DNA of 64,000 nucleotides from positions 1-64,000 of IMG/VR virus record IMGVR_UViG_3300009503_000022, one strand, 5' to 3'. Each line of letters begins with the position of its first letter. Positions within the stretch are counted from its first letter, which is position 1. Below are positions 1-64,000 of this stretch, piece by piece. The stretch is from a virus. The translations under genes and the position numbers were made by a program. The notes below the pieces were generated by a model. That model had not been told where the DNA came from. It did not search any database and was given only the letters and a program-made list of their open reading frames with translations.

Positions 1-1399
1 TAGCATCACCCCATATTTTAGATTTATCTCCTCTTACTCCTCCATCATGCATCAATCTTCTTTCTTGTGATTTTATTCTTAATGAAGATTTTAAGCTTGC
101 TATTCTTTTTAACCTATCAGGATGTTCTTTTAATAAATCTTCAATATTACCTTCTAAATCTGTTACATCTCCTGCTATATTTGTTACATCACCTCTTATA
201 TTAGATACATCTCCGTCTATATTAGAAACATCTCCTTCTATATTAGAAACATAACCTTCTATATTTGATACATCTCCTTCTATATTTGATACATCTCCGT
301 CTATATTAGAAACAAAACCTTTTATATTAGATACATATCCTTCTATATTAGATACATCTCCTTCTATATCAGAAACATCTCCAGTTATATTAGAAACATT
401 TCCTTTTATATTAGATACATATCCTTTTATATTAGATACATCTCCTTCTATATCAGAAACATCTCCTCTTATAGACGGAATACGATTTTCTATTTGTGAA
501 ACATCACCTTTTATATTAGATACATCTCCTCTTAGATATGAAACATCTCCTTTTATATTTGAAGCATCTCCATATATACCCTTAGCATCTCCCCATATAT
601 TAGACTTATCTCCTGTTACATTTTCATCATTAATTAATTCTTCCCGTGCTTTTCTATTTAACGAAGATTTTAACCAATACATATTTTTATACCTCCTTAA
701 ATTTGCTTCTACTTTTTGCTCAGATATTTCTTGAATAATTTCATTCAATTCTTCTTCAAAACGCACAAACATTCTTGGTAATCCCTTAAGCCAATCAACT
801 ATCCCTTTAAATACAGATTTAATTTTATCTATTAACGAAGCAGTAATTAATTTATATTTTGATTCCTTTATATGTTTTGGTGCTTCTATTAACAAAAGCT
901 CTTTCACCATTTCTTCTTTTTTTCCTAATTGAGCTTCGCTCCTACGCAAAAATTCCTCCGCCTCCTTACCATATCTCTCTAACAATTTTTTTAACTTTTC
1001 CCCAGTAGTATATTTAATAGGTACTTGCTCAACTAAATCTAAAATAGTTAATATCTTATCTTCTACTAACATCGCATGAGGTTCTACTGACTTAAGATAA
1101 TTAAATAATTCCTCTACTGCTTTATCTACTGCTTCTTGCTCAGCTTTATACCCTGCTTTTTCCAACTCAACTCTTTTTAATTCTTCTGCTGCCATCTCTA
1201 TCTTTTTTATATTATCCATTCCTTTTCTAATCTTATCTAATAACATTTTAGCAGTATCTGTAATTACAGGTATATTAGAAGGATATTCTATTTTGGGAGG
1301 TTTTTTTAATAACTCTCGATATTTAGGTTTAACCTTTTCTTGAGATTGTTTTTGAAGTTCAATTTTCTTTAAACCTTCAAATGCTTTAGTTAACCACAT
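1..1399 (-). CDS. Partial ORF missed by the ORF track (no stop before the window edge): helical N-terminal domain followed by GDVSNIE heptad-repeat modules; probable virion protein
   Basis: Translated by hand from ATG at 1399 (SD GGAGG upstream): MWLTKAFEG... open to position 2; in-frame internal AAGGAGG+ATG at 682 (MYWLKSSL...). Confidence 0.8.
   Translation of the reverse strand, partial: MWLTKAFEGLKKIELQKQSQEKVKPKYRELLKKPPKIEYPSNIPVITDTAKMLLDKIRKGMDNIKKIEMAAEELKRVELEKAGYKAEQEAVDKAVEELFNYLKSVEPHAMLVEDKILTILDLVEQVPIKYTTGEKLKKLLERYGKEAEEFLRRSEAQLGKKEEMVKELLLIEAPKHIKESKYKLITASLIDKIKSVFKGIVDWLKGLPRMFVRFEEELNEIIQEISEQKVEANLRRYKNMYWLKSSLNRKAREELINDENVTGDKSNIWGDAKGIYGDASNIKGDVSYLRGDVSNIKGDVSQIENRIPSIRGDVSDIEGDVSNIKGYVSNIKGNVSNITGDVSDIEGDVSNIEGYVSNIKGFVSNIDGDVSNIEGDVSNIEGYVSNIEGDVSNIDGDVSNIRGDVTNIAGDVTDLEGNIEDLLKEHPDRLKRIASLKSSLRIKSQERRLMHDGGVRGDKSKIWGDA
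140..620 (-). repeat. About 20 imperfect 21-bp coding repeats (G-D-V-S-N-I-x)
   Basis: Recurrent ATATTAGA(T/A)ACATCTCC(T/G)TCT units on the + strand. Confidence 0.9.
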
Positions 1400-1523
1400 C
1401 TATTCCTCCTTGCTTCGTCTATTTTCTATAATTTTTTAATTACTATTAGTTATTTTTACTTTTAGTTTAATATCCCAAATATTTACAATTTTTTATCCAA
1501 TCTATATCTTTTCTTCTTTTTAA

Positions 1524-1871
1524 TTAAATTATTTCATCTCTACGAAGTCTTAAAAATTCTGCTCCTTTTTCTATATCTTCAAATGAATCAGGTAACAAAT
1601 TCTCATCGAATATTATCTTTTTCAAAGCTTCTAATTGATAAAAATCCTTAATCTTTTCAACATATCCTAAAACTTCTTTTCTTCTTTCATCTGTAAATAA
1701 AGGTTTAATTCCCTGAGAAATCGCTGTTTTTCTTTCCCAATCTATCATTGCATCTAAACACTTTACAAAATGACGTTTCATCAATTCTAAGCGTTTTTCA
1801 GGAATATTACTATAAATAAAATCAAAATCAGAATATAAAAACAAAGGTTTTGTCATTACAATACCCCTCAT
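1524..1871 (-). CDS. hypothetical protein
   Basis: ORF on the gene-dense strand; no recognised motif. Confidence 0.6.
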   Translation of the reverse strand: MRGIVMTKPLFLYSDFDFIYSNIPEKRLELMKRHFVKCLDAMIDWERKTAISQGIKPLFTDERRKEVLGYVEKIKDFYQLEALKKIIFDENLLPDSFEDIEKGAEFLRLRRDEII

Positions 1872-1990
1872 ATATATAAGCTAGAATATAACCGATCTGC
1901 GTCATTTTAATCAATAAAAATCGTAAAAATAATATAATCTGCAATACCAAAAATAATTTTATTAATTTATTAATATAGGTCATAAATCTA

Positions 1991-2293
1991 TCAATTCTCC
2001 TTATATAAATCTTTTAATTTATCTGAACAAATTTTAAAATATTCAATAAATTTCGCCTGATTTGAACTTTTTACCATTAAAGATTTTAATTCCTCGATAA
2101 TATATTCAAAAAATTCTATAAATTCAGAAATCCTAAAATTTATATTAGTATTAGAACTAAACAAACAAAACATCGTTAAATAATAAATTATTTTTTTTAC
2201 ATCTTGCACTTCTTTTTGACTTATCGGTTTATCAAAATTATTATCCTTCTTTTTCGACTTATTCTGCTTAACAACCTTTTTCATTTTTTTCAT
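1991..2293 (-). CDS. hypothetical protein
   Basis: ORF with GGAGG SD. Confidence 0.6.
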   Translation of the reverse strand: MKKMKKVVKQNKSKKKDNNFDKPISQKEVQDVKKIIYYLTMFCLFSSNTNINFRISEFIEFFEYIIEELKSLMVKSSNQAKFIEYFKICSDKLKDLYKEN

Positions 2294-2564
2294 ATATATT
2301 TCCTCCCTAATGTTTATATCTACTATTTATCATTTCTAAAAATATAATAAATATAACTATAATTATAATGATTAAAGTTATAAACATTTTATTCATTCCT
2401 ATCACCTCTTTATCTTATCTTTATTCTTTTATATTTTTTTAAACATTTTTCACACAATCCTGCTGTTATTTTCCAATCTAATATATTCCTAATTAAACCC
2501 CCTAATCCTTCCTTTACATATAATTTTAATCCTAAAAATTTATTACATTTACTACATTTACGAA

Positions 2565-2747
2565 TTAACATTTTTTATCCTCCTTTTTATTTTTTTCTAA
2601 TATCTCTTCTCTTATCAATTTTGATAATGCTAATAAATCATCTATTAGTTTATAAATGTTATCACATATTCTATTTAACACTTCTATTTGTTCCTCTCTA
2701 CATCTATCTATTTCATCTACCACTCTTACAATTTTATCTGTTTTCAT
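2565..2747 (-). CDS. hypothetical coiled-coil protein
   Basis: ORF with SD-like GGAAGGTG. Confidence 0.55.
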   Translation of the reverse strand: MKTDKIVRVVDEIDRCREEQIEVLNRICDNIYKLIDDLLALSKLIREEILEKNKKEDKKC

Positions 2748-2780
2748 TTTTTCACCTTCCTTATTATTAAACTACCATTC

Positions 2781-3230
2781 TTATATTTTCCTTTTTATTA
2801 ACTTTCCTAAATATTCTATTGCATCATCATAATCTTCAAATACAACATCTGCTGCTTCTAACACAAATGCGTGTCTATGTATATTATCTTTCTCCATTAC
2901 AACAATTGTATGCTTATTTAAAATCTGCGCCCAAGCCAATTCCATTACACATCCTATAGAAATTGTTTTAGTTCCTAATAAATTTAAAAAAAGAATATCG
3001 CAATTCATAACCATCCATTTATCGCGTTCTGAAATAGCGTGATTTGTCGATACTGGATCGCCAAAACCTTCAGCTTTAAATTTCACTTCATTTCTCATAT
3101 AACCTTTTTCTACTATTGGATGAAAAACTTCATAACCAAAATCACTTAATCTTTCAACAACTTCATCATAATATTTTATTATTTCTTCTGCTTGTAATCC
3201 ACATATTGGATGAGCACAATATATTTTCAT
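2781..3230 (-). CDS. nucleoside 2-deoxyribosyltransferase / dNMP N-glycosidase-like protein
   Basis: KIYCAHPI start, RDKWMVMNCDILF, SIGCVMELAWA (catalytic Glu motif). Confidence 0.8.
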   Translation of the reverse strand: MKIYCAHPICGLQAEEIIKYYDEVVERLSDFGYEVFHPIVEKGYMRNEVKFKAEGFGDPVSTNHAISERDKWMVMNCDILFLNLLGTKTISIGCVMELAWAQILNKHTIVVMEKDNIHRHAFVLEAADVVFEDYDDAIEYLGKLIKRKI

Positions 3231-3244
3231 TTTTCATCACCTCA

Positions 3245-3469
3245 CTATTTTAAAAATTTATCAAAAAATTTCTTAGCTTCTTTTTTATCATAACTTTTTA
3301 ATCTTAAATAAGCTTTTTGCAAACAATTTCTACAAATACTTTCTATACAACTATAAAAATTAGGTGTACTAATAGTTTTTATAAATCTTCCACATTTTTT
3401 ACAATACATAATATTCATCGCACAACTATTTATAAAATCTAAATATTTCTTACTAGTTAAGTTTTTTAT
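3245..3469 (-). CDS. small CxxC...CxxC zinc-binding protein missed by the track (ATA start at 3469 or ATG at 3418)
   Basis: Manual translation ...MNIMYCKKCGRF...ICRNCLQK...; GGAGG 6 nt before the in-frame ATA. Confidence 0.5.
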   Translation of the reverse strand: MKNLTSKKYLDFINSCAMNIMYCKKCGRFIKTISTPNFYSCIESICRNCLQKAYLRLKSYDKKEAKKFFDKFLK

Positions 3470-3777
3470 TTTATGCCTCCATTTTTATACATTTTAATCA
3501 CATCTAATTCTACAATTTTTCCATCTTTATACACGTCTATAGATACTTCATATTCGTGATGCTTACTATAATATTCACATAAACCTTCTCTAACTAAATA
3601 TAATAAAGTTCTCAATTTCTCAGCCCAATCTTTATCCCCAGGTTGAGTATTATCATTTAAAACAACTGCTTCTTGACAAAGACCATAGTCTGTTTGATAT
3701 TGAACTATCCAACCATTATCAATTTTTCCTATTAAAACCATCGGTTCTATTTGTATTTTCTTTTTCATCTTTATCAC
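3466..3777 (-). CDS. hypothetical protein
   Basis: ORF with GAGGTG SD. Confidence 0.6.
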   Translation of the reverse strand: MIKMKKKIQIEPMVLIGKIDNGWIVQYQTDYGLCQEAVVLNDNTQPGDKDWAEKLRTLLYLVREGLCEYYSKHHEYEVSIDVYKDGKIVELDVIKMYKNGGIK

Positions 3778-3863
3778 CTCTCTTCTCTTTCTAAAGACAT
3801 TTGCATCAACTTAAATAATTTTCCGTAATGGCATAACAATATAATAACCACCACAATTTATTT

Positions 3864-4154
3864 CTATTTCCCTTTCTTCATCTTAAATGGTAATACTTTT
3901 TCTATATTCTTCCTAACGTCGTCTATTGCTTTATTGTAACCAAAGACATAATCTTTACCAAACCACTTTTCTTTGAATGCATTCCAGGATTTTTCAAAAC
4001 TCTCTTCTGTTATATCACCACTTTTCCACCATTCCAAATCGTGTAACACATTCGACAAATCATTTATAAGTTCATCAAGTTCTTTATATTTTGCATCTAT
4101 GCGACCACAATAAATTTCTGATTTTAAAACATTCATAATTAAAACTTCCTCCAC
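3864..4154 (-). CDS. hypothetical phage protein
   Basis: ORF; LHDLEWWKSGD stretch. Confidence 0.6.
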   Translation of the reverse strand: MEEVLIMNVLKSEIYCGRIDAKYKELDELINDLSNVLHDLEWWKSGDITEESFEKSWNAFKEKWFGKDYVFGYNKAIDDVRKNIEKVLPFKMKKGK

Positions 4155-4544
4155 TCATTGCCATCCCTCCTTTACCTTTATTTTCTTACCTTTTCCTTCC
4201 TCGTCTTCTTTTATTTTTATCCTTTGGTTTTTTTGCTCTATTCTATTACTCTGCATAGTTTTTAAAACTTTTATCAAATTTTCTAATTCGATATCATCTA
4301 CTTTTCCACTCATCCATATAGGCATTTTGTTAGTTTGTATTTTAATAATAATTTCTTTTTCTTTTATATTCATTTTTTCACTCTCCCTTTTTAAAATTTC
4401 AATTGCCAATTGTATGTCTTTTAATTCTTCCTTAACTATCTGATAAAATTTCCAAACATAAGATTGTTTTTCTTCGCTTCGGTAGTTATCTAACCAATTT
4501 AATCTTTTTAAGCGTTCAAATTCAAGTATTTCTAATGTTTTCAT
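4155..4544 (-). CDS. hypothetical protein
   Basis: ORF coupled to its neighbours. Confidence 0.55.
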   Translation of the reverse strand: MKTLEILEFERLKRLNWLDNYRSEEKQSYVWKFYQIVKEELKDIQLAIEILKRESEKMNIKEKEIIIKIQTNKMPIWMSGKVDDIELENLIKVLKTMQSNRIEQKNQRIKIKEDEEGKGKKIKVKEGWQ

Positions 4545-4828
4545 TTTTCGCCTCGCTTTTTTAAAAACTTTGCAATACTATCAAAACAACTTCTATTTCC
4601 CGGTATCGCTTTTTCACAAATATAATGCTCCATTATCTTTATCGCTTTTTCTCTATCTATCTCATTTAATAACTTTGATATAACTTCCCACATTATACTA
4701 TTACACTCTCCCGACTTCCCAACTTTTATAAATAATCCTTCTTTACTATCTATAATAATAAGTTTAAGTCCACAACCTGCTTTATAATGATGGGTATATT
4801 CTTTATAATGATGGGTATATTCGCTCAT
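4541..4828 (-). CDS. stand-alone TSCPD-like domain (as at the C-terminus of class II RNR / NrdJb)
   Basis: AGCG...LFIKVGKSGEC...EVISKLL...SCFDSIAKFL resembles TGCG..GKSGGC..EAIGRLIS..SCPDAIAKAL. Confidence 0.55.
   Translation of the reverse strand: MSEYTHHYKEYTHHYKAGCGLKLIIIDSKEGLFIKVGKSGECNSIMWEVISKLLNEIDREKAIKIMEHYICEKAIPGNRSCFDSIAKFLKKRGEK
4781..4822. repeat. perfect 21-bp tandem duplication (EYTHHYK x2)
   Basis: TTTATAATGATGGGTATATTC twice. Confidence 0.9.
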
Positions 4829-5072
4829 ACTTGCCTCCCTCTATAAACTTAACAAATTTTTTATTCCATTTTCTCTCTATTTTCTTGCACTCTTTTAATC
4901 TTCCATTTCTTAGAAATTTACCATATTTTATACAATAAAAAGGAGTAGCATCAGGAGATAATTCTCCTAAATTAACAAATGATTTACAATCTATCACCTT
5001 TCCACTTTTATTTATTCCAATACAATCTTTCATAAATACCTCCTCATATACTTCTTTTTGGATTCCTTGCAT
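4803..5072 (-). CDS. hypothetical Cys-containing protein (true start probably MKDC at 5033)
   Basis: ORF; GGAGG SD before the internal Met. Confidence 0.55.
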   Translation of the reverse strand: MQGIQKEVYEEVFMKDCIGINKSGKVIDCKSFVNLGELSPDATPFYCIKYGKFLRNGRLKECKKIERKWNKKFVKFIEGGKYERIYPSL

Positions 5073-5676
5073 ATTTCCATATTTTCTTATACAACGCTCT
5101 TAATGAATAAACATCTTCAACATTATGTTGCAAAATATATTTTATCGCTTTTTTAATTCTACTTTTATTACAACTAATCATCTCACTCCAAATCGTAGGA
5201 TCTAACTTATGCTTTTTAGCGGGTATATTAAATAGTTTACAAGCTGCCTCCAACCTATTACTATGAAGTCTAAACTTTGCTTTAAGAATATTATAAGTAT
5301 CTGTAATATAGTGAAATCCATACTCAGGAAAATGTATTCCCCATTTTACACATCTAGTTCTTAAAAATGGTATATCAAACTTCCCATCACTTCCATATTG
5401 AACTATAATTCTATCAAACTTTTTAATATCCTTAACAAATTGTTGCAATAACCTCTTATCCTGATAACCTTTAGTCAAATCTTCTACTGTTACATGCCTT
5501 TTAATAATCTTATCATTATCTAAAGGTAATATACAATACGTATAAACAATGCCAAAATCAGCATGAATATTACTAGATTCAATATCCAAAAATCCAATTT
5601 TTTCTTCCTCAGATCGTAACCTATTTATAATTCTTTGATAATATCGTATTTTCTGACGATTATCCATCTTATCCAT
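5044..5676 (-). CDS. RNase H-like 3'-5' exonuclease (YprB/RNase_H_2, DnaQ-like)
   Basis: FLDIES, KFDIPFLRTR, SNRLE, HNVEDV motifs. Confidence 0.8.
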   Translation of the reverse strand: MDKMDNRQKIRYYQRIINRLRSEEEKIGFLDIESSNIHADFGIVYTYCILPLDNDKIIKRHVTVEDLTKGYQDKRLLQQFVKDIKKFDRIIVQYGSDGKFDIPFLRTRCVKWGIHFPEYGFHYITDTYNILKAKFRLHSNRLEAACKLFNIPAKKHKLDPTIWSEMISCNKSRIKKAIKYILQHNVEDVYSLRALYKKIWKYARNPKRSI

Positions 5677-5925
5677 TTATTTCCCTCCCTTATACAAACA
5701 TTTGTTCTTTCTATAAAATTGCTCTCTTTCTATCTCAGCCTTTGCAAATGCAATCGCAGAATTTATTGAACTAACACTCTTATTTGGTGGAAAACAATAA
5801 TAAATCTCTCTTCTAGTTAACCCTTTCTTTAAAAGCATTTTTATTACTTCTTTATCATTTTGTTTTTTATTTGCTACTTCATCCAAATATTTCTTAATTA
5901 AATTTTTATTTATTTTAACATTCAT
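5677..5925 (-). CDS. small HTH-like protein, paralog of 6693..6983
   Basis: Shared GL(T/S)RREIYYCFPP...SINS.IA.AKAEIERE. Confidence 0.7.
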   Translation of the reverse strand: MNVKINKNLIKKYLDEVANKKQNDKEVIKMLLKKGLTRREIYYCFPPNKSVSSINSAIAFAKAEIEREQFYRKNKCLYKGGK

Positions 5926-5926
5926 T

Positions 5927-6670
5927 CTAATTTCCTTTTTTCATTATAAATATATTATCTCCCGGAAATTTCCACAACCCATTTTTAAGCATTCTATAAT
6001 ACTGCAAATTACTTTCATTTTTATGTCCTTCTTTTGTTTCTCCATAATCCTTAGTTATTATACCTTTACATTTATAACCATATTTTCTTATAATTTCCAT
6101 ACAATGAAAACCTAAAGGTATATGTTCATTTTTATAATAAATATGACCACAAACTAATATTAAAAATCTTTCATTATCTAAATAATTAGTAACATTTGCT
6201 ACAACTTTCTCAAACTCTATTAAAAATTCTTGCAATTCTGAAATATTACTTAAATCTTCCTTTTTATCTGTAAATTTTATTATATTAAAATACGGCGGGT
6301 GCATAAAAACTAATTGAACATTTTGTTTTGGATCAAAACTTCTTGAATCGGCTATAATAATATCATTTCTTTTTGAATAAATATCGTTAGCAATCACTTT
6401 TCTATTTAATTTTTTACAAACATCAATAGTTGTTCCACTTCCTGCAAAACAATCCCAAACAGTTTCGCCCTTTTTTGTATACCTTAACACCATCTGGTAT
6501 ACTATTTCAGGAATAAAAATTCCATGAAATTCTTTGCTTTTTATATCATTAAATATATCTCTTTTAGGTATTTTCCACTTATCAGAACTATTAGATATCC
6601 ATATAGCATCTGTAGTTATATCATTCTTGTATTTTCTCCAATTTTTCAAATCTAAATCATTATATATCAT
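5927..6670 (-). CDS. amino (N6A/N4C) DNA methyltransferase
   Basis: DCFAGSGTT SAM motif followed by HPPY catalytic motif. Confidence 0.8.
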   Translation of the reverse strand: MIYNDLDLKNWRKYKNDITTDAIWISNSSDKWKIPKRDIFNDIKSKEFHGIFIPEIVYQMVLRYTKKGETVWDCFAGSGTTIDVCKKLNRKVIANDIYSKRNDIIIADSRSFDPKQNVQLVFMHPPYFNIIKFTDKKEDLSNISELQEFLIEFEKVVANVTNYLDNERFLILVCGHIYYKNEHIPLGFHCMEIIRKYGYKCKGIITKDYGETKEGHKNESNLQYYRMLKNGLWKFPGDNIFIMKKGN

Positions 6671-6692
6671 TTTAAAATATCCTTTAATAACT

Positions 6693-6983
6693 CTATTTAT
6701 TTTTTCTTCCCATATATAAATGTTTATTCTTTTTATAAAAATTCTCCCTCTCTATTTCCGCCTTAGCTTGAGCGATAGAACTATTTATAGAATTAATACT
6801 CTTACTTGGCGGAAAACAATAATAAATTTCTCTTCTTGACAATCCTTTCTCTAAAAGCATTTTTATTATATCCTTATCTTTTTGTTTTTTCTTTGTTAAC
6901 TCCAATTCCTTTAAATATTTTTCTATCAATTTTGTATTTACTTTAACATTCATTTTAACCCTCCTTTTTTTAAATTCTTTCAT
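6693..6983 (-). CDS. small HTH-like protein, paralog of 5677..5925 (likely start MNVK at 6953)
   Basis: High similarity to 5677..5925; AAGGAGG before the internal Met. Confidence 0.7.
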   Translation of the reverse strand: MKEFKKRRVKMNVKVNTKLIEKYLKELELTKKKQKDKDIIKMLLEKGLSRREIYYCFPPSKSINSINSSIAQAKAEIERENFYKKNKHLYMGRKNK

Positions 6984-7248
6984 TACCTATTTTTATTTTT
7001 TCATTACTTTTTTATTACTATAATTTCTTAGCAATAATATCATTTTTATGCTTAATCTTTACTTCATCTATTTTATTTCATATAACTTTAATAAAATATC
7101 AAATTCTTTCCCTTTAATTTTACATAAAAAAAACTAATAAAATTAATATAATTATAAATAATACCAATATCTTAACAATTTGAATAAATCTTTCAGCTTC
7201 TAAATCTTGCTTCCTTTTTCTCTTTCTTTTTACCTTTTTAAATTCCAT

Positions 7249-7488
7249 CTATTCCTCCTTTAATTTTCTAATACAAATTACTGCAATAGTATTTTCATCT
7301 ATATAAAACTCCCCAATCTCTGCTTCACATAAAGAATATTTACAATCAAATTCATTACAAGAAAATGTTATCCCAAATTCTTTAAAAATCGGATTATCAA
7401 CAATTATTTTACCACATTTATCAAAACAATATTTATTAATTAATCCTTGTTGAGACTGATCTAAAGTAAATACTACAATCTTATTCAT
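7249..7488 (-). CDS. hypothetical protein
   Basis: ORF. Confidence 0.55.
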   Translation of the reverse strand: MNKIVVFTLDQSQQGLINKYCFDKCGKIIVDNPIFKEFGITFSCNEFDCKYSLCEAEIGEFYIDENTIAVICIRKLKEE

Positions 7489-7688
7489 CTAAATATCCTT
7501 TTACTTTATTATTTATATTTACTGCCTTAGTATATTTTATATCACAATCTTTACAACAATATATAAAATATTCCTCATATAAATCTATTTGTTTCTTTTC
7601 AATTAAATACAATCTATCACTATTACAATTAGGACATTTAACTTTATTCATATTTCTCCTTTAAATACATTTTTTACAACCAAAGCAG

Positions 7689-7931
7689 TTATATCTGCTT
7701 CGTTTCTGAATCGTTATCCCTATTATTATTATATTCTAAACCATCAGCTTTTTTTAACACGATCTGCTCGTATTTCTCTTTTATATGATATTCATTAAAA
7801 TCTAAACTATATTTAACCTTACATTCGTCACAAAAATTAACATCGATATTAAAAAATACTACTAATTTATATAAAGGAAATTCTCTATTACAAAAACTAC
7901 ATCTATCTATTTTATCAGCATCTAATATCAT
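7689..7931 (-). CDS. small zinc-finger-like protein
   Basis: CSFC...CDEC. Confidence 0.55.
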   Translation of the reverse strand: MILDADKIDRCSFCNREFPLYKLVVFFNIDVNFCDECKVKYSLDFNEYHIKEKYEQIVLKKADGLEYNNNRDNDSETKQI

Positions 7932-8180
7932 TTATTCCTCTCTTTTTATATAATCTATTATCCTAAAACCAAATAATGTTATAGCTAATCTAGATATCTT
8001 TTCGTTCTTCTCTTTAAACCTATACATACTATATAAATTAAACATTCTAAATACAGTAGACCATTCAATTATCTTTAAATTAAACCCTTTACCTCTACGA
8101 ATATATATAATACCAAATACAAGAAACCCTTTCAAAAACCCAATCGTTTCTTTACATATTTGAAATGTAAAATACTTCAT
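7932..8180 (-). CDS. hypothetical protein
   Basis: ORF with GGAG SD. Confidence 0.5.
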   Translation of the reverse strand: MKYFTFQICKETIGFLKGFLVFGIIYIRRGKGFNLKIIEWSTVFRMFNLYSMYRFKEKNEKISRLAITLFGFRIIDYIKREE

Positions 8181-8198
8181 ATTATCATCTCCATTTTT

Positions 8199-8561
8199 TT
8201 AATTCATATTTAATTTACTTTCTTCCTTTCTAACTGCTTCTTGAATCATCTTTATTGCCTCAATACATTGCTCTTTAGTTATCTCCTTATATTTTTTATT
8301 ACATTTAATATGCTCATAAATTTGTTCTGCATCGCATTCGTATGGCAAATTAGTATTCCAATTATCTTCTATTGCAAATCCAATCCCTATTGTAAAAAAT
8401 TTAGGGAAACCAATTATTGCTTGATCTTTAAAAAGCTTAACCCTATACTTCCAATAATCTTGATCAATCGGAGGAGTCGACAAACAAATCTTATTACCTA
8501 ATTTTGTAACTGAAGTTTTATCGTCTATATTATTATTTACTTCTAAAACTAATTTTTTCAT
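8199..8561 (-). CDS. hypothetical phage protein
   Basis: ORF with AGGAGGTGG SD. Confidence 0.65.
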   Translation of the reverse strand: MKKLVLEVNNNIDDKTSVTKLGNKICLSTPPIDQDYWKYRVKLFKDQAIIGFPKFFTIGIGFAIEDNWNTNLPYECDAEQIYEHIKCNKKYKEITKEQCIEAIKMIQEAVRKEESKLNMN

Positions 8562-8575
8562 AATTAACCACCTCC

Positions 8576-8866
8576 TTATACTTTATAATGAACTACTTTC
8601 TTCGTTTTATATGCAAGAATTCTTTCTCTACAATCTAAACAATTACCTAACCAACCAATATATTTTATTTTACTAATTCCAAAACCATTTTTATTGCTAA
8701 CTTGAGATAAATCTCCAAAGCCAACAGGTATTTCATATTTTACTTTACCATCATACATTATTTCTCCACCGCATTTACATCTTTCATTCCCATCTTTATA
8801 TTTTATTACTTGTTTTATTTTCATATTATCGCCTTCTTTTTTATTTTTTTTATTTTCTTTTTCCAT
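8576..8866 (-). CDS. small zinc-ribbon-like protein
   Basis: CKCGG...CLDC. Confidence 0.55.
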   Translation of the reverse strand: MEKENKKNKKEGDNMKIKQVIKYKDGNERCKCGGEIMYDGKVKYEIPVGFGDLSQVSNKNGFGISKIKYIGWLGNCLDCRERILAYKTKKVVHYKV

Positions 8867-8883
8867 TTTTCCCTTCCATTATT

Positions 8884-8913
8884 ATTATAACAAAATCTCT
8901 TCAGAAATTAATA
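8884..8913 (-). promoter_or_regulatory. class A promoter TATTAATTT-N10-TTTGTTATAAT (extended -10)
   Basis: Same motif and spacing at 10013-10042 and 37819-37848; contains TGnTATAAT. Confidence 0.75.
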
Positions 8914-8918
8914 GTTAT

Positions 8919-9539
8919 CTATTTTGCATTTTCTTTTATATCTTTAACTACTGCTAAATTTTCTATTTGAAAACTCTTACCTAATACACAACGATTTTTT
9001 ATATCTTCTACATCTTCTCTATAATTCCAAATCTTAGCTTCAATTTTATCATAAGTCCAATATATTGCACGACTTGTAATCTTTTTACAATATACTTTAG
9101 TACCTTCATATAATTTACATAAAACAAATTTATCCTTAGGAAATTCACTTTTTAAAGCTTTTTTTAACAATTCTATAAATTCATCTTGTTTTTCTTGCTT
9201 ATTCTTTTCAGCTTCACTAAAATTAATCCTCCAATTAAACTTTCGATATTCAGGTAAATGTAATAAAATTATAAGAGCCTTAATATATTTATTTACCCCA
9301 CCACCATTTTGAAAATTACCAGACTCATATTCTTTTAATATCTCTATATCTAATGCTTCTTGTCCTTTTTCTTGAAATATTGAAGTTAAATAAGATATTT
9401 CTTTTTCCGTAAAAATTTTCGGATAAATATTACTTTCACTTGATTTAAGCCATACTTTACCATCTCTTATTTTAATACTTTTTACAATTTCATAACTCAT
9501 TCCTATTACCTTCTTTTTTATTTTTCTTATATAATTCAT
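8919..9539 (-). CDS. hypothetical protein (likely start MSYEI)
   Basis: ORF. Confidence 0.65.
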   Translation of the reverse strand: MNYIRKIKKKVIGMSYEIVKSIKIRDGKVWLKSSESNIYPKIFTEKEISYLTSIFQEKGQEALDIEILKEYESGNFQNGGGVNKYIKALIILLHLPEYRKFNWRINFSEAEKNKQEKQDEFIELLKKALKSEFPKDKFVLCKLYEGTKVYCKKITSRAIYWTYDKIEAKIWNYREDVEDIKNRCVLGKSFQIENLAVVKDIKENAK

Positions 9540-9678
9540 ACTTTTCTTTAGCTAAATTCAATGCATCAACTGGATTATTCGAATTTCCTTCCCTAGCCCA
9601 CTCTAACTCTTCCTTTGATACATTTTCTAAATTACCATCGTACTTTAATAATAAATAATAATAATCTATCCAATCCAT
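9490..9678 (-). CDS. hypothetical protein
   Basis: ORF with GGGAGG SD. Confidence 0.55.
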   Translation of the reverse strand: MDWIDYYYLLLKYDGNLENVSKEELEWAREGNSNNPVDALNLAKEKYELYKKNKKEGNRNEL

Positions 9679-9691
9679 ATTGCCTCCCTTT

Positions 9692-9967
9692 TTAATCTGT
9701 CCACCTTTTACAAATATACCCTATTTCTTTCCGTTCTTCATCACTATAACCACAACAAAAAGAAGGAGAAAAATCATTTAATCTTTTGCAATTATTACAA
9801 TTTTTCTTTGTATTTTTCAGCGCAACTTTTACTTTTTCTGCCATCAAACTATTTAATAAATTGCAAATATTCTTATTTAATTTATTTATATCTTTATCTT
9901 TATTCATCCTTACCTCTCTTTTTACTTCTATTTTTCCAAAATTTTTGATTTTCATTTTATCACCCAT
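9692..9967 (-). CDS. hypothetical Cys-rich protein
   Basis: CNNC...C...C. Confidence 0.5.
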   Translation of the reverse strand: MGDKMKIKNFGKIEVKREVRMNKDKDINKLNKNICNLLNSLMAEKVKVALKNTKKNCNNCKRLNDFSPSFCCGYSDEERKEIGYICKRWTD

Positions 9968-10012
9968 TTTCTACTTCTTTATTTTCTTTTTCCATTTTTC
10001 CCTTCCATTATT

Positions 10013-10042
10013 ATTATAACAAAATTTTTATAGAAATTAATA
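10013..10042 (-). promoter_or_regulatory. class A promoter, part of a duplicated promoter-leader cassette
   Basis: Near-identical to 8850-8915, including GGAAGGGAAAAATGGAAAAAGAAAATAAA. Confidence 0.75.
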
Positions 10043-10346
10043 GCTAAGACAATTTTATATTTTTTATTACATCTTATTTGTTCTATTTCAAAAAATCTTT
10101 CGTCTCTCAACGTTTTTCTCAAACTTATAATGATAATTTTATACTACTATTTTCTAAATAAACAGTTCGTTAGCAGTCGTTTCCCTTTACGTACTTTACA
10201 TATATTTCCTACATAACTAATACAATAAATCAACAAATATAATATAATTATTACCCCTACTATTAAACATATATAAAACAAAAAAAAGCCTAATATAATG
10301 CTATTTTTTAAATTATTCATATATTTATATTACAAAAATTTTATAT

Positions 10347-10832
10347 TCATACTTTATTTATATATTTTTCTACTAATTTTCTTGTATTTGGATGCAGAAT
10401 CATTTTATTTTTATTTTTCTTATACCATAATAATACATTAGGAGTTTTCTGAGCTTTTCCTGCTCCTTTCCAATCACAGATCATTTCCATTACATCTTCG
10501 TATTTCATTTCTAATACTTTATTATTTTTAAAATCAGGTTGGATCCACCATTGCCAATGATGTCTATTTCTTTTAGAGTGCAAATGCCAAGCAAAATCAA
10601 AATTTTTGTCTCCTGTATCAGTTGGTTTATAATAACCAGTATTATCTCTAATTTGTTTTAGACTTCCATCTTCATTATAAAAATATTTCGCATAAGGTAT
10701 AAATTCACTTAACAAAAATTTTGACATATCATGAAATAATCCTCTCCAAAATAACCCTACTTTCATACATTCTAAAAATACATACCATTTATGTTTACAT
10801 ATATACTGAAAATATCTTAAATATCTTTTCAT
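10347..10832 (-). CDS. DUF5662-like HD-domain protein
   Basis: HKWYV...HDMSKF..EF.PY...AWHLH..RNRHHWQWW...EMICDW. Confidence 0.75.
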   Translation of the reverse strand: MKRYLRYFQYICKHKWYVFLECMKVGLFWRGLFHDMSKFLLSEFIPYAKYFYNEDGSLKQIRDNTGYYKPTDTGDKNFDFAWHLHSKRNRHHWQWWIQPDFKNNKVLEMKYEDVMEMICDWKGAGKAQKTPNVLLWYKKNKNKMILHPNTRKLVEKYINKV

Positions 10833-10855
10833 TTTTCCTATTTTTTAAATTTAAT

Positions 10856-11545
10856 TTATTTAATTTCGTATTTTTTTATATCATATTTTTCTATAAAATC
10901 TTTAATCAAATAAATTCTATGCAAATCTGTATATCCATACTTTTTTATTGCTTCAAAATGAAATTTACTCCTATATCCAACATTTGTTTTCCAAGAAAAT
11001 TCAGGAAATATCTGATCCATTTTCAACATATATCTATCCCTAAGACATTTTGCTATTATACTAGCGGCTGCTACAGTTATAGATTTTGCATCTGCTTTAA
11101 CTATAGATTCATTTTCAAACTCTAATTCTTTATGCTTGAAATTCCCATCGATAATAACATAAAAATCACTTTTATTATATTTCTGTATTAAATTCAAATT
11201 TTTAATAGCTCCTATTCTTGCAATTTTTGCACATTTCATTATATTCTTAATTTTATTAATAGTATCTACATCAACGCTATAAAAACCGTAATCAATAACA
11301 CAAAACACCAATTCATTTAATAACTTATCCCTTTCTTGCCTATTAAATACTTTTGAATCATTTATTTTTAATACTTTTCTTTTTAATTTTATTTTAATTT
11401 TTTTAGCACATTCTAAATCTAAAATCACAGCACAAGCACAAATAAGTCCTGCAATTGCTCCTAATCCAACTTCATCTACACCAATTACATATTTATATTT
11501 TCCACCTTTTAATATTTTATTTTCAATGCGAACATTTGCAGACAT
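10856..11545 (-). CDS. rnhB: ribonuclease HII
   Basis: IGVDEVG, DSK, IIDG, VKADAKSITVAAASIIAK, NVGY, HR motifs. Confidence 0.9.
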   Translation of the reverse strand: MSANVRIENKILKGGKYKYVIGVDEVGLGAIAGLICACAVILDLECAKKIKIKLKRKVLKINDSKVFNRQERDKLLNELVFCVIDYGFYSVDVDTINKIKNIMKCAKIARIGAIKNLNLIQKYNKSDFYVIIDGNFKHKELEFENESIVKADAKSITVAAASIIAKCLRDRYMLKMDQIFPEFSWKTNVGYRSKFHFEAIKKYGYTDLHRIYLIKDFIEKYDIKKYEIK

Positions 11546-11612
11546 TTTTTCAAACCACCTATTTATACTCCCATAAATATTTTAAACTCTGATTCTATAT
11601 TCCTATAATTAA

Positions 11613-14399
11613 TTATAAACTACTACCATTAATAAAAATCTCATCAGGATTATAACCAGAAATTATCTTTTCAATCATTTCTCTGTCTTTTTTCAAGTTA
11701 ATACCCTTCGTACATCGCCAAATAACAACAACTTTTTTATCTTCTTTTTCACCAAAAACAAATACATATTTTCTTCCATCCTCTATAAGAAACTTATACT
11801 TATTTATAGTTAATCCCAAAAGATAATTAAATGTTTCGATTAAATCTATATTAACAATTTCTTCTCCTTTGTTACCTGAAATAATTTTCATTTTATATTC
11901 AAAAGGATTTTCAAAATCCTGAATGTTTAATAATGATTGACAACATTCGATTTTATGCCTTAAAAAATATTTCATTAGATATTCATTTCCAAATAGTTCA
12001 AATGCACTCTGCCCTTTGTCTTTGTTTACAAATTCAATATTGTGTAATGTATCTTCATATTGTTCAAGATAATGATATTTTAAAAAAACTCCAATTCCAT
12101 CTATATCCTGTGGTTTCCCCTCTTTCCAATTAAAAGAATAAGCAATTTTTTTCATTCTTGGAATAATAATAGTATCAAAATAATCTGCCATCTCTACAAG
12201 AATAAATTTTCTTTTACCTCCATCTTCTTTATTGAGTTTCATAACTGCGTGTGCGGTTGTGCCTGAACCCGCGAAGAAGTCAAGGATAAAAATTTTATCT
12301 TCTTCAATCATACTGATCAGAAATTTTATAAAGTGTATCGGTTTAATTGATTGTAGAGATATAAGTTCCATATCCCTTATTATTTTGCTTTCATTATTCA
12401 TATCCTTCTCAAAATCGTAGAAATCAAAATAAGAAATTTCTGTTTGGGCACTATTTAATTCCTTTCTTATCTTTAAAGGAATTCCTTGATAATAGACAGT
12501 ATTTATTGTTCTCTCATCAGGATTTTTTATATATCTGAAACCAAAACCATCATCACCTATGCCATAAACTTTATATAAATAGTTATAATTTTTTTCTTTT
12601 TCGAATAATGGTCTTAAGTTTTCTTCGTAAAATTTTTCAGTAAATTGAGCAGTTTTTATTTTCCCTCTTATTGATATAGGTTTAACAATATAAAAATCAT
12701 TTATCTCACTACATTCAATTATCTCATATTGGTCGGGTCTGAAACATTCTATTTTATATTTACCAATTGTAAAAGTTTTGAAGGGTTTATCTTTTTCTAT
12801 AATTTTTAACTTATATTCTGAAAAATCGTAATCAACTTTTTTCTTTTTTATAGACATTTTTTCTGATTTTGAAAATACCAAACAATACTCTATTGATTTT
12901 TGAAAAATAGATTTCTGTGTTAGTTGTCTAGCTGGGTTTCTCATTTTTATTTTTAATTTTTCAACTTCAAAATAAAAACTTCTCATTATATTATAAAGAT
13001 TACTGACTTCATTATCATCAATACTTACAAAAATAACTCCATCGTCTCTCATCAATCTCTTTGCCAAACTCAATCTATTTTCCATCATAGTAAGCCAAGA
13101 AGAATGCTGGTATTTATCCTTATAGAGAAATTCATCATTTCCTGTATTATAAGGTGGATCAATGTAAATAGTCTGCACTTTATCTTTATACTTATTCAAA
13201 ATCAAATTTAATGCCTGATAGTTTTCGCTTTTAATCAAAACTCCATCTAATAATTCATCAATATTTCCTTTCTCTGATAATTTTTCTAATAATCTTTCTT
13301 TAAAATCCTGACTGAAATATTTTGTATCTATAGGTAGTTTTCTGCCTTTTATATCATTTTTATCTTTTATTTTGCCAAACCCTAACTCCTCCCATTCCTT
13401 TAATTGCTGATTATTCTTAAAAATCTCATCATAAAACTCTAAAGGTATCCTATCCATTGTAATTACATATTCGGTTTTTAAAACAAATTTCTTCTTCTCC
13501 CATAGTAGTTTCTGAAATTCTTCAATTTGAGCAAGAAATTTTATAATTCTCTTTGCAATTTCATCAACAACCTTTGCTCTAATAATATGTTTTGATTCTA
13601 AATTATTAAGGTCAACAATCTCTGTTTTTATATAATAATCGAGTTCTCTTTCTAAAAATCCTTTCAAGTCCTTATGAATAAAGAAATCACTAATTTCAAT
13701 ATGCATATATTTACAAAGATGTTTTTCTAAAATTGTTTTATTATCTTTTATTTTCGAAAAAATTTCTTTAAGTTCAATTTCGCTAATTTGTTCAACAATT
13801 TTATCTTTTATAATATTATTAAGCATTTTTTGCTTTATATCTGCTGTTATTTTATAATTCTTAATATCTTCATCAGACAAATATCTATACTCAAAATATA
13901 TAATACAACTTTTTTGTTCTTTATTAACCTTGATAAAATCATTTTCCTTTAAGAAAAAATATTTTCTCTTATTATTGATATTTCTCACTTCTATAAAAAC
14001 AGTTTTAAATATAATCCTCCATCCTTCCAAATCAAAACTATAATCTTTAAAAATCTCATTAGTATTTACATAATACTGATCAGAATTTATCCAATAAAGT
14101 TTTACATCTTCACCACTATGAGGAATAATACACTTTCTTGAAATAAAATTACCATTTTCATAATATCTTAAAAAAAATCTATAAAGATCATCAAAAATTT
14201 GATTTTGCATAAATTCATCAATCTGATATTTATACTTCTCAAATTCACCTTCTATTACCTGAACAAGTTCACCTTTAACAAAATCTTCTATCTTCTTTCT
14301 TTTATAATTCATAATTCGATAAATACCAAAATCAAATTCACTAATATCAAATTGACACAAAATTCTAAATAATTTTTCTAATCTTTCTATCATACCCAT
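11613..14399 (-). CDS. mod: type III restriction-modification Mod-like adenine DNA methyltransferase (no res gene in the window)
   Basis: DFGIYRIMN N-terminus, IYIDPPYNTG, ILDFFAGSGTTAHAV, EQYEDTL, DLIETFNYLLG. Confidence 0.9.
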   Translation of the reverse strand: MGMIERLEKLFRILCQFDISEFDFGIYRIMNYKRKKIEDFVKGELVQVIEGEFEKYKYQIDEFMQNQIFDDLYRFFLRYYENGNFISRKCIIPHSGEDVKLYWINSDQYYVNTNEIFKDYSFDLEGWRIIFKTVFIEVRNINNKRKYFFLKENDFIKVNKEQKSCIIYFEYRYLSDEDIKNYKITADIKQKMLNNIIKDKIVEQISEIELKEIFSKIKDNKTILEKHLCKYMHIEISDFFIHKDLKGFLERELDYYIKTEIVDLNNLESKHIIRAKVVDEIAKRIIKFLAQIEEFQKLLWEKKKFVLKTEYVITMDRIPLEFYDEIFKNNQQLKEWEELGFGKIKDKNDIKGRKLPIDTKYFSQDFKERLLEKLSEKGNIDELLDGVLIKSENYQALNLILNKYKDKVQTIYIDPPYNTGNDEFLYKDKYQHSSWLTMMENRLSLAKRLMRDDGVIFVSIDDNEVSNLYNIMRSFYFEVEKLKIKMRNPARQLTQKSIFQKSIEYCLVFSKSEKMSIKKKKVDYDFSEYKLKIIEKDKPFKTFTIGKYKIECFRPDQYEIIECSEINDFYIVKPISIRGKIKTAQFTEKFYEENLRPLFEKEKNYNYLYKVYGIGDDGFGFRYIKNPDERTINTVYYQGIPLKIRKELNSAQTEISYFDFYDFEKDMNNESKIIRDMELISLQSIKPIHFIKFLISMIEEDKIFILDFFAGSGTTAHAVMKLNKEDGGKRKFILVEMADYFDTIIIPRMKKIAYSFNWKEGKPQDIDGIGVFLKYHYLEQYEDTLHNIEFVNKDKGQSAFELFGNEYLMKYFLRHKIECCQSLLNIQDFENPFEYKMKIISGNKGEEIVNIDLIETFNYLLGLTINKYKFLIEDGRKYVFVFGEKEDKKVVVIWRCTKGINLKKDREMIEKIISGYNPDEIFINGSSL

Positions 14400-14408
14400 T
14401 TAAACATC

Positions 14409-14942
14409 TTACTCCTTTTTTAAATTACCAACAAAATCAAAATTATTAGGTTTACTATTCATTATTCTAATTACTTCTGATAAAGAAATTGGTGAAAAAT
14501 TATTACAATCCACACCTACATCCATTTGCTTCCCTTGAGGTTCTAATCTACCATGACTATGACCATATAATTGCCAAGAATTATAATGACTTCCCGGCCA
14601 AGTTCTCATTGCATAATGACATAACACTATAATATTATTAACGTTTGGAATATCTATTATTTTAATATCTGCTATCTCTTTAATTTTATCGCAAATCTTA
14701 ATTTTTTTATCATGAGATCCTCTTATAAAATAAATATCTCCATTTAATTTATTTAAATAATAATCAGGATCTCCCATACAAAAATCTCCTAAATAATAAA
14801 CAATATCGCCAGGTTTCACTTTACTATTCCAATTACGTATCAAAACTTCATCCATTTTTTCTACACTTTTAAATGGTCTATTACAATATTTAATTATATT
14901 AGTATGACCAAAATGACAATCTGAAATAAACCAATATTTCAT
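14409..14942 (-). CDS. calcineurin-like metallophosphoesterase
   Basis: SDCHFGH, LGDF, GSHD, LYGHSH, DVGVD. Confidence 0.9.
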   Translation of the reverse strand: MKYWFISDCHFGHTNIIKYCNRPFKSVEKMDEVLIRNWNSKVKPGDIVYYLGDFCMGDPDYYLNKLNGDIYFIRGSHDKKIKICDKIKEIADIKIIDIPNVNNIIVLCHYAMRTWPGSHYNSWQLYGHSHGRLEPQGKQMDVGVDCNNFSPISLSEVIRIMNSKPNNFDFVGNLKKE

Positions 14943-14960
14943 AATTTAAAACCTCTATTT

Positions 14961-14995
14961 TAATTATATCTATATTTTTATAATAAATTTACATC
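14961..14995 (-). promoter_or_regulatory. class B promoter-like motif GATGTWAA-N19-TATAATTA
   Basis: Identical spacing at 27050-27084 and 43316-43350. Confidence 0.6.
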
Positions 14996-17067
14996 ATATC
15001 TGTTATAATTTCGCCTGCTTGATATTCAATATTACTTTCTATAAATTCTCCTCCCTCTTTACTTTCTTTAAGTTCCTCTACAAATAACTGCTTAATTGCT
15101 CCAACAACAGTATCTGTCAAATCTTTTTCTCCTTCTTCTGTATGATCTACCTTACCATCTTCCTTTCTTTCTAATTGCTTAATTTCTGTTAACAACTCTT
15201 CTATATCTAATAATTCAATTCTTTGAGAATAAATAAATTCCATAAAATTATTATAATCTTTAACTGTTAACGTATATGCATCGGCTTTTATACCATCGTT
15301 CCTCAAATCTTGAATAAAAAGACTAGACTGCCAATGATCAAAAAATACTATAATATTTATTCTATTGGATATCTCTTTAATAATTTGTCTAATATTAGGA
15401 AACGATACTATATATCTTACTTTAGTTACTTTATCAATAGGTCTCCAAACAGTAGAACAATCGTGTATTGCTCTTGCACCTTCTCTATGAAAAATAGACA
15501 TTCCACATTTATCGTGCTTTTCCCCCAAATCTATAGTTAAAATATATGTAAAATCTTCTAATCCAATATTCCATTTCTTAATTTTTTTCTTAATCTCACC
15601 ATTTTCCATATAATCTTCAAATTCAACTATAGGTTTTCTAAATTCATTAACACAAGCATATAACTTATCTGGATATTCTATAAATGGTGATTGAGATCCA
15701 GGAGGCATACACATATACATTGACTTTGCCATTGTAGGATTACGATCAAAGGTTGATTTAAAATCTATAGGTATCTTATAAATTTTTTTAACATCATTAT
15801 TATTCTTATCCTTCACTATAACTTCAAAATCAAATGTAGGTCTATCTTTATATAATTCTTCTTTTACTTCCCAAGTAAACGCAGTATCTGCATATATATG
15901 CAAATCCGACTCTGCTAATTTAATTAATCGTTTAATAAATCCTGACTCTGTTCTTGGATAACTAATAACAAAACCTTTATATTTATTTCCAAATCTAGAT
16001 TCTGCAGACGTTTGAAGCATATTAAATATTTTATCTGCATTTCTCGTTTTAGTTTTATCTTTAAATGCATCTGCTTCATCCATAGTAAACATTAATAAAT
16101 TTAAACCTTCTGTACTCTCTTGTTCAGAATGCCTACTAAATAATCTTATTAAATTTGGAAATAATATAGCGTTTGTTCCAATTCTTATTTCATTTCTTAA
16201 TTCGACAATATCCTTTTCACTAATATATGAATTACTTATCTTAATATTAAAATACTGCTTAAACCATAAATTATTTATTACTCTTTGTTTTAATTTTTCA
16301 AAAAATACAAATTTTGCCTGTTCTCCTGAATATGCAACATTAACAATATCTATAGCTTCATTATCGGGTAATCCTAATAACTTCTGAGGATTATTACAAC
16401 ATAATAAAAAATAACAACAATATAAAGTCATAAGTGCACAAATTGTATCCTTACCTGAATTATGATGTAAAATATCATTTAAAATCATATTCTTATGTAT
16501 TGGAGAACAAAATCCATAAAATTCTTCTTCTCCAATCTCTTCTATACTTTCTATTTCATCAAATTCTAATATTTCATTTATTTTATATATATCATAATTA
16601 TATACGTGAAATTCTATATTCATCTTTTTTGCAAATTCTTTTGCAGCATTACATTTTATCTCGAATATAGGACTATTTTTAGTAAAATTACTTTTAATCT
16701 CTTCTATCCAAATTGAAGCATTTTCATTATCTATAACTAATAAATCTGGAATATAATTATGTTTAATTCCATCAATATAATACGGTATTTTCATAGGTTC
16801 GTGAAAAAATATATATCCATTATTATCTAATTCAATCATTCTTACTAATTCATAATTAGAATTATATTGTTGTATACCATTATTTTTAAATTTATATTTT
16901 CCACATTTTGCCTTACTCCTATTAAAAGTTTTATTTATAATTTTATTAGATATAGTTTCAGAATTATGTTCTTTATTCTTTTTAAATCTACATTTATCGC
17001 AATATTTTCTTCCATATACACTAATAAATAATGAATTACAATTTTTACATATCATTTCTTTTGGCAT
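14989..17067 (-). CDS. terL: terminase large subunit, C-terminal part: Zn finger + TnsA-like endonuclease + C-intein + ATPase remainder + RNase H-like nuclease
   Basis: YIPDLLV..EEIK (PD-D/ExK); ILHHN|SGKD splice junction; FTMDEAD Walker B; IDLGEKHD, FDHWQS, KVDH...KDLTD nuclease motifs. Confidence 0.85.
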   Translation of the reverse strand: MPKEMICKNCNSLFISVYGRKYCDKCRFKKNKEHNSETISNKIINKTFNRSKAKCGKYKFKNNGIQQYNSNYELVRMIELDNNGYIFFHEPMKIPYYIDGIKHNYIPDLLVIDNENASIWIEEIKSNFTKNSPIFEIKCNAAKEFAKKMNIEFHVYNYDIYKINEILEFDEIESIEEIGEEEFYGFCSPIHKNMILNDILHHNSGKDTICALMTLYCCYFLLCCNNPQKLLGLPDNEAIDIVNVAYSGEQAKFVFFEKLKQRVINNLWFKQYFNIKISNSYISEKDIVELRNEIRIGTNAILFPNLIRLFSRHSEQESTEGLNLLMFTMDEADAFKDKTKTRNADKIFNMLQTSAESRFGNKYKGFVISYPRTESGFIKRLIKLAESDLHIYADTAFTWEVKEELYKDRPTFDFEVIVKDKNNNDVKKIYKIPIDFKSTFDRNPTMAKSMYMCMPPGSQSPFIEYPDKLYACVNEFRKPIVEFEDYMENGEIKKKIKKWNIGLEDFTYILTIDLGEKHDKCGMSIFHREGARAIHDCSTVWRPIDKVTKVRYIVSFPNIRQIIKEISNRINIIVFFDHWQSSLFIQDLRNDGIKADAYTLTVKDYNNFMEFIYSQRIELLDIEELLTEIKQLERKEDGKVDHTEEGEKDLTDTVVGAIKQLFVEELKESKEGGEFIESNIEYQAGEIITDMM
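16459..17067 (-). mobile_element. C-terminal half of a split intein fused to a TnsA-type endonuclease
   Basis: FDEIESIEEIGEEEFYGF...NDILHHN followed by Ser+1. Confidence 0.8.
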
Positions 17068-17353
17068 ACGCGATACTATCTCCTATTTTCAATTCCTTTA
17101 TTTTTTTCCAACCATTTTTAGTATACAATTTATGATTCTCATCAACTTCTATTATTTTACCTAATTTTGTTTTTATTCTGTATATTTTTGCTTTACCTTC
17201 TTTAAATATAGGTTTAATCGTAGTAATAACCTTTTTTCTTTTATGAAAATCAATAGCTTCTACATTTATTGGTTTTTTCAAACTTTCCCACTCTTCTACT
17301 GTATGTCTTTCTTTAGTAATTTTATCTTCTATAATAGTACCTTTCCGAAAACC
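17045..17353 (-). mobile_element. N-terminal half of a split intein (starts with Gly)
   Basis: Hint block A/B-like motifs, ending at GDxIA. Confidence 0.75.
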
Positions 17354-17650
17354 TCCTTTCCCCCATTCTAAGACTGCCAAATTGAAAATTGGATTATCAA
17401 ATATATTCTTATTAATATTATTTTTGTTCTTTACATAATCATCATAAGTATATCCATATAACATTGCATAACAAGCATCTAATTGCCTTTTCGTTAATTT
17501 TATAAAATTACAAAATTCTTTATCTTCAACAAAATTTTTAAATTCAATAGGTTCAAATCCTTCTTTAAATATAGATACTTTTTTTATACCATCTATTTCA
17601 TTTTTTTTATCTTTTATTATCTTATTTAAATCACTGTAAAAATCCTGCAT
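17045..17650 (-). CDS. terL: terminase large subunit, N-terminal part + N-intein
   Basis: LTKRQ adenine-binding motif, AVLEWGKG (first half of Walker A), then Hint N-part GFRKGT...YRIKTKLGKIIEVDENHKLYTKNGWKKIKELKIGDSIA. Confidence 0.85.
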   Translation of the reverse strand: MQDFYSDLNKIIKDKKNEIDGIKKVSIFKEGFEPIEFKNFVEDKEFCNFIKLTKRQLDACYAMLYGYTYDDYVKNKNNINKNIFDNPIFNLAVLEWGKGGFRKGTIIEDKITKERHTVEEWESLKKPINVEAIDFHKRKKVITTIKPIFKEGKAKIYRIKTKLGKIIEVDENHKLYTKNGWKKIKELKIGDSIAYAKRNDM

Positions 17651-18221
17651 ATATTTTCATCTCCTCACTAAATTTATCCAATAATTGTTTTTTTATCTCT
17701 GGACTTAAAGATTCATAAAGTAAATTATCAATAGCAATCTTAACAACATCTTTTATTATTTTTCTAATATTATATTTAGCATCTAATTTTTCTAAATATT
17801 TATTTTTTAATTCTAATAATGATTGTACCCTAGCAATCAATTTTTCTAAAATATCTTCTCTATTACGAATATCTAAATCTGCAGAATAATATCTAATAAT
17901 ATCTATTTCGGTATTCAAAGACATAATATAAAAATTAATCTGTTCTAAAGTAGAACTATCTTTAGTAATTTTCTTTTTTAATTCAATAATCTTATTTTCC
18001 ATTTTAGCTCTATGAATTTTACAAATTTCTTCATATCTTTCTTTAAATCTTCCTTTAAAATATTCATAATAATAATTTAATTTTTGTTCAGTTACTTCAT
18101 CATATCCTAAATTTTTCAATTCTCTATACGCTTGATCTGGATTTAACCCATTCATATAAAGTTTTACCAATAACATTTCATACACAGACCCGCACGCTAA
18201 TGGACGTTTAGGTTTACTCAT
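17631..18221 (-). CDS. putative terminase small subunit
   Basis: N-terminal HTH-like region + helical bundle, directly upstream of terL (positional inference). Confidence 0.45.
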   Translation of the reverse strand: MSKPKRPLACGSVYEMLLVKLYMNGLNPDQAYRELKNLGYDEVTEQKLNYYYEYFKGRFKERYEEICKIHRAKMENKIIELKKKITKDSSTLEQINFYIMSLNTEIDIIRYYSADLDIRNREDILEKLIARVQSLLELKNKYLEKLDAKYNIRKIIKDVVKIAIDNLLYESLSPEIKKQLLDKFSEEMKIYAGFLQ

Positions 18222-18528
18222 TTTTATTCTCCTTTAAAATTTTACGAATTTTATTTAAACATCTTTTTAAACACATATTTACTCCAGCTTGAGTTATTTT
18301 TAAAATATTTGCTATGTGAGATTGTTTCAAATTATATTTATAATACATTAAAAATATCATTTTTTGCCTTTTTGTAAAATGTTTTTTTATTATCTTATTT
18401 ATTAATTCTATATTCTTTTCTATAAATTCGCTTCGCTCGCTATTCTCTTCCTCATTAATATAATCAATAAAAGACTTATAACTAGCTAACCTATTTAATA
18501 TATTATGATCAACATATATTATTTTCAT
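18214..18528 (-). CDS. sigma-70 region 4-like HTH protein
   Basis: FTKRQKMIFLMYY..LKQSHIANILKITQAGV...LNKIRK. Confidence 0.8.
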   Translation of the reverse strand: MKIIYVDHNILNRLASYKSFIDYINEEENSERSEFIEKNIELINKIIKKHFTKRQKMIFLMYYKYNLKQSHIANILKITQAGVNMCLKRCLNKIRKILKENKNE

Positions 18529-19031
18529 AAAAAATTAATATCTTCAATCCTAAAATTAGCTTGTATCATACGACCAAATAATTTTAATGCTAATTTGACT
18601 TTATTATCACATACTTCTAAAACTTTTCCTTCTCTTCCAATAAAAGGACCATCTAAAACAACAGCTTTATCACTCTTAATATTATTTCTCAACCTATTAA
18701 GTATATTTATAGATTCTTCGATATGTTTCAAAATCATTTCTTCAGATATTGTATAAGGAACAACTACTTCAACTTCCTTATTGTTAATAATTGTTTTACA
18801 ACTATGAACTAATAAATAAATATTAGAAAAACTATTTTTTATTCTATTAAATATTTCCATATTTCTTAAAAATATATAATTTGGATATAATAATATTTCT
18901 TTTTCTACTTTTTTATTTCTTAAAATTTTAAAATCTTTATAGATAGGTATTAATACATCTGTAGAATTAACGATATATTTTATTTTTGTATAATCAATAT
19001 TACATATATAACATATTATCCATTTATTCAT
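18525..19031 (-). CDS. NusG/RfaH/LoaP-family transcription antitermination factor
   Basis: NGN motif LLYPNYIF; KOW motif VVLDGPFIGREGKV...LFGR. Confidence 0.85.
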   Translation of the reverse strand: MNKWIICYICNIDYTKIKYIVNSTDVLIPIYKDFKILRNKKVEKEILLYPNYIFLRNMEIFNRIKNSFSNIYLLVHSCKTIINNKEVEVVVPYTISEEMILKHIEESINILNRLRNNIKSDKAVVLDGPFIGREGKVLEVCDNKVKLALKLFGRMIQANFRIEDINFL

Positions 19032-19053
19032 AATTACCTACCTAATTTTAAAT

Positions 19054-19095
19054 AAAAAAAGATTATAAGGTAAATCTTAAACTATCTTATAATCT
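19054..19095 (-). terminator. putative intrinsic terminator just upstream of the NusG paralog
   Basis: Minus strand AGATTATAAG-N16-CTTATAATCT followed by a T run. Confidence 0.55.
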
Positions 19096-19169
19096 CTTCT
19101 GATTTTTTCGGCCAGAAATTATTTATAATTTCAATAAAAATAAATTACAGTTTTCCTGTCAATTTATTT

Positions 19170-19364
19170 TTATTCATCATGAAAATCCTCAGAGCGAACA
19201 GTTTTCCTTTTTCTTAATCTAGCTTTATTACACGCATTTTTTATAATTTGTTTAAACAAATCATTTATTATACCATAACAATCCTTAGACATCATCATTC
19301 CTTCTTCTCTAATTAACTTATGTATATAAAATGGTCTAAATAGATATGTATGAAATTTTTTCAT
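19170..19364 (-). CDS. prokaryotic-type histone-fold protein
   Basis: 64 aa three-helix pattern ending ARLRKRKTVRSEDF (RKTV...D histone signature). Confidence 0.75.
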   Translation of the reverse strand: MKKFHTYLFRPFYIHKLIREEGMMMSKDCYGIINDLFKQIIKNACNKARLRKRKTVRSEDFHDE

Positions 19365-19495
19365 TTATTTTCTTTTTTAACTATTCTTATTATTCTTCCA
19401 CATTTATTACATTTATAAGTCTTTTCGTCAATCTTTTCCATTTCAGCATCTTTATTACATTTACAGCATATTTTTTTAACATTAAATTTATTCAT
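19361..19495 (-). CDS. 44-aa zinc-ribbon protein (missed by the track)
   Basis: MNKFNVKKICCKCNKDAEM...YKCNKCGRII; ATGA overlap with the histone gene. Confidence 0.55.
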   Translation of the reverse strand: MNKFNVKKICCKCNKDAEMEKIDEKTYKCNKCGRIIRIVKKENK

Positions 19496-19788
19496 AAACT
19501 CCTCATTAAATTTATCTTTTTTTCTAATTTATCTAATTCTATTTCTATTGTATCAATAGCCACATCGAACATTTCTAAATCTTCTAAAAAAACTTCTTTT
19601 TCACTATCAGGTAATTTTTTAATTATTTCTTCGTATAACGATTTTCTTGCTTTTAATTTCAATAAATTATATTCTCTATCTCGTTTATATTCGATAAGAA
19701 AATTAATTTCATCGGATAATACTTTATTAAAATCTATACCTAAATATTCTTTTATCTTATCAGTCCAATATTTTATAATTTTATTCAT
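19492..19788 (-). CDS. hypothetical coiled-coil protein
   Basis: ORF. Confidence 0.55.
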   Translation of the reverse strand: MNKIIKYWTDKIKEYLGIDFNKVLSDEINFLIEYKRDREYNLLKLKARKSLYEEIIKKLPDSEKEVFLEDLEMFDVAIDTIEIELDKLEKKINLMRSL

Positions 19789-19789
19789 C

Positions 19790-20176
19790 TTAAAATTCCC
19801 AAATAAATTTTTTATTATTTTCGACTATTGCAGAATCAAATATATTTTCTATCCATTTATCTATTCCGTGTTTTATTATCGCAGGTTTTTCATATAATAA
19901 ATTTATATCATAAATTCCATAAAATATATGTCTATTAATATAAAGTTTAATATCAAACTCAATCCTTTTTTCGTATTTACTTCTTTCTAATTTATTACTC
20001 AAAATTTTATAAGCTTCTACTATTTCTTTAAACTTTTCTTCTGCGGTATCGCTTTTATTGATATCAGGATGATATTTTTTAGCTAATTCTAAATAAGCTT
20101 TTCTAATCTCAGATATCGAAGCATTTTTTTTTACTTTTAATATTTTATAATAATTTTCTTTCATATTAATTATCAA
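19790..20176 (-). CDS. J-domain (DnaJ-like) protein
   Basis: NYYKILKV...[12 protein letters not shown]...[12 protein letters not shown]. Confidence 0.9.
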
Positions 20177-20378
20177 TTCTTTTTTCTACTTTATCCATTA
20201 ATTTATTAAATTCATCGTATATTAAACCTATTTTAGCTTCTTTTTCATATCCACATTCGCATTTATATTTAGCAATAGTTGCACCAAATATTTTTTGTTT
20301 TGATGAAATATATTTCATTTCTTTACCGCATTTAGAACATTTTTTATTCATATTTTTTATCACTCCAGTCCTTTTCAA
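20166..20378 (-). CDS. small zinc-ribbon protein
   Basis: CSKCG...CECG. Confidence 0.55.
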
Positions 20379-20568
20379 AAATAAGATTCACCTGAGGTTT
20401 AATACTATGAATTAATCCTCTTTGTATCTGAATTGTTATTTCTCCATAACCAGGATATTGTTTCATCGCTCTTATCGTCGCAATAATCGCTAATTCTCTT
20501 TTATCTATCAATTTAGATAATTTTTCTGGTACATAATTTTTAATTTCTTCTTCATTTAATTCGAACAT
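20344..20568 (-). CDS. small DUF2292/YezD-like protein
   Basis: GYGEITIQIQRGLI pattern. Confidence 0.45.
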   Translation of the reverse strand: MFELNEEEIKNYVPEKLSKLIDKRELAIIATIRAMKQYPGYGEITIQIQRGLIHSIKPQVNLIFEKDWSDKKYE

Positions 20569-20806
20569 TCATTACTCCTTTACTTTTTTTAAAATTTATA
20601 CATTTTAAAGAAACATTTTTAAAATCTATATTTTTAGGTTCATAATTAATACATATAGAAGGTTCATATATACTTTGCACAAAACCTTTACAACACTTAT
20701 ACCAAGGACAAAAAACTTTAGCACTAATTAATATAGATATTGGAAATCCTTCTCTAACTTTACTAAATTTCTTATTTTTAAATTTTAAATCATTCATCTT
20801 TTTCAA
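20552..20806 (-). CDS. hypothetical Cys-rich protein
   Basis: ORF. Confidence 0.5.
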   Translation of the reverse strand: MKKMNDLKFKNKKFSKVREGFPISILISAKVFCPWYKCCKGFVQSIYEPSICINYEPKNIDFKNVSLKCINFKKSKGVMNVRIK

Positions 20807-21020
20807 AATTAAGTTTTAATTGTTCAGAAGTTTTTATATCGATTTCATCTTTTATTCTTGTCTCATTCTTTTCTATAATAAACTTCAATGAAGTATCTTT
20901 ACCATATATTTCGATCATTTGCTCTAACCAATCTTTAAATTCTTGAGAATCTAACTTACCCCAAAATATATGCCTTATATTTTCATTCTTCATATTAATT
21001 TTTCTCATATTTTCCTCCAT
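20790..21020 (-). CDS. hypothetical protein
   Basis: ORF. Confidence 0.5.
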   Translation of the reverse strand: MEENMRKINMKNENIRHIFWGKLDSQEFKDWLEQMIEIYGKDTSLKFIIEKNETRIKDEIDIKTSEQLKLNFEKDE

Positions 21021-21570
21021 TCTTATTATTATCTAATTCGTTAGTTTTAATCAAACTTTTTATTATTTCTTTTCGCATATTATTAATCTTAACATCTTTA
21101 CCATTTAACATACTTAAAATATATTCTCCTATTTTTGCTAATCCAAAAGCATCTGCAAGATTATTATCATTAAAATCCGCTTTCCAATATTTATATACTT
21201 CTTTTAACATCAAATCTTTTTCACAATTTCCTTTTCCTGTAACAAATTTTTTTAATTGAGTAGGAGAAACTTCAATTAAATTATAAGAATTTTGTATTAT
21301 AAAATATTTTATCACTCCACCCAATTCCCCTAAAGAAAAAGCCTGACCTTTTCTAGATAAAAAACTATATCCCTCTATAACAACTATATCAACAGATTTA
21401 TCTAAAAATTTCATTATATCATTTTTTATTTTTTCTATTCTTTTAATTCTATCATAAATATTTCTTCCTTCAAATGTTGTTTTTATATTCAATTGCTTAT
21501 TAATCTTACCATTCTTCAAACATATTAAACCAGTATTTGTCATAGAAAGATCTATTCCTACAGATAACAT
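20995..21570 (-). CDS. RuvC-like Holliday junction resolvase
   Basis: VGIDLSMTNTG, VVIEGY, PTQLKKFVTGKGN, DNNLADA. Confidence 0.9.
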   Translation of the reverse strand: MLSVGIDLSMTNTGLICLKNGKINKQLNIKTTFEGRNIYDRIKRIEKIKNDIMKFLDKSVDIVVIEGYSFLSRKGQAFSLGELGGVIKYFIIQNSYNLIEVSPTQLKKFVTGKGNCEKDLMLKEVYKYWKADFNDNNLADAFGLAKIGEYILSMLNGKDVKINNMRKEIIKSLIKTNELDNNKNGGKYEKN

Positions 21571-21571
21571 A

Positions 21572-21832
21572 TTAGCTCCTATCTTTGTTTTTTAACCAAA
21601 TAATAAATGCTACTATTAATTTCAAATCCTTTATATTATTCAAATTGTTTAATATATAAAATTCTAAACTTTTCATATTTTTTTCCCATTCATTATATAA
21701 TGGATATAATGCACATTCTTTTTTATCAACACTAATAAAAAAATTTATACTATCACATTTTAAACCATTCATAAATATCTCGTTATTACAAAAATCAGAA
21801 TATTTACATTTTTCATAAATTGGCATTACCAT
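21572..21832 (-). CDS. hypothetical Cys-rich protein
   Basis: ORF. Confidence 0.5.
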   Translation of the reverse strand: MVMPIYEKCKYSDFCNNEIFMNGLKCDSINFFISVDKKECALYPLYNEWEKNMKSLEFYILNNLNNIKDLKLIVAFIIWLKNKDRS

Positions 21833-22472
21833 AAGAATATCTTACCACCTCTGCTTCACTATATCCTTTCTTTTTAACAATTCTTATAACTTGATCGGCT
21901 TCATCAATCACTTGTTCACGATGACTTATTAAAATAATTTGTATACCTAATTTATTAGATATTGTATTAAGAAAATTACCAAATTTTCCTTGCTTATCAT
22001 TACTTATCCATTTCCCTGCTTCATCTAATATCAATATCTTTGCTATATTAAATTGATATAAAAATATTACTCTTTGTAAAATACTAACGATATCTACTAA
22101 ACCTCCCCCGAATGAATTAATTATATCGTAATATGATTCTGTTATCTTATCATAAATTTGATATTTTGCCCCTATTACATTTCTCTTAGCTTCATATTGA
22201 ATAACAAATTTTAAATTATCTTCTTCTAAAATATCTGACAATCCTTTAGTTATTAAAGTTTCTATTCTCTCTATAGTATTTGTTTTCATTATATTACCTA
22301 TTTGTTGAAAAACATTAATCGATTCAGAATAAATACCTTCCAAAAAATCAATTTCTTTAATTTTATTATTAACATCTTTAATTTGCTTATTCAATATATC
22401 CCTTTTCCCTAATTCTTTTAATATACTATTATTAATACTACTGAATTTATCTTCTAAAATTTTTATATTCAT
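21813..22472 (-). CDS. SbcC/Rad50-like ATPase, C-terminal half
   Basis: SFGGG signature, ILILDEA Walker B, LISH H-loop. Confidence 0.85.
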   Translation of the reverse strand: MNIKILEDKFSSINNSILKELGKRDILNKQIKDVNNKIKEIDFLEGIYSESINVFQQIGNIMKTNTIERIETLITKGLSDILEEDNLKFVIQYEAKRNVIGAKYQIYDKITESYYDIINSFGGGLVDIVSILQRVIFLYQFNIAKILILDEAGKWISNDKQGKFGNFLNTISNKLGIQIILISHREQVIDEADQVIRIVKKKGYSEAEVVRYSYGNANL

Positions 22473-22717
22473 AACATTAACTCATCTAATTTTTCAATTA
22501 ATTTATTATACTTTTCTTGATTTTCTTTTTTTAATTTTTCTATAGTATCATCTAAATCTTTATATGAAATATTATTTTCATTTAACAATTTTTGCAATTT
22601 TTGTTTTTCTTCTTCTAAATACTTTTGTTTAATTTTTAATTCAGATTTTAATGCAATCTTTCTTTCTCTTATATTATTAATTCTCTTTTTTAATTCATTT
22701 ATTTCAGATTCATTCAT
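22469..22717 (-). CDS. coiled-coil protein (possible SbcC arm segment)
   Basis: Heptad-rich; lies inside the SbcCD locus. Confidence 0.55.
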   Translation of the reverse strand: MNESEINELKKRINNIRERKIALKSELKIKQKYLEEEKQKLQKLLNENNISYKDLDDTIEKLKKENQEKYNKLIEKLDELML

Positions 22718-22718
22718 T

Positions 22719-22955
22719 TTATTCTCCTTTTTGTTTTTCTTTTAATCTTTTTAAAATTTCATTTTTTACTTCTACTCTAACCTTCATAGAATCTATTATT
22801 CTTTCAATTTCCTTTATTATATTTATATCTTGAATATTTATATTTTTTAACGAATTTATAAAATTATCAAAATTTACTTCTTTTTTCTCTTTATCCATAA
22901 CATTTCTAAAAATATCTTTAGATGCAGATTTCAAATTAATATATTTTATATTCAT
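22719..22955 (-). CDS. small protein, possibly the detached SbcD C-terminal helical domain
   Basis: Follows a short SbcD gene. Confidence 0.45.
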   Translation of the reverse strand: MNIKYINLKSASKDIFRNVMDKEKKEVNFDNFINSLKNINIQDINIIKEIERIIDSMKVRVEVKNEILKRLKEKQKGE

Positions 22956-22958
22956 AAT

Positions 22959-23627
22959 TTAAATCTCCAATAAACAAATCTTTGGTTCTATTTTTGATTC
23001 GTTAATATTTTGTCTTGTAAACGGACCTGGATTTATAAATCTTTTTCCTTTAATTTCAACATCAAATTGAGAATGAATATGAGCACAAAAAATTATATCA
23101 GCATCAGTTACTTTAGCAATATCCTTTGCTAATAAATAATCATAAATTACAGGCTCCAAAACTATTGGATCATGACTAACAATTATCTTTATTTTATCTG
23201 TTTTCTGATCTATTCTATAATCATCTATAGAAAATCTCTTTCGAGCATTTATTCCTTTTATAATATAATTTTTATTACAAACTAATTGATCGTTTAATAA
23301 TCTAACAGCATCAACTTTAATTAATGTTCCTATTGCTGTTTTATTTAAAGTTTCTAAATTATATCCATATAAATCATGACTTCCACATATACCATATATT
23401 TCAGAATTTAAATTTATTATAAAATCTAAAATATTATTAAATAATTCATACGAAGGTGTTGGATTATCGAATAAATCACCACCAAAAATAACAACATTAA
23501 CTTTTTCATTTTCGCATATATCTTTCAATTCTTTCATTTTACTAAATTGAATATGATAAAAATCATCTAATCTATTAATCGGATTTGTATCTCTAAAATG
23601 AGAATCTGTAAGGTAAAGTATTTTCAT
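22959..23627 (-). CDS. SbcD/Mre11-like nuclease
   Basis: LTDSH, GGDLFD, GSHD, AHIH, NPG. Confidence 0.85.
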   Translation of the reverse strand: MKILYLTDSHFRDTNPINRLDDFYHIQFSKMKELKDICENEKVNVVIFGGDLFDNPTPSYELFNNILDFIINLNSEIYGICGSHDLYGYNLETLNKTAIGTLIKVDAVRLLNDQLVCNKNYIIKGINARKRFSIDDYRIDQKTDKIKIIVSHDPIVLEPVIYDYLLAKDIAKVTDADIIFCAHIHSQFDVEIKGKRFINPGPFTRQNINESKIEPKICLLEI

Positions 23628-23664
23628 AATTTAATAACCTCATTAAATTCTATATTTTTTAAAA

Positions 23665-24666
23665 TCATAATTCGCTTAAACATTTACTAATAGTTTTATC
23701 ATCTATATTGCTTCCACATATTGGACATTTTTTAATTTCTCTAAGATAATTTTCATATTTTTTAATATATTTTTTTTCAGATTCAATACAATCTTCTATT
23801 AATTTATTTATATTATCTATTTCTTTACTAAGATTAATAACCCTATTATAAAGTTCATAAATATTATTAAATGATTTAAAATCGTCTAATTGCTTAATCA
23901 TAATATCAACATCAATTTTTTCTAAATCTTCATATTCTTTTTCTAATTTCTGAATTTCACTTTTCTTTTGCTTCCAAATCTTAATATTATTTTGTATATC
24001 ACTTAAAATATTAAGTTTATCAATATCTGCTTTTAACTTATCGATCTCTAATTTAATAATATCAAGTTCGCCTTTCTTTTTTTCCAATTTATCATATTGC
24101 TTAACTTCTTCTTCTATATTAAATAAATCTTGTTTTAATTTATTTCTTTCTAAAATAATATCTCTTTTATCATTGTTTAAATCTTTAAGAATATTATCTA
24201 TAATATCTAAACCAGATAATTTATTTAATATTCTTGCTTTTACTGAATCAGACTCATTTACAAGAAATATAGAATCTAACTGATCTGAAAAATTAAGATT
24301 TATTTCCCTGTTATCATCTATTTTAATAGTATCAATGTTAACTAACGTTTTTATATCTGAAGGAATATTTGTACCAAAATTGTTATATACTTTATCATTA
24401 ATAATATATTGATTTATATTTTCGCCTTTCTTTCTTATAATCTTAACATTATTAGAAAATTCAATTTCTATTTGACAAAAATCACTATCATAATTTACAA
24501 AACTTTTTTCCCAAGGTTCACCAAATAAAACAAATTTCAAAGCTCTAATTATTGATGATTTACCTGCATCAGTCGATCCTATTATACAATTAAAATTCTT
24601 AGAAAATTCTATCTTCGTATTTTTATGAGATTGAAAATCGATAAGTTTAATACTTTTTATATACAT
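23665..24666 (-). CDS. SbcC/Rad50-like ATPase, N-terminal half ending at the zinc hook
   Basis: DFQSH, GSTDAGKS Walker A, Q-loop DQLD, terminal CPICG. Confidence 0.85.
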   Translation of the reverse strand: MYIKSIKLIDFQSHKNTKIEFSKNFNCIIGSTDAGKSSIIRALKFVLFGEPWEKSFVNYDSDFCQIEIEFSNNVKIIRKKGENINQYIINDKVYNNFGTNIPSDIKTLVNIDTIKIDDNREINLNFSDQLDSIFLVNESDSVKARILNKLSGLDIIDNILKDLNNDKRDIILERNKLKQDLFNIEEEVKQYDKLEKKKGELDIIKLEIDKLKADIDKLNILSDIQNNIKIWKQKKSEIQKLEKEYEDLEKIDVDIMIKQLDDFKSFNNIYELYNRVINLSKEIDNINKLIEDCIESEKKYIKKYENYLREIKKCPICGSNIDDKTISKCLSEL

Positions 24667-25689
24667 TTATAATATATCCTCTTCCTTTCTATTTTCCTTC
24701 TGTTTAAGTTCTGCTTCAAATTCTAATGATTTAATTAATTCTTCCTTTAATTCATTTATATCTTTAATAGCATTCTTCATCTTTTCCTTTCCAATAAATT
24801 GCCATTTTTTAAATGTATAAGTTTTACCATTTAATTTAATTATTTCCTTAGATAAAGCAGCATCAAATATTTCACTATCATTATCTATTCCCGTATTAAA
24901 ATTTAATAAAAATTCTGCTTCTCTATATGGACAAGCACATTTGTTCTTAACAACTTCTGCATGAACTATATGACCTATTATATTACCATTTTTATCCGTT
25001 ATTGACGATTTACTCACTTTTTGAACTCTAATTCTCATAGATGAATAAAATTTTAATGCTCTTCCACCTGTAGTTATTTCTGGATTTCCCCACATCTGAC
25101 CTATTTTCTCTCTAATTTGATTTACAAATATAACTACAGTTTTACTTTTACTAGCTATACCTGTCAATTTTCGCATTGCTTTAGACATTAATCTAGCGTG
25201 TAAACCAACATTAGCATCTTCCATATTACCTTCTAATTCAGCTTTAGGCACTAAAGCAGTAACAGAATCAATAACAATAATATCAAAAGATTTAGTTAAT
25301 AATAATTTTTCTAATACGTTTAAAGCTTGTTCGCCATAATCAGGTTGATAAAAATATAATTCGTCTGTATTAACTCCCAATTTTTGAGCCCATTTTTTAT
25401 TAAGCGAATGTTCTGCATCTATAAATGCAGCAATTCCACCTGCTTTTTGAGCTTGAGCAATTGCTATTAAACTAAGAGTAGTTTTCCCTCCACTTTCTGG
25501 ACCAAATATTTCTATTATTCTACCTCTAGGATAACCATTAATTCCAGTAGCAATATTTAAAGTTATTGATCCTGTAGAAATAACATCATATTCACCATAT
25601 TTATCGTCTTTTAACTTTACTACTTTAATACCTAATTCTTCTAATTCTTTTACAGTTTTCTCTATCTTTTTTTCTTTTTCGTTTGACAT
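24667..25689 (-). CDS. recA: RecA recombinase
   Basis: GPESGGKTT, FIDAEH, IDSV, NQIREKIG, TGGRALKFYSS, VVKNK. Confidence 0.95.
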   Translation of the reverse strand: MSNEKEKKIEKTVKELEELGIKVVKLKDDKYGEYDVISTGSITLNIATGINGYPRGRIIEIFGPESGGKTTLSLIAIAQAQKAGGIAAFIDAEHSLNKKWAQKLGVNTDELYFYQPDYGEQALNVLEKLLLTKSFDIIVIDSVTALVPKAELEGNMEDANVGLHARLMSKAMRKLTGIASKSKTVVIFVNQIREKIGQMWGNPEITTGGRALKFYSSMRIRVQKVSKSSITDKNGNIIGHIVHAEVVKNKCACPYREAEFLLNFNTGIDNDSEIFDAALSKEIIKLNGKTYTFKKWQFIGKEKMKNAIKDINELKEELIKSLEFEAELKQKENRKEEDIL

Positions 25690-25712
25690 TTTAATTACCT
25701 CAAATATCTTAA

Positions 25713-26243
25713 TTATTCATCAGTTCCTATATTCAATTTTGTCCCTTTTGCATCAGGATTTATTTTCAATTCGCCTCTCATAAACATTATACCCAATGTT
25801 GAAATTAATCTAGAAATATTTTTATTTGTCGATTCAAGATTAGCATACCTTGATTTAACTTTTGATTCAAAATCTTTAGCATCCAATAAATGATTCCTAG
25901 CAATTCTTATTTTTTCTAACTTATCTTTTAATTTATTATTTAATGCAGCATTTCTTTTATCCTGAGAACTTAATTCTTGAATTTCTTTATCATTAATCAT
26001 TAATCTTTCTTTTTCGCGCTCAAATTCTTCTTCTAAATCATTTAATTTCTTTTCTAAAATATTTCTATTAGAAATTGCATCTTCATATATACTTTGAACT
26101 CTATCCTTATAAGATTGTATTTTAACTAATTTTTTATTTATTACTTCAGTAGGATAAGATGAAGGTTCTATTAATTTTACTGCATACGTTTTTAATTCTT
26201 CACTTAACTTTTCATAATCTAATATTTTAAATTCATCTGACAT
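25713..26243 (-). CDS. helical protein, possible UvsY-like recombination mediator
   Basis: Long coiled coil between the SSB-like gene and recA (positional inference). Confidence 0.4.
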   Translation of the reverse strand: MSDEFKILDYEKLSEELKTYAVKLIEPSSYPTEVINKKLVKIQSYKDRVQSIYEDAISNRNILEKKLNDLEEEFEREKERLMINDKEIQELSSQDKRNAALNNKLKDKLEKIRIARNHLLDAKDFESKVKSRYANLESTNKNISRLISTLGIMFMRGELKINPDAKGTKLNIGTDE

Positions 26244-26260
26244 ATTTACCTCCCTATTTA

Positions 26261-27016
26261 TTATACAAAATCATCATCTTTTTTATTTTTATTCTTTCTA
26301 TTTTGTTCAAATTCATCGTCGTCGTCCTCTTCTATTTCTTCCTCTTTACTATCTTCGTTATCGTCATCATCATCTATGTCTTCGTCTTCATCTTTTTCAT
26401 TATCATCTGTATCTTCATCAACATCTTCACTTTTATTATTTCCATCATCTTCTTCTACATCTTCATCTTCCTCATCATCATCAATATCTTCATCATCTTC
26501 TTCTATATCTTCATCATCATTTTCTTTTTCATTTAATTTTTTAGCTTTTTTCATAGCCTGTTCGTTCTTTTCTATATTTAATTTTATTCTCTCGATCTCT
26601 TTTTCTAAAGATTCATCATCTATATTATATGGTAATATTTCCATAACAGTATTAAATGTTATATCACCTTTTTTAATAGGTTTAACATATATCTTATATT
26701 TTTCATTAATAGAATCATCTAAATCATAATCACTTAAATCTTTCCTACCTGCTAATCCATATAACATGTGCTCACTATCAAAACGTATAATAGGTCTTTC
26801 TTCGTCATCTAATATAGTCCATAAAGTACCAAAAGCCATTGCTCCTTTATATTTTTTATTTAAAATATCAAAAAATAATGTTATACCTCCAGCAATACCA
26901 TTTTTACCCTCATAAAAAAACTTTTTATACTTCTTAAATCTAGCAACATAAATCTTTTCTGGCAAAATCATAAACTTCTTATTCTTTTCTTTACCTTTAT
27001 TTACATATATTTTCAT
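26261..27016 (-). CDS. putative single-stranded DNA-binding protein with a very long acidic tail
   Basis: OB-like N domain; D/E-rich C-terminus ending DDDFV; next to recA. Confidence 0.55.
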   Translation of the reverse strand: MKIYVNKGKEKNKKFMILPEKIYVARFKKYKKFFYEGKNGIAGGITLFFDILNKKYKGAMAFGTLWTILDDEERPIIRFDSEHMLYGLAGRKDLSDYDLDDSINEKYKIYVKPIKKGDITFNTVMEILPYNIDDESLEKEIERIKLNIEKNEQAMKKAKKLNEKENDDEDIEEDDEDIDDDEEDEDVEEDDGNNKSEDVDEDTDDNEKDEDEDIDDDDDNEDSKEEEIEEDDDDEFEQNRKNKNKKDDDFV

Positions 27017-27049
27017 ATTTACCTCCTTTTTTAAAATCTTTTTATATTA

Positions 27050-27084
27050 TAATTATATACAAAAATTCTATTTTTTTTAACATC
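27050..27084 (-). promoter_or_regulatory. class B promoter-like motif
   Basis: GATGTTAA-N19-TATAATTA upstream of the SSB-like gene. Confidence 0.6.
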
Positions 27085-27566
27085 TAAATCTTATTATATA
27101 AAGAAACAAATCCATCATTATATACATAAAGTTCTATAATATCTGCTTTAACTGTATTAAGTATATAATTATTCCCATATATTTCTTTAAAAACAATAGC
27201 TTTAACTCCTGCATTTATCAATTGACCTAAACATAAATTACACGGAGAAACAATACAATATAAAATAGTATCTTTAGTAGATATACCATTTTTAGCACAC
27301 ATTAATATTGCGTTTATCTCTGCGTGAACTGCAATACACAATTCTAAACTTTTACCTGATTCAATATTTTTCTTGATTCTTAAACATTCCTTACAATGAG
27401 GATATTTACTTGGTGCTCCATTATATCCTGTAGATATTATTCTGTTATCTTTAACTAAAACTGCTCCTGTCTGTCTTCTTAAACACGTAGACATTTTCGC
27501 CATTTTTTCTGCAACTTCCATAAATATTTTATTAAACTCACATTGTCTATCCGTATTTTCAATCAT
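27084..27566 (-). CDS. dCMP deaminase (ComEB family)
   Basis: STCLRRQTGA, TGYNG, HAEINA, PCNLC. Confidence 0.9.
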   Translation of the reverse strand: MIENTDRQCEFNKIFMEVAEKMAKMSTCLRRQTGAVLVKDNRIISTGYNGAPSKYPHCKECLRIKKNIESGKSLELCIAVHAEINAILMCAKNGISTKDTILYCIVSPCNLCLGQLINAGVKAIVFKEIYGNNYILNTVKADIIELYVYNDGFVSLYNKI

Positions 27567-27569
27567 ATT

Positions 27570-29015
27570 TTACTTTTCTTTCAAAAGTTTTATATCTATC
27601 GAAGATAATTCGTCACTTTTTAATTCATTTCTAATTTCTTCAGAAGTAGGAATATATATACCCAATTGCTTCATAATTTTTTCTCTATCAGAACAAACTG
27701 TATTTATAGATGCATAATCTGAAACATCATCATCAACTTTATTTCGACCACAAGGTTTAAATAAACGTCCAAAACAATTACTTAAATAATAAGATTTTGC
27801 ATATTCACATTTATTCTTTAAATCACATGACGGAAAAAGATATTTCGCTAATAATGGAAATACTTTTTCTACTTCTTTTCTACATAACCAAGCAAAAGCA
27901 ACTGTAGCATCTGCTTCGCAATTATGTAAAGCACAATTCATAGTACAATACGAATTATGTTCTTCGACTTCTAAATTATATACTTTACCTGTATATTTTG
28001 AATTAAACTTTATTATACCACAAATCTTACTAATTTCATATTTTTTTGTAAATTTTTTATCTTGATCTATAATCGGAAATGCTACGAAATCTCCTTTATT
28101 TAATTCTTCAACTTTAATAAAATCTAATTTATTGTATATCTCATTATTTGAAATTTTATTAATAACTTCTTTTTTAATACCATATACTTTATGATTTCCT
28201 GTAATATTAAATGTATATAATTTAAAATTAGATGTATAACTTATATTATATATATCCGAATAACAATCATTACTTATAGTCTCTATAACTTTTTTAAATT
28301 CTCCTAAATGAGTTAAAACCCTTTCACCTATAGATATATCTTCAATATTCTTTAACCCATTTTCTGTTATTATCTTTGTCCCGGGCATCAAACAAAATTT
28401 CATTCTTTTAGACAACATATTTTGCAAAGCAGCAAAATTACAAGAAAAACTAAATGCATGAGTATTTGAAATTGGAAGTATACTTCTAGCAGATTGCCAA
28501 TTAGATATTCCTTGTTCAACTATCTTTTTATAAACATCCTTACATTTTTTAGCAGCTTCAATAAAATCTTTTCTTAATTCTTCGTTTTCCCAAATATCAT
28601 CATGAACAAAAAATCCAGCATCTAAATGAGAATTATCTCTAGTACCTCTACTAGAAAAAACAATACCAACTCTAGCTCTAGCTATTTGATCAAATGCCCA
28701 GCGAGGAATATTTTCTACAGCAAATGTAAAATGAGGAGCTTCTAATGCTAACGGTAACGCATTTCTTGTAAGAACGGCTTTAATCACTTCATATTTACCC
28801 TCAAGCGAAGTATCTTCCCATTTATCAATTTTTTTACCCCAACAAGATGTAGCTAATACATACATTGCTTTATATGGATTTCTAGAATAATCAATCAATT
28901 TAACAGAATCTTTCATTCCTGTAACTCCATTATAAAAAACTGTTTTAAATTCAGGATCTTCATCTGGAAGCGTACCCATTATTTTTCTTAATTTATTAAT
29001 ATCATTTTTATTCAT
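27570..29015 (-). CDS. thyX: divergent flavin-dependent thymidylate synthase (ThyX-like) with a mini-intein
   Basis: ALE.PHFTFAV, QIARARVG...SSRGTR (altered RHR motif), QSARSILP. Confidence 0.75.
   Translation of the reverse strand: MNKNDINKLRKIMGTLPDEDPEFKTVFYNGVTGMKDSVKLIDYSRNPYKAMYVLATSCWGKKIDKWEDTSLEGKYEVIKAVLTRNALPLALEAPHFTFAVENIPRWAFDQIARARVGIVFSSRGTRDNSHLDAGFFVHDDIWENEELRKDFIEAAKKCKDVYKKIVEQGISNWQSARSILPISNTHAFSFSCNFAALQNMLSKRMKFCLMPGTKIITENGLKNIEDISIGERVLTHLGEFKKVIETISNDCYSDIYNISYTSNFKLYTFNITGNHKVYGIKKEVINKISNNEIYNKLDFIKVEELNKGDFVAFPIIDQDKKFTKKYEISKICGIIKFNSKYTGKVYNLEVEEHNSYCTMNCALHNCEADATVAFAWLCRKEVEKVFPLLAKYLFPSCDLKNKCEYAKSYYLSNCFGRLFKPCGRNKVDDDVSDYASINTVCSDREKIMKQLGIYIPTSEEIRNELKSDELSSIDIKLLKEK
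27921..28394 (-). mobile_element. 158-aa mini-intein in the ThyX-like gene
   Basis: F|CLMPGTKI...TGNHK...VYNLEVEEHNSY...LHN|C. Confidence 0.9.
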
Positions 29016-29043
29016 TAAATCCTCCTTTTAAAATCTATATTTT

Positions 29044-32000
29044 TTATTTCCTTAATTTAATTATATAATTTTCATACAATTTTTTTAAATCTAAAACTCT
29101 TTGATCTCCATTACATTGCAATATTGGAACTCTACCTTTATTATCCTTCTTTAATTTTAAAACAACAAATCTATCTTTTCGTAATAATTCTTTATTATTT
29201 TTATACTCTTTATCCCAAGCAAAAAATGTTATTTTAGAATAATCATCCATCAAACTTATTACATACATATTTTTATTCTTTTTAGTTTTTCGCATCAAAA
29301 CACTTTCTATCATACCATATACATACGATTCTCCTTCGGCTAATTTACAAAATTCAGTAATAGACATTATATTTAATTTCTTAAAACATTTTTTAAAATC
29401 ATCTTTAAATATCTTATCAGACAAATAAACTTTTAATGCGTCAATTTCTAATTTCATAAGATCTTTTTTACTTAATTCTACAAAATTTTCTTCACTTTTT
29501 TTAATACTATAATATTCTTTTAATAACTCATTTCTATCATCAAAAGAATCAAATGCTCCAGAATAAATCAAATATTCTACTTTAGTTTTATTACATTTAA
29601 CTTTATCTAAAAAATCTTTAAAAGATTTAAATGGCCTCTTTTTTATTATTTCTTGTCCTAAATTACCAATATTTTTTATATGATTAAACCCATATATTAT
29701 TGTATTATCATCTAAAATAGAAAAATCTAACTGTGATCTATTAATATCTGGGTTCAAAACATTTATACCATTAATTCTAGCATAATTAATATAATCAGCA
29801 AGAAAACTAGTTGTATTTTTTCCTTCTTTGCCTCTTGGAGTATTATTTATCAAAGCAGTCATAAATTCTATAAAATAATATTTTTTAAGCCACATTTCTT
29901 GATAACTTATCATTGCATAACCACAAGAATGAGAATTATGAACTACAAATTCATTAGCGATATAACAATGATTAATATCTTCTACTTCAATATCGTATGT
30001 ATGTCTTTTACCACAATATTTTATTTCTTTTACTACATCTAAATCAAATATATTAAAATCTCTTAAAAATATAGTTATTTCCATACCCTTTTCTAATTCG
30101 GACAATTTTAACCAATTTCTAAACACTAAAAATTTATGATCTGCAGAACTTATTATCTGTCTATTATCTCGAGTTTTTAATACATAACATTTTTTAATTC
30201 CAGTATCGTAAACATTTTTTATTTTTACAGGTTTAAGCTTTCCATCAATATACGAACATATATATATACTTTTATTAGATGAATGAAATTTTTTATACAA
30301 TTCGCATATTTCTATTTCATCAACAATTCCTTTTTTAACATTAGTATAATACAATACCTTAGAATTTCCTGCTAAACATTTATTAAATCCATATTGAGAA
30401 AATGATGCCATTTCTTTCCATAAATTTTCTGCTTGTTCTCTTGTAATAAATTTAGTAGCATTATTTATAAATTTATCTTTATATGATTCTACCTCTGCAA
30501 ATCTTTTAGATTCTACCTCTGCAGATCTACCATATTTAACTAATGCTTTTCTAAATCTATTTGCTTCAACTAAATCAAAATTCGCGATTTTTTGAGCAAT
30601 TAACATAATAGATTCTTGATAAACTATTATTCCATAAGTTTCTTTCAATATATCTTCTAAACATTTTGGTATAGTATATTTCCCAGTAAACTTTCTTTTA
30701 GCAAAATCTTCGTGCATTCCTAATCTTAAAGGACCCGGTCTTAACAATGCATTCGTCGCAATTAATTCATTAAAATTACTTGGTTTAATTTTAGCAATCA
30801 AATCTCTAGCAATCCTCGATTCAAATTGAAATATTCCTACAGTATCTCCATTCCATATCTTTTTATAAACATTTATATCATTCAAATCTATAGAATCTAA
30901 ATTAATATCTTTATTATATCTTTGTTTTATTAATTTTAAAGTATCTCTTATAACAGACAAATTAGTTAATCCCAAAATATCAAATTTAACAAATCCTAAT
31001 TTAGATAATTCGTGATAATCAGACCCTTCTTGCCAAGCACTTAATATATTATTTTTTTGTGTCATCAATGCAATATTTTCACTTAAATTTCTATCTGATA
31101 TAATTATTCCTGCTGCATGCCTACTTATATTTCTAATTTTTCCTCTTAACTTTTCCAATATTTTTTTAACTTCAGGATATTTATCAAAATAATCCTTAAC
31201 TTCAGGAAAATTATTTTCTATTTCCTCTATTGTCATATCGTCACTATCAGACGTCAATACATCTCTAGTTAATCTTAAAGATTCTATTAAAGGTATATTT
31301 AACACTCTACCTATATCTAAAATTGCACTTCTTGTTTTAAAAAATCCATAAGTACCTATTGCACAAGTTTTTTCTTTAGAAAATCTATTAAAAATATATT
31401 CAACAACTTTATCTCTATCATCAGAAGAAAAATCTACATCAATATCTGGAGGATCCTCTCTACCTTCGCTCATAAATCTTTCAAATAATAACCCATATTT
31501 AATAGGATCTAATCCTGTAATATTTAATAAATAACAAACAAGAGATCCTGCACCTGATCCTCGTGCTTTTCCTACATAAATATTATTTCTTTTAGCCCAA
31601 TTAATTATATCTTCTAAAATTAAAAAATAACCAACAAACCCTAATTTTTTAATAATCCCTTCTTCATATTTAACTCTATCTCTATATATTTTTTTAGTTT
31701 TTTCATCTAATTTATCAAAACCTTTTTCTTTCCAGCCTTTCACTAATTTATTATGAAAAATCTCTTCATCATTATCATATAATTTAGGTAATTTAATAGA
31801 AGTATCTAATTCGATATTTTCTACTTTATCAATTATTTCTCTTACGTTTTTAACAGAATCTTTATAAACTTCTTCTGTAAAATATTCATTTTCATAAAAA
31901 TCTTTAAATGATCTATACATTTCAAACTGATTTTTATAATATAAATCTTTAGACTTAAATTGCCATATTTCATCAGGATTTTTTTCTTTATCTTTCATCG

Positions 32001-33267
32001 TTTTATTATCTCTTATCATTAACAATATATCGTGAATTTTACTATCTTCTTTTTCGATATAATGACAATCATTAGTAATAACAGTTTTTATTCCAAGTTC
32101 TTTTGCTAATTTACACAATAATTTATTAATAATAATCTGTTCTTTTAAATCTATTAATAACAACTCTATATACAAATCATCTCCGAATATTTGTTTATAA
32201 TTTAATGCTATTTCTTTTGCCTTATCATAATTATTTTTTGATAACTCAGTAGATATCTCTCCACCTAAACAACTAGTTAAACAAATTAATCCTTCGGAAT
32301 GTTTCTTTATAAATTCTATATCAGTTCTTGGCTTAAAATAAAATCCATTAATCCAAGCATCTGAAGAAATCTTAATTAAATTATTAAAACCTATTTTATT
32401 TTTAACTAAAAGTATAATATGATTATTTTTTTTAAATAATTTATAATCTTCACTTTTAACATTATCCTTATATTCTAACTTATTACGATAATTATTTATA
32501 TATAATTCGCATCCAAAAATAGGTTTTATTCCATATTTTTTTGCTTCAAAATATTGTCTTATCCATCCACCAATTTGACCATGATCTGTTATACTACATA
32601 CATCTAACTTATTATTATAAGCAAATCTAACATATTCTTCAGGAGAACATAAACCATCTCTAATAGAATAAATACTATGACAATGTAATTGTACAAATTT
32701 ATTCCTATTATTTTTTATTTCGTCAATTTTATCTTTTATATTTAAAAGTTGTTTAGAATATTCTTCTATTTTCATTTTTCCATAATTACAAAAACTTGGA
32801 TGATAAATAGAATAATATAAAATACCTTTTTCTACTTTTAACTCATTATTTTCTTTTAATCCAAAATAATTAGAAGCAAATTTACCTACAGTTATTATTA
32901 TTTTAGGCCTAACTATTTCTATTTCTCTTAATAAAAAATCTTTACAATTTTCTAATATATCATCTGAAGGCATAACATTATTCTTAGTAGAACATTTTAC
33001 AAGATTAGTTACATAAATATCTTCAAAATCTAAACCTACATTTTTTAACATAGATTCAAATATTGGTCTTATTTTATCATCTAAAAAAATTTTATTATTT
33101 ATTCCTCTATTATCTCGATAACAAGAAGGATTCTGTGCTATAAACATTATATCTGCTTTTTCATTTCCAGAATATTCTACTATTTCTTCATTTACTTTTA
33201 TAGATATTTTAATTTTACATTTTTTACAATTTCTACATTCTTCGTATATATTTTTAATATCATTCAT
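29044..33267 (-). CDS. dnaE: DNA polymerase III alpha subunit with an N-terminal uracil-DNA glycosylase-like domain and a mini-intein
   Basis: N-term CRNCKKC, TNLVKC, IYHPS (UDG); LHCHSIYS, ITDHG (PHP); RGSGAGS, PDIDVD, KFDILGL; YGFNK|intein|SHS. Confidence 0.95.
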   Translation of the reverse strand: MNDIKNIYEECRNCKKCKIKISIKVNEEIVEYSGNEKADIMFIAQNPSCYRDNRGINNKIFLDDKIRPIFESMLKNVGLDFEDIYVTNLVKCSTKNNVMPSDDILENCKDFLLREIEIVRPKIIITVGKFASNYFGLKENNELKVEKGILYYSIYHPSFCNYGKMKIEEYSKQLLNIKDKIDEIKNNRNKFVQLHCHSIYSIRDGLCSPEEYVRFAYNNKLDVCSITDHGQIGGWIRQYFEAKKYGIKPIFGCELYINNYRNKLEYKDNVKSEDYKLFKKNNHIILLVKNKIGFNNLIKISSDAWINGFYFKPRTDIEFIKKHSEGLICLTSCLGGEISTELSKNNYDKAKEIALNYKQIFGDDLYIELLLIDLKEQIIINKLLCKLAKELGIKTVITNDCHYIEKEDSKIHDILLMIRDNKTMKDKEKNPDEIWQFKSKDLYYKNQFEMYRSFKDFYENEYFTEEVYKDSVKNVREIIDKVENIELDTSIKLPKLYDNDEEIFHNKLVKGWKEKGFDKLDEKTKKIYRDRVKYEEGIIKKLGFVGYFLILEDIINWAKRNNIYVGKARGSGAGSLVCYLLNITGLDPIKYGLLFERFMSEGREDPPDIDVDFSSDDRDKVVEYIFNRFSKEKTCAIGTYGFFKTRSAILDIGRVLNIPLIESLRLTRDVLTSDSDDMTIEEIENNFPEVKDYFDKYPEVKKILEKLRGKIRNISRHAAGIIISDRNLSENIALMTQKNNILSAWQEGSDYHELSKLGFVKFDILGLTNLSVIRDTLKLIKQRYNKDINLDSIDLNDINVYKKIWNGDTVGIFQFESRIARDLIAKIKPSNFNELIATNALLRPGPLRLGMHEDFAKRKFTGKYTIPKCLEDILKETYGIIVYQESIMLIAQKIANFDLVEANRFRKALVKYGRSAEVESKRFAEVESYKDKFINNATKFITREQAENLWKEMASFSQYGFNKCLAGNSKVLYYTNVKKGIVDEIEICELYKKFHSSNKSIYICSYIDGKLKPVKIKNVYDTGIKKCYVLKTRDNRQIISSADHKFLVFRNWLKLSELEKGMEITIFLRDFNIFDLDVVKEIKYCGKRHTYDIEVEDINHCYIANEFVVHNSHSCGYAMISYQEMWLKKYYFIEFMTALINNTPRGKEGKNTTSFLADYINYARINGINVLNPDINRSQLDFSILDDNTIIYGFNHIKNIGNLGQEIIKKRPFKSFKDFLDKVKCNKTKVEYLIYSGAFDSFDDRNELLKEYYSIKKSEENFVELSKKDLMKLEIDALKVYLSDKIFKDDFKKCFKKLNIMSITEFCKLAEGESYVYGMIESVLMRKTKKNKNMYVISLMDDYSKITFFAWDKEYKNNKELLRKDRFVVLKLKKDNKGRVPILQCNGDQRVLDLKKLYENYIIKLRK
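29935..30378 (-). mobile_element. 148-aa mini-intein in dnaE
   Basis: FNK|CLAGNS...SADHKF...TYDIEV...VVHN|SHS. Confidence 0.95.
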
Positions 33268-34010
33268 TTTTTTAAAAATATTTTAGGTCTATCATTCCAA
33301 AAACAAACTGGTAATTTATTACAATACATATTTATTTCTTTCAAAAATAACTTAGACATCTGTCTAGGACTATATACATTATTCGAATAATAATACTCTT
33401 TAAAATGACCATAAGCACAAAATTTAAACGTATTATTAATCACTAAATATTTATTACAAACATTTAATAATTGATGTAATAAATCTATAGGATATTCAAT
33501 ATGTTCAAACAATTCTAACAAAAAAATTACATCATATTTTCTTTCAAATACATCTTTTTCATTATTTAATATCTCTATATCATTATTTTTAATTTTATTA
33601 AAATATATTTTTTGTATAGAATTATCTAAATTATAATAATATACTTTTGAATTTTTAAAAAGATCACTTATTAAATTTGTAGTTAATCCAATTCCTACGC
33701 CATAATCTAATATAGATTTTATATCTTCATTTTTTAAAACACTATAAGTTTTTAATACAGTATCTTTAGAAAATCTAACAAAACATCTTAAAGCAGCATA
33801 TAAATAAATATCTTTAAAATATATACTAAAATCTTTATAACCATTACCTTTACACCAATAATCATCAATAGAATTTTCTAACTCTTCTACGTCTTTAATA
33901 CTCAAATTCTTATTTAAAAATATATTAATATTATTCAATAAGTCTTTATATTTATATTTATTTAAAATTTCGTTCATATTTATATCATTCATATTTATGT
34001 AATGATCCAA
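33264..34010 (-). CDS. class I SAM-dependent methyltransferase
   Basis: ILDYGVGIG, YDVIFLLELFEHI. Confidence 0.8.
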   Translation of the reverse strand: MDHYINMNDINMNEILNKYKYKDLLNNINIFLNKNLSIKDVEELENSIDDYWCKGNGYKDFSIYFKDIYLYAALRCFVRFSKDTVLKTYSVLKNEDIKSILDYGVGIGLTTNLISDLFKNSKVYYYNLDNSIQKIYFNKIKNNDIEILNNEKDVFERKYDVIFLLELFEHIEYPIDLLHQLLNVCNKYLVINNTFKFCAYGHFKEYYYSNNVYSPRQMSKLFLKEINMYCNKLPVCFWNDRPKIFLKK

Positions 34011-34449
34011 ATATACATATTATATCATTACAATATTTTATTTTTAAAGATTTAGACAAATCTTTTAAAATCCAACTAACTATAGACACATCTTGTTTTA
34101 ATTTCTTAATATCACAACTTCTCCAATAACTTATAACTCTAAGTTTTTTTGAATCAAATATAAATTGTAAAAATGAAATACACATATATATATTTTTCTC
34201 ATAATCTAAAAATCTCAAAACACATTGTCTAGTATCTATATTATTCTTCAAAAAATTTACTAAATAATTTTTATTTTTTAAATATTGCGATTTAATAGAT
34301 TTAAATTCTCTTTTATCACCAACTACTTTATTAATAAGTTTTAATTTCGTACTATATCCTATAATTTCTTTAGTTAATAAATTATTCCTATATATATTAT
34401 TACCATAAAGTTCTAAATCATTATAAATAGATATATAATCTTTTTTCAT
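33985..34449 (-). CDS. minimal thymidylate synthase / dCMP hydroxymethylase-fold protein
   Basis: DTRQCV, MCISFLQF (catalytic Cys), YWRSCD......D, GSLHKY. Confidence 0.75.
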   Translation of the reverse strand: MKKDYISIYNDLELYGNNIYRNNLLTKEIIGYSTKLKLINKVVGDKREFKSIKSQYLKNKNYLVNFLKNNIDTRQCVLRFLDYEKNIYMCISFLQFIFDSKKLRVISYWRSCDIKKLKQDVSIVSWILKDLSKSLKIKYCNDIICIFGSLHKYE

Positions 34450-34455
34450 AATCTA

Positions 34456-34980
34456 TTATCCTATTATTTTATCTAAAATAGTTCTTAATTGACGCTTAGA
34501 ATAAGATAAATCATACGAATTATCAATAAAATACATCTTATCTTTATTTTTTTGATAATACATATTATAAGCATCATATAATTTATTATATATATTTATA
34601 TCGTTAATATTATGATCTTTTCTATTATAATATCTATTTAATAATACTTGACGATCAACATATATGTACAAATATATTATATTCTTAAATCTATAACTAT
34701 TAATATAAGAAATATCAGATTTTCTCTTAAATATTTTATGGTATATCACAAATGTAGGTATAAATCTATCTAATATTATATTTACATTAGCCCTATCTAT
34801 ATGTTTTAATAAATTAATTTCATTAATTTCTATAATATGTTGTAAATTCATCATATTTTCCCATTCTTTTTTATTAGTATATTTATATCTATTATATATA
34901 GGAATATTATATTTTCTACTTACATAATTAGCTAAAGTTGTTTTACCACAACAATCTATGCCTTCAAATACTATTATCAT
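34456..34980 (-). CDS. deoxynucleoside monophosphate kinase (Tmk-like)
   Basis: FEGIDCCGKTT, ILDRF. Confidence 0.85.
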   Translation of the reverse strand: MIIVFEGIDCCGKTTLANYVSRKYNIPIYNRYKYTNKKEWENMMNLQHIIEINEINLLKHIDRANVNIILDRFIPTFVIYHKIFKRKSDISYINSYRFKNIIYLYIYVDRQVLLNRYYNRKDHNINDINIYNKLYDAYNMYYQKNKDKMYFIDNSYDLSYSKRQLRTILDKIIG

Positions 34981-35882
34981 TTTTCAAATCCTATAATATC
35001 TTTTAATGAATTTATTCTTATAATGTTCGTATTTATATATCCCTGATTATATTCATTATTCAATAAAAATACTCTATATCCTAAATTAGCTAAACTATTA
35101 GCATAATTCAAATCATCTTCTATTATAAAATTTGCTTGAGGTAAAATTTTAACAATCTTATCTGATTTATCTTCATCGAAAAACAATGCATCGCATTTTA
35201 AATTATTCTTATTAATCCAATACAACGTATCATAAAAAATTCTAACATATTTCTTATATGGTCTAGCACTTAATAAAACTATCTTATAACCTTTACTACT
35301 TAAATAATCTAACAACTCCTTTGCATAAGGCATTAATTCTAATTCTCTTTTAATTCCAGAAATTCTATATTTATGTTTCAAATCTTTATAATTTCGTAAT
35401 TTATGCAATTCGTCAAATTTATAATTTGCATTTAATTCTTTATTTACAAAATCAACAATCGCTTTATGATAATTTGCCAAAACTCCATCTATATCTACTA
35501 TACAAATTTTTTGTTCATCTTTAAGTAAATTTAATTTAATTTCTTGTTTCCATCTTTGGTATACAACTTCAGATTTATCTTTAAATTTTTGCTTAAAATC
35601 TTCAAATGAAAAACCCCATATTTGAAATAATCCTAAAAGAAACTTTTGACAATCAACCAATTCCTCTAATAAATTATCTAATATAACCTCTTTTTCTTCT
35701 TTGCGATGCATCTTCCAATTAATACTATTTAATACTTCAATTGTTTCAGATATAATACTCAAAATAATTTCTTTAGTCCAATATTGTTTTTGCTCTATAC
35801 TAAATTCATCCATACTAGTTCCACGATACTTATAAAATTCTTCATTAAACTTTTTTTGTATTTCCCAAATCTCATTATCCAT
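34977..35882 (-). CDS. dimeric dUTPase/MazG-like NTP pyrophosphohydrolase fused to a HAD 5'-nucleotidase
   Basis: SETIEVL..INWKMHR...EELVD; VDIDGVL, LSAR, IIEDD. Confidence 0.8.
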   Translation of the reverse strand: MDNEIWEIQKKFNEEFYKYRGTSMDEFSIEQKQYWTKEIILSIISETIEVLNSINWKMHRKEEKEVILDNLLEELVDCQKFLLGLFQIWGFSFEDFKQKFKDKSEVVYQRWKQEIKLNLLKDEQKICIVDIDGVLANYHKAIVDFVNKELNANYKFDELHKLRNYKDLKHKYRISGIKRELELMPYAKELLDYLSSKGYKIVLLSARPYKKYVRIFYDTLYWINKNNLKCDALFFDEDKSDKIVKILPQANFIIEDDLNYANSLANLGYRVFLLNNEYNQGYINTNIIRINSLKDIIGFEK

Positions 35883-35885
35883 ATT

Positions 35886-36773
35886 TTATATTCCTTTACT
35901 AATATCTATAGACTTTTTTATAACTTGATTTATTCTAATATTATGTTTCCACTCTGCATATCGTCCTAAATATATTATATCAGGGTTTTCTATTAATTTT
36001 AAATTTTCATTTATTATTTTTCCATATTTTTCAATATAAAATGCAATATAAGATTTATGCAAATAATCATTATATTTATCAAAATCATCACCTAAAAATT
36101 CTATAACAGAAATTTTATCATTTATTCTTGTTACTCTATAAAAAGGTATAATATTATCTATAAAATAAACAAAATCATATTTTTTTGGAAAAATTAAATT
36201 TATTACAAAAAATGAAATTGGTTTATAATAAGAAAATTCATTTTCGATAAATGTATTTGTTAATTTAATAAATACTATAGCGGGAATAGTAGAAACAATT
36301 TTATCGTATTTAAACGTTGTAGATTTTGTATATATCAATTTATTATTAATATCTATTGAAATAATATCATCTATAATTATATCTTTTTCGAATTTCTTAT
36401 AAAAAAATTCTATTAATTTTTCATAATCAAATTTCCAATATCTAAAAGTACTTTTACCACTATTCATTATCCCGTCGATATTTACATCTCTACTTGTTTT
36501 CTTAATATAATCTTTTATTACAGAATCATTAAGTTTATCATGAAAATCACCATTATAATAATATCCTATATTACATACAGATCGATGAAATTTAACAAAT
36601 CTACCAATATCTCTAACAAATCTATTAGAATATTTATCTAAATGCAAATATCGGGGACCTAATTGAAAATTCGATCTTAACTGGCCCCCGACATCTTTTG
36701 TTATTATTTTATATTCTGGGTTATAAAACTTAAATATTAACCCAGCAATACCACCACCTAAAATATATTTCAT
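35886..36773 (-). CDS. FAD-dependent oxidoreductase (UDP-galactopyranose mutase/amine oxidase-like fold)
   Basis: ILGGGIAGL, GPRYLH, YDKIVSTIP, LGRYAEWK. Confidence 0.75.
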   Translation of the reverse strand: MKYILGGGIAGLIFKFYNPEYKIITKDVGGQLRSNFQLGPRYLHLDKYSNRFVRDIGRFVKFHRSVCNIGYYYNGDFHDKLNDSVIKDYIKKTSRDVNIDGIMNSGKSTFRYWKFDYEKLIEFFYKKFEKDIIIDDIISIDINNKLIYTKSTTFKYDKIVSTIPAIVFIKLTNTFIENEFSYYKPISFFVINLIFPKKYDFVYFIDNIIPFYRVTRINDKISVIEFLGDDFDKYNDYLHKSYIAFYIEKYGKIINENLKLIENPDIIYLGRYAEWKHNIRINQVIKKSIDISKGI

Positions 36774-37783
36774 TTTTCAACCTTAATAGAATATTTTTCA
36801 CCATCTTTTATTATCTGAGCATTTTTTGGTTTATATTTATCTACATTTAAAATATAATGAATACGTTTTTTAATATAATTTTTATCATAATCGTACATTT
36901 TAGTATTAATAATTTTTTCAGCTACTTCATCTATTGTATATAAACCTTCACTAAAAATAGAAACTATAGTTTTAGATAAAGGTTTTCTCTTTACCTCGTT
37001 TGTTTTATTTTCGGTCATATTTACCTCCTTTTCATTTGTTTCAGTTAATTCATAATCAGGCGGAATTTTACATTCATCTATATATTTATTATCTAAACGT
37101 TTAAATATAAGCTCACCTCCTATATTAGATTTTAACGTTACTTTAGCTCCTTTCTTGGTCAAATATATTACGCCCATTTTAGCATCTTTTGCTAACACTT
37201 TATTCATATTATCTCCTCCTTTTATTATTATATTATATAATATATCACGAAATTTTCTCTTTTTTAACATACTAATCGACGCTTTGCTTCTTCTTATTCC
37301 AAATTGCGTTTTTAAACAATATTGTATATCTTTTAATTTATAACCCTCTAATCTTAACTTAAAAATATATGCCTCTATATCACTAAGACGTTTCGATATA
37401 AATTCTATAAGTTCATCATATTCTATTTTATCTATAATATCAGAATCAGATACAACTATTTTATCAAAAACTTCTTTACGAACATTTTTCCAATATGCGT
37501 GCGTTTTAACATCCTCGTCAAAATTTTTATCATCATTTTGATCTAAAGATTCAAAACATTTACTTTGATCATAAAGTTGTTTATATCTTCGGCGTAAACA
37601 AAAAGTGAGAAATGTTGAATATTTTGATATTTTAGAATTATACTTCTTATTTTTATATAATTCCCAACATTTTATCCTACCTTCTTGAACTAAATCTTCA
37701 AACGAATATCCTGGTATATTATAATTTTTAGCAATTGATTTTATCAATGGTTCTTCTTGTTTTAATAATTCTTCAAATGTCAT
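36770..37783 (-). CDS. sigma-70 family (group 3/4-like) factor with a C-terminal extension containing two internal starts
   Basis: EDLVQEG...YSTF (region 2), LSDIEAYIF...GYKLKDI (region 4); in-frame SD+ATG at 37207 and 37018. Confidence 0.8.
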   Translation of the reverse strand: MTFEELLKQEEPLIKSIAKNYNIPGYSFEDLVQEGRIKCWELYKNKKYNSKISKYSTFLTFCLRRRYKQLYDQSKCFESLDQNDDKNFDEDVKTHAYWKNVRKEVFDKIVVSDSDIIDKIEYDELIEFISKRLSDIEAYIFKLRLEGYKLKDIQYCLKTQFGIRRSKASISMLKKRKFRDILYNIIIKGGDNMNKVLAKDAKMGVIYLTKKGAKVTLKSNIGGELIFKRLDNKYIDECKIPPDYELTETNEKEVNMTENKTNEVKRKPLSKTIVSIFSEGLYTIDEVAEKIINTKMYDYDKNYIKKRIHYILNVDKYKPKNAQIIKDGEKYSIKVEK

Positions 37784-37818
37784 AATACCTCCTCTCAGTA
37801 AGATTTTTTCCTATATAT

Positions 37819-37848
37819 ATTATAACAAAAAATGCGTAAAAATTAATA
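37819..37848 (-). promoter_or_regulatory. class A promoter upstream of the sigma gene
   Basis: TATTAATTT-N10-TTTGTTATAAT. Confidence 0.75.
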
Positions 37849-37849
37849 C

Positions 37850-38797
37850 CTATTTTATTATCTCCTTATTCTTATAAGATACTTTTAATTCTAAACGACT
37901 ACATTCATCAGGATCTTTACCTTCTGGCAATTTCATTATATATATATTATCAAAATAATATTTTAATTTACTAGCAAATTTTAACGATGCTTTATAACCC
38001 CAATTTTCTTTTTTATTAGAATCATTATCAAAACAAAAAACAATATTTCTTACATTTTTATCTATAAGCAATTTAATTTGCTCATTACTAATAGATATAC
38101 CAAAAATACATAAAGCATTTTTAAATCCTTTTTCCCATAAAGACATTGCATCAAACGGACCTTCAACTAATATTACTTCTTTATTTTTAATAAATCTTTT
38201 AGAAAAATCTAAATTATCATAATTAAATAAAGTTTCTTTAACCTTAAAATTTAACGGAAAAATATAAGGTTTTTCTAGACTATTAGAATAATCTCTAGCA
38301 ACAAATCCTTTTATTTTTTTCTTTAATATGATAGGTATTATTATTCTATTTTTAAAATATCCTTCTTCACATTTACCTAATTTAAAAAATTTAATAGTTT
38401 TCCATTCTAATCTATTCAATAAATATTTTGGACAATCTTTTATACTTTCTATCTTTTTAAATTCTTTCGGTAATTCAATAATAACATCATTTCTTTTCTT
38501 TTCTTTTATATGTTTCTTTTCTATTAAATTTATCCTAAAAAATTTCTGTTCGCCATATATTATTTTTCTAGCTTCATCAAAACTACAATTTCTTAATTTA
38601 GCTACAAAGCTAACTATACTTCTACCACCAATTTCTTCAGTAAAACAATGCCATTTACCATTATATTTATTTATAGAAAATGATACTTTTTCATCATCAT
38701 GAAATGGACAATAACAACCAATTTCTTTATTATTTTCGTATGCTATTTTAACTTTAAATCTTTCTAAAATATTATGTATAAGCTCATCTTGTCTCAT
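37850..38797 (-). CDS. dnaG: DnaG-type DNA primase
   Basis: CPFHDD..SF...WHCF zinc-binding domain; LVEGPFD, FDND, KDPD TOPRIM motifs. Confidence 0.9.
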   Translation of the reverse strand: MRQDELIHNILERFKVKIAYENNKEIGCYCPFHDDEKVSFSINKYNGKWHCFTEEIGGRSIVSFVAKLRNCSFDEARKIIYGEQKFFRINLIEKKHIKEKKRNDVIIELPKEFKKIESIKDCPKYLLNRLEWKTIKFFKLGKCEEGYFKNRIIIPIILKKKIKGFVARDYSNSLEKPYIFPLNFKVKETLFNYDNLDFSKRFIKNKEVILVEGPFDAMSLWEKGFKNALCIFGISISNEQIKLLIDKNVRNIVFCFDNDSNKKENWGYKASLKFASKLKYYFDNIYIMKLPEGKDPDECSRLELKVSYKNKEIIK

Positions 38798-38798
38798 C

Positions 38799-40196
38799 TT
38801 AAAAATCTTCTACTTTCATTCGTGAAAACATTTGTTTAATCGGTATAATACTCTCTTCAGTATGTCTATGCTTAGTCAATTCTAATCTAATTCTTCCTAA
38901 AATTTTATCTTCTTCATTTACTTTAAAACCAATTAAATAATCAGCTTCTTCAGCTAACATTCTAGCATATTTAATATGCTCTGTTGTAATCTTTTCTCCA
39001 GGTTTTACAACACCTAATTGTGCCGCTGTTAATATTGTTATATTATAATTTCTAGCCAAACCTTTGAGTTGTCTAGCAATCATACCTAAATCTCGCCAAT
39101 AATCCTTTGTACGAAAATCAGGCTCCATTCTATTTAAATGATCAATTATAATTAAAGGACAATCGTGCTTCTTCAAAATATTCTTAATCTCCAATTCAAT
39201 TAACTTTACAGTACATCCTCTTGGAATATCATATATATAAAATTTTTCTTTTCTCATTTTAAATTTATTTTGTATTTCTTTATCTAATTCACAAATATCT
39301 ATTTTATTTATATCTATATCCTTAAACCATTTTTTAAATTTCTCTTTATCTTCTTTATCTATTAATCTTAAACATATTTTTTTATAATATTCTCTCTTTT
39401 CTTCATAAGTCAATAATTGATTTCTAATTTTATGATAATTAATACCCGTAACTAATGAATGATATCGTTCAATCTCTTGCTCATAAGACATCTCTAATAC
39501 AAACAATGCTACATTTATTTTAGAAATTTTATTCGCATTTTCTCCAAAATTTAATAAAAGAGCAGATTTTCCTTCACCAGTAACTGCACTTATAATTATC
39601 AATTCCCCTGGACGCCAACCACCTGTTAATTCATCTAATTTTTTTATACCTGTCAATATACCTTTAACAGAATTCGTTTTTTGATCATAATACTTTAATC
39701 TTTCTGCTAACATACTATTAATTTCGAATTTTCTAAAATTCTGAATCTCAATCATTTTTTTAGTTGAAAAAATAATATCTTCAATATTATCATACGCTTT
39801 ATGTATATCAGAAATATTTTTAACATTAGTATTTAATGTTATTATTAATCGACGACTTAAATATAAATATAATAATTTATCTAATATAAAATTAAATTCT
39901 TCAGGATTTATTTGCTTATTTTTCAATTGTTTAATAAATAACATTATATCTTGAAATTTAGATTGATCGTCAGAATAAATATCAGAAAAGATATTTTCGA
40001 GAATATTTAAAGTAGGAAATGTTAAATATCTACAATAATATTTTTTAATATGAGAAAATACCTCTTTACATTTTTCGTCAGAAAATACATTATCATCTAT
40101 TATTCTATCAATCGCTATTTTTATATATTTCTCATCATTAAGTATAAAAGATAACAAATCCTTTTCTAATGATAAATCACTTAATATTAGATCCAT
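38799..40196 (-). CDS. dnaB: replicative DnaB-like helicase
   Basis: TGIKKLDELTGG, TGEGKS, LEMS, IIDHL, AAQ, KHR. Confidence 0.9.
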   Translation of the reverse strand: MDLILSDLSLEKDLLSFILNDEKYIKIAIDRIIDDNVFSDEKCKEVFSHIKKYYCRYLTFPTLNILENIFSDIYSDDQSKFQDIMLFIKQLKNKQINPEEFNFILDKLLYLYLSRRLIITLNTNVKNISDIHKAYDNIEDIIFSTKKMIEIQNFRKFEINSMLAERLKYYDQKTNSVKGILTGIKKLDELTGGWRPGELIIISAVTGEGKSALLLNFGENANKISKINVALFVLEMSYEQEIERYHSLVTGINYHKIRNQLLTYEEKREYYKKICLRLIDKEDKEKFKKWFKDIDINKIDICELDKEIQNKFKMRKEKFYIYDIPRGCTVKLIELEIKNILKKHDCPLIIIDHLNRMEPDFRTKDYWRDLGMIARQLKGLARNYNITILTAAQLGVVKPGEKITTEHIKYARMLAEEADYLIGFKVNEEDKILGRIRLELTKHRHTEESIIPIKQMFSRMKVEDF

Positions 40197-40410
40197 CGAT
40201 AATCCCCAAATATTTATGATTTAAATACTTTGAATATATAATTTTTCTACATTCTCTACAACGAATAATATTTTTATCATCGCCTCTATTATAAGTATTA
40301 CTATATCTAATCTTCATACCTGGATAAGGTTTTTCCTTATAATAAAATGCTATCTTATTACAATATGGACATATTTGATAATATATTACTTTTTTATTTT
40401 TTTTAACCAA
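40177..40410 (-). CDS. small zinc-finger protein
   Basis: CPYC...CREC; TTG start with GAGGTG SD. Confidence 0.55.
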   Translation of the reverse strand: MVKKNKKVIYYQICPYCNKIAFYYKEKPYPGMKIRYSNTYNRGDDKNIIRCRECRKIIYSKYLNHKYLGIIDGSNIK

Positions 40411-40428
40411 AATATTTCACCTCTTTTA

Positions 40429-41424
40429 TTAATTATAAATTTCTTCCCAACCTTCTACTCTTTCGAGCATATTCAAAAATGTTTGATCCCAATGACCTTT
40501 ACCTGATATATCCATTTTATCTTGAATCCTCTTATCGTCAATTAAATATCTCATATAAATATTAATTTCAGGATCTAATGCCCAACGATTCATTTTTGGA
40601 TTCCACAACCCCAATTTATACAATTTATCAAAACACCATTTCAAATTACAATCATTTACTTGTTGCCATCCCCAATCTTTAGTTGTTTTAATTAATCTAT
40701 GTTCATTTCCTTTTATACTCTTAACTCTCGTTCCATTATTACCAATATAACCTCTTTCGTCTTTTGCATATTCAATCCCATTAACACCATACCAATTTAC
40801 TATCTTATTTTCGTTATTCTTAATCTCTTTATATCTTGTACCATCATTACATATATATCCATTCCTATCTTTTGCATAATTTTGATGAACTAAATCAGGA
40901 TTAAAATTACTTTCTACAGGTTGTTGAGCTAAACTTCTTAATGCACACTCTCTAATAGTTTTTCCATAAAATCTCAACTCACCCTTTTGCTTCAAAATTT
41001 CAGCACAACTAAAAGATAATCTTATAGCTAATTCAACATTAGCCTCGTCTTTATCGTTCATTTTCATTCCCCAAGCAGCATATCTACCTAAAATTCTATT
41101 TTTTAAATTCATAAAATAAACTCTTTTTTTATCTAATTTATTTTGTTCAATCTTAACTTTTAAATTTTCTAATTCTTTTTGAGCATTATCTAACGTTTCA
41201 TTTAAAACATTAATTTTATCTAATTCATAACTATATCTATTTTTTAAATTCTCTATATCATTTTTTATCTTAATAGAATATCTAATAATTATCATAGAAA
41301 TCAATATCGATATTGATATTATAATAATTACACGAGATTTTAATTTCAAAGAACCTCCTTTATTCTTTACTTTTAAGTAATTTATTCCAATTTTTACCTT
41401 GTTTTTCCCTAAAATCTTTACCAC
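40429..41424 (-). CDS. membrane-anchored coiled-coil protein with a lytic transglycosylase-like domain (true start probably ~41348)
   Basis: TM segment, coiled coil, VESNFNP and DWGWQQVN SLT-like motifs, LDPEINI. Confidence 0.6.
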   Translation of the reverse strand: MVKILGKNKVKIGINYLKVKNKGGSLKLKSRVIIIISISILISMIIIRYSIKIKNDIENLKNRYSYELDKINVLNETLDNAQKELENLKVKIEQNKLDKKRVYFMNLKNRILGRYAAWGMKMNDKDEANVELAIRLSFSCAEILKQKGELRFYGKTIRECALRSLAQQPVESNFNPDLVHQNYAKDRNGYICNDGTRYKEIKNNENKIVNWYGVNGIEYAKDERGYIGNNGTRVKSIKGNEHRLIKTTKDWGWQQVNDCNLKWCFDKLYKLGLWNPKMNRWALDPEINIYMRYLIDDKRIQDKMDISGKGHWDQTFLNMLERVEGWEEIYN

Positions 41425-42082
41425 TTATTGTAATAAATTTAAAATTACTTTTCATAAGCGATGATAAAGAACTACCATATTTATTTTCTAAATCTTTCTT
41501 AGTTAAATTTGTAGTTATTATAGAAGGTAAACAATTTCTTCTTCTATAGCGAAATAATAGACTCATTTCAGAAACACAAAATGCTCCAAAATCTTTTGGA
41601 GTATATTCTTCTGATAAATCATCTAAAGCTAAAAAATCAATATTTTTAATTTCATCATATAATTTTATAGCATCAGAATCTTCTTCAGAAAAAGGCTTTT
41701 TAATCAATTTTAATAATTCAGCTAACGTTATAAAATATATCGTATATTTTTTAGCTAAAGCAGCTTTAAGTATTAATATAGACGCTAATGTTTTACCAAC
41801 ACCATGCGAACCACTCAATCCTAAACTTAAACCATATTTAAAAGCATTATCTATATTTTTAATATAATCTTCAATTACTCCTTTAGCAATCTTATCGCCT
41901 TTAAAATCATCTAAAGTAGAATCCCAATATTCTTCTTCAATACCTCTAAAAAATAAAGTAATATAATATTCAAATTTTTTCATACATCTACATTTTTTAT
42001 TATTTACAATACCCTTACCTTTACAAATTTTACATCTATTTAACATATCTTTTTTTAATCTTTCAAATCTTTCAATTATCAT
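41360..42082 (-). CDS. DnaC/IstB-like helicase loader ATPase
   Basis: CKIC..CRC, GSHGVGKT, LALDDL, IITTN, GKDFR. Confidence 0.85.
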   Translation of the reverse strand: MIIERFERLKKDMLNRCKICKGKGIVNNKKCRCMKKFEYYITLFFRGIEEEYWDSTLDDFKGDKIAKGVIEDYIKNIDNAFKYGLSLGLSGSHGVGKTLASILILKAALAKKYTIYFITLAELLKLIKKPFSEEDSDAIKLYDEIKNIDFLALDDLSEEYTPKDFGAFCVSEMSLLFRYRRRNCLPSIITTNLTKKDLENKYGSSLSSLMKSNFKFITISGKDFREKQGKNWNKLLKSKE

Positions 42083-42966
42083 ATATTTTCATACCTCTTA
42101 TCAAATTTTTCTTCAAAATTTTTATAATCAGAATTAGTTAAACTATCTTTAGTTATATTTCTTTTTTCTAATTCTATTTCATAATTTTTCGCCCATTCTT
42201 CATTTTTGCTCCATTTTCCTTTAAGTTTACCAATTAAATAATACTTCAATTGTTCATCACTTAATTCTTCTGAATAATCTTCTTCTTTATATATTTTTTT
42301 ATCACGTCTTATATCTTTAAACATTTTATTTTGTATTATTATTTTATTTATTTTGCTTGGCAAAAATCTCAATAAATAACCAGATTCTTTTAAAAACTCA
42401 TCTTTCAATCTAAGAAAACCTTTAACAAAAAATTCTAAATCGTCCATATCATATTCTTTTACAGTACTTACATTTGCAAATATATCTTCTTTTTGTATTT
42501 TAGGTTTTCTTTTAAAAATCATTTCAAATTCATTAGCATATAATTCTATAAACTTTGTCATTTTAGCTTTTTCTCTTTTTGGTTTTTTATCTTCAATTTT
42601 TTTATCTTTTTCTTTTTTTTGATTTAATACAATAACATAAGAATCATCATTAACTTTCTTAATAAATTTATGTTTTTCTGCATCATCTAAAATTTCCTGA
42701 GCATAATCAGAAGGTATATTTAATAATTCAGCAATAGAATCTATAGAAATTTTTTCGTCTTTTTTCTTAAATTTACTAAGTTTATCAATCGCTAAAATAA
42801 GAGCTTTTAATCTTCTATTTTCTCTATTATTAACATCAATAATATTTGGAGATACATTAAATCTTTTAGTATATCGTTCTGCTTTTTTTATAAACGATTT
42901 TGGTATAACAATATATCCTCTATCGTATGGATATTCAAAAGTAAACTTAAATTCTTTAACTTTCAT
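42079..42966 (-). CDS. putative replication initiator (wHTH)
   Basis: HTH-like SIDSIAELLNIP; directly upstream of the DnaC-like gene. Confidence 0.45.
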   Translation of the reverse strand: MKVKEFKFTFEYPYDRGYIVIPKSFIKKAERYTKRFNVSPNIIDVNNRENRRLKALILAIDKLSKFKKKDEKISIDSIAELLNIPSDYAQEILDDAEKHKFIKKVNDDSYVIVLNQKKEKDKKIEDKKPKREKAKMTKFIELYANEFEMIFKRKPKIQKEDIFANVSTVKEYDMDDLEFFVKGFLRLKDEFLKESGYLLRFLPSKINKIIIQNKMFKDIRRDKKIYKEEDYSEELSDEQLKYYLIGKLKGKWSKNEEWAKNYEIELEKRNITKDSLTNSDYKNFEEKFDKRYENI

Positions 42967-42967
42967 A

Positions 42968-43285
42968 TTATTCTATTCCTTCATTTTTTATTATATTGTC
43001 TGATTCTTCAGAATATAATTCTTTATTGTTTTTTATCGCATCAATATATGCTTTAGATTCTAAATCATAATGATAATGTCTAGTAGACTTATCCAAAATT
43101 ATAGTTAACATCTCTAAAGGTATTTGCTTAGTTTTATCTTCAACATAATAATATTTTTTTAATAATCTTCTAGCAATTGATATATTCTTTTTTTCTGTTT
43201 GTTTTCTTACCTCCTCTACCTCTTCATCATTAAATTCTACTTTTACTATTCTATCTCCTACTTTAAATTCTATTATTTCAGACAT
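42968..43285 (-). CDS. hypothetical protein
   Basis: ORF with AAGGAGG SD. Confidence 0.6.
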   Translation of the reverse strand: MSEIIEFKVGDRIVKVEFNDEEVEEVRKQTEKKNISIARRLLKKYYYVEDKTKQIPLEMLTIILDKSTRHYHYDLESKAYIDAIKNNKELYSEESDNIIKNEGIE

Positions 43286-43315
43286 ATAAACCTCCTTAAA
43301 TTCTAACTCATTTTA

Positions 43316-43350
43316 TAATTATATCAATTTTATTAAAAACATTTAACATC
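43316..43350 (-). promoter_or_regulatory. class B promoter-like motif
   Basis: GATGTTAA-N19-TATAATTA. Confidence 0.6.
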
Positions 43351-44721
43351 TATTATATTATCAAATCCAAGTTTTTTATAATATTTTCTTCTATTTTTTT
43401 TCATATTTAATAACATTTCATTTCCTTCATCTACATAATCTTTAACTATAGGTTCTTTCTTCCCCTCGACAATTCTCCTAATTCTACCTATTCTTTGTTT
43501 AGTTAATTCAAAATTATTAGATGGAGTAACTAAATGAAGTGAAGAAAGAATAGGTATATTAGCTCCTTCACTTATTAAATTAGATGTTGCAATTAAAACT
43601 TTAATAATCTTAGAATTTATCTTATCAACAATTTTCTTTCTATCATCATATTTAACATCACTCGTCATAACCACACTATTTATTCCTTTTTGTTTTAACA
43701 TTTCATCTAATATATAACAATGCGCTTTACGATCACTTAAAACTAATACAGAATGATCGTTATTCACATCTTTTATTACTTCAGAAACAATTAATTCGTT
43801 TCTTTTTTTATTTTTTATCAATTTATCTAATATAAAATGCCAATCATTATTTTTAATTTTAAAATAATTACAATTCAAAAAATAAATTATAACAAATAAC
43901 GAACGTTTTATTTCTTTCATATCTTCTTCAGTTATTTCAACTTTTCTATGACTAATACAATCGTACATCAAAAATTGTTTTCCATCCTTTCTAGTCTTAG
44001 AAGCAGTTTCTCCATATCTATATTTTGCTTTAAATCTATTTATAACATTAAAAAACATAGAAGAAGGTACATGTTGACATTCTGAAACTATAACACAACC
44101 AAAATTATTATTTATTTTTTCCCATTCCAATTTTTTAAACCTCATTAACGTCTGAATCATTGCTACTGTTATCGGTTGTATATTTCTCTTCCCAAATCCA
44201 ATAATACCTATCTTCTGTTTATTCAAACTATTAGACAATTCGGAATACCAAGCTTTAAAAATCTCAGAAGTATGAACTATAATTATAGTTTTTTGTTTCA
44301 ATAATGACATCAAATAAATCATTGTTCTTGTTTTACCAGCGGCAGGAGGAGCTATAAACAATTGCTGAGAATATAAAGCTAATTCTAAAGCGGACTTTTT
44401 TTGTAAATCATAAAGACTTGAAGTAAAAATTATATTATCATAAGGACATACAACTCTATTATCAACTATACGATATTTAATATTATAAGAATCTAATATT
44501 TCTTTTAATATAGTTATACATCCTCTTGAAAGTATTAAATAATCAGAAATAATATTATACGTTTTAATATATCGCTTTTCGTTAGTATTAAATCCCATTC
44601 TTATAACTTTCCAATATTGAGGATTTGCATAAGTAAATTTATTCTCAATTATAGCTAAAAGTTTGGGTTTAATATCTTGTAACTTAATTCTTATAACATT
44701 ATCGACATATATTTTTATCAT
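43333..44721 (-). CDS. superfamily 2 helicase (UvsW/XPB-like)
   Basis: PPAAGKT, IVSECQH (atypical motif II), ETAS, EGANIP, QRIGRIRR. Confidence 0.85.
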   Translation of the reverse strand: MIKIYVDNVIRIKLQDIKPKLLAIIENKFTYANPQYWKVIRMGFNTNEKRYIKTYNIISDYLILSRGCITILKEILDSYNIKYRIVDNRVVCPYDNIIFTSSLYDLQKKSALELALYSQQLFIAPPAAGKTRTMIYLMSLLKQKTIIIVHTSEIFKAWYSELSNSLNKQKIGIIGFGKRNIQPITVAMIQTLMRFKKLEWEKINNNFGCVIVSECQHVPSSMFFNVINRFKAKYRYGETASKTRKDGKQFLMYDCISHRKVEITEEDMKEIKRSLFVIIYFLNCNYFKIKNNDWHFILDKLIKNKKRNELIVSEVIKDVNNDHSVLVLSDRKAHCYILDEMLKQKGINSVVMTSDVKYDDRKKIVDKINSKIIKVLIATSNLISEGANIPILSSLHLVTPSNNFELTKQRIGRIRRIVEGKKEPIVKDYVDEGNEMLLNMKKNRRKYYKKLGFDNIIDVKCF

Positions 44722-45568
44722 ATTTATCTAAACTATCAAAAACGTTCATTATATAATTTATATTCTCTAAAAATGATTTAAATTTCAATTTTTCGAAAAA
44801 CTTTACTAAATTATTTAAATCAAAATTATATTTTAATTCTTTATAATCATCTATTTCTATAATATGACTAATTAATCTTTTATTTTGTAATAATTTATCT
44901 TTATACTGCCTACATAAACTATCTTTTTCTATAACATTTTCTAAACTTCCATATTTTTGTATCAATTTACAAGCAGTTTTTATTCCAATTCTATCTATAC
45001 CTATTACATTATCTCCTTTATCGCCACAAATAGAATATACATCAACTAACTTAATAGGTTCAACTCCAAATTTATTTAAAATATCCTTTATAGTTAATAT
45101 TATATTATTTTTCATATCCTTAAGTAAACAAATTTTTTCATTAATCAATTGATAATAGTCATGATCAGAAGCATAAATCATTATATCTTCATCGTTATGT
45201 AATTTAATATATTTTGCTATAAGATCATCGGCTTCTATTTTATTTCCATACAATATAGTAACAGGTAAATATTTTAACATTTCTTTAACAATATCAAACG
45301 ATTCATATACCTCCTTAGACTTCTTTTCCCTATTAGTTTTATATATTTTAGAAATTTCTCTTTTTTTCTTACATCCAGTATCAAAAGCTATCACTATCTT
45401 ATTTATAGGATATTTTCTTAACAAAAATAATAAATCCCTAAAAAATCCAAATGCAGTTCCAACAACTTTTCCATTAACGACAAATTTTGTAAATGTATAA
45501 TATGATTTATAACATTCATACTGACCATCCATCAATAATGTTTTTTTAGATGAAATAGCAATTTTCAT
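44699..45568 (-). CDS. 5'-3' exonuclease (PolI N-terminal/FEN family)
   Basis: LMDG, AFD, YKTNR, EADDLIA, SDHDYYQL, GDKGDNVIGI..IGIKTA. Confidence 0.9.
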   Translation of the reverse strand: MKIAISSKKTLLMDGQYECYKSYYTFTKFVVNGKVVGTAFGFFRDLLFLLRKYPINKIVIAFDTGCKKKREISKIYKTNREKKSKEVYESFDIVKEMLKYLPVTILYGNKIEADDLIAKYIKLHNDEDIMIYASDHDYYQLINEKICLLKDMKNNIILTIKDILNKFGVEPIKLVDVYSICGDKGDNVIGIDRIGIKTACKLIQKYGSLENVIEKDSLCRQYKDKLLQNKRLISHIIEIDDYKELKYNFDLNNLVKFFEKLKFKSFLENINYIMNVFDSLDKYDKNICR

Positions 45569-46092
45569 AATTTACTCCAATTCTCACTTTCTTCTTGACG
45601 AATAGCTAACATATCAGCAGCGTGAAGCAATATTGCATATCTATTCGGTTTAATCCAATCTCTTTTTAACGACCAACCACCATGATGATAAACAATCGCA
45701 TTTAATTCATCATCAGATAAAGTTATTCCTATAGATGATAATAATTGCAAAGTAAAAAACACATGATCAATATCGCTAGCATATTCTATTTTATCGCATC
45801 TTGTTCTTATATCTTTAGATATTCTATACACTTTTATTTTACCTAAATCGTGAATAAATGCTAAATACAACATCTCATCTAATTCATCATCTTTACATAA
45901 TTCATAACAATATTTCATCACATTATAAGTATGAACTGCTAATCCACCAATATAATTACAATGATTATTTCTAGCAGCAGGAGACATAGAAAAACCAATC
46001 TTAAATTTATCAAAAATCTTTTTAGTTTTTTCTAATATCTCTTTATCCTTTATTTTATTAATAGCATTTTCTAACTTATTTATCTCGTTCAT
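45565..46092 (-). CDS. HD-domain hydrolase (YhaM-like)
   Basis: SPAA..NH...GGLAVH, HDLGK, HHGG, LHAAD. Confidence 0.85.
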   Translation of the reverse strand: MNEINKLENAINKIKDKEILEKTKKIFDKFKIGFSMSPAARNNHCNYIGGLAVHTYNVMKYCYELCKDDELDEMLYLAFIHDLGKIKVYRISKDIRTRCDKIEYASDIDHVFFTLQLLSSIGITLSDDELNAIVYHHGGWSLKRDWIKPNRYAILLHAADMLAIRQEESENWSKL

Positions 46093-46295
46093 ATTTCTTC
46101 TGTAAAATAAATTTTACGAATAAACGTTTAGTAATAATATTTTAATATAATTTATCAATTTCTTTTAGTCTTCGCATCTGCTCGAATCTGAAATCGACTA
46201 CTATATCAACTGCATAATAACTTAATATCGTATCCCTATATTTTATATTATATTCAAAATTTTTAAATTATTTAACTTAAATTCTCTAAAATTTA

Positions 46296-46342
46296 GTGAA
46301 CTACCTCTGTCTTTAGGCAGAGGCCTTCTTAGCATAAGAAGG
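46296..46342 (-). mobile_element. IS200/IS605-family right-end-like hairpin remnant
   Basis: Minus strand GAAGGCCTCTGCCTAAAGACAGAGGTAGTTCAC (hairpin + TCAC); no tnpA/tnpB adjacent. Confidence 0.5.
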
Positions 46343-46525
46343 ATAAAAAATTATATTCTCCGATTTTACAATTTTTCCACCACATCTAATTACATTACCA
46401 TCTTTATCAACAACTAATTTTTTAATTCTAAAATTTATTCTATTTTTCGTAACATATAATTTCAAATCTTGAATAAAATTAACAAGCTCTTCATCACAAT
46501 AAACTTGTATTTTCAGGATTACCAT
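46313..46525 (-). CDS. hypothetical protein
   Basis: ORF. Confidence 0.45.
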   Translation of the reverse strand: MVILKIQVYCDEELVNFIQDLKLYVTKNRINFRIKKLVVDKDGNVIRCGGKIVKSENIIFYPSYAKKASA

Positions 46526-46609
46526 CTATTTCTATTTTCCAAATACTCATATTTACTCCTTTTAATAACAAAAAAAAGTAGAAAATTAATGGTCGCATCA
46601 ATTTTCGGC

Positions 46610-46722
46610 TCTTTTTTCTCTTTCTGCTCTTTTAAATAGTTATCTTCTCTCTACTCTTTTTAATAATAATTATTTTTTCTCTATTCTTTTAATAATTATC
46701 TTCTCTCTCTACTAAATTATCT
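46610..46722. repeat. short direct repeats (TTATCTTCTCTCTACT / CTTTTTAATAAT), iteron-like
   Basis: Three to four imperfect ~30-bp units followed by a (TA)-rich tract. Confidence 0.6.
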
Positions 46723-46781
46723 ATTAGATCATGTACTTATCTTATTAGTATAATATAAATATATATATAATATATATAACG

Positions 46782-47203
46782 GAAGAGACGAAATCTGCGT
46801 TTTTAGCGCAACGTATTTTTTTTAAATATTCAATAACTGCATAAAAGAACTTGAATAATACGAAAAGTGAGATCTTCATTTCTCAAATTTAAGATCTGCG
46901 TTTCTAATATAACGTATTTTTTTTAAATATTCAATAACTGCATAAAAGAACTTGAATAATACGAAAAGTGAGATCTTCATTTCTCAAATTTAAGATCTGC
47001 GTTTTTTGTTACTCGCGTTGCTTCTAAAAGTTAACTGCTGTATAAAGAATTTTTATAATTTAAAAGATGTGATTTTCATTTTTCGAAGACGAGACTTGTA
47101 TTTTTATTGATCAACACTACGTTTAAATGTTAATAACTGTATAAATAATTCACATAATTAAAAAAATGTAATTTTTACTTTTTAAAAGATAAAATTCACT
47201 TTT
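46782..47203. repeat. ~101-bp tandem repeat array (2 identical copies, 2 degenerate copies, 1 partial)
   Basis: 46810-46903 is identical to 46911-47004; diverged copies at ~47012-47105 and ~47113-47203. Confidence 0.9.
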
Positions 47204-47951
47204 ATTCATTTGTACTACCTTTAATATCGACTATTGTATAAAGAAATTTAGATTCATATATAACTTTAGGCGTAACCCTATCACTATCTACATTAATTGC
47301 GAATTTTCTACCAACAACAGATACACATTGATCTACAAGAGAAGAACAATTCAAAGCATTTTCTTTACCTCTATAAACTTTAAATCTATCTGCTATTTGC
47401 AATCCTTTATTTCTACCAAAAATTAAACATAACAAATACATTATTGCTAATCCAATAAATTGCTTATAATCATATTTTTGTCCAACTAATTTATAAGCTG
47501 CTTTTTGAATTTTCATTTTTTCAGAAGAACTTAATGGAACTTTAAATCTACGAATTACAATTCTATTCTCTTCATCAAAATATTTTCTTATATCTTGTTT
47601 TTTAATACCATCAGCTAAAGCTTCTACTATTTCTCCTTCTTTACTAGTAACTATAAAACAATGAGCAACTTTACTTTTATCTCCTACCATACTTTCAAAA
47701 AATTCTATTCCATCTGAAAACAAACCTGTACCATCAATTAAACCAACGTCACCAATATCTAAATCTTTAAAAATAATATTCCAATTAGTTCTTTTTTTAA
47801 ATAACCATTTTAATAAAAATATATATTTAATTTTACTCCATAATTTATCTAACAAATCAAAAAATTTTTCTATTATCATTTTACCTCCTACGAGTCTTCT
47901 TTTTATAATTATGATTATTTTCTCTCTTATAATTATTTTCATTAAAACCAT
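47202..47951 (-). CDS. permuted papain-like (NlpC/P60, YiiX/YebB-type) enzyme (likely start MIIEK at 47879)
   Basis: GDVGL, AHCFI, VEA, GQKYDY, NCSSLV, VTP. Confidence 0.75.
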   Translation of the reverse strand: MVLMKIIIREKIIIIIKRRLVGGKMIIEKFFDLLDKLWSKIKYIFLLKWLFKKRTNWNIIFKDLDIGDVGLIDGTGLFSDGIEFFESMVGDKSKVAHCFIVTSKEGEIVEALADGIKKQDIRKYFDEENRIVIRRFKVPLSSSEKMKIQKAAYKLVGQKYDYKQFIGLAIMYLLCLIFGRNKGLQIADRFKVYRGKENALNCSSLVDQCVSVVGRKFAINVDSDRVTPKVIYESKFLYTIVDIKGSTNE

Positions 47952-48096
47952 TATTTTTAACTATAACAAGTAACGAATCTGCTTGTCTTTTAAATTCATA
48001 TAAAACATTATTGTTTTTATGTCTAAAACGATCTTCTAAAAACAATACTAATAAAAGTATTATTGTTAAAATCAAAATTCCTATAATAGATATCAT
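47881..48096 (-). CDS. small membrane protein
   Basis: N-terminal TM helix, basic tail. Confidence 0.55.
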   Translation of the reverse strand: MISIIGILILTIILLLVLFLEDRFRHKNNNVLYEFKRQADSLLVIVKNNGFNENNYKRENNHNYKKKTRRR

Positions 48097-48269
48097 TTTT
48101 TACCCCTACCATTTCTTTCTAATATAATTTTAATAGTTGTTAAAGTAGTATTAACTTCACTTAAAACATTTGTCATTTCTTTTAAACGTCTTTCATATCT
48201 CCATAATAAAAAAATAGCTACTGCTATTGGAAAACCTACTTGCTGTATTAAAGTAGTTAAATCTGACAT
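48093..48269 (-). CDS. 58-aa YvrJ/BhlA-like holin candidate (missed by the track)
   Basis: MSDLTTLIQQVGFPIAVAIFLLWRYERRL...; ATGA overlap with the next gene. Confidence 0.65.
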   Translation of the reverse strand: MSDLTTLIQQVGFPIAVAIFLLWRYERRLKEMTNVLSEVNTTLTTIKIILERNGRGKK

Positions 48270-48299
48270 ATTATTTACGCCTCTCTTTCAAATAAATTT

Positions 48300-48896
48300 T
48301 TACAATATAAACTCAGCTATTACAATAAATTTTCTAGCGCTTCCTGCTGCTTTATAATACGTACATTTAACTTTACAACCAACGGGTATTTTCCCTGCTC
48401 CTGTTCCTTCAAACCATTGTATTGGAAGCGATCCATAAAGAGAAATTGTTTCGCCATATTTTGTTAACATCGCACTATCATCTGCAAGCCAAATTTCGAA
48501 TTCAACATAATCGCCCCATTGCGCATCAATACATATAGGTAAAACTTTATTTATATAAACATCAACATCAAAAACCCATTCACAACTTTTTTGTGTTTCT
48601 TCAGAAGTCATTTCAATTGTTCTACCAATAAATTTTGATTGACCTACTGTATTAGTATAAATAAGTGGTTGATTAGCAATTGGTTTGTAATTTGTTTCAA
48701 AATCATCTTTATTAGCTTGTTCTACTTCAGGATCTGATGCTAAATTAACATCTTTATAAATAGAAGTATTATACTTTACTGTATTATCAATTGCAAAAAT
48801 ATTATATTGTTTTGCATTTTCTGTATATTGCCATAACAATTTTTTACTATTAACTACATCTTTAAAATATGTATAATTCAAATCTATTTCAAACAT
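48300..48896 (-). CDS. putative virion protein
   Basis: DFETNYK motif, beta-rich C-terminus; structural module. Confidence 0.55.
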   Translation of the reverse strand: MFEIDLNYTYFKDVVNSKKLLWQYTENAKQYNIFAIDNTVKYNTSIYKDVNLASDPEVEQANKDDFETNYKPIANQPLIYTNTVGQSKFIGRTIEMTSEETQKSCEWVFDVDVYINKVLPICIDAQWGDYVEFEIWLADDSAMLTKYGETISLYGSLPIQWFEGTGAGKIPVGCKVKCTYYKAAGSARKFIVIAEFIL

Positions 48897-48897
48897 T

Positions 48898-49920
48898 TTA
48901 AATAGTTACCTCCCTACCATTTAAACCAACTTCATAATTTTTATCTCCTGTATCTAAATTAGTTACATAAAAATTAATGAGACTATTAGCATTAACAGGT
49001 ACGCTCGTAGGAAATAAATGTTGATGAGGAAAATAAGCATCACTATAAAAAAAATCTATTATCGAACTCGTACCTGCAACAATACCTTGCAAATTATCAA
49101 TTTTAATATCAACATTTTTCTTTAAATCAACATTTTCTAATATTTTAATTTCTATCTTAGAAATTGCTGTTCTATCAAAAGTTGTTATTTCATTCAAATT
49201 AAAAATTAATGTTGTCCAAGATGACGGATTAATATTAACATCTGTAAATTGATAAGAATTTGCGCCTTGAGTAAGTTTAATAGCAATAGATACATTAGGA
49301 TTTAACGGATCACCTTTTGCGTCTATTTTAAGTAAATCATAGCTAGACCAATCTACTGTTGGAGAATAAATTTTTGTTATTACAGCATCTGTCTGAATAC
49401 CTTTATCTTGAAACTTACAAGTTAATTTAAACGAATAAGAACCTTGAGTATGATCTGTATCTAAATTCCAAGACGTAATTCTAGCAGATTTAGACCATCC
49501 TGTTAAACTTTCAAAATCTTCTAATAATGTCTGAACTTCTTCAGAATCATTATAAGTTTCTAATTCATAAAATCCTTTACCTGTACCTGAACCATCCCAA
49601 GCTGTCAAATACCATTTTTTACCAGCAGGAACTCTAATTTGATAAACTAACGCTCTTGTTCCTGCTGTTACTATTGTATTCTTTTTTGGTTTACTTTCAG
49701 TTACATCAGAAATATCACTAAATTGCACTGGATTAGCAATTGTAATCTGTCCACCTAACGTAGTTAAAATATCTTCTAAAATTAGTTTATTTTTAATATC
49801 GTGAGTTAATAATTCTTTATCACTAGATACATCTGCACTATAATATTCTCCAGTTTGTGGATCTATAGTTTTTCCTTTAAGTCTTACATCTATGTCACCT
49901 TTTTCTTCTATATCTGCCAT
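48898..49920 (-). CDS. putative virion protein with an inserted carbohydrate-binding-like module
   Basis: LLEDFES..GW...DWSSYD.L...WTTL...IDNL inside a jelly-roll-like domain. Confidence 0.6.
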   Translation of the reverse strand: MADIEEKGDIDVRLKGKTIDPQTGEYYSADVSSDKELLTHDIKNKLILEDILTTLGGQITIANPVQFSDISDVTESKPKKNTIVTAGTRALVYQIRVPAGKKWYLTAWDGSGTGKGFYELETYNDSEEVQTLLEDFESLTGWSKSARITSWNLDTDHTQGSYSFKLTCKFQDKGIQTDAVITKIYSPTVDWSSYDLLKIDAKGDPLNPNVSIAIKLTQGANSYQFTDVNINPSSWTTLIFNLNEITTFDRTAISKIEIKILENVDLKKNVDIKIDNLQGIVAGTSSIIDFFYSDAYFPHQHLFPTSVPVNANSLINFYVTNLDTGDKNYEVGLNGREVTI

Positions 49921-49921
49921 T

Positions 49922-50143
49922 TCACTTCCTCGCTTTTAATAATTCTTTAATTGCTTTTAATTCATTTAATATCTGCAACGATATGTTACGATGATTTTCC
50001 ATAAGTTTAATCATTACTAACTCTATATTACCTCTTATTACTTCTACTCTATTTTCATCTTTATTTTCTGTTTGCTTAACAGATTGCGTTTGTTCATTTT
50101 CAGAAACAATTTTTCCTTTCTTATTTTTTATCAAATCAGTCAT
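49922..50143 (-). CDS. hypothetical protein
   Basis: ORF with GGAGG SD. Confidence 0.55.
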   Translation of the reverse strand: MTDLIKNKKGKIVSENEQTQSVKQTENKDENRVEVIRGNIELVMIKLMENHRNISLQILNELKAIKELLKARK

Positions 50144-50187
50144 ATTTATCCTCCATTTTTAAATTCTCTTAAATTTAATAATTTTTA

Positions 50188-51123
50188 TTATACTTCACTA
50201 CCCATAATAGTAGAATAAACATCTTGCGATTGACCTTCTCTATTTTTTCTTATAATTCTAATTTGTTCTGACCCACCTGCTTCAGTAATTTCTATAGGAG
50301 GATCGAATTCAAATATACAATTTGGATTTGCCATAGTTGTAAATTGAACTGCTTTAGTTACAAGACTTGACTCAGGTCCAACTTGAACTTCCCATTTACC
50401 AGCACCAGAAGCTGAACATATAATTCTAGTTAACAAAAATGTTTTACCTGATGTTACAAGACGAATATGATTACTTGTAGATCCCCCTGGAACATTAACA
50501 GCAGTATTATAATCACTTACTTCTGTTCCAGATACGTGTTTAACTACATATACATAAATAGGATTTGTTTCACTATTAGGATTAGAATCTTTAGAAATTT
50601 TAATTGCCGATAAACTTTGCTCTGCAATATCTACTTTTGCAGATCCACTACTAGTTATTTCTAATCTATTAGCATCATTTGAACCCGTCATTCTAACAAG
50701 TATTTTTCTATCAAGCGTCATTCTAGGAATACCAATATCGCCTTCATTAACACTATCAGGAGTAGTTTCATCGGCTAAAAATCCTATCGCATTTAATGTA
50801 TCTGTTTCAATAGTAAATGCACTATCGTCTTTATAAGATTTTAAAGAAATTTGTAATCTACCATTTTCGTCTGTCAATAATGGAGTTGCATCTCCATCCG
50901 AATATGTTGTTGGATTTGCTTCATATTTACCTGCAATAGCCAATGCAGTTGGAGTTGCTCCATAAGCACTATTTATTACTACAAAATCTAATGCATTAGT
51001 TTCATCTGTTATTTCAACATATATCGGATTATTTAAAGCATTTGCATTTAAATCTTTTGAAATCTTTACAGAATTCCCTTCGGATATACTATGTATTGGT
51101 AACGAAGCATTTTGATCTGCCAT
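50188..51123 (-). CDS. putative virion fibre/decoration protein
   Basis: Internal repeat KISKD.N.N...NPIYV x2; C-terminal domain paralogous to 48898 and 51355. Confidence 0.6.
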   Translation of the reverse strand: MADQNASLPIHSISEGNSVKISKDLNANALNNPIYVEITDETNALDFVVINSAYGATPTALAIAGKYEANPTTYSDGDATPLLTDENGRLQISLKSYKDDSAFTIETDTLNAIGFLADETTPDSVNEGDIGIPRMTLDRKILVRMTGSNDANRLEITSSGSAKVDIAEQSLSAIKISKDSNPNSETNPIYVYVVKHVSGTEVSDYNTAVNVPGGSTSNHIRLVTSGKTFLLTRIICSASGAGKWEVQVGPESSLVTKAVQFTTMANPNCIFEFDPPIEITEAGGSEQIRIIRKNREGQSQDVYSTIMGSEV

Positions 51124-51140
51124 ATTTTAACCCTCCCTTT

Positions 51141-51338
51141 TTAAGCCTTAAGTGAATTTATCTCTTCTAAAGATTTCTTCAAACTTTCAATTTCATTATT
51201 GATTTTTATTTTTTCATCTTCTATTTCTAATATTCTTAACTCTAATTGTTGTATTCTTAACAATATTCTACTTTTTTCAACTTCTTTTCTTTTCTCTAAT
51301 ATTTTCATACTCGTCTCCTTATCTCCTATATCTGCCAT
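51141..51338 (-). CDS. small coiled-coil protein
   Basis: Heptad pattern. Confidence 0.6.
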   Translation of the reverse strand: MADIGDKETSMKILEKRKEVEKSRILLRIQQLELRILEIEDEKIKINNEIESLKKSLEEINSLKA

Positions 51339-51354
51339 TTTTTAATTACCTCCT

Positions 51355-52254
51355 TTATCTGCTACCAAGAATAGTAGCATAAAAACTTCTATTTCCCGGA
51401 GCATAATGTTTAACTTTAACTTCTACTGTATCACCTGTATTTATTATCAATGGTTTATAAAAATTATGTTCTATATTCATATTTGCGGCCGTAGATCTTT
51501 TACCAATAACTATATTATTATTAATATAAAGAAAATATTCACAAGCAAAAGTTCCTGTTCCTACTATTGAATCTAAATAAAATAATGACCCTGTATTAAT
51601 ATAACTTACAACAGTCGTCAATGTATTAGGTGCTACAGATAATGCTTCATCATATACTATTACATTCTGACTTGGTCTATCTTTTACACTTATTGTTTTA
51701 GTATTTAGTAAATCATATATACTATCTAAAATACTTTGTGAAACAGTATCTGGATAATCTCCAGGAAAATTACTTACTGCTATACTACTAATCCAATTCT
51801 GTATTGATACTTTTATACTATCATTTAATTTATTTAAAATCGCGTCTAAAGTTTCTTCAGTTGCTGGATTTATCTGAATTCCATTTCTGTTCTTTAATGC
51901 ACATAAACAAAGTAAATGATATTTACTATTTATTTGTTGTAAATTTAATAATCTATTTTTACCAGTTTCATCTACTCCTAAAATATAAATACCTGCAGGA
52001 TAAGGTTCTACTAAATCAGAATCTAATACAATATCTAATTTAATATTCGAATCGTCGTTATCTTCTAACTTTACAGCACCAATATTTATTTGACCTGCTT
52101 CTACAGTTGCTGATATATCTAAAGACCAAGATCCATCTGAATTTTTCTTACATTTTAACGGAATTATTTCTTTCGTACCATCTTCTTTAAGTACGTATGT
52201 CGTCAAAACAACTGGATACTGATCTGGAAAATTTTGTATTTGAGCATCTGGCAT
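51355..52254 (-). CDS. putative virion fibre/decoration protein
   Basis: NIGAV, INPATEETL motifs; C-terminal domain paralogous to 50188. Confidence 0.6.
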   Translation of the reverse strand: MPDAQIQNFPDQYPVVLTTYVLKEDGTKEIIPLKCKKNSDGSWSLDISATVEAGQINIGAVKLEDNDDSNIKLDIVLDSDLVEPYPAGIYILGVDETGKNRLLNLQQINSKYHLLCLCALKNRNGIQINPATEETLDAILNKLNDSIKVSIQNWISSIAVSNFPGDYPDTVSQSILDSIYDLLNTKTISVKDRPSQNVIVYDEALSVAPNTLTTVVSYINTGSLFYLDSIVGTGTFACEYFLYINNNIVIGKRSTAANMNIEHNFYKPLIINTGDTVEVKVKHYAPGNRSFYATILGSR

Positions 52255-52266
52255 TTAAATTCTCCT

Positions 52267-52938
52267 TTAAAATAATTCATAAATCGAAATTCCTAAACTT
52301 AAACCTAATCTATTTATAAAAGTTTTATCGGATAATAAATTATACGAAACTCCTGTATCTATTGAAATATTTTCTATTAAATTTAATTTCAATCCTAATT
52401 CTATATCTTGTGCTACAAAACCTTCAAATGGTAATAAAGTTGTATAAATATATCCTCCAAATAATTTATGCCCTTTAATTGTTTTAATATCTTTTTCTTT
52501 AGTAATTGTTGTATCATCTTCTTTTTTTGTTTCATCTCTTTTATCAGTAATAATAGTAGTAGAAACTGATGTCGTATTGGTTTTTGTAGCAATATCAGTT
52601 TTTATAACTGTCTTATCGTCAGCAGTTTTCTTTATTTCTTCTTTTATTAGTTTACCTGTTATTGCGTCGTATGTTTTAATAATATCTTCTTTTGTTGATA
52701 TATTTTTAAGAACATCTTGTTGTTTAGCTATTTCTTTCTTTAACTCTATTTTTGTATTTGTCAGTTCCGTTTTAATTTGACTTATTTTATCATAAAAAGA
52801 TTTAACAATTTTAGTATCTAATGTTTTTATTTCTTTTACTTCAGGTTGTTTAAATAAAGCAAAAATCATAACAATAGTAACTATTAATGCATAAATTATT
52901 CCATATTTTATCCAAAATTCTTTTAATTTTTCAATCAT
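52267..52938 (-). CDS. membrane-anchored protein, spanin-like candidate
   Basis: N-terminal TM, coiled coil, amphipathic beta C-terminus; next to the lysin-like gene. Confidence 0.4.
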   Translation of the reverse strand: MIEKLKEFWIKYGIIYALIVTIVMIFALFKQPEVKEIKTLDTKIVKSFYDKISQIKTELTNTKIELKKEIAKQQDVLKNISTKEDIIKTYDAITGKLIKEEIKKTADDKTVIKTDIATKTNTTSVSTTIITDKRDETKKEDDTTITKEKDIKTIKGHKLFGGYIYTTLLPFEGFVAQDIELGLKLNLIENISIDTGVSYNLLSDKTFINRLGLSLGISIYELF

Positions 52939-53070
52939 AAATTCATCCTCCTTTTTTTTGAATTCTTAAAATTTTACCATTAATCATTTTTAAACCTTCA
53001 AAAGGTCTAATTGTTAAATGAACTTCCTTTTGTTTTTTATTATTATCTTTTACTTCTTGTTTTTCTTTTA

Positions 53071-53970
53071 TCATATCATTAATTCCTCTGGAAAAAATTG
53101 TTTAAAACAATTATAAAGAGCTTCTTGAGCTTTAATATGAGGCGTATAACGATACGCTGCCCAAGTAATAGCATTCTCTGGAATTATTACTTCTCCTTCT
53201 AAAGTAGTAATTGAAGTACCTGATTTCCATTCATTAAATCTATTATTTAAAGTCTGACAACAACCTACTATTTGATTCCTAAGACCATTAAATTTCGGAA
53301 TAATAGTACCATCGTCATAATAACCAACACCACAAGCGCCATCTAAAGGATATTTAACTCTAATAGATTTATAAAATTTAACTTCATCAACACTTTTTTT
53401 AGTTAATAAACTCTGTTCCTTTTGAAGTTTAACTAAAATTATTTTTTGATTAATATTTAAAGATTTACAAGTTTCGTTTATAATATCAGATACAGTAAAA
53501 AAGAACGTTTCGAGACTTTTATAATAATCTTCTACATTCTGACCAACTGTTTTACCATAAAGACTTGGCTTATCCCATAATTCTTTTAAAACATCATTTA
53601 AAGATTTACCAACAAAAGAATCACTCCAATATTGTTCTATAAATTCAGTAATACGATAAGAATTAAATTTATAATCGTAAAGAAAACAACCTATCTGTTT
53701 TAAATAAGTTTTAACATCAAAATTATCTAAATAACCTCTTAAACAAGAATCTGGCAATATTTTGGTTTTAGAAAATTGAAACATTTTTAACTTTTCTCCT
53801 TCTATATCTTTATCATTTTTAATCTGATTATTTTCAGATAAAATTTGTATATTATCTAATTGCTTTTCCGATGTTTTAAATAATATTTTAATTATTGTAT
53901 TAATAAATTCAATTATAAATTTCATTAAATTATTCCTTTTTATAATTCTGCATCTACTGCATAATTCCAA
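53071..53970 (-). CDS. putative endolysin / lysozyme-like muralytic enzyme (start probably downstream of the called one)
   Basis: LVKLQKEQSLL...ACGVG...GLRNQI...NAITWAAYRYTPH. Confidence 0.5.
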   Translation of the reverse strand: MELCSRCRIIKRNNLMKFIIEFINTIIKILFKTSEKQLDNIQILSENNQIKNDKDIEGEKLKMFQFSKTKILPDSCLRGYLDNFDVKTYLKQIGCFLYDYKFNSYRITEFIEQYWSDSFVGKSLNDVLKELWDKPSLYGKTVGQNVEDYYKSLETFFFTVSDIINETCKSLNINQKIILVKLQKEQSLLTKKSVDEVKFYKSIRVKYPLDGACGVGYYDDGTIIPKFNGLRNQIVGCCQTLNNRFNEWKSGTSITTLEGEVIIPENAITWAAYRYTPHIKAQEALYNCFKQFFPEELMI

Positions 53971-55010
53971 GAACCATTATATGCTCCTGTATTAGTACCA
54001 TCACAAGTTATCTCACCTGTTATCCCATATTCTGTTGAACTAACTATAGCCGTTATAGATGTTCCCCAAGTTATTGGTCCTACACCAATCTTATTACCAC
54101 CTGTATAAGATAAAAGAGATACAGTAGGATTTGAAAGTCTCTTCGGAATTTTATAACTAAGCGTAAAAGGGGCAGTAGTTGCTGCTATTATTTTAGAAGA
54201 AGTTACTCCACAATATCCTCTTTCATAATATCTATAACACAAAGTCAATTCTTCTCCAAAACTTCTTGGAATAAATGTTGCTGCCGTATCTCCTGCATTT
54301 AATACAACTTGAGCTATCATAATATTATTACCAGTAGAACCTGGTCTATATGTTTCTACTACTGTATCTCCTACATAAGTTGCCCAAGTTGTATCCCACA
54401 TATAATAAAATTTTAAACCTAAAAAATCATTATTATCTGTTCCAAAAGTTTTACCAACAAGAGTATTTGTAGTAAAAGTATGAGAATATCTTACCCAATT
54501 TGAAGTTAAAACAAAATACCTTCCATTAATTATTTCTGAAGGACTTGGAGAACCTCCAGTTCCATAATATTGTTCAAGACATATACCAAGTTTTTTGTTA
54601 GGTATATCTGATTTAGCATAAAAACTTACGGTTACTTTTTTATTTGTCCCGCATAGCATTCTTGTCCCAAATTCTATTCTTTGATCTAAACTACCTCTAC
54701 CATCAGATCCAACTGTTCCAGGACCACTTGTATATAAATTAGTGTAATAAAAACTATTTGGTATTTCTCCTGGAGACAATGATTGTCTACTACGCACTAA
54801 AATTGGTAAAGAACCTCCTGTTCCTGCATTATGATAATCAAACCATCTATCTGCACAATATTGAAAAGTTGCATTTACTATATTTACAGATGTGCCTCTT
54901 TGCCAAATATCAAAATTACTATTTATTAAAAAATTTTGTTGCGGTAAATTAGATCCACCAACTGGATTTCCAACATTATCTTGAAATAAAAGATTTCCTG
55001 GAATTCTCAT
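53940..55010 (-). CDS. tail fibre / receptor-binding protein, paralog of 57745..58674
   Basis: NFLINSNFDIWQRG...YCADRW...ELTLCYRYYE...DAEL. Confidence 0.75.
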   Translation of the reverse strand: MRIPGNLLFQDNVGNPVGGSNLPQQNFLINSNFDIWQRGTSVNIVNATFQYCADRWFDYHNAGTGGSLPILVRSRQSLSPGEIPNSFYYTNLYTSGPGTVGSDGRGSLDQRIEFGTRMLCGTNKKVTVSFYAKSDIPNKKLGICLEQYYGTGGSPSPSEIINGRYFVLTSNWVRYSHTFTTNTLVGKTFGTDNNDFLGLKFYYMWDTTWATYVGDTVVETYRPGSTGNNIMIAQVVLNAGDTAATFIPRSFGEELTLCYRYYERGYCGVTSSKIIAATTAPFTLSYKIPKRLSNPTVSLLSYTGGNKIGVGPITWGTSITAIVSSTEYGITGEITCDGTNTGAYNGSWNYAVDAEL

Positions 55011-55021
55011 TATTCTACCTC

Positions 55022-55450
55022 CTACAAATTATTGTATTCTTCTATTTTAGCATTTCTTAAAGCAATCAATTCATCTCTTTTAGCAATTATATCGGCTGTA
55101 TTTATAGTTGTATAAGTTAATAAATCTGCACAGGCATTAATTTGTTTTTGTAATTCTATAATAAAATCTCTTAATTTTATTTTATTTATAGCATTTATTT
55201 CTGGTTGTAATTCTTCTTGAGTTCTTTCTGTTATTTGACCATTTGACCATTTATATTTAAATACTCCAGGATACCCTGTAACATAAATTGGAATTGAATA
55301 ATTATCTTCATCAGCTTCACCAACTTGTATATCGCCTTCAATCGGCTGTTCTGTAGCATCACTAAAAGAATAAACTATCCTATTTTGTGCATCTATTCTT
55401 ATATATCTTTTATGTAAAGCCATTTTTATTCCTCCCTTATAAATAAGCAC
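55022..55450 (-). CDS. tail fibre assembly/chaperone-like protein, paralog of 56897..57295
   Basis: YIRID...FSDA.EQPIEGD...ERTQEE. Confidence 0.65.
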   Translation of the reverse strand: MLIYKGGIKMALHKRYIRIDAQNRIVYSFSDATEQPIEGDIQVGEADEDNYSIPIYVTGYPGVFKYKWSNGQITERTQEELQPEINAINKIKLRDFIIELQKQINACADLLTYTTINTADIIAKRDELIALRNAKIEEYNNL

Positions 55451-56876
55451 AAATCGCTCTTATAACTAAAGTTACTTCTTGATTATAAATACTCATATAA
55501 CCTATACCGCTATCTATTGCTTTTTCTATTAAATAATAAGTTGTTTTACTTGATAAATTTAAAAATTTCTTAACATATATTGCTTCTCTAATTAATGGAT
55601 CATCTCCCGCTATTTCTGTTGTAAATTCTTTATCACTTTCAGAATTATTAGAAGTTGATAAACTTATTGCAGCCGATTTTGGATTTGTATAACTATTTAT
55701 TTGCAATGCACATTTATAAGATACATCCCAAACTCCAATAGGTATAGTTATTGCAAGACTTGCTAAATTATACCAAGTTCCAGCAACAGGATTAGATTGT
55801 TCTCTAAAAATCGTATCTGTTATTTTCACTTCCCACTTTGACGGATCTAATGGAAATCCGTATGGTGCTTTTTGAGTACTAAAATATGGATTAACTATAC
55901 TTGAATTTAATAAATCATAATCTGTTCCCATATACAAAGTTAAAAGCGTATTTGGAGAAGAATAATTTACATCTGTTATAATCCCATATTGAATATAATT
56001 ACTTAATAAAGTATATTGTAAATTTTCATCTGTAGTCTCTTTTGCTACTTGTAATGCAGTATTTCCATCTAAAACTACTCCATTATACAAAGCAAAATCA
56101 TCAATATAACCATCTAAAAAATTAGTATCTGTTCCTGTTAAATTTGCACAACCTAATCTAACATAATTAGTAGATGCATAACCAGGTGCATAAGGCCAGT
56201 AAGCACTATTTTCTAAAATACCATCTACATATATACTAAGTAAATTCCCATCCCAACAACATCTTATTGTATGCCATACACCATCGCAAATATTTTTTAT
56301 TCCACTTATTGATTTATAATCTACATTTTCAATTGTTCCAGTATTCCTTCCTGATAAAAACCATACTACACCTGTAGAAGTAGCAGCAGTAACTCTAATT
56401 CCAGATACATTAGGATTTTGAGAACCTGACCAAAATATCATACTATCTGCTGTAGGAATATTACTTCTTTTAAATCTAAATTCTATTGTAAATTTACCTG
56501 TTGGTTTCCAATCAGAATGATCAGTAAATGTTATTCTATCACTAGAACTTGAAACAAAAAATAAACCTCTATCTATATAACCAACATTATTTAAAATTGC
56601 TGATCTGCTTGCTGTACCATCATGATTATTACCACTATTATCAACTAAAGTAGTTCCAGAAGTTTCGTTACATTTAAACCAAGCTTTTAAATAAGAACTT
56701 AAATCTTGATTAAACTTAACCTTCATTCCTTTAGAATATTTACTACGTAAATCAGCATTTGCAATTGAAATAACGTATGTAGGATCATCAGCACTAGAAT
56801 AAACCCAAGTTTCTTTTGCGGGTATCCATGCAATATCTGCATTTATATTATTTCTACCAACTAATGTTTCTGTCAT
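55437..56876 (-). CDS. virion protein with an inserted LamG/concanavalin A-like domain
   Basis: WFKCNE.SGTTLVDNSGN, FTIEF, DGVWH, IYVDG, GYIDDF. Confidence 0.75.
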   Translation of the reverse strand: MTETLVGRNNINADIAWIPAKETWVYSSADDPTYVISIANADLRSKYSKGMKVKFNQDLSSYLKAWFKCNETSGTTLVDNSGNNHDGTASRSAILNNVGYIDRGLFFVSSSSDRITFTDHSDWKPTGKFTIEFRFKRSNIPTADSMIFWSGSQNPNVSGIRVTAATSTGVVWFLSGRNTGTIENVDYKSISGIKNICDGVWHTIRCCWDGNLLSIYVDGILENSAYWPYAPGYASTNYVRLGCANLTGTDTNFLDGYIDDFALYNGVVLDGNTALQVAKETTDENLQYTLLSNYIQYGIITDVNYSSPNTLLTLYMGTDYDLLNSSIVNPYFSTQKAPYGFPLDPSKWEVKITDTIFREQSNPVAGTWYNLASLAITIPIGVWDVSYKCALQINSYTNPKSAAISLSTSNNSESDKEFTTEIAGDDPLIREAIYVKKFLNLSSKTTYYLIEKAIDSGIGYMSIYNQEVTLVIRAICAYL

Positions 56877-56896
56877 AACTTATCTCCTATTAAATT

Positions 56897-57295
56897 TTAT
56901 AAATTATTAAATTCCGCTATCTTACTATCTCTTTCGGCTATTAAAGCGTCTCTTTCTGCTATTATACTTGTTGTATTAACTGTTGTGTAAACTAAAAGAT
57001 TTGCACAGGCATCTATTCTTCTTTGTAAATCTATTATTTCTTGCTTTAAACCTTCTTTTCTTTTAGCATTTATTTCAGGTTGTTTTTCCTCTTGAGTTCT
57101 TTCAACAATTCCTGTTCCTTCAACCCATTTATATTTTAAAACCATATTTTCATCATAAAGTTGTAAATTATAATGCCTATTGTCACTTTCTTCTACTAAT
57201 TTATCTCCTTCTATTGGTTGCTCAAAAGCATCTGAAAAAGATTTTATCACTTTATTGTTTTCATCTATTCTTACATAGTGTTTGTAATTTGCCAT
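56897..57295 (-). CDS. tail fibre assembly/chaperone-like protein
   Basis: Paralog of 55022..55450. Confidence 0.65.
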   Translation of the reverse strand: MANYKHYVRIDENNKVIKSFSDAFEQPIEGDKLVEESDNRHYNLQLYDENMVLKYKWVEGTGIVERTQEEKQPEINAKRKEGLKQEIIDLQRRIDACANLLVYTTVNTTSIIAERDALIAERDSKIAEFNNL

Positions 57296-57349
57296 TTTAA
57301 GTACCCCCTTATCTACATCTCTCTATCTACAATAAAAAACTTTTATTTA

Positions 57350-57736
57350 TTAAAAATCATTTATCAAATAAAGACATTGATTTTTATTACATTCATCTTG
57401 TATTATTTCTTTAGCTAATTGATCTTTAGTTTTACCCTCAATACTAATATTTCTTGCTATAGCATCTGTTTGAACTTCTTCTAATGTGTGAGCTAATAAA
57501 TGTAAATAATGTAATTTTTGAGCATTTTCATCTCCTGACATAGGATAAAAGCTTATCAATTGTCCATTTGTAACTTTAACTTTTAGTGTATTTTTAATAT
57601 CATTATTTTGTAAATCTTTAGCATGTTCTAAATTTAAAACAGAAACATTGCTTTCCGATAATGGATTTGATATATCTATTTCGGCTAAATCTACAGTTAA
57701 ATTTTGTTTATCAAAATTCGTAATAGAAACTAACAT
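57350..57736 (-). CDS. hypothetical protein
   Basis: ORF with AGGAGG SD. Confidence 0.55.
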   Translation of the reverse strand: MLVSITNFDKQNLTVDLAEIDISNPLSESNVSVLNLEHAKDLQNNDIKNTLKVKVTNGQLISFYPMSGDENAQKLHYLHLLAHTLEEVQTDAIARNISIEGKTKDQLAKEIIQDECNKNQCLYLINDF

Positions 57737-57744
57737 ATTACCTC

Positions 57745-58674
57745 CTATAATTTATATTCTGCAGACCATTCATACATTCCAATTAACCCTAAAGTTCCTG
57801 ATCCATTTATAAGAAATCTTCCATTAAAATATTCTTTATTAACATTACCAAAAGAATCAAAATAACTACCAGTTCCCGCACTATTAAAATTATATACTGT
57901 CATCGTCGGCGTTCCTGCTTTCGTAACTTTAAAATTATATCTTTGTTCTATATAAGCATAAGATCCAATACTTGGACCATAAACATAACCTAAACCTCCA
58001 CCTCCATATTCATAATACCTTTGGCAATCTGTTAAATCTTGACTCTGTAATTTAGGAATATAATTTGCAGGTTGAGAACCTATTACTAACATTGCTTCGT
58101 CTACATAAAAAGTCATTGTTACATTTGTATTGTATTCTATACCTGCCATAACTGTTGTAATACCACTATTAGGAATAGTTCTTATCACAATAAGATTTTG
58201 AAATGTGTTATCTCCAGTATGATAATTAGAATAAGATACTCCGCTTCCATCATATATATAAGCTCTAACTTTATTAGAAACACTACATTTTACTTTAATA
58301 GAAAAAGATAAAGTTTTACCTTTATATTCTTCGAATTTTTCTAATGGTTGATAAAAATTACCAACTGCCGTTCCTGTAGTTGGAATTACAATCTTAGCAC
58401 TATATTTACCTGAAACAAAATTACCAGAACTACTTTCTTGTGAAATATTAGGTGCTGTTGCTCCTGGTTCATTATGAGTTTTCCACATATCAACTGTATA
58501 ATTTCCATCTGCTACATTATTAAAAATAGTTCCTCTCTGCCATATCTCAAATCCACCATTAATTAGTATATTAGAAGGTTGAGCAAGAGGTATTTGAGAA
58601 GATGCAATATAATCACTACTTCCTATTTCTCTTATTATTCCATCACTACTATAAACTGTTTTTCTTTCTACCAT
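57745..58674 (-). CDS. tail fibre / receptor-binding protein
   Basis: NILINGGFEIWQRG...YTVDMW...DLTDCQRYYE. Confidence 0.75.
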   Translation of the reverse strand: MVERKTVYSSDGIIREIGSSDYIASSQIPLAQPSNILINGGFEIWQRGTIFNNVADGNYTVDMWKTHNEPGATAPNISQESSSGNFVSGKYSAKIVIPTTGTAVGNFYQPLEKFEEYKGKTLSFSIKVKCSVSNKVRAYIYDGSGVSYSNYHTGDNTFQNLIVIRTIPNSGITTVMAGIEYNTNVTMTFYVDEAMLVIGSQPANYIPKLQSQDLTDCQRYYEYGGGGLGYVYGPSIGSYAYIEQRYNFKVTKAGTPTMTVYNFNSAGTGSYFDSFGNVNKEYFNGRFLINGSGTLGLIGMYEWSAEYKL

Positions 58675-58689
58675 ATTAAACTCCTTTTA

Positions 58690-61600
58690 TTATGCTAAAA
58701 CTGTATATATATTATTAAAGTTAAAAACTACAGTAGTTGTATTTTTAGCATATCCTACAATTTGAACTACTTTACCAGAACCGCTTGGGGGAGTCTGCGT
58801 TAAACTTCCTGATGCTGACACATAAATTTTTCCACCTACTGTCCAATTCCAACTTGGATTACTTACTTCTCCAATAATTAAAGCATCACCAGTATTACCT
58901 ACTGCTAAATTTGTTAACATTATTCCACAAGCAGGCATTGTAGATTCTGAATTTGAATCGGCTTTACCATATTCGTCAGAATTAGTAGTTTTATAAATTA
59001 CATCATAAGTACTTAATCCACCTGTAGCAGCTTTAACCTTAATCGTAACATCACTTCTACCAGAACTACCTGTAATACAAATTACAGTTCCTGATTCTGG
59101 ACTTGCAAATGTTATAGTTAACTGATTAGTTGAATTATGTACTATTGAATTAGGTATTATAACAGCATTATTATTATCTATAACTTGAACTTGTGGATAA
59201 GCATTTAAATTATGATTAACTACTACAGTCGTTTGATTTGTAAATGATGTTTCTACTCTATTAGTCGAAGTTCCTACCATTACTCTAAATGTAACTTTTT
59301 CTCCAGCAATTCTACCAGTATTAAATGTTACTCTTGTTGAACTAGTTTCTACATAATCATCATTTACTCTTTTCAAAATACCATCACAAAATACTTGTAA
59401 ACTATTATCACCTTGTTGATAACTAAATGGTAAATCGAATACAGTTTGTCCTTCTGTTGCTATAAATGCTGCATATCTTGGTAAAACTCCTACTGTCCCT
59501 CCTGCTCCTCCACCACCAAGATTTAAAAACATACGAACATCTTTAATGTCATTTTCGTCTATTACTACTGTTCCCGTCTCTGTAATTGTAATTTCTGCTA
59601 ATACTTGTTTATTTGTAGGATAATTTTCTGGTAATGGTGAAGAATTTTCTGTTCCTGCTATCCTACTTAATACTCCTGCATCGTCAATACATAATAAATC
59701 AATTCTTGGATTTGTTGTAACAGGAGGAAATATAGGCGAATCTCCACCTGTAAATGTAACAGAACCAGTACCATCTGATTTAACAAATGTTCCCGGTCTA
59801 ACTGTAACTTTATTATCAGGAGTAGTTCTTGGAACTACTTTTAATTCATCAGTATTTCGTATATTAAGTCTTTTTAAATTAGACGAATCTGCACTACTTA
59901 TTAAACCATTAATATTTAAATTTCCTCCAACTATCAAATTATCGTCTGTTTTTAATGTATTTGCACTATCTCTATATAAATTAGTATCATTTTGCCAAAT
60001 AATTTTATTATTTCCTACAAACAAAAGATCTAAATCTACAAAATCTACTTCTCCAACTCCATTCTTTTTTCTAAAATAAGAATAACCATAAATATTTGCA
60101 TTACCATCATTTACTACTAATCCATTTTGAGCTATAATTTGACCATTTGCGATTATGTCATATTGAACTTCAAAATTATCATCTGTTTTTAATGTATCTG
60201 CAGCAGAACGATATAATTTAACATCAGCAGAAGAACCATAATAAATAGCTCCTTCTTCAAGATAAATATTAGCTCCATGCGTTGCAATTCCACTATCAGC
60301 ATTAATTATTCCTCCCATATAAAGAGAATTTAAATACATTCTTCCTGTCGATAAACCAGGAACACCATCTATTATATCTCTATATAAATTAACATCACTA
60401 CCAAATCTTAAAGGATATGTTACACTACTATCTTGTAACGTAACTAATCCTCTTATTGTAGTTGTATTTGTATTACCACTTCCTAATATACTATTACCAT
60501 TAACAGTTAATGTTAATCCAACTATTAAATTATCATCTGTCTTTAATGTATCGCTTCCATTACGATAAAGAATAATATCATCTGTTGAGCCAAAATATAT
60601 CGCAGCATTATCATTTTTTAAACGAATTATCCCAGTAGGGTTAACTATAACTTCTCCTGAAGAATATAAATTTCCATTAACATTTAAAGTATCATCTATT
60701 TTTAATACATTTGCACTTTCACGATATAAATCTACATCTGCTCCAAGTTTTAAAGTATGTGTTCCATCACTATCTATTAAAACAAGTGATCCTTTTATAG
60801 TTGTAGTATTTGAAATTGCATTCCCTAAAATTATAGTACCTGTAGCACTAAATATTGTATCATTTATAACTACATTTCCCCCTATAGATAATATATTTAA
60901 ACCATCTAACCAAATTTTAACACCAGGATTTCCTGAATAAAATAATTGAATTTCTCCATTATTTGTTAAATATAACTTAGTTGAACCCGCTACATCAAAA
61001 TACATATAATTATTAGTATGATTTATCCCTATTCTACCAATTGTAGCATTATCCGTATCTCCAAAATATAAATTAGAAAATCCTGAATTTCCTGCAATTA
61101 TACTAATAGAAGCTGATTTTCCAGAAGTTTCTGAATTATTTACTATAAAATCATCATCGGTTTTTAATATATTTTCTGCAAAACGATATAAATTAACATC
61201 GCTGTCAGTACCAAAATAAATAATACTATTATTTGATGCTAAATATAAATTATTTCCTATAACAAAAGAATCGTCTGTTTTTAAAACATTAACATTATTT
61301 CTATACAGATTAACATCATATAAATTCGAACCATCATACCACTCTATCTTACCATCATTTGTTATTCTCAATTTTATAGAATTTTCTGTTCCATTCCAAG
61401 TTCTAAAATAAGTATATCCTGTCGAACCAAATGTTATATAATTATCGTGATTACTACCATAATCAAATAAAATATCTCCATACGATCCAATATGCAAACT
61501 AGCAATCGGATTTACTTTTATACCAAGTTTACCATCTTTATCAAATACTAAAAATAAATTACTATTTTCGTCAATTATATTGATAATATTTCCAGTTTGA

Positions 61601-61830
61601 TTAGTAATTCTCTTTAAATTAAGCGTATTATCACCAATAATTTCAGATAAAATAGTGCTTTTAATAGATAATGTATTTGAAACATTACTTCCTAAAACTA
61701 AATTTCTCGCTAATTTAGAACTTACAACTGCATTATCTTGTATTTCAGAAGTCCCTACAGAATTAGATGCAAGATCAACATCTAATATTACATCTAACCC
61801 AATATCAGAACTTTGTATTTGAGTTAACAT
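58690..61830 (-). CDS. long tail fibre protein with repeated DVNLYR...LKTDD units
   Basis: Six full and one partial repeat; NPRIDL, ATEGQTVF, NHNLN.YP modules. Confidence 0.8.
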   Translation of the reverse strand: MLTQIQSSDIGLDVILDVDLASNSVGTSEIQDNAVVSSKLARNLVLGSNVSNTLSIKSTILSEIIGDNTLNLKRITNQTGNIINIIDENSNLFLVFDKDGKLGIKVNPIASLHIGSYGDILFDYGSNHDNYITFGSTGYTYFRTWNGTENSIKLRITNDGKIEWYDGSNLYDVNLYRNNVNVLKTDDSFVIGNNLYLASNNSIIYFGTDSDVNLYRFAENILKTDDDFIVNNSETSGKSASISIIAGNSGFSNLYFGDTDNATIGRIGINHTNNYMYFDVAGSTKLYLTNNGEIQLFYSGNPGVKIWLDGLNILSIGGNVVINDTIFSATGTIILGNAISNTTTIKGSLVLIDSDGTHTLKLGADVDLYRESANVLKIDDTLNVNGNLYSSGEVIVNPTGIIRLKNDNAAIYFGSTDDIILYRNGSDTLKTDDNLIVGLTLTVNGNSILGSGNTNTTTIRGLVTLQDSSVTYPLRFGSDVNLYRDIIDGVPGLSTGRMYLNSLYMGGIINADSGIATHGANIYLEEGAIYYGSSADVKLYRSAADTLKTDDNFEVQYDIIANGQIIAQNGLVVNDGNANIYGYSYFRKKNGVGEVDFVDLDLLFVGNNKIIWQNDTNLYRDSANTLKTDDNLIVGGNLNINGLISSADSSNLKRLNIRNTDELKVVPRTTPDNKVTVRPGTFVKSDGTGSVTFTGGDSPIFPPVTTNPRIDLLCIDDAGVLSRIAGTENSSPLPENYPTNKQVLAEITITETGTVVIDENDIKDVRMFLNLGGGGAGGTVGVLPRYAAFIATEGQTVFDLPFSYQQGDNSLQVFCDGILKRVNDDYVETSSTRVTFNTGRIAGEKVTFRVMVGTSTNRVETSFTNQTTVVVNHNLNAYPQVQVIDNNNAVIIPNSIVHNSTNQLTITFASPESGTVICITGSSGRSDVTIKVKAATGGLSTYDVIYKTTNSDEYGKADSNSESTMPACGIMLTNLAVGNTGDALIIGEVSNPSWNWTVGGKIYVSASGSLTQTPPSGSGKVVQIVGYAKNTTTVVFNFNNIYTVLA

Positions 61831-61855
61831 AAATTATTCCTCCAATTAATTTTTT

Positions 61856-62242
61856 TTATGCTCCATTATGTCTATATATTACAAAAAAAGACGTCGTATT
61901 CGTATTCGGTATATAATTCATCGTTAATACTTTTCCTGAAAGAGTATAATCATTATCGCTTCCTATTCTTCTAACTATACCATTATGAATTACCCATATA
62001 GGTCCAATAGGAGTATAACTTAAATTAAAAATATTAGTCGTTCCATTTACTAAAGAAGTTAAATCATCATAACCCCAAAATAATCCAATATTAGACATTA
62101 TAGCATCTAAAATTGTCTGAGTACTATCGTGCTTTAACCTTAAATTTTCACCAGTAATAGAATCAGTAACATGCGTTGAATCAATTGTATGAAATTTTAA
62201 AGAATTCTCTTTTATATCCTCTGACTGTATTTTTCTTGCCAT
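61856..62242 (-). CDS. putative tail/virion protein
   Basis: VNGTTNIFNL...HNGI...DYTLSG module. Confidence 0.6.
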   Translation of the reverse strand: MARKIQSEDIKENSLKFHTIDSTHVTDSITGENLRLKHDSTQTILDAIMSNIGLFWGYDDLTSLVNGTTNIFNLSYTPIGPIWVIHNGIVRRIGSDNDYTLSGKVLTMNYIPNTNTTSFFVIYRHNGA

Positions 62243-62254
62243 ATATATTACTCC

Positions 62255-62467
62255 TTATTCTTTATTTTGTGCTATAATACTTAACAATCTTGCAATATCA
62301 CCTAAAAAAATATTGTGTGCTTTTTGAACACACATTCCTTCTGATATAGTTTCACCTTTTTCATTTTTAGAATACAATACTACCCATAATGCACATTTTT
62401 CTTGAATACATTTTTTTCTAAATCCTAAAAAAGTTTTATCACATTTCAAATTCAATTTCTTTTCCAT
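62255..62467 (-). CDS. small Cys-rich protein
   Basis: C...CIQEKCALW...C. Confidence 0.55.
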   Translation of the reverse strand: MEKKLNLKCDKTFLGFRKKCIQEKCALWVVLYSKNEKGETISEGMCVQKAHNIFLGDIARLLSIIAQNKE

Positions 62468-62478
62468 ATTTCCTCCCC

Positions 62479-62670
62479 TTACTGATTTAATAACTGTCCA
62501 GATATAATAATACTTCCATTAAATTTCTTACCAATAGGAACATTTTTATCATATAATATTGTTCCCGAAGGAATAGTATCTGGATTTACTATTATCAAAA
62601 TTTTTGATCCAGATGATATATTTTCTAATATTAAACTTTCACTTGTAATTGTTGCTTCTATATCTGCCAT
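62479..62670 (-). CDS. small virion-module protein
   Basis: ORF with AGGAGG SD. Confidence 0.55.
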   Translation of the reverse strand: MADIEATITSESLILENISSGSKILIIVNPDTIPSGTILYDKNVPIGKKFNGSIIISGQLLNQ

Positions 62671-62685
62671 AATTTATCCTCCTTT

Positions 62686-63999
62686 TTAATATTTAATACA
62701 AACATATAACGTTAAAAATGGCGGAATATTAGATTCTGTACTTACTGTATGATTATGTGTTAAATTCTCACTATTAATTCCATGCTGGTGATTTACTGTA
62801 CCTGATATCGCTCCACTCGTTGTTCCAGAAAATGAATGAGTATGATGTTCTATCGCAAGATGAATATCTGTTCCTGTAGAATACCATCCTGAACGATTAT
62901 TAACATCACTAGTTTCTCCACTATAATAATGTGTATGATTTACATCGAAGAAATTAGTAGCACCACCATGCGAATGAGATCCTAATGCATTACCTGTTGT
63001 ATGCGAATGCGTTGCGCTTCCTCCTGTTAATCCTGGAGTATACGTAACTCCATCTTGCCCTATTATAAATCTTCCTTTTGCATTAGGTAAATATGCATTT
63101 GTATTTCCTGGTCCAATAAAAGGAGTTCCTAAACTTCTTAAATAAACTATTAAATCGTAATATTCTGGATTTGTAGTATAATCAATTAAACTCCCATCAC
63201 ATTCTAACCATCCTGATTTAATAGATAAAAATAATCCTATTTGTCCTACTACTCCACCAAAACTATCTCCTTCATAATATCTACCAAGTTGTAAATTATT
63301 TATCCCAATACTACCAAACTTTCTAAAATCTAATACTCCTTGAACTATAGGATCTGAATTAGGTATCTTAAATAAATATGACGGTGAACCTACCCATTCA
63401 GATGATCCTATTAAAAGAAAATTATTAGCTATAATAGTACTTAGAGATGTTGTATAATTTAAAACTCCACTAGAATCTAAATAAAAATAATAAATACCCG
63501 GAGTACTTCCAGATGTAAATATAAATTCTTGATAATCATCATTTGGCATTACATTTGCCGATATTATATTACTTCTTGTTATTCTATTACCTTTAACGTA
63601 TGCATATTCATCAGTAGCTAAATTATATATTCTTACTGTTTGAGCTCCAGAAAGCGTAATATATAATAAACTTAAAGTTGAATTTTTTCCAGCTGTTCCT
63701 GCTATAATATGATTTGAATGTTGTTCATTCCTATGACCAATCAAATCTTGTCCAGTATATCCTAAATCATAAATTGAAAGTCCATGTGGATTTTTATTCG
63801 TTATTAAATCAGGATTCCCGACTGCTTTTATATGATCTTCTAAACTATAACTTTTATTTTTAGAATACTCAACTGTAACATCAGTTAAATCAGTAGGATT
63901 TTTTACTTTTACTGCTAATGGAGAATGTTGATAATATTTTCTTATATGATTTACATCCTCATAAATAATATCATTTGATAATATAGGATTACCAATTCC
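62686..63999 (-). CDS. tail fibre with a tail-collar domain and His-repeat tip (5' end outside the window)
   Basis: Frame checked open to the window edge; GWLECDG...LPNAKGRFIIG, HSH/HTH repeats, NIPPF...IKY. Confidence 0.8.
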   Translation of the reverse strand, partial: GIGNPILSNDIIYEDVNHIRKYYQHSPLAVKVKNPTDLTDVTVEYSKNKSYSLEDHIKAVGNPDLITNKNPHGLSIYDLGYTGQDLIGHRNEQHSNHIIAGTAGKNSTLSLLYITLSGAQTVRIYNLATDEYAYVKGNRITRSNIISANVMPNDDYQEFIFTSGSTPGIYYFYLDSSGVLNYTTSLSTIIANNFLLIGSSEWVGSPSYLFKIPNSDPIVQGVLDFRKFGSIGINNLQLGRYYEGDSFGGVVGQIGLFLSIKSGWLECDGSLIDYTTNPEYYDLIVYLRSLGTPFIGPGNTNAYLPNAKGRFIIGQDGVTYTPGLTGGSATHSHTTGNALGSHSHGGATNFFDVNHTHYYSGETSDVNNRSGWYSTGTDIHLAIEHHTHSFSGTTSGAISGTVNHQHGINSENLTHNHTVSTESNIPPFLTLYVCIKY

Positions 64000-64000
64000 A

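Follow-up and report, generated by a model that had tools for sequence, protein, structure and literature searches.

The large terminase subunit (TerL) gene in the window analysed here (the whole 64,000-nucleotide stretch of viral DNA) very probably carries a genuine naturally split intein in its Walker A loop, encoded by two translationally coupled genes, the second of which has a nuclease fused in cis to the C-terminal half of the intein. Gene 1 would yield TerL residues 1-99 joined to the N-intein, and gene 2 a single polypeptide made up of a zinc ribbon and a TnsA-fold nuclease, the C-intein and TerL residues 100-588. The two intein halves would then associate into a HINT domain and trans-splicing would ligate WGKG to SGKD to give the 588-residue TerL, freeing the halves as a non-covalent complex of N-intein and nuclease-C-intein that would resemble an ordinary nuclease-bearing intein whose linker is nicked before the nuclease. 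The features of the locus are as follows.

17045-17650, minus strand: ORF1, 201 aa in translation, reading ...LEWGKG, then GFRKGT...VDENHKLY...GDSIAYAKRNDM and the stop
17354-17650, minus strand: TerL N-extein, ORF1 residues 1-99, whose end LEWGKG is the first half of the Walker A loop
17045-17353, minus strand: N-intein, ORF1 residues 100-201 and the stop, with Gly1 (GFRKGT), block B VDENH and the short tail AYAKRNDM
17351-17353, minus strand: Gly1 codon GGT, the first residue of the N-intein, from the sequence
17080-17084, minus strand: AGGAG, Shine-Dalgarno-like, with a 12-nt spacer to the ORF2 ATG at 17065-17067, read from the sequence
17045-17067, minus strand: ORF1/ORF2 overlap of 23 nt, with ORF2 in the +1 frame
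14989-17067, minus strand: ORF2, 692 aa in translation, starting MPKEMICKNC... and later reading ...ILHHN/SGKDT
16978-17067, minus strand: Cys4 zinc ribbon at the ORF2 N-terminus (C7, C10, C23, C26)
16588-16905, minus strand: TnsA-fold PD-(D/E)xK nuclease core, ORF2 residues ~55-160, with E73, D108, E123 and K125 intact
16459-16572, minus strand: C-intein, ORF2 residues ~166-203, FDEIESIEEIGEEEFYGFCSPIHKNMILNDILHHN, with blocks F and G
16507-16509, minus strand: Cys187 of block F (F:6 by alignment), the candidate branch nucleophile
14989-16458, minus strand: TerL C-extein, ORF2 residues 204-692 and the stop; its SGKD start (Ser+1) is the second Walker A half, and it contains the C-terminal nuclease domain

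Most of this anatomy had been proposed in a sequence-only reading of the DNA. The ORF list and the translation agree with its view that ORF1 ends with an N-intein after WGKG, the AGGAG it placed 12 nt ahead of the ORF2 start is there, and its fusion of the nuclease in frame to the C-intein, followed by SGKD, is borne out: there is no stop codon between nuclease and C-intein, so the locus consists of two ORFs only. A hairpin of the Dassa/Edgell type or a terminator was looked for at the ORF1/ORF2 junction and none was found, and promoter-like matches were no more frequent than chance would give. A start inside ORF2 at Met149, giving a nuclease-free C-intein product, was rejected on the ground that this methionine is not conserved in L001 or L006, two related loci described below.

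The 99-aa N-extein and the 489-aa C-extein add up to 588 aa, which is the length of the intein-less relatives P0002 and P0003, where the insertion site reads LEWGKGSGKD and LLWGKGAGKD, respectively, and WGKGSGKD is uninterrupted in P0002, P0012, P0013 and others. The insertion is therefore exact relative to intein-less alleles, and the proposal that a two-gene layout splits TerL inside Walker A stands, homologues being continuous at the same site. The N-extein is ~70% identical to the N-terminus of P0002 and the C-extein 71% identical to the same protein, which in turn matches phrog_2 (terminase large subunit) at 1.3e-11 and phrog_9 at 2.1e-8; a PDB sequence search with P0002 gave no match. 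Annotated Streptomyces phage terminase large subunits were reached by tblastn at 1e-31, from query residue 200 onward, and homology to terminase large subunits covers both the ATPase and the nuclease domains. With an alignment of 8 sequences, a first AF2 model of the whole of ORF2 reached only pLDDT 54 overall, with 80-90 over residues 470-660, and the model relied on is the second, built on 82 sequences (pLDDT 84).

Comparison with homologous loci, which the sequence-only reading had proposed as a check, reveals that the two-gene split recurs in diverged TerL lineages. L001 has ORFs of 179 and 845 aa, overlapping by 4 nt (ATGA) with the second in the +2 frame, and L006 has ORFs of 195 and 767 aa, overlapping by 8 nt in the +1 frame, to be set beside the 23 nt and +1 of the window; these three TerL lineages share 33-35% mutual identity. 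Halves on separate ORFs are also conserved in P0037, a 191-aa stand-alone N-half that is 55% identical to ORF1 and keeps the ORF1-frame tail (IAYEKR... vs IAYAKR...), and P0004, P0006-P0011 and P0015 all start with the nuclease module, the split state within P0004-P0015 being read from the N-termini of gene calls. An identical 201-aa ORF1 is present on 3 contigs, and a 99.7% identical variant, with the same 692-aa ORF2 carrying 2 substitutions, comes from JGI, Logan and ENA assemblies and includes a 110,771-bp contig. A scan of genome contigs gave no match, and the only match in the scan of metagenome contigs, L005, was a false positive, a TonB-type receptor.

These loci bear directly on the alternative that a contiguous nuclease-bearing intein has been interrupted by an indel from sequencing or assembly, or has become a pseudogene through a very recent inactivating frameshift. 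Removing one T from the junction GCG-T-ATG does join the frames to give GDSIAMPK, and contiguous relatives exist (L002, P0192 and P0193), but other frames and overlaps serve the same layout in L001, L006 and P0037, the last of which preserves the ORF1-frame tail past the proposed shift site; ORF2 opens with a DNA-binding module of the type found N-terminally in free-standing relatives; and the halves of L002 are joined differently, by an in-frame loss of ~190 aa. Together with the identical ORF1 copies and the variant from several assemblies, this makes the broken-gene explanation barely credible and contradicts the one-base indel, +1 frameshift or assembly error that had been held open as an alternative. 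Judged from these comparisons the split is not an assembly error, because the layout recurs in three diverged TerL lineages and in the 99.7% variant. A programmed +1 ribosomal frameshift at the overlap, which would produce a contiguous precursor that splices in cis, is hardly more plausible. There is a 38-nt window in which a +1 shift fuses the frames, but no slippery sequence is conserved, L001 would need the other frame (+2, i.e. -1), the permissive windows shrink to 10 nt in L001 and 11 nt in L006, no stimulatory RNA structure is seen (z +1.65, +0.99 and -0.06) and every ORF2 has its own ATG right at the junction.

The splicing motifs of an intein are present. GFRKGT, VDENH, FYGFCSPIHKN and HHN/S supply blocks A, B, F and G together with the C-terminal His-Asn and Ser+1. 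Pfam Intein_splicing PF14890 matches ORF1 residues 125-196 (E 4.4e-7 at 30.3 bits; 30.3-32.2 bits for the N half alone, below the 35.8 cut-off), and PF14890 is also among the Pfam annotations (version.12) precomputed in the database for ORF1. The C-intein is covered by no Pfam match and no PDB sequence match, and a PDB sequence search with the L002 intein likewise gave none; it is ~80% identical to the L001 C-intein and aligns with 17 further C-inteins, 16 of which occupy this TerL site, and the N-intein is 50-57% identical to those of L001, L002 and L006. L003 and L020, also considered, are unrelated Cys1 mini-inteins.

Block A commonly reads C-F-x-K-G-T in inteins. Residue 1 of the window intein is Gly, not Cys, Ser or Thr as class 1 demands, and because the intein begins with Gly its first splicing step would not be the class 1 acyl shift. 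Position 1 is also Gly in L001, L002, P0037 and P0038 and is Ser (TCG) in the related L006; the Gly1 codon is GGT in the window and GGG in L001 and L002, so Gly has been preserved through a synonymous codon change. Block F carries Cys in all Gly1 members of the alignment, Ile in the Ser1 intein of L006 and Thr or Glu in other Cys1/Ser1 inteins. Within the family three positions co-vary, Gly1 going with Asp in block B and Cys in block F, and Ser1 with Thr and Ile there. P0015 carries Ser where the block F Cys would stand. The L006 splicing domain has no cysteine at all. The co-variation of Gly1 with the block F Cys suggests a class 3-like role for this residue, and my best guess is that it would act as an internal branch nucleophile. 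Class 3 inteins are defined by the lack of a position-1 nucleophile together with Cys F:4, Trp B:12 and Thr G:5 (WCT), and assignment to class 3 proper was rejected on the alignment, which places the Cys at F:6 and has Leu/Phe and His at B:12 and G:5, respectively. The predicted splicing chemistry is non-canonical, and with the canonical nucleophile removed by Gly1 and the WCT signature absent, it is conservation from which splicing competence is predicted. The same two absences speak for a rival reading in which Gly1 has inactivated the element and it no longer splices, leaving either a defective phage or two polypeptides that act as a two-piece terminase, kept in non-covalent association by the intein halves. 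I consider this unlikely: Gly1 has been maintained through the synonymous change at three loci, no lineage departs from the block B His, the terminal HHN or Ser+1 even with exteins only 35% identical, the contiguous form is found on several contigs and would require ~240 residues to be tolerated inside the P-loop, and the catalytic residues of the nuclease are intact, so the element does not appear to be decaying.

The opening of ORF2 had been read as a zinc finger and a TnsA-type nuclease, and the Cys4 ribbon, Pfam, the fold and the catalytic residues all agree. The AF2 model places beta-hairpins at residues 4-20 (pLDDT ~80). PF08722 (TnsA-like N) matches ORF2 residues 89-156 at 26.2 bits with the whole ORF and at 28.5 bits, above the 26.5 cut-off, with residues 1-203 alone; VIA-align of the predicted model against TnsA 1F1Z gives Z 12.6 and an rmsd of 3.3 A over 129 residues; and TnsA structures take the first four places in a Foldseek search. 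Among 82 relatives, D108 and E123 never vary and E73 and K125 show at least 90% conservation, so that profile, fold and the catalytic E / D / ExK residues of a TnsA-like N-terminal domain are all present. A search found 312 relatives of the nuclease, most of them free-standing, 120-400 aa long and with a C-terminal nuclease, NUMOD3 motifs occurring in 22 of the 82 examined and zinc ribbons at the start of free-standing members as well; the ORF2 zinc-ribbon stretch itself gave no significant alignment to one free-standing member in the one pairwise comparison made. The nuclease thus belongs to a large family of free-standing genes that combine zinc ribbons or NUMOD3 with a TnsA-like domain, and in one locus, L007, a nuclease of the same family is encoded on its own, by the gene that immediately follows the N-intein ORF of a helicase. 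The 110-kb record contains no second TnsA-like copy.

Presence or absence of the cassette is polymorphic, the window TerL grouping with the intein-less P0002 and P0003, and this polymorphism, together with the NUMOD3 modules of relatives, predicts a homing endonuclease role: the nuclease would cut intein-less TerL alleles and so spread the whole cassette. Another function could be imagined for the domain, that of a packaging accessory nuclease delivered with TerL, like T4 gp4, which has been described as a TnsA-like nuclease required for packaging (PMC7824862), and ORF2 residues 54-148 do match phrog_218 'head closure' at 2.1e-6. I regard it as very improbable given that the close relatives P0002 and P0003 do without the entire cassette, that L002 retains its intein though the catalytic Asp and Lys are lost, and that relatives bear NUMOD3 homing-endonuclease modules, one of them free-standing inside another split intein. 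Homing also sits well with the comparison between lineages, in which intein and nuclease are 57-62% identical vs 35-42% for the exteins; this higher conservation, taken with the grouping of the window with intein-less alleles, fits mobility, and the conservation could alternatively reflect constraint rather than transfer.

The closest known arrangement is that of the fractured genes (Dassa, London, Stoddard, Schueler-Furman and Pietrokovski, 2009; PMC2677866), in which the endonuclease is a third ORF of the GIY-YIG or Vsr-like type with its own stop, preceded by a 27-51 nt upstream spacer and often accompanied by a hairpin, and which include terminase among their hosts. As in those loci, a phage gene is divided by a split intein whose break lies where an endonuclease is usually inserted, the parts are overlapping and on the same strand, and the endonuclease between the intein halves has free-standing kin. 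Unlike them, the window nuclease is TnsA-like, has neither a stop of its own nor a hairpin and forms one protein with the C-intein and C-extein; the three ORFs with a free-standing endonuclease that define fractured genes are found instead in L007, with the same kind of nuclease that is fused to the C-intein in the window. With contiguous bifunctional inteins, and with L002, P0192 and P0193, the window shares the order N-splicing region, nuclease, C-splicing region, and with these three relatives also the insertion site and the splicing motifs, but its chain is broken before the nuclease, which retains its start codon and zinc ribbon. Known intein nucleases are LAGLIDADG, HNH, Vsr-like, GIY-YIG or EndoVII-like (bioRxiv 10.1101/2025.01.02.630785), types to which the TnsA-like enzyme of the window does not belong, and a limited literature search found no description of TnsA in inteins or of nuclease-fused natural split inteins. 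Tn7 TnsA (PDB 1F1Z, 1T0F; PF08722) has the same N-terminal catalytic PD-(D/E)xK fold and E...PD...ExK residues, whereas the window protein lacks the TnsA C-terminal domain and TnsB or TnsC partners and carries a zinc ribbon at its N-terminus, where relatives have NUMOD3 repeats, in the context of an intein. In its chemistry the window recalls AceL NrdHF, reported as the first class 3 intein to be naturally split (PMC7891396), which is likewise a phage-derived split intein in a fractured gene without a position-1 nucleophile, and the two share a variant WCT triad and Ser/Cys+1 chemistry (predicted here for the window). AceL NrdHF has Ala1, Cys C2:4, Thr C1:5 and a separate GIY-YIG gene (PMC7891396), whereas the window has Gly1, a Cys displaced by two positions to F:6, Leu/Phe at B:12 and His at G:5.

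The model put forward for fractured genes holds that, in step IIIa, the endonuclease gene loses its flanks and becomes an in-frame domain, with intermediates that were predicted and none shown (PMC2677866), and the nuclease-C-intein fusion looks like an intermediate in the acquisition of nucleases by inteins. Most likely, a free-standing gene combining zinc ribbon or NUMOD3 with a TnsA-like domain would have inserted into a mini-intein, with its start codon retained and its reading frame continuing into the C-intein, and a later in-frame deletion would have produced the contiguous relative L002, in which the zinc-ribbon/NUMOD3 region is gone and the catalytic residues have changed (PD to PS, ExK to ESV). 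In the extein tree, a quick IQ-TREE run with L006 on a long branch, L002 is nested within the split clade (99*). Three-gene, two-gene and one-gene stages all exist, because L007 has the separate gene and L002 is a one-gene form nested among split ones. A further and bolder proposal, possible though I would lean against it, is that Gly1 with the F:6 Cys represents either a chemistry outside the three classes or a shifted-register class 3 derived from a Ser1 class 1 sister (L006), and that the nuclease-C-intein fusion is the long-postulated intermediate; were this true, the three-gene, two-gene and one-gene stages would be observable for a single nuclease family.

The locus thus offers a natural intermediate for the model in which free-standing homing endonuclease genes invaded mini-inteins to create bifunctional inteins, and within one nuclease family the separate (L007), half-fused (window, L001 and L006) and fully in-frame (L002) states can now be compared. 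The few nucleases known to be associated with inteins are joined here by a TnsA-fold PD-(D/E)xK enzyme bearing zinc-ribbon/NUMOD3 modules, and such enzymes may be new site-specific nucleases. The switch between Ser1 and Gly1 with a compensating Cys, within one family, is a compact system for studying how splicing mechanisms change, and cysteine-less split inteins, to which L006 is relevant, are according to the literature sought-after tools.

Two overlapping open reading frames in the window carry the element, with exactly the coordinates assigned in the sequence-only reading:

ORF1, 17045-17650, minus strand: 201 aa, terminase large subunit (TerL)-like N-terminus up to LEWGKG
ORF2, 14989-17067, minus strand: 692 aa

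After LEWGKG, ORF1 continues as GFRKGT...VDENHKLY...GDSIAYAKRNDM and stops, while ORF2, in the +1 frame, starts 23 nt before that stop at an ATG with the AGGAG motif that the earlier reading had seen 12 nt upstream, and runs from a CxxC...CxxC zinc ribbon through a nuclease core (E...PD...ExK) and FDEIESIEEIGEEEFYGFCSPIHKNMILNDILHHN to SGKDT and 489 residues more. In Pfam, the intein splicing domain on ORF1 scores 30.3 bits, below the 35.8 cut-off, and the TnsA-like N-terminal domain on ORF2 scores 26.2 bits with the whole ORF and 28.5 bits with residues 1-203 alone (cut-off 26.5 bits).

A search of 5.8 billion proteins with ORF2 as query returned intein-less homologues of 588 aa, P0002 (~70% identical) and P0003, which read uninterrupted across the insertion site (LEWGKGSGKD and LLWGKGAGKD), and the two extein parts of the window, 99 aa on the N side and 489 aa on the C side, sum to 588 aa exactly. 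Among PHROG families, P0002 matches those of the terminase large subunit (phrog_2, 1.3e-11, and phrog_9), and from the first residue past the intein the window C-extein matches (~1e-31) Streptomyces phage proteins annotated as terminase large subunits. The host protein is a terminase with an exact insertion, inside Walker A as had been claimed. This WGKG|SGKD position is also an intein hot spot of the TerL family: at least seven different contiguous inteins beginning with Cys or Ser occupy it in relatives (P0010, P0020, P0027, P0028, P0031, P0032, P0035), one contiguous intein there carries LAGLIDADG, and P0033 is a classical split form whose ORF opens with a 33-aa C-intein. The genes directly downstream of TerL (11613-14942, minus strand) encode a metallophosphoesterase of 177 aa (phrog_547, 2.3e-51) and a larger protein of 928 aa that contains a DPPY methyltransferase motif. 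The phage has a second intein (29935-30315, minus strand) inside a 1412-aa open frame, a canonical class 1 mini-intein (GFNK|CLAGNS ... ADHKF ... TYDIEVED ... VVHN|SHS).

Beyond the window, the split could be read at three independent loci, the contigs L001 (from IMG/VR) and L006 and the protein P0037. In L001, a 179-aa ORF ends ...AWGKG followed by GFSKDK...GDKIGKLK and a stop, and an 845-aa ORF begins at an ATGA overlap; in this second ORF a zinc finger and NUMOD3-like repeats precede the nuclease and C-intein, and SGKD and the remaining TerL come after them. L006 has a 195-aa ORF (...LWGKG followed by SFKKDT...) and a 767-aa ORF. P0037 is a 191-aa stand-alone N half with 55% identity to ORF1, and six proteins of 837-846 aa (P0004, P0006-P0009, P0011) as well as P0015 (662 aa) open with the nuclease module, without an N-extein. 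The sequence-only reading had offered a +1 frameshift or an assembly error as its alternative, and a frame change within 38 nt in the window, 10 nt in L001 or 11 nt in L006 could indeed fuse the ORFs. However, the second ORF lies in the +1, +2 and +1 frame and overlaps the first by 23, 4 and 8 nt, respectively, the three fusion-permitting stretches have no slippery sequence in common, a search of the ORF1/ORF2 junction for RNA structure or a terminator found none, and P0037 retains the ORF1-frame tail past the proposed frameshift point (IAYEKR..., IAYAKR... in ORF1). The ORF1 protein is identical on three contigs, and ORF2 (protein P0189) exists as two alleles across public assemblies, since P0001, from other assemblies (JGI, Logan, ENA, including a 110,771-bp contig), keeps the 692-aa ORF with two conservative substitutions, N71S and M92I, both inside the nuclease domain (region of 16849-16851 and 16792-16794). 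Because the split recurs with differing frames and overlaps, and a variant allele keeps both ORFs, the break is unlikely to reflect an assembly indel, recent pseudogene formation or programmed frameshifting, and the two-gene split is, by these comparisons, real.

ORF2 residues 1-203 were modelled with AlphaFold2 from an alignment of 82 sequences (mean pLDDT 84, >90 across the nuclease). In Foldseek the best four PDB matches to this model are all TnsA, and VIA-align gives Z 12.6 to TnsA 1F1Z (rmsd 3.3 Å, 129 residues) versus Z ≤ 8.7 to generic PD-(D/E)xK folds, which together with the CxxC...CxxC motif and PF08722 (28.5 bits) upholds the zinc finger and TnsA-type nuclease first proposed. A HMMER scan against 1.84 billion representatives yielded 312 relatives, mostly of 120-400 aa with the domain C-terminal; among the 82 examined, 81 match PF08722, 22 have NUMOD3 motifs, several start with a zinc ribbon, D108 and E123 do not vary, and conservation is at least 90% for E73 and K125, all four residues being intact in ORF2. 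NUMOD3 is the module with which phage homing endonucleases bind DNA, and in overall make-up ORF2 is like the free-standing proteins, with DNA-binding modules before a C-terminal nuclease. In a single pairwise comparison with one relative, P0078, significant alignment was limited to the nuclease core (36% identity), with none for the zinc-ribbon stretch and hence no start-to-start match there. A search of 50,697 deposited phage genomes gave a single weak match, so the family is nearly missing there, and the whole 110-kb record contains one copy only.

In the proposed working of the element, the two genes would be co-transcribed and translationally coupled, their products would associate via the intein halves, and splicing would ligate WGKG to SGKD and restore the P-loop; the excised complex of N-intein and nuclease-C-intein would be a topologically ordinary bifunctional intein, nicked in the linker before the nuclease. 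Intein position 1 is Gly (GGT in the window, GGG in L001 and in the one-ORF relative L002, and Gly likewise in P0037 and P0038), therefore a class 1 acyl shift is impossible in these inteins. Position 1 co-varies with blocks B and F within the family:

Splicing motifs of the intein family
Window, L001, L002: position 1 Gly; block B D-x-x-H; block F FYGFCSP
L006: position 1 Ser; block B T-x-x-H; block F YYGIIVP

The alignment places the block F Cys at F:6, two positions past the class 3 site F:4, and finds the class 3 Trp and Thr absent; this Cys is a tentative candidate for a class 3-like branch nucleophile at a non-standard position, and a class 2-like route, in which Ser+1 attacks directly, is the less likely alternative. 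P0015 has Ser in place of this Cys (FYGFSNP). The sister split intein in L006 (3086-5969, plus strand), which has Ser1 and Ser+1, is naturally free of cysteine throughout its splicing domain, and its C half carries the fused nuclease.

In a further contig, L007 (2670-4606, plus strand), the first ORF of a helicase gene terminates in a Cys1 N-intein, and behind it lies a gene of its own, of 294 aa, NUMOD3-bearing and TnsA-like; the contig stops before the C-intein. Like the fractured genes of Dassa et al. (PMC2677866), this locus has a separate endonuclease gene with its own stop codon behind the N-intein ORF, and it is a classic three-gene fractured gene with the nuclease family of the window. 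In the two-gene stage (window, L001, L006) the nuclease frame runs on into the C-intein, and in the one-gene stage (L002, likewise P0192 and P0193, on several contigs) a single ORF, of 839 aa in L002, holds a Gly1 intein as in the window; L002 has lost the zinc-ribbon/NUMOD3 region and reads PS and ESV in place of the catalytic PD and ExK. In a quick maximum-likelihood tree of C-exteins, from an unfinished search and with L006 on a long branch, L002 nests within the split L001 clade (support 99), the window clusters with P0002 and P0003, both intein-less (support 100), and the split state requires at least four changes. P0015 branches deepest in the L001 clade, and its nuclease is degenerate (PS, ECE). 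The window and L001 are more alike in their intein parts (N-intein 57%, nuclease and C-intein 62%) than in their exteins (N-extein 42%, C-extein 35%). Taken together, the stages, tree placement and likeness favour a sequence, its direction inferred, in which a free-standing endonuclease gene invaded a mini-intein, the cassette spread between TerL lineages, and in-frame fusion and decay came later. Its counterpart in the model of Dassa et al. is step IIIa, a step for which their paper presented no intermediate (PMC2677866).

In the literature searched, the nuclease genes described with split inteins stand apart, being GIY-YIG or Vsr-like in one study (PMC2677866) and GIY-YIG in the case of a split class 3 intein (PMC7891396). 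The intein nucleases listed there comprise LAGLIDADG, HNH, Vsr-like, GIY-YIG and EndoVII-like types, some of them out of frame or antisense (bioRxiv 10.1101/2025.01.02.630785). The same literature yielded no report of a TnsA-like intein nuclease, or of a split intein in nature whose C half is fused to an intact nuclease. The element in the window is genuine and conserved, and the non-canonical chemistry predicted for its splicing can be tested.

Follow-up and report, generated by a model that had tools for sequence, protein, structure and literature searches.

The ORF at 19170..19364 on the minus strand is a real phage gene encoding a miniature α3-truncated histone, a member of the family of HBb (Bd0055), HLp and HTkC. 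It belongs to a linear IMG/VR record of 110,355 bp (IMGVR_UViG_3300009503_000022; CheckV completeness 76%), the first 64 kb of which constitute the window, i.e., the whole stretch of 64,000 nucleotides that was analyzed; the genome has a GC content of 26% and carries all its long ORFs on the minus strand. We estimate at roughly 60% the probability that the protein would act, like HBb, as a homodimer that bends intracellular phage DNA irrespective of its sequence. We infer a bacterial host only from the sigma-70 region 4, NusG, RuvC and DnaJ homologues in the genome; tRNA genes, close homologues in cells and prophage kin were looked for as host clues and not found. Genes for tRNA or tmRNA were absent from the whole 110,355-bp record, despite its low GC content and its size.

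Coding evidence and family membership

The coding sequence occupies positions 19173-19364 and is followed by a TAA stop codon (19170-19172). It translates into a protein of 64 aa which, in line with the first-pass annotation, is basic (pI 9.7), with a net charge of about +7 located mostly around loop L2 (RLRKRKTVR). Codon usage is coding-like in the histone frame, where the ORF scores +0.19 bits/codon; the two remaining sense frames score -1.76 and -1.95, and the antisense frames range from -0.8 to -1.1. The long genes of the same genome, taken as reference, average +0.42 ± 0.12 in their own frame and -1.69 out of frame. The ATG of the histone gene overlaps, as ATGA, the TGA stop codon of the 44-aa ORF located upstream, which suggests translational coupling between the two, and the identical protein sequence is recorded on three contigs. 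A further ORF of 183 aa (19346-19897, plus strand), rich in Phe, Ile and Ser, lies antisense to the histone gene and its upstream neighbors, and is interpreted as a shadow ORF cast by the AT-rich coding strand rather than as a gene.

Direct searches with the protein gave individually weak results, yet all of them pointed to a histone. The Pfam model PF00125 (Histone) matched with an E-value of 0.0017 and 19.0 bits, below its curated cut-off of 26.4, and the NCBIfam archaeal histone model NF043032 with an E-value of 0.0017 and 18.7 bits, below its cut-off of 50, while PF00808 (CBFD_NFYB_HMF) was not among the matches in the Pfam search. In the PDB, phmmer retrieved H2B (E 3.5e-4), HLp (0.065) and HBb (0.39). 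Only one relative emerged from an exhaustive phmmer search of 1.84 billion representatives (P0002; E 2.2e-4, 29% identity), a natural protein of 124 aa in which two mini-histone folds form a doublet, and copies of which are annotated from Poseidoniales archaea; either half could be aligned to the phage protein without gaps (46 and 54 residues). Starting from P0002, 244 single-fold relatives were gathered from Elusimicrobiota, Bdellovibrionia and archaea, labeled as histone H3/H4 or DUF1931, and 120 of these bacterial and archaeal mini-histones were used to build a family HMM from which the phage protein was excluded. Among the 432 stop-to-stop ORFs of the window this profile assigned 24.1 bits (E 6.5e-7) to the histone protein and 5.0 bits to the next ORF, the best of 5000 shuffled versions of the protein reached 7.6 bits, and in the whole 110-kb genome the histone ORF was the sole match (E 1.4e-6). 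The comparison of the protein with the family by hhalign gave a probability of 93.1% (E 3.1e-7) over 45 gapless columns, and the reference family in turn matches solved histones (HLp at 1.7e-19, HBb at about 1e-13 and HTkC at 1.9e-9). The phage protein is homologous to the α3 histone family.

Within this family it is, on the evidence of its sequence, an unusually divergent member and nearly an orphan. A word-indexed search retrieved the protein itself only, pattern scans of IMG/VR gave no relatives, and tblastn against 50,697 phage records returned only noise; since no orthologue was found in other phages, conservation is unable to vouch for its function. Its closest database relatives are doublets of the P0002 type: natural doublets of two α3 folds, 119-130 aa in length (P0002, P0123-P0241), are common, and some of them are annotated as Poseidoniales or Thalassarchaeaceae. 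Doublets likewise make up most of the 138 longer family relatives. Scanning IMG/VR with the family profile revealed mini-histones in two further viral records, L002 and L003. The relative in L002 scored 18.8 bits with PF00808, below the cut-off of 21.4, and on this single example curated models may under-call mini-histones.

Predicted fold and interaction surfaces

When supplied with an alignment of 121 sequences, itself made of histones, AlphaFold2 (AF2) modeled the monomer with a pLDDT of 89 and a pTM of 0.69, placing helices at residues 11-20, 29-50 and 58-61. The predicted layout is helix 1-L1-helix 2-L2-one-turn helix 3, and the protein ends at residue 64, three residues past helix 3; loop L2 (residues 51-57) carries R53-K54-T55-V56 and D60 falls inside helix 3. 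The minimal histone pattern that had been read from the sequence in the first place, i.e., a helix 1 with IHKLIRE, a long helix 2, the RKTV loop (53-56) and the Asp of helix 3, is thus found in the model at the expected places. The single-sequence AF2 model was instead a mediocre two-helix structure (pLDDT 69) without the L2 break, and Foldseek found no significant match for it, though its best rows were all H2B. With the alignment-based model, Foldseek placed HLp first (TM 0.83/0.95, rmsd 0.9 Å) and HBb second, and the VIA search of 48,161 PDB representatives, which does not depend on Foldseek, had HLp (Z 8.3), HBb (8.0) and HTkC (7.7) at the top, nearly all lower rows being histone folds as well, many of them non-nucleosomal.

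Because the AF2 alignment was itself composed of histones, the ESM Atlas was consulted for support independent of it. Its own language-model structure of the exact sequence showed TM values of 0.79-0.84 to clusters of bacterial proteins of 58-74 aa, one of the four listed structure clusters being named histone-like, and its feature search returned clusters with PF00808, one of them mostly Uroviricota. Phage proteins of the same fold are also present in BFVD, one of them 64 aa long and from an uncultured Caudovirales phage. Structure prediction had been put forward as one of the checks on the proposed histone fold, and the hhalign probability, the AF2 confidence, the leading fold matches and the ESM Atlas all agree with it.

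In α3-truncated histones helix 3 consists of 3-4 residues and helix 2 is shortened by 4-5 residues (Schwab et al., 2024; PMC11390915). Helix 3 of the AF2 model spans residues 58-61, and residues 13-61 (49 aa) cover 54 residues of archaeal histone A (PDB 9qv5, 9qv6), as expected of a short helix 2. Alignment of the phage protein required a four-residue gap with respect to H2B.1, none to HLp and one to HBb. The assignment of the protein to the α3-truncated histone-fold proteins is therefore supported, within the limits of a predicted structure.

Single residues were mapped onto HLp and HBb by alignment, and their roles were taken from the studies of these two proteins (PMC12701072; PMC11317129). 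The RxTxxxxD motif is kept (R53-K54-T55-V56-R57-S58-E59-D60), and all 121 aligned sequences have R53, K54, T55, V56 and D60; the Arg-Asp clamp R53-D60 and the KT motif K54/T55 are thus both retained. HLp K54 and R59, by which the DNA is held in simulations (PMC12701072), have K52 and R57 as their counterparts, and R19 is the equivalent of HBb K16. The residues by which the loops of two monomers pair are also kept (M24 and S26 in L1, V56 in L2), and together with the hydrophobic residues I33, F37, I40, C45 and F61 they conserve the HLp dimer contacts in kind. The protein, modeled here as a monomer, would presumably form a handshake dimer, and the family HMM detected no second histone gene that could provide a heterodimer partner anywhere in the 110-kb genome.

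The start of helix 1 is different. HBb T8-S9-K10, three of the ten main DNA-contact residues of that protein, are replaced by P11-F12-Y13, in a position where S-K is nearly invariant in the family, and of the helix-1 lysines of HBb, K12 corresponds to H15, K13 to K16 and K16 to R19. Moreover, HBb N22 falls in a one-residue deletion and HBb R57 is replaced by E59. Given the P11-F12-Y13 swap and the missing counterparts of N22 and R57, one of the two DNA-binding surfaces may be altered or lost. Overall, both the loop (β-bridge) DNA site and the dimer interface appear to be preserved, and the helix-1 DNA site appears to be altered.

The signature of the face-to-face (FtF) tetramer, R49/N53/R55 in HLp numbering, reads K47/R51/R53 in the phage protein, and HLp S52 and T61 are replaced by L50 and E59. 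The Arg and the Asn of this signature are invariant in the 120-member reference family. With the Asn replaced and the hydrogen-bond network mostly gone, wrapping of DNA by a face-to-face tetramer is not expected.

Relation to known histones and phage histone-fold proteins

HBb (Bd0055) of Bdellovibrio bacteriovorus is a "bacterial dimer" α3 histone (PDB 8fvx, 8cmp, 9ezz, 9f0e; PMC11317129) whose chains of 64-66 aa bear out the comparison in size made by the first-pass annotation; the phage protein has 64 aa and helices of equal lengths. The two superpose with a Z of 8.0 and an rmsd of 1.4 Å over 57 residues and are about 26% identical, their first helices read IHKLIREEGMM in the phage and VKKLIKEKGQM in HBb, HBb S24 and K16 have equivalents in S26 and R19, and the Arg-Asp clamp and the KT motif are common to both. 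The HBb dimer bends DNA through contacts with the backbone in the minor groove (PMC11317129), and by analogy a DNA-bending dimer would be expected of the phage protein as well. The conserved helix-1 DNA contacts of HBb (T8, S9, K10 and the lysines) are nonetheless not reproduced, and HBb is a cellular protein, abundant, essential and chromosomal, a role that cannot be extended to the phage-encoded one.

The best structural match was HLp of Leptospira perolatii, a tetrameric α3 histone of the FtF type (PDB 9qt0-9qt2; PMC12701072), with a Z of 8.3, an rmsd of 0.8 Å over 56 residues and a gapless alignment over 47 residues. HLp M26 and S28 have M24 and S26 as counterparts in L1, and HLp K54, R55, V58, R59 and F63 are all conserved in the phage protein, from which the tetramer signature of HLp is however absent.

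Histones with an α3 fold, the Bd0055-like class included, have already been catalogued computationally in Caudoviricetes (PMC11390915; PMC13681535). Liu et al. mined IMG/VR and described histone-fold proteins of Caudoviricetes that include Bd0055-like dimers (BBVHFP) and fusions to a KOW domain (VKHFP) (Liu et al., 2025; PMC13681535). The BBVHFP, which are phage-encoded and stand-alone, with a Bd0055-like fold and a predicted dimeric state, are the published class that fits best in a comparison made by description only; they end in a helix (PMC13681535), while in the phage protein three residues follow the one-turn helix at the C-terminus. That class was collected at an HMM E-value below 1e-5 (PMC13681535), a threshold that the phage histone, at 24 bits, would probably miss database-wide, as estimated from its score. 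Divergent phage histones are thus likely to escape both the standard family models and the thresholds of surveys, and published counts should be read as lower bounds. The "phage histones" in the sense of Schwab et al. (2024; example A0A2E7QIQ9; PMC11390915) carry a C-terminal helical tetramerisation domain and are devoid of the RxTxxxxD motif; the present protein shares with them the α3 fold and the origin from a tailed phage, but it has no extra domain and keeps the motif. It also differs from the DUF1931 pseudodimers, two fused folds without the DNA-binding signature residues (PMC12701072), in being a single fold with RKT and the Arg-Asp clamp.

The phage histone adds an example and leaves the overall picture unchanged. 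None of the papers cited here tests what a histone-fold protein from a tailed phage does biologically. The protein described is minimal (64 residues) and encoded in single copy at a defined regulatory position, with the loop site intact and the helix-1 site naturally altered, and these traits make it a convenient subject to learn what phages use histones for and which DNA surface is needed.

Gene context and candidate function

The histone gene is the last of a co-directional string of replication and recombination genes. Immediately upstream, with its TGA overlapping the histone ATG, lies the 44-aa ORF (19361..19495, minus strand), a CxxC...CxxC zinc-ribbon candidate with weak zinc-ribbon family matches only, preceded in the same tight string by a 98-aa ORF (19492..19788, minus strand) that overlaps it by 4 bp and has no family match in Pfam or NCBIfam. 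Next comes the gene of a 128-aa J-domain (DnaJ) protein (19790..20176, minus strand; Pfam DnaJ E 1.8e-22), which ends 426 bp upstream of the histone start and is the only one of its kind in the 110-kb record. Genes for RuvC, SbcCD-like and RecA/UvsX-like proteins are located farther upstream.

Downstream of the histone gene a spacer of 138 nt contains two hairpins, the second of them followed by a U-run. The first (19133..19174, minus strand), as given by RNA folding, spans the histone stop codon, and the second (19053..19100, minus strand) is terminator-like, with a perfect AT-rich stem of 10 bp in which 19087-19096 pair with 19060-19069; it stands about 20 nt before the ribosome-binding site of the NusG-like gene. 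The minus-strand RNA of 19025-19175 folds with -36.2 kcal/mol (z -6.1), and none of 200 shuffled sequences was as stable. A consensus terminator scanner reported nothing at the spacer; it demands at least three G-C pairs, and it missed the second hairpin because of the AT-rich stem, which folding revealed.

The first gene past this hairpin encodes a 168-aa NusG paralog (NGN plus KOW; 18525..19031, minus strand) and heads the packaging block. It was recognized by the Pfam KOW model and by a PHROG annotated as transcription antiterminator, its matches to the NCBIfam models of NusG, LoaP, UpxY and RfaH were all below the cut-offs, TIGR00922 detects it too, and the Pfam NGN model left this NusG-like gene of the window undetected. 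Next in order are a protein that has region 4 of sigma-70 only, an ORF of 196 aa that occupies the position of the small terminase but has no family match, and the large terminase. The place of the histone gene ahead of a terminator/NusG/terminase block, noticed in the first reading of the sequence, was therefore confirmed.

The two additional IMG/VR records offer a partial comparison. L003 (IMGVR_UViG_3300023444_000001) is a complete 81.9-kb phage with direct terminal repeats, and its 63-aa histone (5992-6183, plus strand), HBb/HLp-like and with an ANGRKTVR motif, is encoded between PolA, a gp32-like SSB and RecA, so that the two phages are alike in having a mini-histone inside the replication module. 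In L002 the histone abuts a J-domain gene (6224-7147, plus strand), one of two in that record, which starts 53 bp after it. A J-domain gene hence adjoins the mini-histone in two of the three viral records, an adjacency noticed post hoc, and the L003 record has no J-domain gene. In eukaryotes DNAJC9 is a J-domain histone chaperone that acts by recruiting a DnaK-type partner. The J-domain proteins encoded beside phage histones may similarly recruit the host DnaK as a histone chaperone, or the adjacency could mean nothing. No kin of the phage was found in IMG/VR with the NusG-like and RecA proteins as anchors, and its terminase is at most 28% identical to those of cultured phages.

In the reading that we favor, a homodimer would hold the backbone of DNA of any sequence, in the minor groove, through its two L1/L2 β-bridge sites, and the bound DNA would be bent or compacted, as by HBb. 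The last place in the replication and recombination string suggests that the protein is probably made alongside the products of those genes, during phage DNA replication, and the location of the L003 histone among replication genes supports this reading. The protein would represent a phage-supplied nucleoid-associated protein on intracellular phage DNA, and may organize or stabilize the 26% GC genome or help recombination, late transcription or packaging. A precedent for this kind of protein is TF1 of the large lytic Bacillus phage SPO1, a small, basic, dimeric DNA-bending protein of the HU type. TF1 prefers hydroxymethyluracil DNA and has the HU/IHF fold, not that of histones; the two would therefore be functional analogues with unrelated folds. 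Terminases thread naked DNA, which makes a packing role on the DNA inside the capsid unlikely. Of the three roles initially proposed for the protein, i.e., coating of the AT-rich genome against nucleases, a transcriptional switch and interference with the nucleoid of a histone-bearing host, the transcriptional one alone gains a little support from the gene context.

A weapon directed at the host, silencing or condensing its chromosome or poisoning its α3 histones through heterodimers, is a rather unlikely alternative. It would draw on the same DNA-binding features as the favored reading; a histone-bearing host is possible, given that α3 histones occur in many bacterial phyla, and the P11-F12-Y13 surface would suit a dominant-negative partner that dimerizes and binds DNA poorly. 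The gene is however located at the end of the replication and recombination string, not among the first genes after a genome end, and the sole relative in the 1.84 billion representatives is a remote archaeal doublet; the lack of a close cellular histone leaves both a recent capture from the host and a co-evolution with a host histone unsupported.

Only the terminator-like hairpins lie between the histone gene and the NGN-KOW gene that follows it, and Caudoviricetes possess the VKHFP, proteins that combine a histone fold and a KOW domain in one fusion (Liu et al., 2025; PMC13681535). These observations are compatible with a cofactor of a transcription switch, in which the histone would mark or bend the DNA at the hairpin and U-tract ending the transcript of the replication genes, and together with the adjacent NGN-KOW protein would time read-through into the packaging genes. 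Such a function is nonetheless unlikely, as the adjacency was observed in this genome only, TIGR00922 detected no NusG-like gene in the L002 and L003 records, and there was no KOW fusion among the 138 longer relatives of the histone family. The terminator-like element between the two genes also means that the histone and the NusG paralog are not co-translated. That the pair constitutes a two-gene counterpart of the KOW-histone fusions, and with it a histone-based middle-to-late switch in the phage, is a conjecture that we hold quite improbable.

Histone folds are widely used as dimerization modules, as the many non-nucleosomal matches in the VIA search illustrate, and the loss of the helix-1 DNA-contact motif could be taken to indicate that the phage protein is solely a protein-protein adaptor that does not bind DNA, as proposed for DUF1931 pseudodimers and as in TAFs. 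We regard this as very unlikely, since DUF1931 proteins lack the DNA-binding signature residues (PMC12701072) that the phage histone keeps, namely RKT and the Arg-Asp clamp besides K52 and R57, with its positive net charge concentrated at L2. Hardly credible, finally, is a chance ORF with a histone-like translation and no function: the ORF is short, without orthologues and above the threshold of no curated family, but its profile score exceeds by far those of shuffled sequences and of every other ORF, its similarity to the doublet halves is gapless over 46-54 residues, coding-like codon usage appears in the histone frame only, it fits, with an ATGA overlap, into a run of genes that share a strand and leave no gaps, and the same protein recurs on three contigs.

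Two minor observations concern the genes further downstream on the minus strand. The large terminase is encoded by two overlapping ORFs (14989-17650, minus strand) and is interrupted by a split intein: the first ORF ends in an intein splicing domain, and the second starts with a zinc finger and a TnsA-like endonuclease, followed by the remaining terminase part. The KOW part of the NusG model also matched a segment at 14202-14306 on the minus strand (E 0.0017, 14.2 bits), near the N-terminus of a 928-aa DNA methyltransferase ORF (11613-14399), where a KOW/SH3-like module may be fused to the methyltransferase.

Follow-up and report, generated by a model that had tools for sequence, protein, structure and literature searches.

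The window, a 64,000-nucleotide stretch of a phage genome that is 75% A+T, contains a minus-strand block (27084-36773) in which all eight ORFs named in an earlier sequence-only reading are confirmed (Table 1). That reading described the genes as tightly coupled, and their junctions agree: adjacent ORFs overlap by 4-26 nt, as at the 26-nt overlap of the SAM methyltransferase and mini-TS genes, or are spaced by 3-28 nt. Upstream, the block continues through a sigma factor gene (4-nt overlap) into primase and DnaB genes, and the sigma factor occupies an identical position in the related locus L001. Orthologues of the dCMP deaminase are found in 6 related loci, and the P-loop kinase, whose N-terminus is similar to that of dTMP kinase, belongs to a family present in 15 of 20 loci. 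The methyltransferase is weakly similar to UbiG and to plantazolicin methyltransferase, with an orthologue in L006 (3e-68) and a similar enzyme in L014. The MazG-HAD fusion is kept in at least 12 loci.

Table 1. Genes, domains and inteins of the block, with the adjoining sigma factor gene
Feature	Position	Strand	Basis
dCMP deaminase, 160 aa	27084..27566	-	PF00383 6e-22; phrog_174 1e-41
ThyX-like protein, 323-aa extein + intein	27570..29015	-	Thy1 71.7 bits (9e-20)
Intein in ThyX-like gene, aa 208-365, 158 aa	27921..28394	-	Hint domains
UDG-DnaE fusion replicase, 1407 aa	29044..33267	-	Pfam UDG (7e-18), PHP, DNA_pol3_alpha, fingers, HHH_6
Mini-intein in DnaE, aa 964-1111	29935..30378	-	Intein_splicing match
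Family-4 UDG-like domain, motif A = AQNPS	32698..33267	-	Profile match to family-4 UDGs 3.5e-25
Class I SAM methyltransferase, small-molecule type, 248 aa	33264..34010	-	Methyltransf_23 9e-9
Mini-TS, 154 aa, minimal thymidylate-synthase fold	33985..34449	-	Profile and structure only
P-loop (d)NMP kinase, 174 aa	34456..34980	-	phrog_761 thymidylate kinase 2e-15
MazG-HAD fusion gene	34977..35882	-	
HAD 5'(3')-deoxyribonucleotidase-like domain, fusion aa 121-301	34977..35522	-	NT5C 34.6 bits (cut-off 24.8)
MazG/dimeric-dUTPase-like NTP pyrophosphatase domain, fusion aa 1-120	35523..35882	-	dUTPase_2 22.5 bits (just under the cut-off of 22.9 bits); phrog_173 9e-9
Compact virus-only flavoprotein, UGM/amine-oxidase fold, 295 aa	35886..36773	-	No Pfam match; N-terminal GxGxxG
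Sigma-70-like factor (context, translationally coupled upstream)	36770..37783	-	Sigma70_r2 2e-8; phrog_1740

The odd length of the ThyX-like protein is due to its intein, which runs from an initial Cys to a terminal HN, with an extein Cys directly after it. The insert is exactly missing from the intein-free orthologue in L001, whose flanking segments are 58% and 54% identical to the ThyX-like protein. The mini-intein of DnaE is a 148-residue insert between GFNK and SHS, relative to the L001 DnaE. Inteins had been overlooked in both of these "long" proteins in the sequence-only reading.

The ThyX-like protein shares the Thy1 fold with canonical ThyX enzymes such as T. maritima TM0449, its subfamily profile matching PDB ThyX entries at 1e-14, and it has retained Arg at the positions aligned with the dUMP-binding R78, R80, R90, R147 and R174. 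It differs in that the signature His of the RHR motif is gone, as in 14 of 16 subfamily members, and in that the His53 (Ala, Ser or Val in the subfamily) and Ser88 positions are substituted. The subfamily also has a Cys-rich C-terminal extension of 70-100 residues with a conserved C..C..H..C pattern, and the L001 orthologue reaches 41.7 bits against TIGR02170, the thyX equivalog, below its cut-off of 87.9. A complete relative (G002) carries both a canonical ThyX and the ThyX-like gene; therefore, the latter is not simply a dTMP synthase. Within the 110 kb of the phage studied here (G000), however, the ThyX-like gene encodes the only TS-type enzyme that could make dTMP, and with 75% A+T to be replicated it may be no more than a thymidylate synthase. 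The whole block could then have the ordinary task of supplying and cleaning up nucleotides in an AT-rich phage, with canonical bases as the only outcome: the deaminase, ThyX and kinase would lead to dTTP, MazG would act as a dUTPase, the UDG would remove uracil, the flavoprotein would reduce flavin for ThyX, and the mini-TS would be a regulatory or degenerate nucleotide-binding protein. All of these named functions are known from standard dTMP pathways, and the Arg residues that the ThyX-like protein retains at dUMP-binding positions also fit this reading. The MazG-nucleotidase fusion, in contrast, destroys nucleotides rather than supplying them.

The mini-TS belongs to a family of proteins of 150-210 residues and is predicted with high confidence to be a minimal thymidylate-synthase fold (AF2 pLDDT 95). 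The catalytic Cys and the Arg residues for phosphate binding are retained. Its invariant R74, C90, R110, D120 and H151 correspond to R126, C146, R166, N177 (here Asp) and H207 of E. coli TS, and the catalytic Cys, the Arg and the Asp are invariant across 28 sequences, which argues against decay and hence against the ordinary-supply reading. The segment bearing E58, W80, W83 and Y94 is missing, as is the C-terminus, which rules out folate binding in the manner of known TS enzymes. The claim that both TS-type enzymes of the block are atypical thus holds at the family level, for the ThyX-like protein by its RxR motif without His and for the mini-TS by its Asp and lack of folate segments. The mini-TS profile matches PDB TS structures at 2.6e-16, with the L. 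casei N229D mutant as the top match, and the best structural neighbors of the model are the cytosine-nucleotide enzymes MilA (Z 16.5), dCMP hydroxylase AfhB (Z 16.2) and T4 dCH (Z 14.6). Judged by these features, the mini-TS is probably a cytosine-type add-on.

Phage T4 replaces cytosine by means of a set comprising gp56 dCTPase/dUTPase, gp42 dCMP hydroxymethylase, gp1 dNMP kinase, the cd dCMP deaminase and td. The block follows the same plan, with its pyrophosphatase and deaminase, a thymidylate synthase, a dedicated kinase and a TS-fold enzyme whose specificity residue is Asp, and both gene sets adjoin replication genes. Alignment with T4 dCH covers 151 residues, but the mini-TS is 154 residues long rather than 246, lacks the folate-binding segment and C-terminus, and has a hydrophobic residue, not Asp/Glu, at the position equivalent to L143. 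Furthermore, the thymidylate synthase of the module is ThyX-like rather than ThyA, and a flavoprotein, a nucleotidase and a methyltransferase are added. The 5-hydroxy-dCMP synthases (RB69 gp48, DLP3 gp80, HY126 AfhB) are another comparison and set a precedent for flavin use by this fold, being dCMP-acting TS-fold enzymes of reduced size (217-234 residues) that use flavin in place of folate (PMC13326640; PDB 9iqu/9iqc). They share with the mini-TS the Asp at the N177 position but not their diagnostic D169N: the mini-TS retains D169 (RSCD), is 60 residues shorter again and has nothing able to hold flavin. No arabinose or glycosyltransferase genes were found in G000.

Cytosine replacement in the manner of T4 might be the main product of the block. 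MazG would then act as a dCTPase, the mini-TS would place a methyl, hydroxymethyl or hydroxy group at C5 of dCMP with a partner giving the one-carbon unit or flavin, the kinase would phosphorylate the product, and the ThyX-like enzyme and deaminase would make dTMP only. The invariant Asp, the structural neighbors, the N229D match and the parallel with the T4 gene set all favor such a scheme, as does the attachment to the module of functions for the repair of deaminated 5-methylcytosine, namely in L011 an MBD4/Mig-type glycosylase joined to the mini-TS and in L003 a Vsr-like gene. The Asn in the UDG-like motif, as found in MUG/TDG, is a further point in its favor. It is weakened by the missing folate-binding segment and C-terminus, by the retained D169 and by the lack of a mini-TS in PB1 and in 7 of the 18 loci, and it leaves the constant flavoprotein/ThyX-like core unexplained. 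Overall, this scheme appears unlikely.

The UDG-DnaE fusion is also found in L001, L016 and L018. Among 10 homologues of the UDG-like domain, Cys14, Cys17, N-P, TN..K and HP are invariant, and the consensus of motif A is GQNPS as opposed to GEAPG. Its profile matches include PDB entries labelled "phage SPO1 DNA polymerase-related protein". The Bacillus hmU phages (SPO1, SP8, phi-e) encode a dUMP hydroxymethylase, a dCMP deaminase and a dTTPase/dUTPase, together with a dTMP nucleotidase, an hmdUMP kinase and a UDG-like domain on the polymerase. The list of activities is the same as in the present block, including the pairing of pyrophosphatase with nucleotidase and the family-4 UDG-like domain on the replicase. 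The C5 enzyme of the hmU phages, however, is a full-length ThyA-type hydroxymethylase with Asn, whereas the candidate in this phage is ThyX-like and its TS-fold protein has Asp.

The flavoprotein has 31 homologues, its own structure clusters are 95-100% viral, and its atlas structure resembles Amino_oxidase/GLF clusters (TM 0.85). Its profile matches eukaryote-type UDP-galactopyranose mutase (UGM, Glf) at 1.5e-7 by way of the YFPE..PF.R and GR...W motifs, and, in addition to GxGxxG, both catalytic-site Arg residues of UGM are aligned. In contrast to UGM (370-510 residues), it is compact, has no Pfam GLF match, comes from a family confined to viruses, frequently carries a fused MazG-like domain (L011, L013, L019, P0054) and lacks sugar-pathway partners in this genome. 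No recognizable GT1 or GT2 glycosyltransferase, SDR or DHFR was found in G000, which leaves a sugar-transfer step without a candidate enzyme in this phage. The retention of nucleoside-diphosphate-binding UGM residues, the SDR and nucleotidyltransferase genes of relatives and the complete dephosphorylation given by MazG-HAD would suit a product other than a DNA base, such as a free nucleotide or nucleoside made or destroyed to counter host defences, for example those that deplete nucleotides or signal through them, or a sugar-nucleotide destined for some other target. Such a role is highly improbable given the constant position of the module beside the replicase, to which it is joined through the UDG domain, the dNMP-type kinase and the existence of DNA-repair glycosylase fusions.

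The gene-neighborhood search proposed with the sequence-only reading finds the combination recurring in divergent viral contigs. Because most of the 18 usable loci were fetched via the flavoprotein, the counts are conditional on its presence: 17 contain the ThyX-like gene, 17 MazG and/or HAD, 11 the mini-TS and 10 the UDG-like domain. In 5 loci the ThyX-like gene overlaps the mini-TS gene or lies directly next to it, and the module adjoins a DnaE or PolB replicase, depending on the locus. Extra genes in related loci encode SDR sugar-nucleotide enzymes, radical SAM/SPASM proteins, methyltransferases, an aldo-keto reductase and a nucleotidyltransferase, which are tailoring enzymes typical of hypermodification clusters. 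Synthesis of dTMP has no place for the radical SAM, SDR and methyltransferase genes that lie inside the module in relatives, and the module-bearing loci span 25-53% GC rather than being confined to AT-rich genomes. Together with the second ThyX of G002, these observations make ordinary nucleotide supply a doubtful account of the block.

The same core gene set occurs in Pseudomonas phages of Pbunavirus (PB1, F8, 14-1) and relatives such as Wifcevirus. PB1 encodes a ThyX-like protein of the same subfamily (gp61; profile match 1e-33), with RxR lacking His and a Cys-containing tail, as well as MazG (gp51), HAD (gp59), DnaE (gp57) and a UGM-like compact flavoprotein (gp68; hhalign probability 95.5%, at 17% identity only distantly related to the flavoprotein of this phage), the last being 97.6% identical to F8 gp68. 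The PB1 genes differ in being scattered across about 13 kb, with MazG and HAD unfused; no mini-TS was found in PB1, and no UDG domain or dCMP deaminase in the 24-kb PB1 stretch examined. DNA of F8 and 14-1, close relatives of PB1, is reported in a 2025 preprint, not peer reviewed, to contain thymidine derivatives (362 and 390 Da) that bear sugar-like groups, to which no genes were assigned (PMC12191111). The PB1 genes may be tied to this modification, the link being one of co-occurrence only. Modified DNA, as reported for PB1-type phages that carry the core, argues against both ordinary supply and a non-DNA product (PMC12191111).

The earlier interpretation is therefore upheld in part. An uncharacterized pyrimidine-modification pathway is supported by the recurrent gene combination, by the atypical TS-type enzymes and by the additional canonical ThyX of G002, and a literature search found no description of this gene set. 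The choice of cytosine as the likely base is not secure, because the core occurs in PB1-type phages whose relatives are reported to carry modified thymidine, not cytosine, and PB1 has no mini-TS. The core points instead to a product derived from uracil or thymine; cytosine is favored by the mini-TS alone.

The analysis establishes which genes are present, their folds and conserved residues, and how they are fused and recur together; from this we infer each chemical step and the nature of the base. The invariant core (ThyX-like protein, UGM-like flavoprotein, MazG and HAD) would act on dUMP, which the deaminase could provide from dCMP. Since the ThyX-like enzyme lacks the His of the flavin/folate area and its Cys/His tail may be a gained metal site, it is proposed to functionalize C5 but to stop short of the final reduction, which would leave an intermediate of the hydroxymethyl or exocyclic-methylene type. 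The UGM-like flavoprotein might then prepare or couple a sugar-type group, while MazG-HAD would drain a competing canonical nucleotide and the kinase would restore phosphates to the product for use by DnaE; the methyltransferase could be a lineage-specific tailoring enzyme. The mini-TS, which appears to keep covalent Cys chemistry and dNMP binding without a folate site, may act on dCMP or a 5-substituted dCMP with a partner, perhaps the often translationally coupled ThyX-like protein, although its Asp points to cytosine and sits uneasily with a pathway confined to uracil and thymine. At the fork, surveillance for uracil-type or deaminated bases would fall to the UDG-like domain. Thus, the phage probably makes a non-standard DNA base, and the chances seem about even that the block is one instance of a nucleotide-pool module, widespread and confined to viruses, through which the phage polymerase receives a non-canonical pyrimidine substituted at C5.

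The module occupies the replication region of the window, which covers the first 64 kb of an IMG/VR virus record (G000) of 110,355 bp and 76% estimated completeness. The window has a G+C content of about 25%, carries nearly every gene on the minus strand and displays a strongly negative GC skew (about -0.2 to -0.55) across all 64 kb. Upstream of the module are genes for a helicase loader, DnaB, primase and a sigma factor, and downstream are those for RecA, SbcCD-like proteins and RuvC. All eight open reading frames (ORFs) proposed by the sequence-only reading are present at the positions it assigned, with their family memberships upheld, and its description of the genes as tightly coupled is borne out by neighbors that either overlap by 4-26 nt or lie 3-28 nt apart. 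The HAD half of the MazG-HAD fusion scores above the Pfam cut-off, and two proteins of the window, the 154-aa thymidylate synthase (TS)-fold protein (mini-TS) and the 295-aa flavoprotein, have no Pfam match. At the edges of the module, a sigma-70-like gene shares 4 nt with the flavoprotein gene and encodes a long C-terminal part without a family match; a shorter sigma-like gene resides at the equivalent place in the related viral locus L001. Directly downstream of the deaminase gene is an ORF with no Pfam or PHROG match and no homolog in 20 related loci.

Features of the module, its flanks and related viral records
Feature	Record	Positions	Strand	Details
dCMP deaminase	window		minus	
ThyX-like protein	window	27570-29015	minus	Thy1/ThyX domain
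ThyX-like intein	window	27921-28394	minus	158 aa, aa 208-365
UDG-DnaE	window		minus	family-4 UDG domain fused to complete DnaE
DnaE mini-intein	window	29935-30378	minus	148 aa, aa 964-1111, GFNK/SHS site
SAM methyltransferase	window		minus	class I
mini-TS	window	33985-34449	minus	154 aa
P-loop kinase	window		minus	nearest families, thymidylate kinases
MazG-HAD fusion	window		minus	MazG/dimeric-dUTPase-like domain fused to NT5C-type HAD nucleotidase
Flavoprotein	window	35886-36773	minus	295 aa
ORF downstream of deaminase	window	26261-27016		251 aa
Sigma-70-like factor	window	36770-37783		337 aa
Canonical ThyX and ThyX-like genes	G002	11264-11875 and 16567-17205		about 5 kb apart
Vsr-like ORF	L003	15677-16255		T:G mismatch endonuclease fold
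Family-B DNA polymerase with intein	L007	13335-17129		Intein_splicing, aa 562-952
HhH-GPD domain and mini-TS in one ORF	L011	12281-13174		

The ThyX-like protein belongs to the Thy1 family but departs from it at the active site. The Thy1 profile (PF02511) matches aa 39-206 at 71.7 bits (cut-off 24.8), with the remainder of the domain following an intein that brings the gene to 481 codons. The equivalog level of NCBIfam TIGR02170 is not reached, the intein-free ortholog in L001 scoring 41.7 bits where the cut-off is 87.9; a phmmer search of the PDB with the window protein gave no match at a threshold of 0.01, and the subfamily profile reaches the solved ThyX structures at 1e-14 only. The ThyX signature RHRx7SxR, with its His and Ser, is not found, the corresponding sequence in the window being RARVGIVFSSRGTR, and an RxR motif lacking the signature His is present in 14 of 16 orthologs. 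These 16 proteins share a small residue at the position of Thermotoga maritima His53 and a C-terminal extension of 70-100 aa with a conserved Cys/Cys/His/Cys pattern, and they retain the Arg residues that align with dUMP-binding ones. HMMER places Gly at Ser88, while the equivalent of Arg90 is retained.

Conceivably, the altered motif could have been a mere effect of the intein. That explanation is ruled out, because intein-free orthologs have the same altered motif; the L001 protein aligns with the window protein at 58% and 54% identity on the two sides of the insertion. A second, mini-intein interrupts the adjacent DnaE. The hallmarks of inteins are present, namely a Hint domain, an N-terminal Cys, a C-terminal HN, a +1 nucleophile and precise absence from an ortholog, and both elements had been overlooked in the sequence-only reading. 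The related phage L007 also has an intein, in its family-B DNA polymerase. The complete 111-kb relative G002 encodes a canonical 241-aa ThyX (132 bits) in addition to the ThyX-like form (53 bits), which argues that the latter has a task of its own.

A word-index search with mini-TS returned only the protein itself, and searches for related loci that started from mini-TS, DnaE and the mini-TS relative P0003 gave no close relatives. An exhaustive HMMER search recovered 19 relatives of 150-175 aa, to which the related loci added eight further short sequences and one fused to a glycosylase domain. PF00303 does not match the window protein at E<=1 and matches 18 of the 19 family members (best 2e-12). 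Five residues, R74, C90, R110, D120 and H151, are invariant across 28 mini-TS sequences, and the profile aligns them with R126, C146, R166, N177 and H207 of Escherichia coli TS (2.6e-16), so that the catalytic Cys146 and phosphate-binding Arg166 and Arg126 of the superfamily are all represented. An AF2 model built with the alignment (pLDDT 95.3, pTM 0.89) has the TS fold, as judged by Foldseek (1e-10, TMq about 0.8) and by VIA (Z 14-16.5 over 151-153 residues). The closest solved structures include the CMP hydroxymethylase MilA (Z 16.5); AfhB, the flavin-dependent dCMP hydroxylase of phage HY126, scores 16.2, T4 dCMP hydroxymethylase 14.6 and ordinary TS about 14.

In the model, mini-TS corresponds to TS residues 1-210 less about 55 residues, the final 54 residues of TS having no counterpart, and its profile covers only residues 109-209 of E. 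coli TS. By the alignment ranges, the parts that are lost are the E58/W80/W83/Y94 region and the C-terminal lid, which form the folate site. As modelled, mini-TS is thus reduced to the TS core: its nucleotide site is intact and its Asp is of the cytosine type, but no means of holding folate or flavin is visible. The invariant D120, at the position of Asn177, is shared with T4-type dCMP hydroxymethylases. However, those enzymes carry an acidic residue at the Leu143 position, described as a water-access rule (PMC13326640), whereas three residues before the Cys the window has Ile and the family mostly Leu or Met. A role as a 5-hydroxy-dCMP synthase was also considered and rejected on the diagnostic residue of those enzymes, D169N: the window reads RSCD, and family members usually have Asp there, in some cases Glu or His, with Asn in none of the first 19 members.

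In five loci, the mini-TS gene overlaps or adjoins the ThyX-like gene. Taken together with the empty cofactor site and with fusions of TS to pterin-binding domains, this suggests that mini-TS works with a partner. Such fusions are found among the Atlas neighbors of mini-TS, which include a mostly bacterial cluster (146 members of about 397 aa, commonest phylum Cyanobacteriota) combining a TS domain, a separate pterin-binding domain (PF14251) and MtrA; the cluster hints that a minimal TS core can draw its cofactor from another module.

The 295-aa flavoprotein represents a family of proteins of about 300 aa that is almost exclusively viral. Its predicted structure resembles amine-oxidase/GLF-type flavoproteins (TM 0.85), and the family profile matches eukaryote-type UDP-galactopyranose mutase (UGM) at 1.5e-7 through two motifs that contain active-site arginines. 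The FAD Rossmann motif and both arginines are recognizable (G6, G8, G11, R213 and R271, invariant or nearly so), with residues aligning to the YFPE..PF.R and GR..W motifs of Aspergillus fumigatus UGM. The full UGM architecture is lacking, however: at 295 aa the protein matches neither PF03275 (GLF) nor any other Pfam or NCBIfam model, and its PDB profile match is confined to about 95 residues. Several relatives carry a fused MazG domain. The UDG-like domain clearly belongs to family 4 (3.5e-25 against Sulfolobus tokodaii UDG), sharing its fold, the Fe-S Cys ligands and motif B (HPS), with C14, C17, H156 and P157 invariant; it differs in motif A, where GEAPG is replaced by AQNPS in the window and GQNPS in the family consensus, the Asn-Pro being invariant.

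Conservation of the gene set was assessed by scoring all ORFs of 20 IMG/VR loci collected via the flavoprotein, and two via a mini-TS relative, with profiles of the window's proteins. The counts rest on 18 non-redundant loci with usable flanks and are conditional on the flavoprotein. The combination co-occurs in related viruses, as the sequence-only reading would require: a ThyX-like gene is present in 17 of the 18 loci, as are MazG and/or HAD, usually fused in the same way. The mini-TS (11/18) and the UDG-like protein (10/18, free or fused to DnaE) are less frequent, and the kinase family occurs in 15 of 20 loci. Because these loci span 25-53% G+C and use either DnaE or a family-B polymerase, neither dTTP supply for an AT-rich genome nor linkage to one replicase explains the set. 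Accessory enzymes include sugar-nucleotide-type SDR proteins (six loci), radical SAM/SPASM proteins (four loci) and methyltransferases (the window, L006, L014 and L015), along with an aldo-keto reductase, dCTP deaminase, a nucleotidyltransferase and a Vsr-like protein. The Vsr-like ORF lies between the SDR and ThyX-like genes of L003 and may serve in repair or be a nuclease of the homing type. In L011, one ORF joins mini-TS to an HhH-GPD domain that matches MBD4 (2e-11) and the Mig T:G glycosylase best, a combination for which no published description was found.

Direct sequence searches gave no close counterpart in cultured phages: megablast of the region against GenBank phages and tblastn of mini-TS and of two flavoproteins against GenBank phage records gave no match, tblastn from the window's AT-rich proteins found nothing close among 50,697 records, and the ThyX-like protein retrieved from these only canonical ThyX at 24-30% identity. 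Profiles identified the core in Pseudomonas phage PB1. There, gp61 matches the ThyX-like profile at 1e-33, the Cys region included, and reads RTR at the motif. The flavoprotein profile detects gp68 (1e-8 by hmmsearch; 95.5% probability over 214 columns by hhalign), and the other components are a MazG-like gp51, a HAD phosphatase domain in gp59 and the DnaE protein gp57. PB1 lacks a mini-TS. Relatives of gp68 occur in 362 phage records, including phages of Pseudomonas, Escherichia, Serratia, Rhizobium and Xanthomonas. The gene set of Streptomyces phage Zuko (kinase, MazG, hypothetical protein, ThyA, deaminase and PolA) was rejected as a different, ordinary one, since the flavoprotein profile does not pick up the hypothetical protein and the ThyA is full length.

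Phage F8 has a gp68 relative at 97.6% identity. A 2025 preprint reports previously undescribed thymidine derivatives (362 and 390 Da) in the DNA of F8 and 14-1, reads them as tetrose-alcohol and pentose derivatives that replace roughly one thymidine in four, in a TG context, and states that these phages have no known modification genes (PMC12191111). The core genes are linked to this Pbunavirus modification by co-occurrence only. The BASEL paper describes Wifcevirus phages as restriction-resistant despite having no known protection (PMC11990801).

The module is best read as a pyrimidine modification pathway that acts before replication, or partly before and partly after it. Its core, made up of the ThyX-like protein, the UGM-like flavoprotein, MazG and HAD, would most likely convert dUMP to a C5-substituted uracil able to carry a sugar-type group. 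The ThyX reaction can stop at a hydroxymethyl-type product, which fits such a role, as do the Pbunavirus data and the sugar-nucleotide flavor of the accessory enzymes. To this core, the window's lineage is best read as adding a T4-like set (mini-TS with its Asp, kinase and dCMP deaminase) plus a tailoring methyltransferase. The core fits thymine as the modified base, and the repair-type features (the MBD4/Mig-like and Vsr-like proteins and the Asn-type UDG motif) fit a 5-substituted cytosine, cytosine being the base that the sequence-only reading had favored; between the two, sequence cannot decide for the window's phage.

Some features of the genome count against any modification. No GT1 or GT2 glycosyltransferase matches were obtained in G000 or the complete G002, no SDR or DHFR was found in G000, and the ThyX-like gene is the sole candidate dTMP synthase within the 110 kb of G000. 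The lack of glycosyltransferases in both records and of SDR in G000 also weakens, though it does no more than weaken, DNA glycosylation as in RB69 or RL38JI. A bolder and rather unlikely proposal is that the ThyX-like protein and the flavoprotein carry out an undescribed flavin-N5 chemistry, attaching a sugar-derived carbon or oxygen substituent at C5 of a deoxypyrimidine nucleotide, that mini-TS performs a folate-independent, Cys-only C5 group exchange on a cytosine nucleotide, and that the phage consequently contains one or two undescribed bases.

A phage pathway built from a TS-type enzyme, a pyrophosphatase and a kinase is of an already known kind; no description of the present form was found in the literature searched. 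Its distinguishing parts are the non-canonical ThyX, the virus-only UGM-like flavoprotein, the MazG-nucleotidase fusion and the half-size TS fold, the window's own additions being mini-TS, the methyltransferase and the two inteins. Base modification determines whether restriction enzymes, CRISPR systems and modification-dependent nucleases cut phage DNA, and is a source of useful enzymes. Pbunavirus phages are used in therapy, and the module holds obvious candidate genes for their sugar-type thymidine (PMC12191111, preprint). Because the module occurs in hundreds of records of cultured phages as well as in many metagenomic ones, its function is directly testable in PB1 or F8. Among TS-fold proteins with an intact nucleotide site, mini-TS would be the smallest, and a ThyX paralog that does not make dTMP would, if true, widen flavin-dependent nucleotide chemistry.
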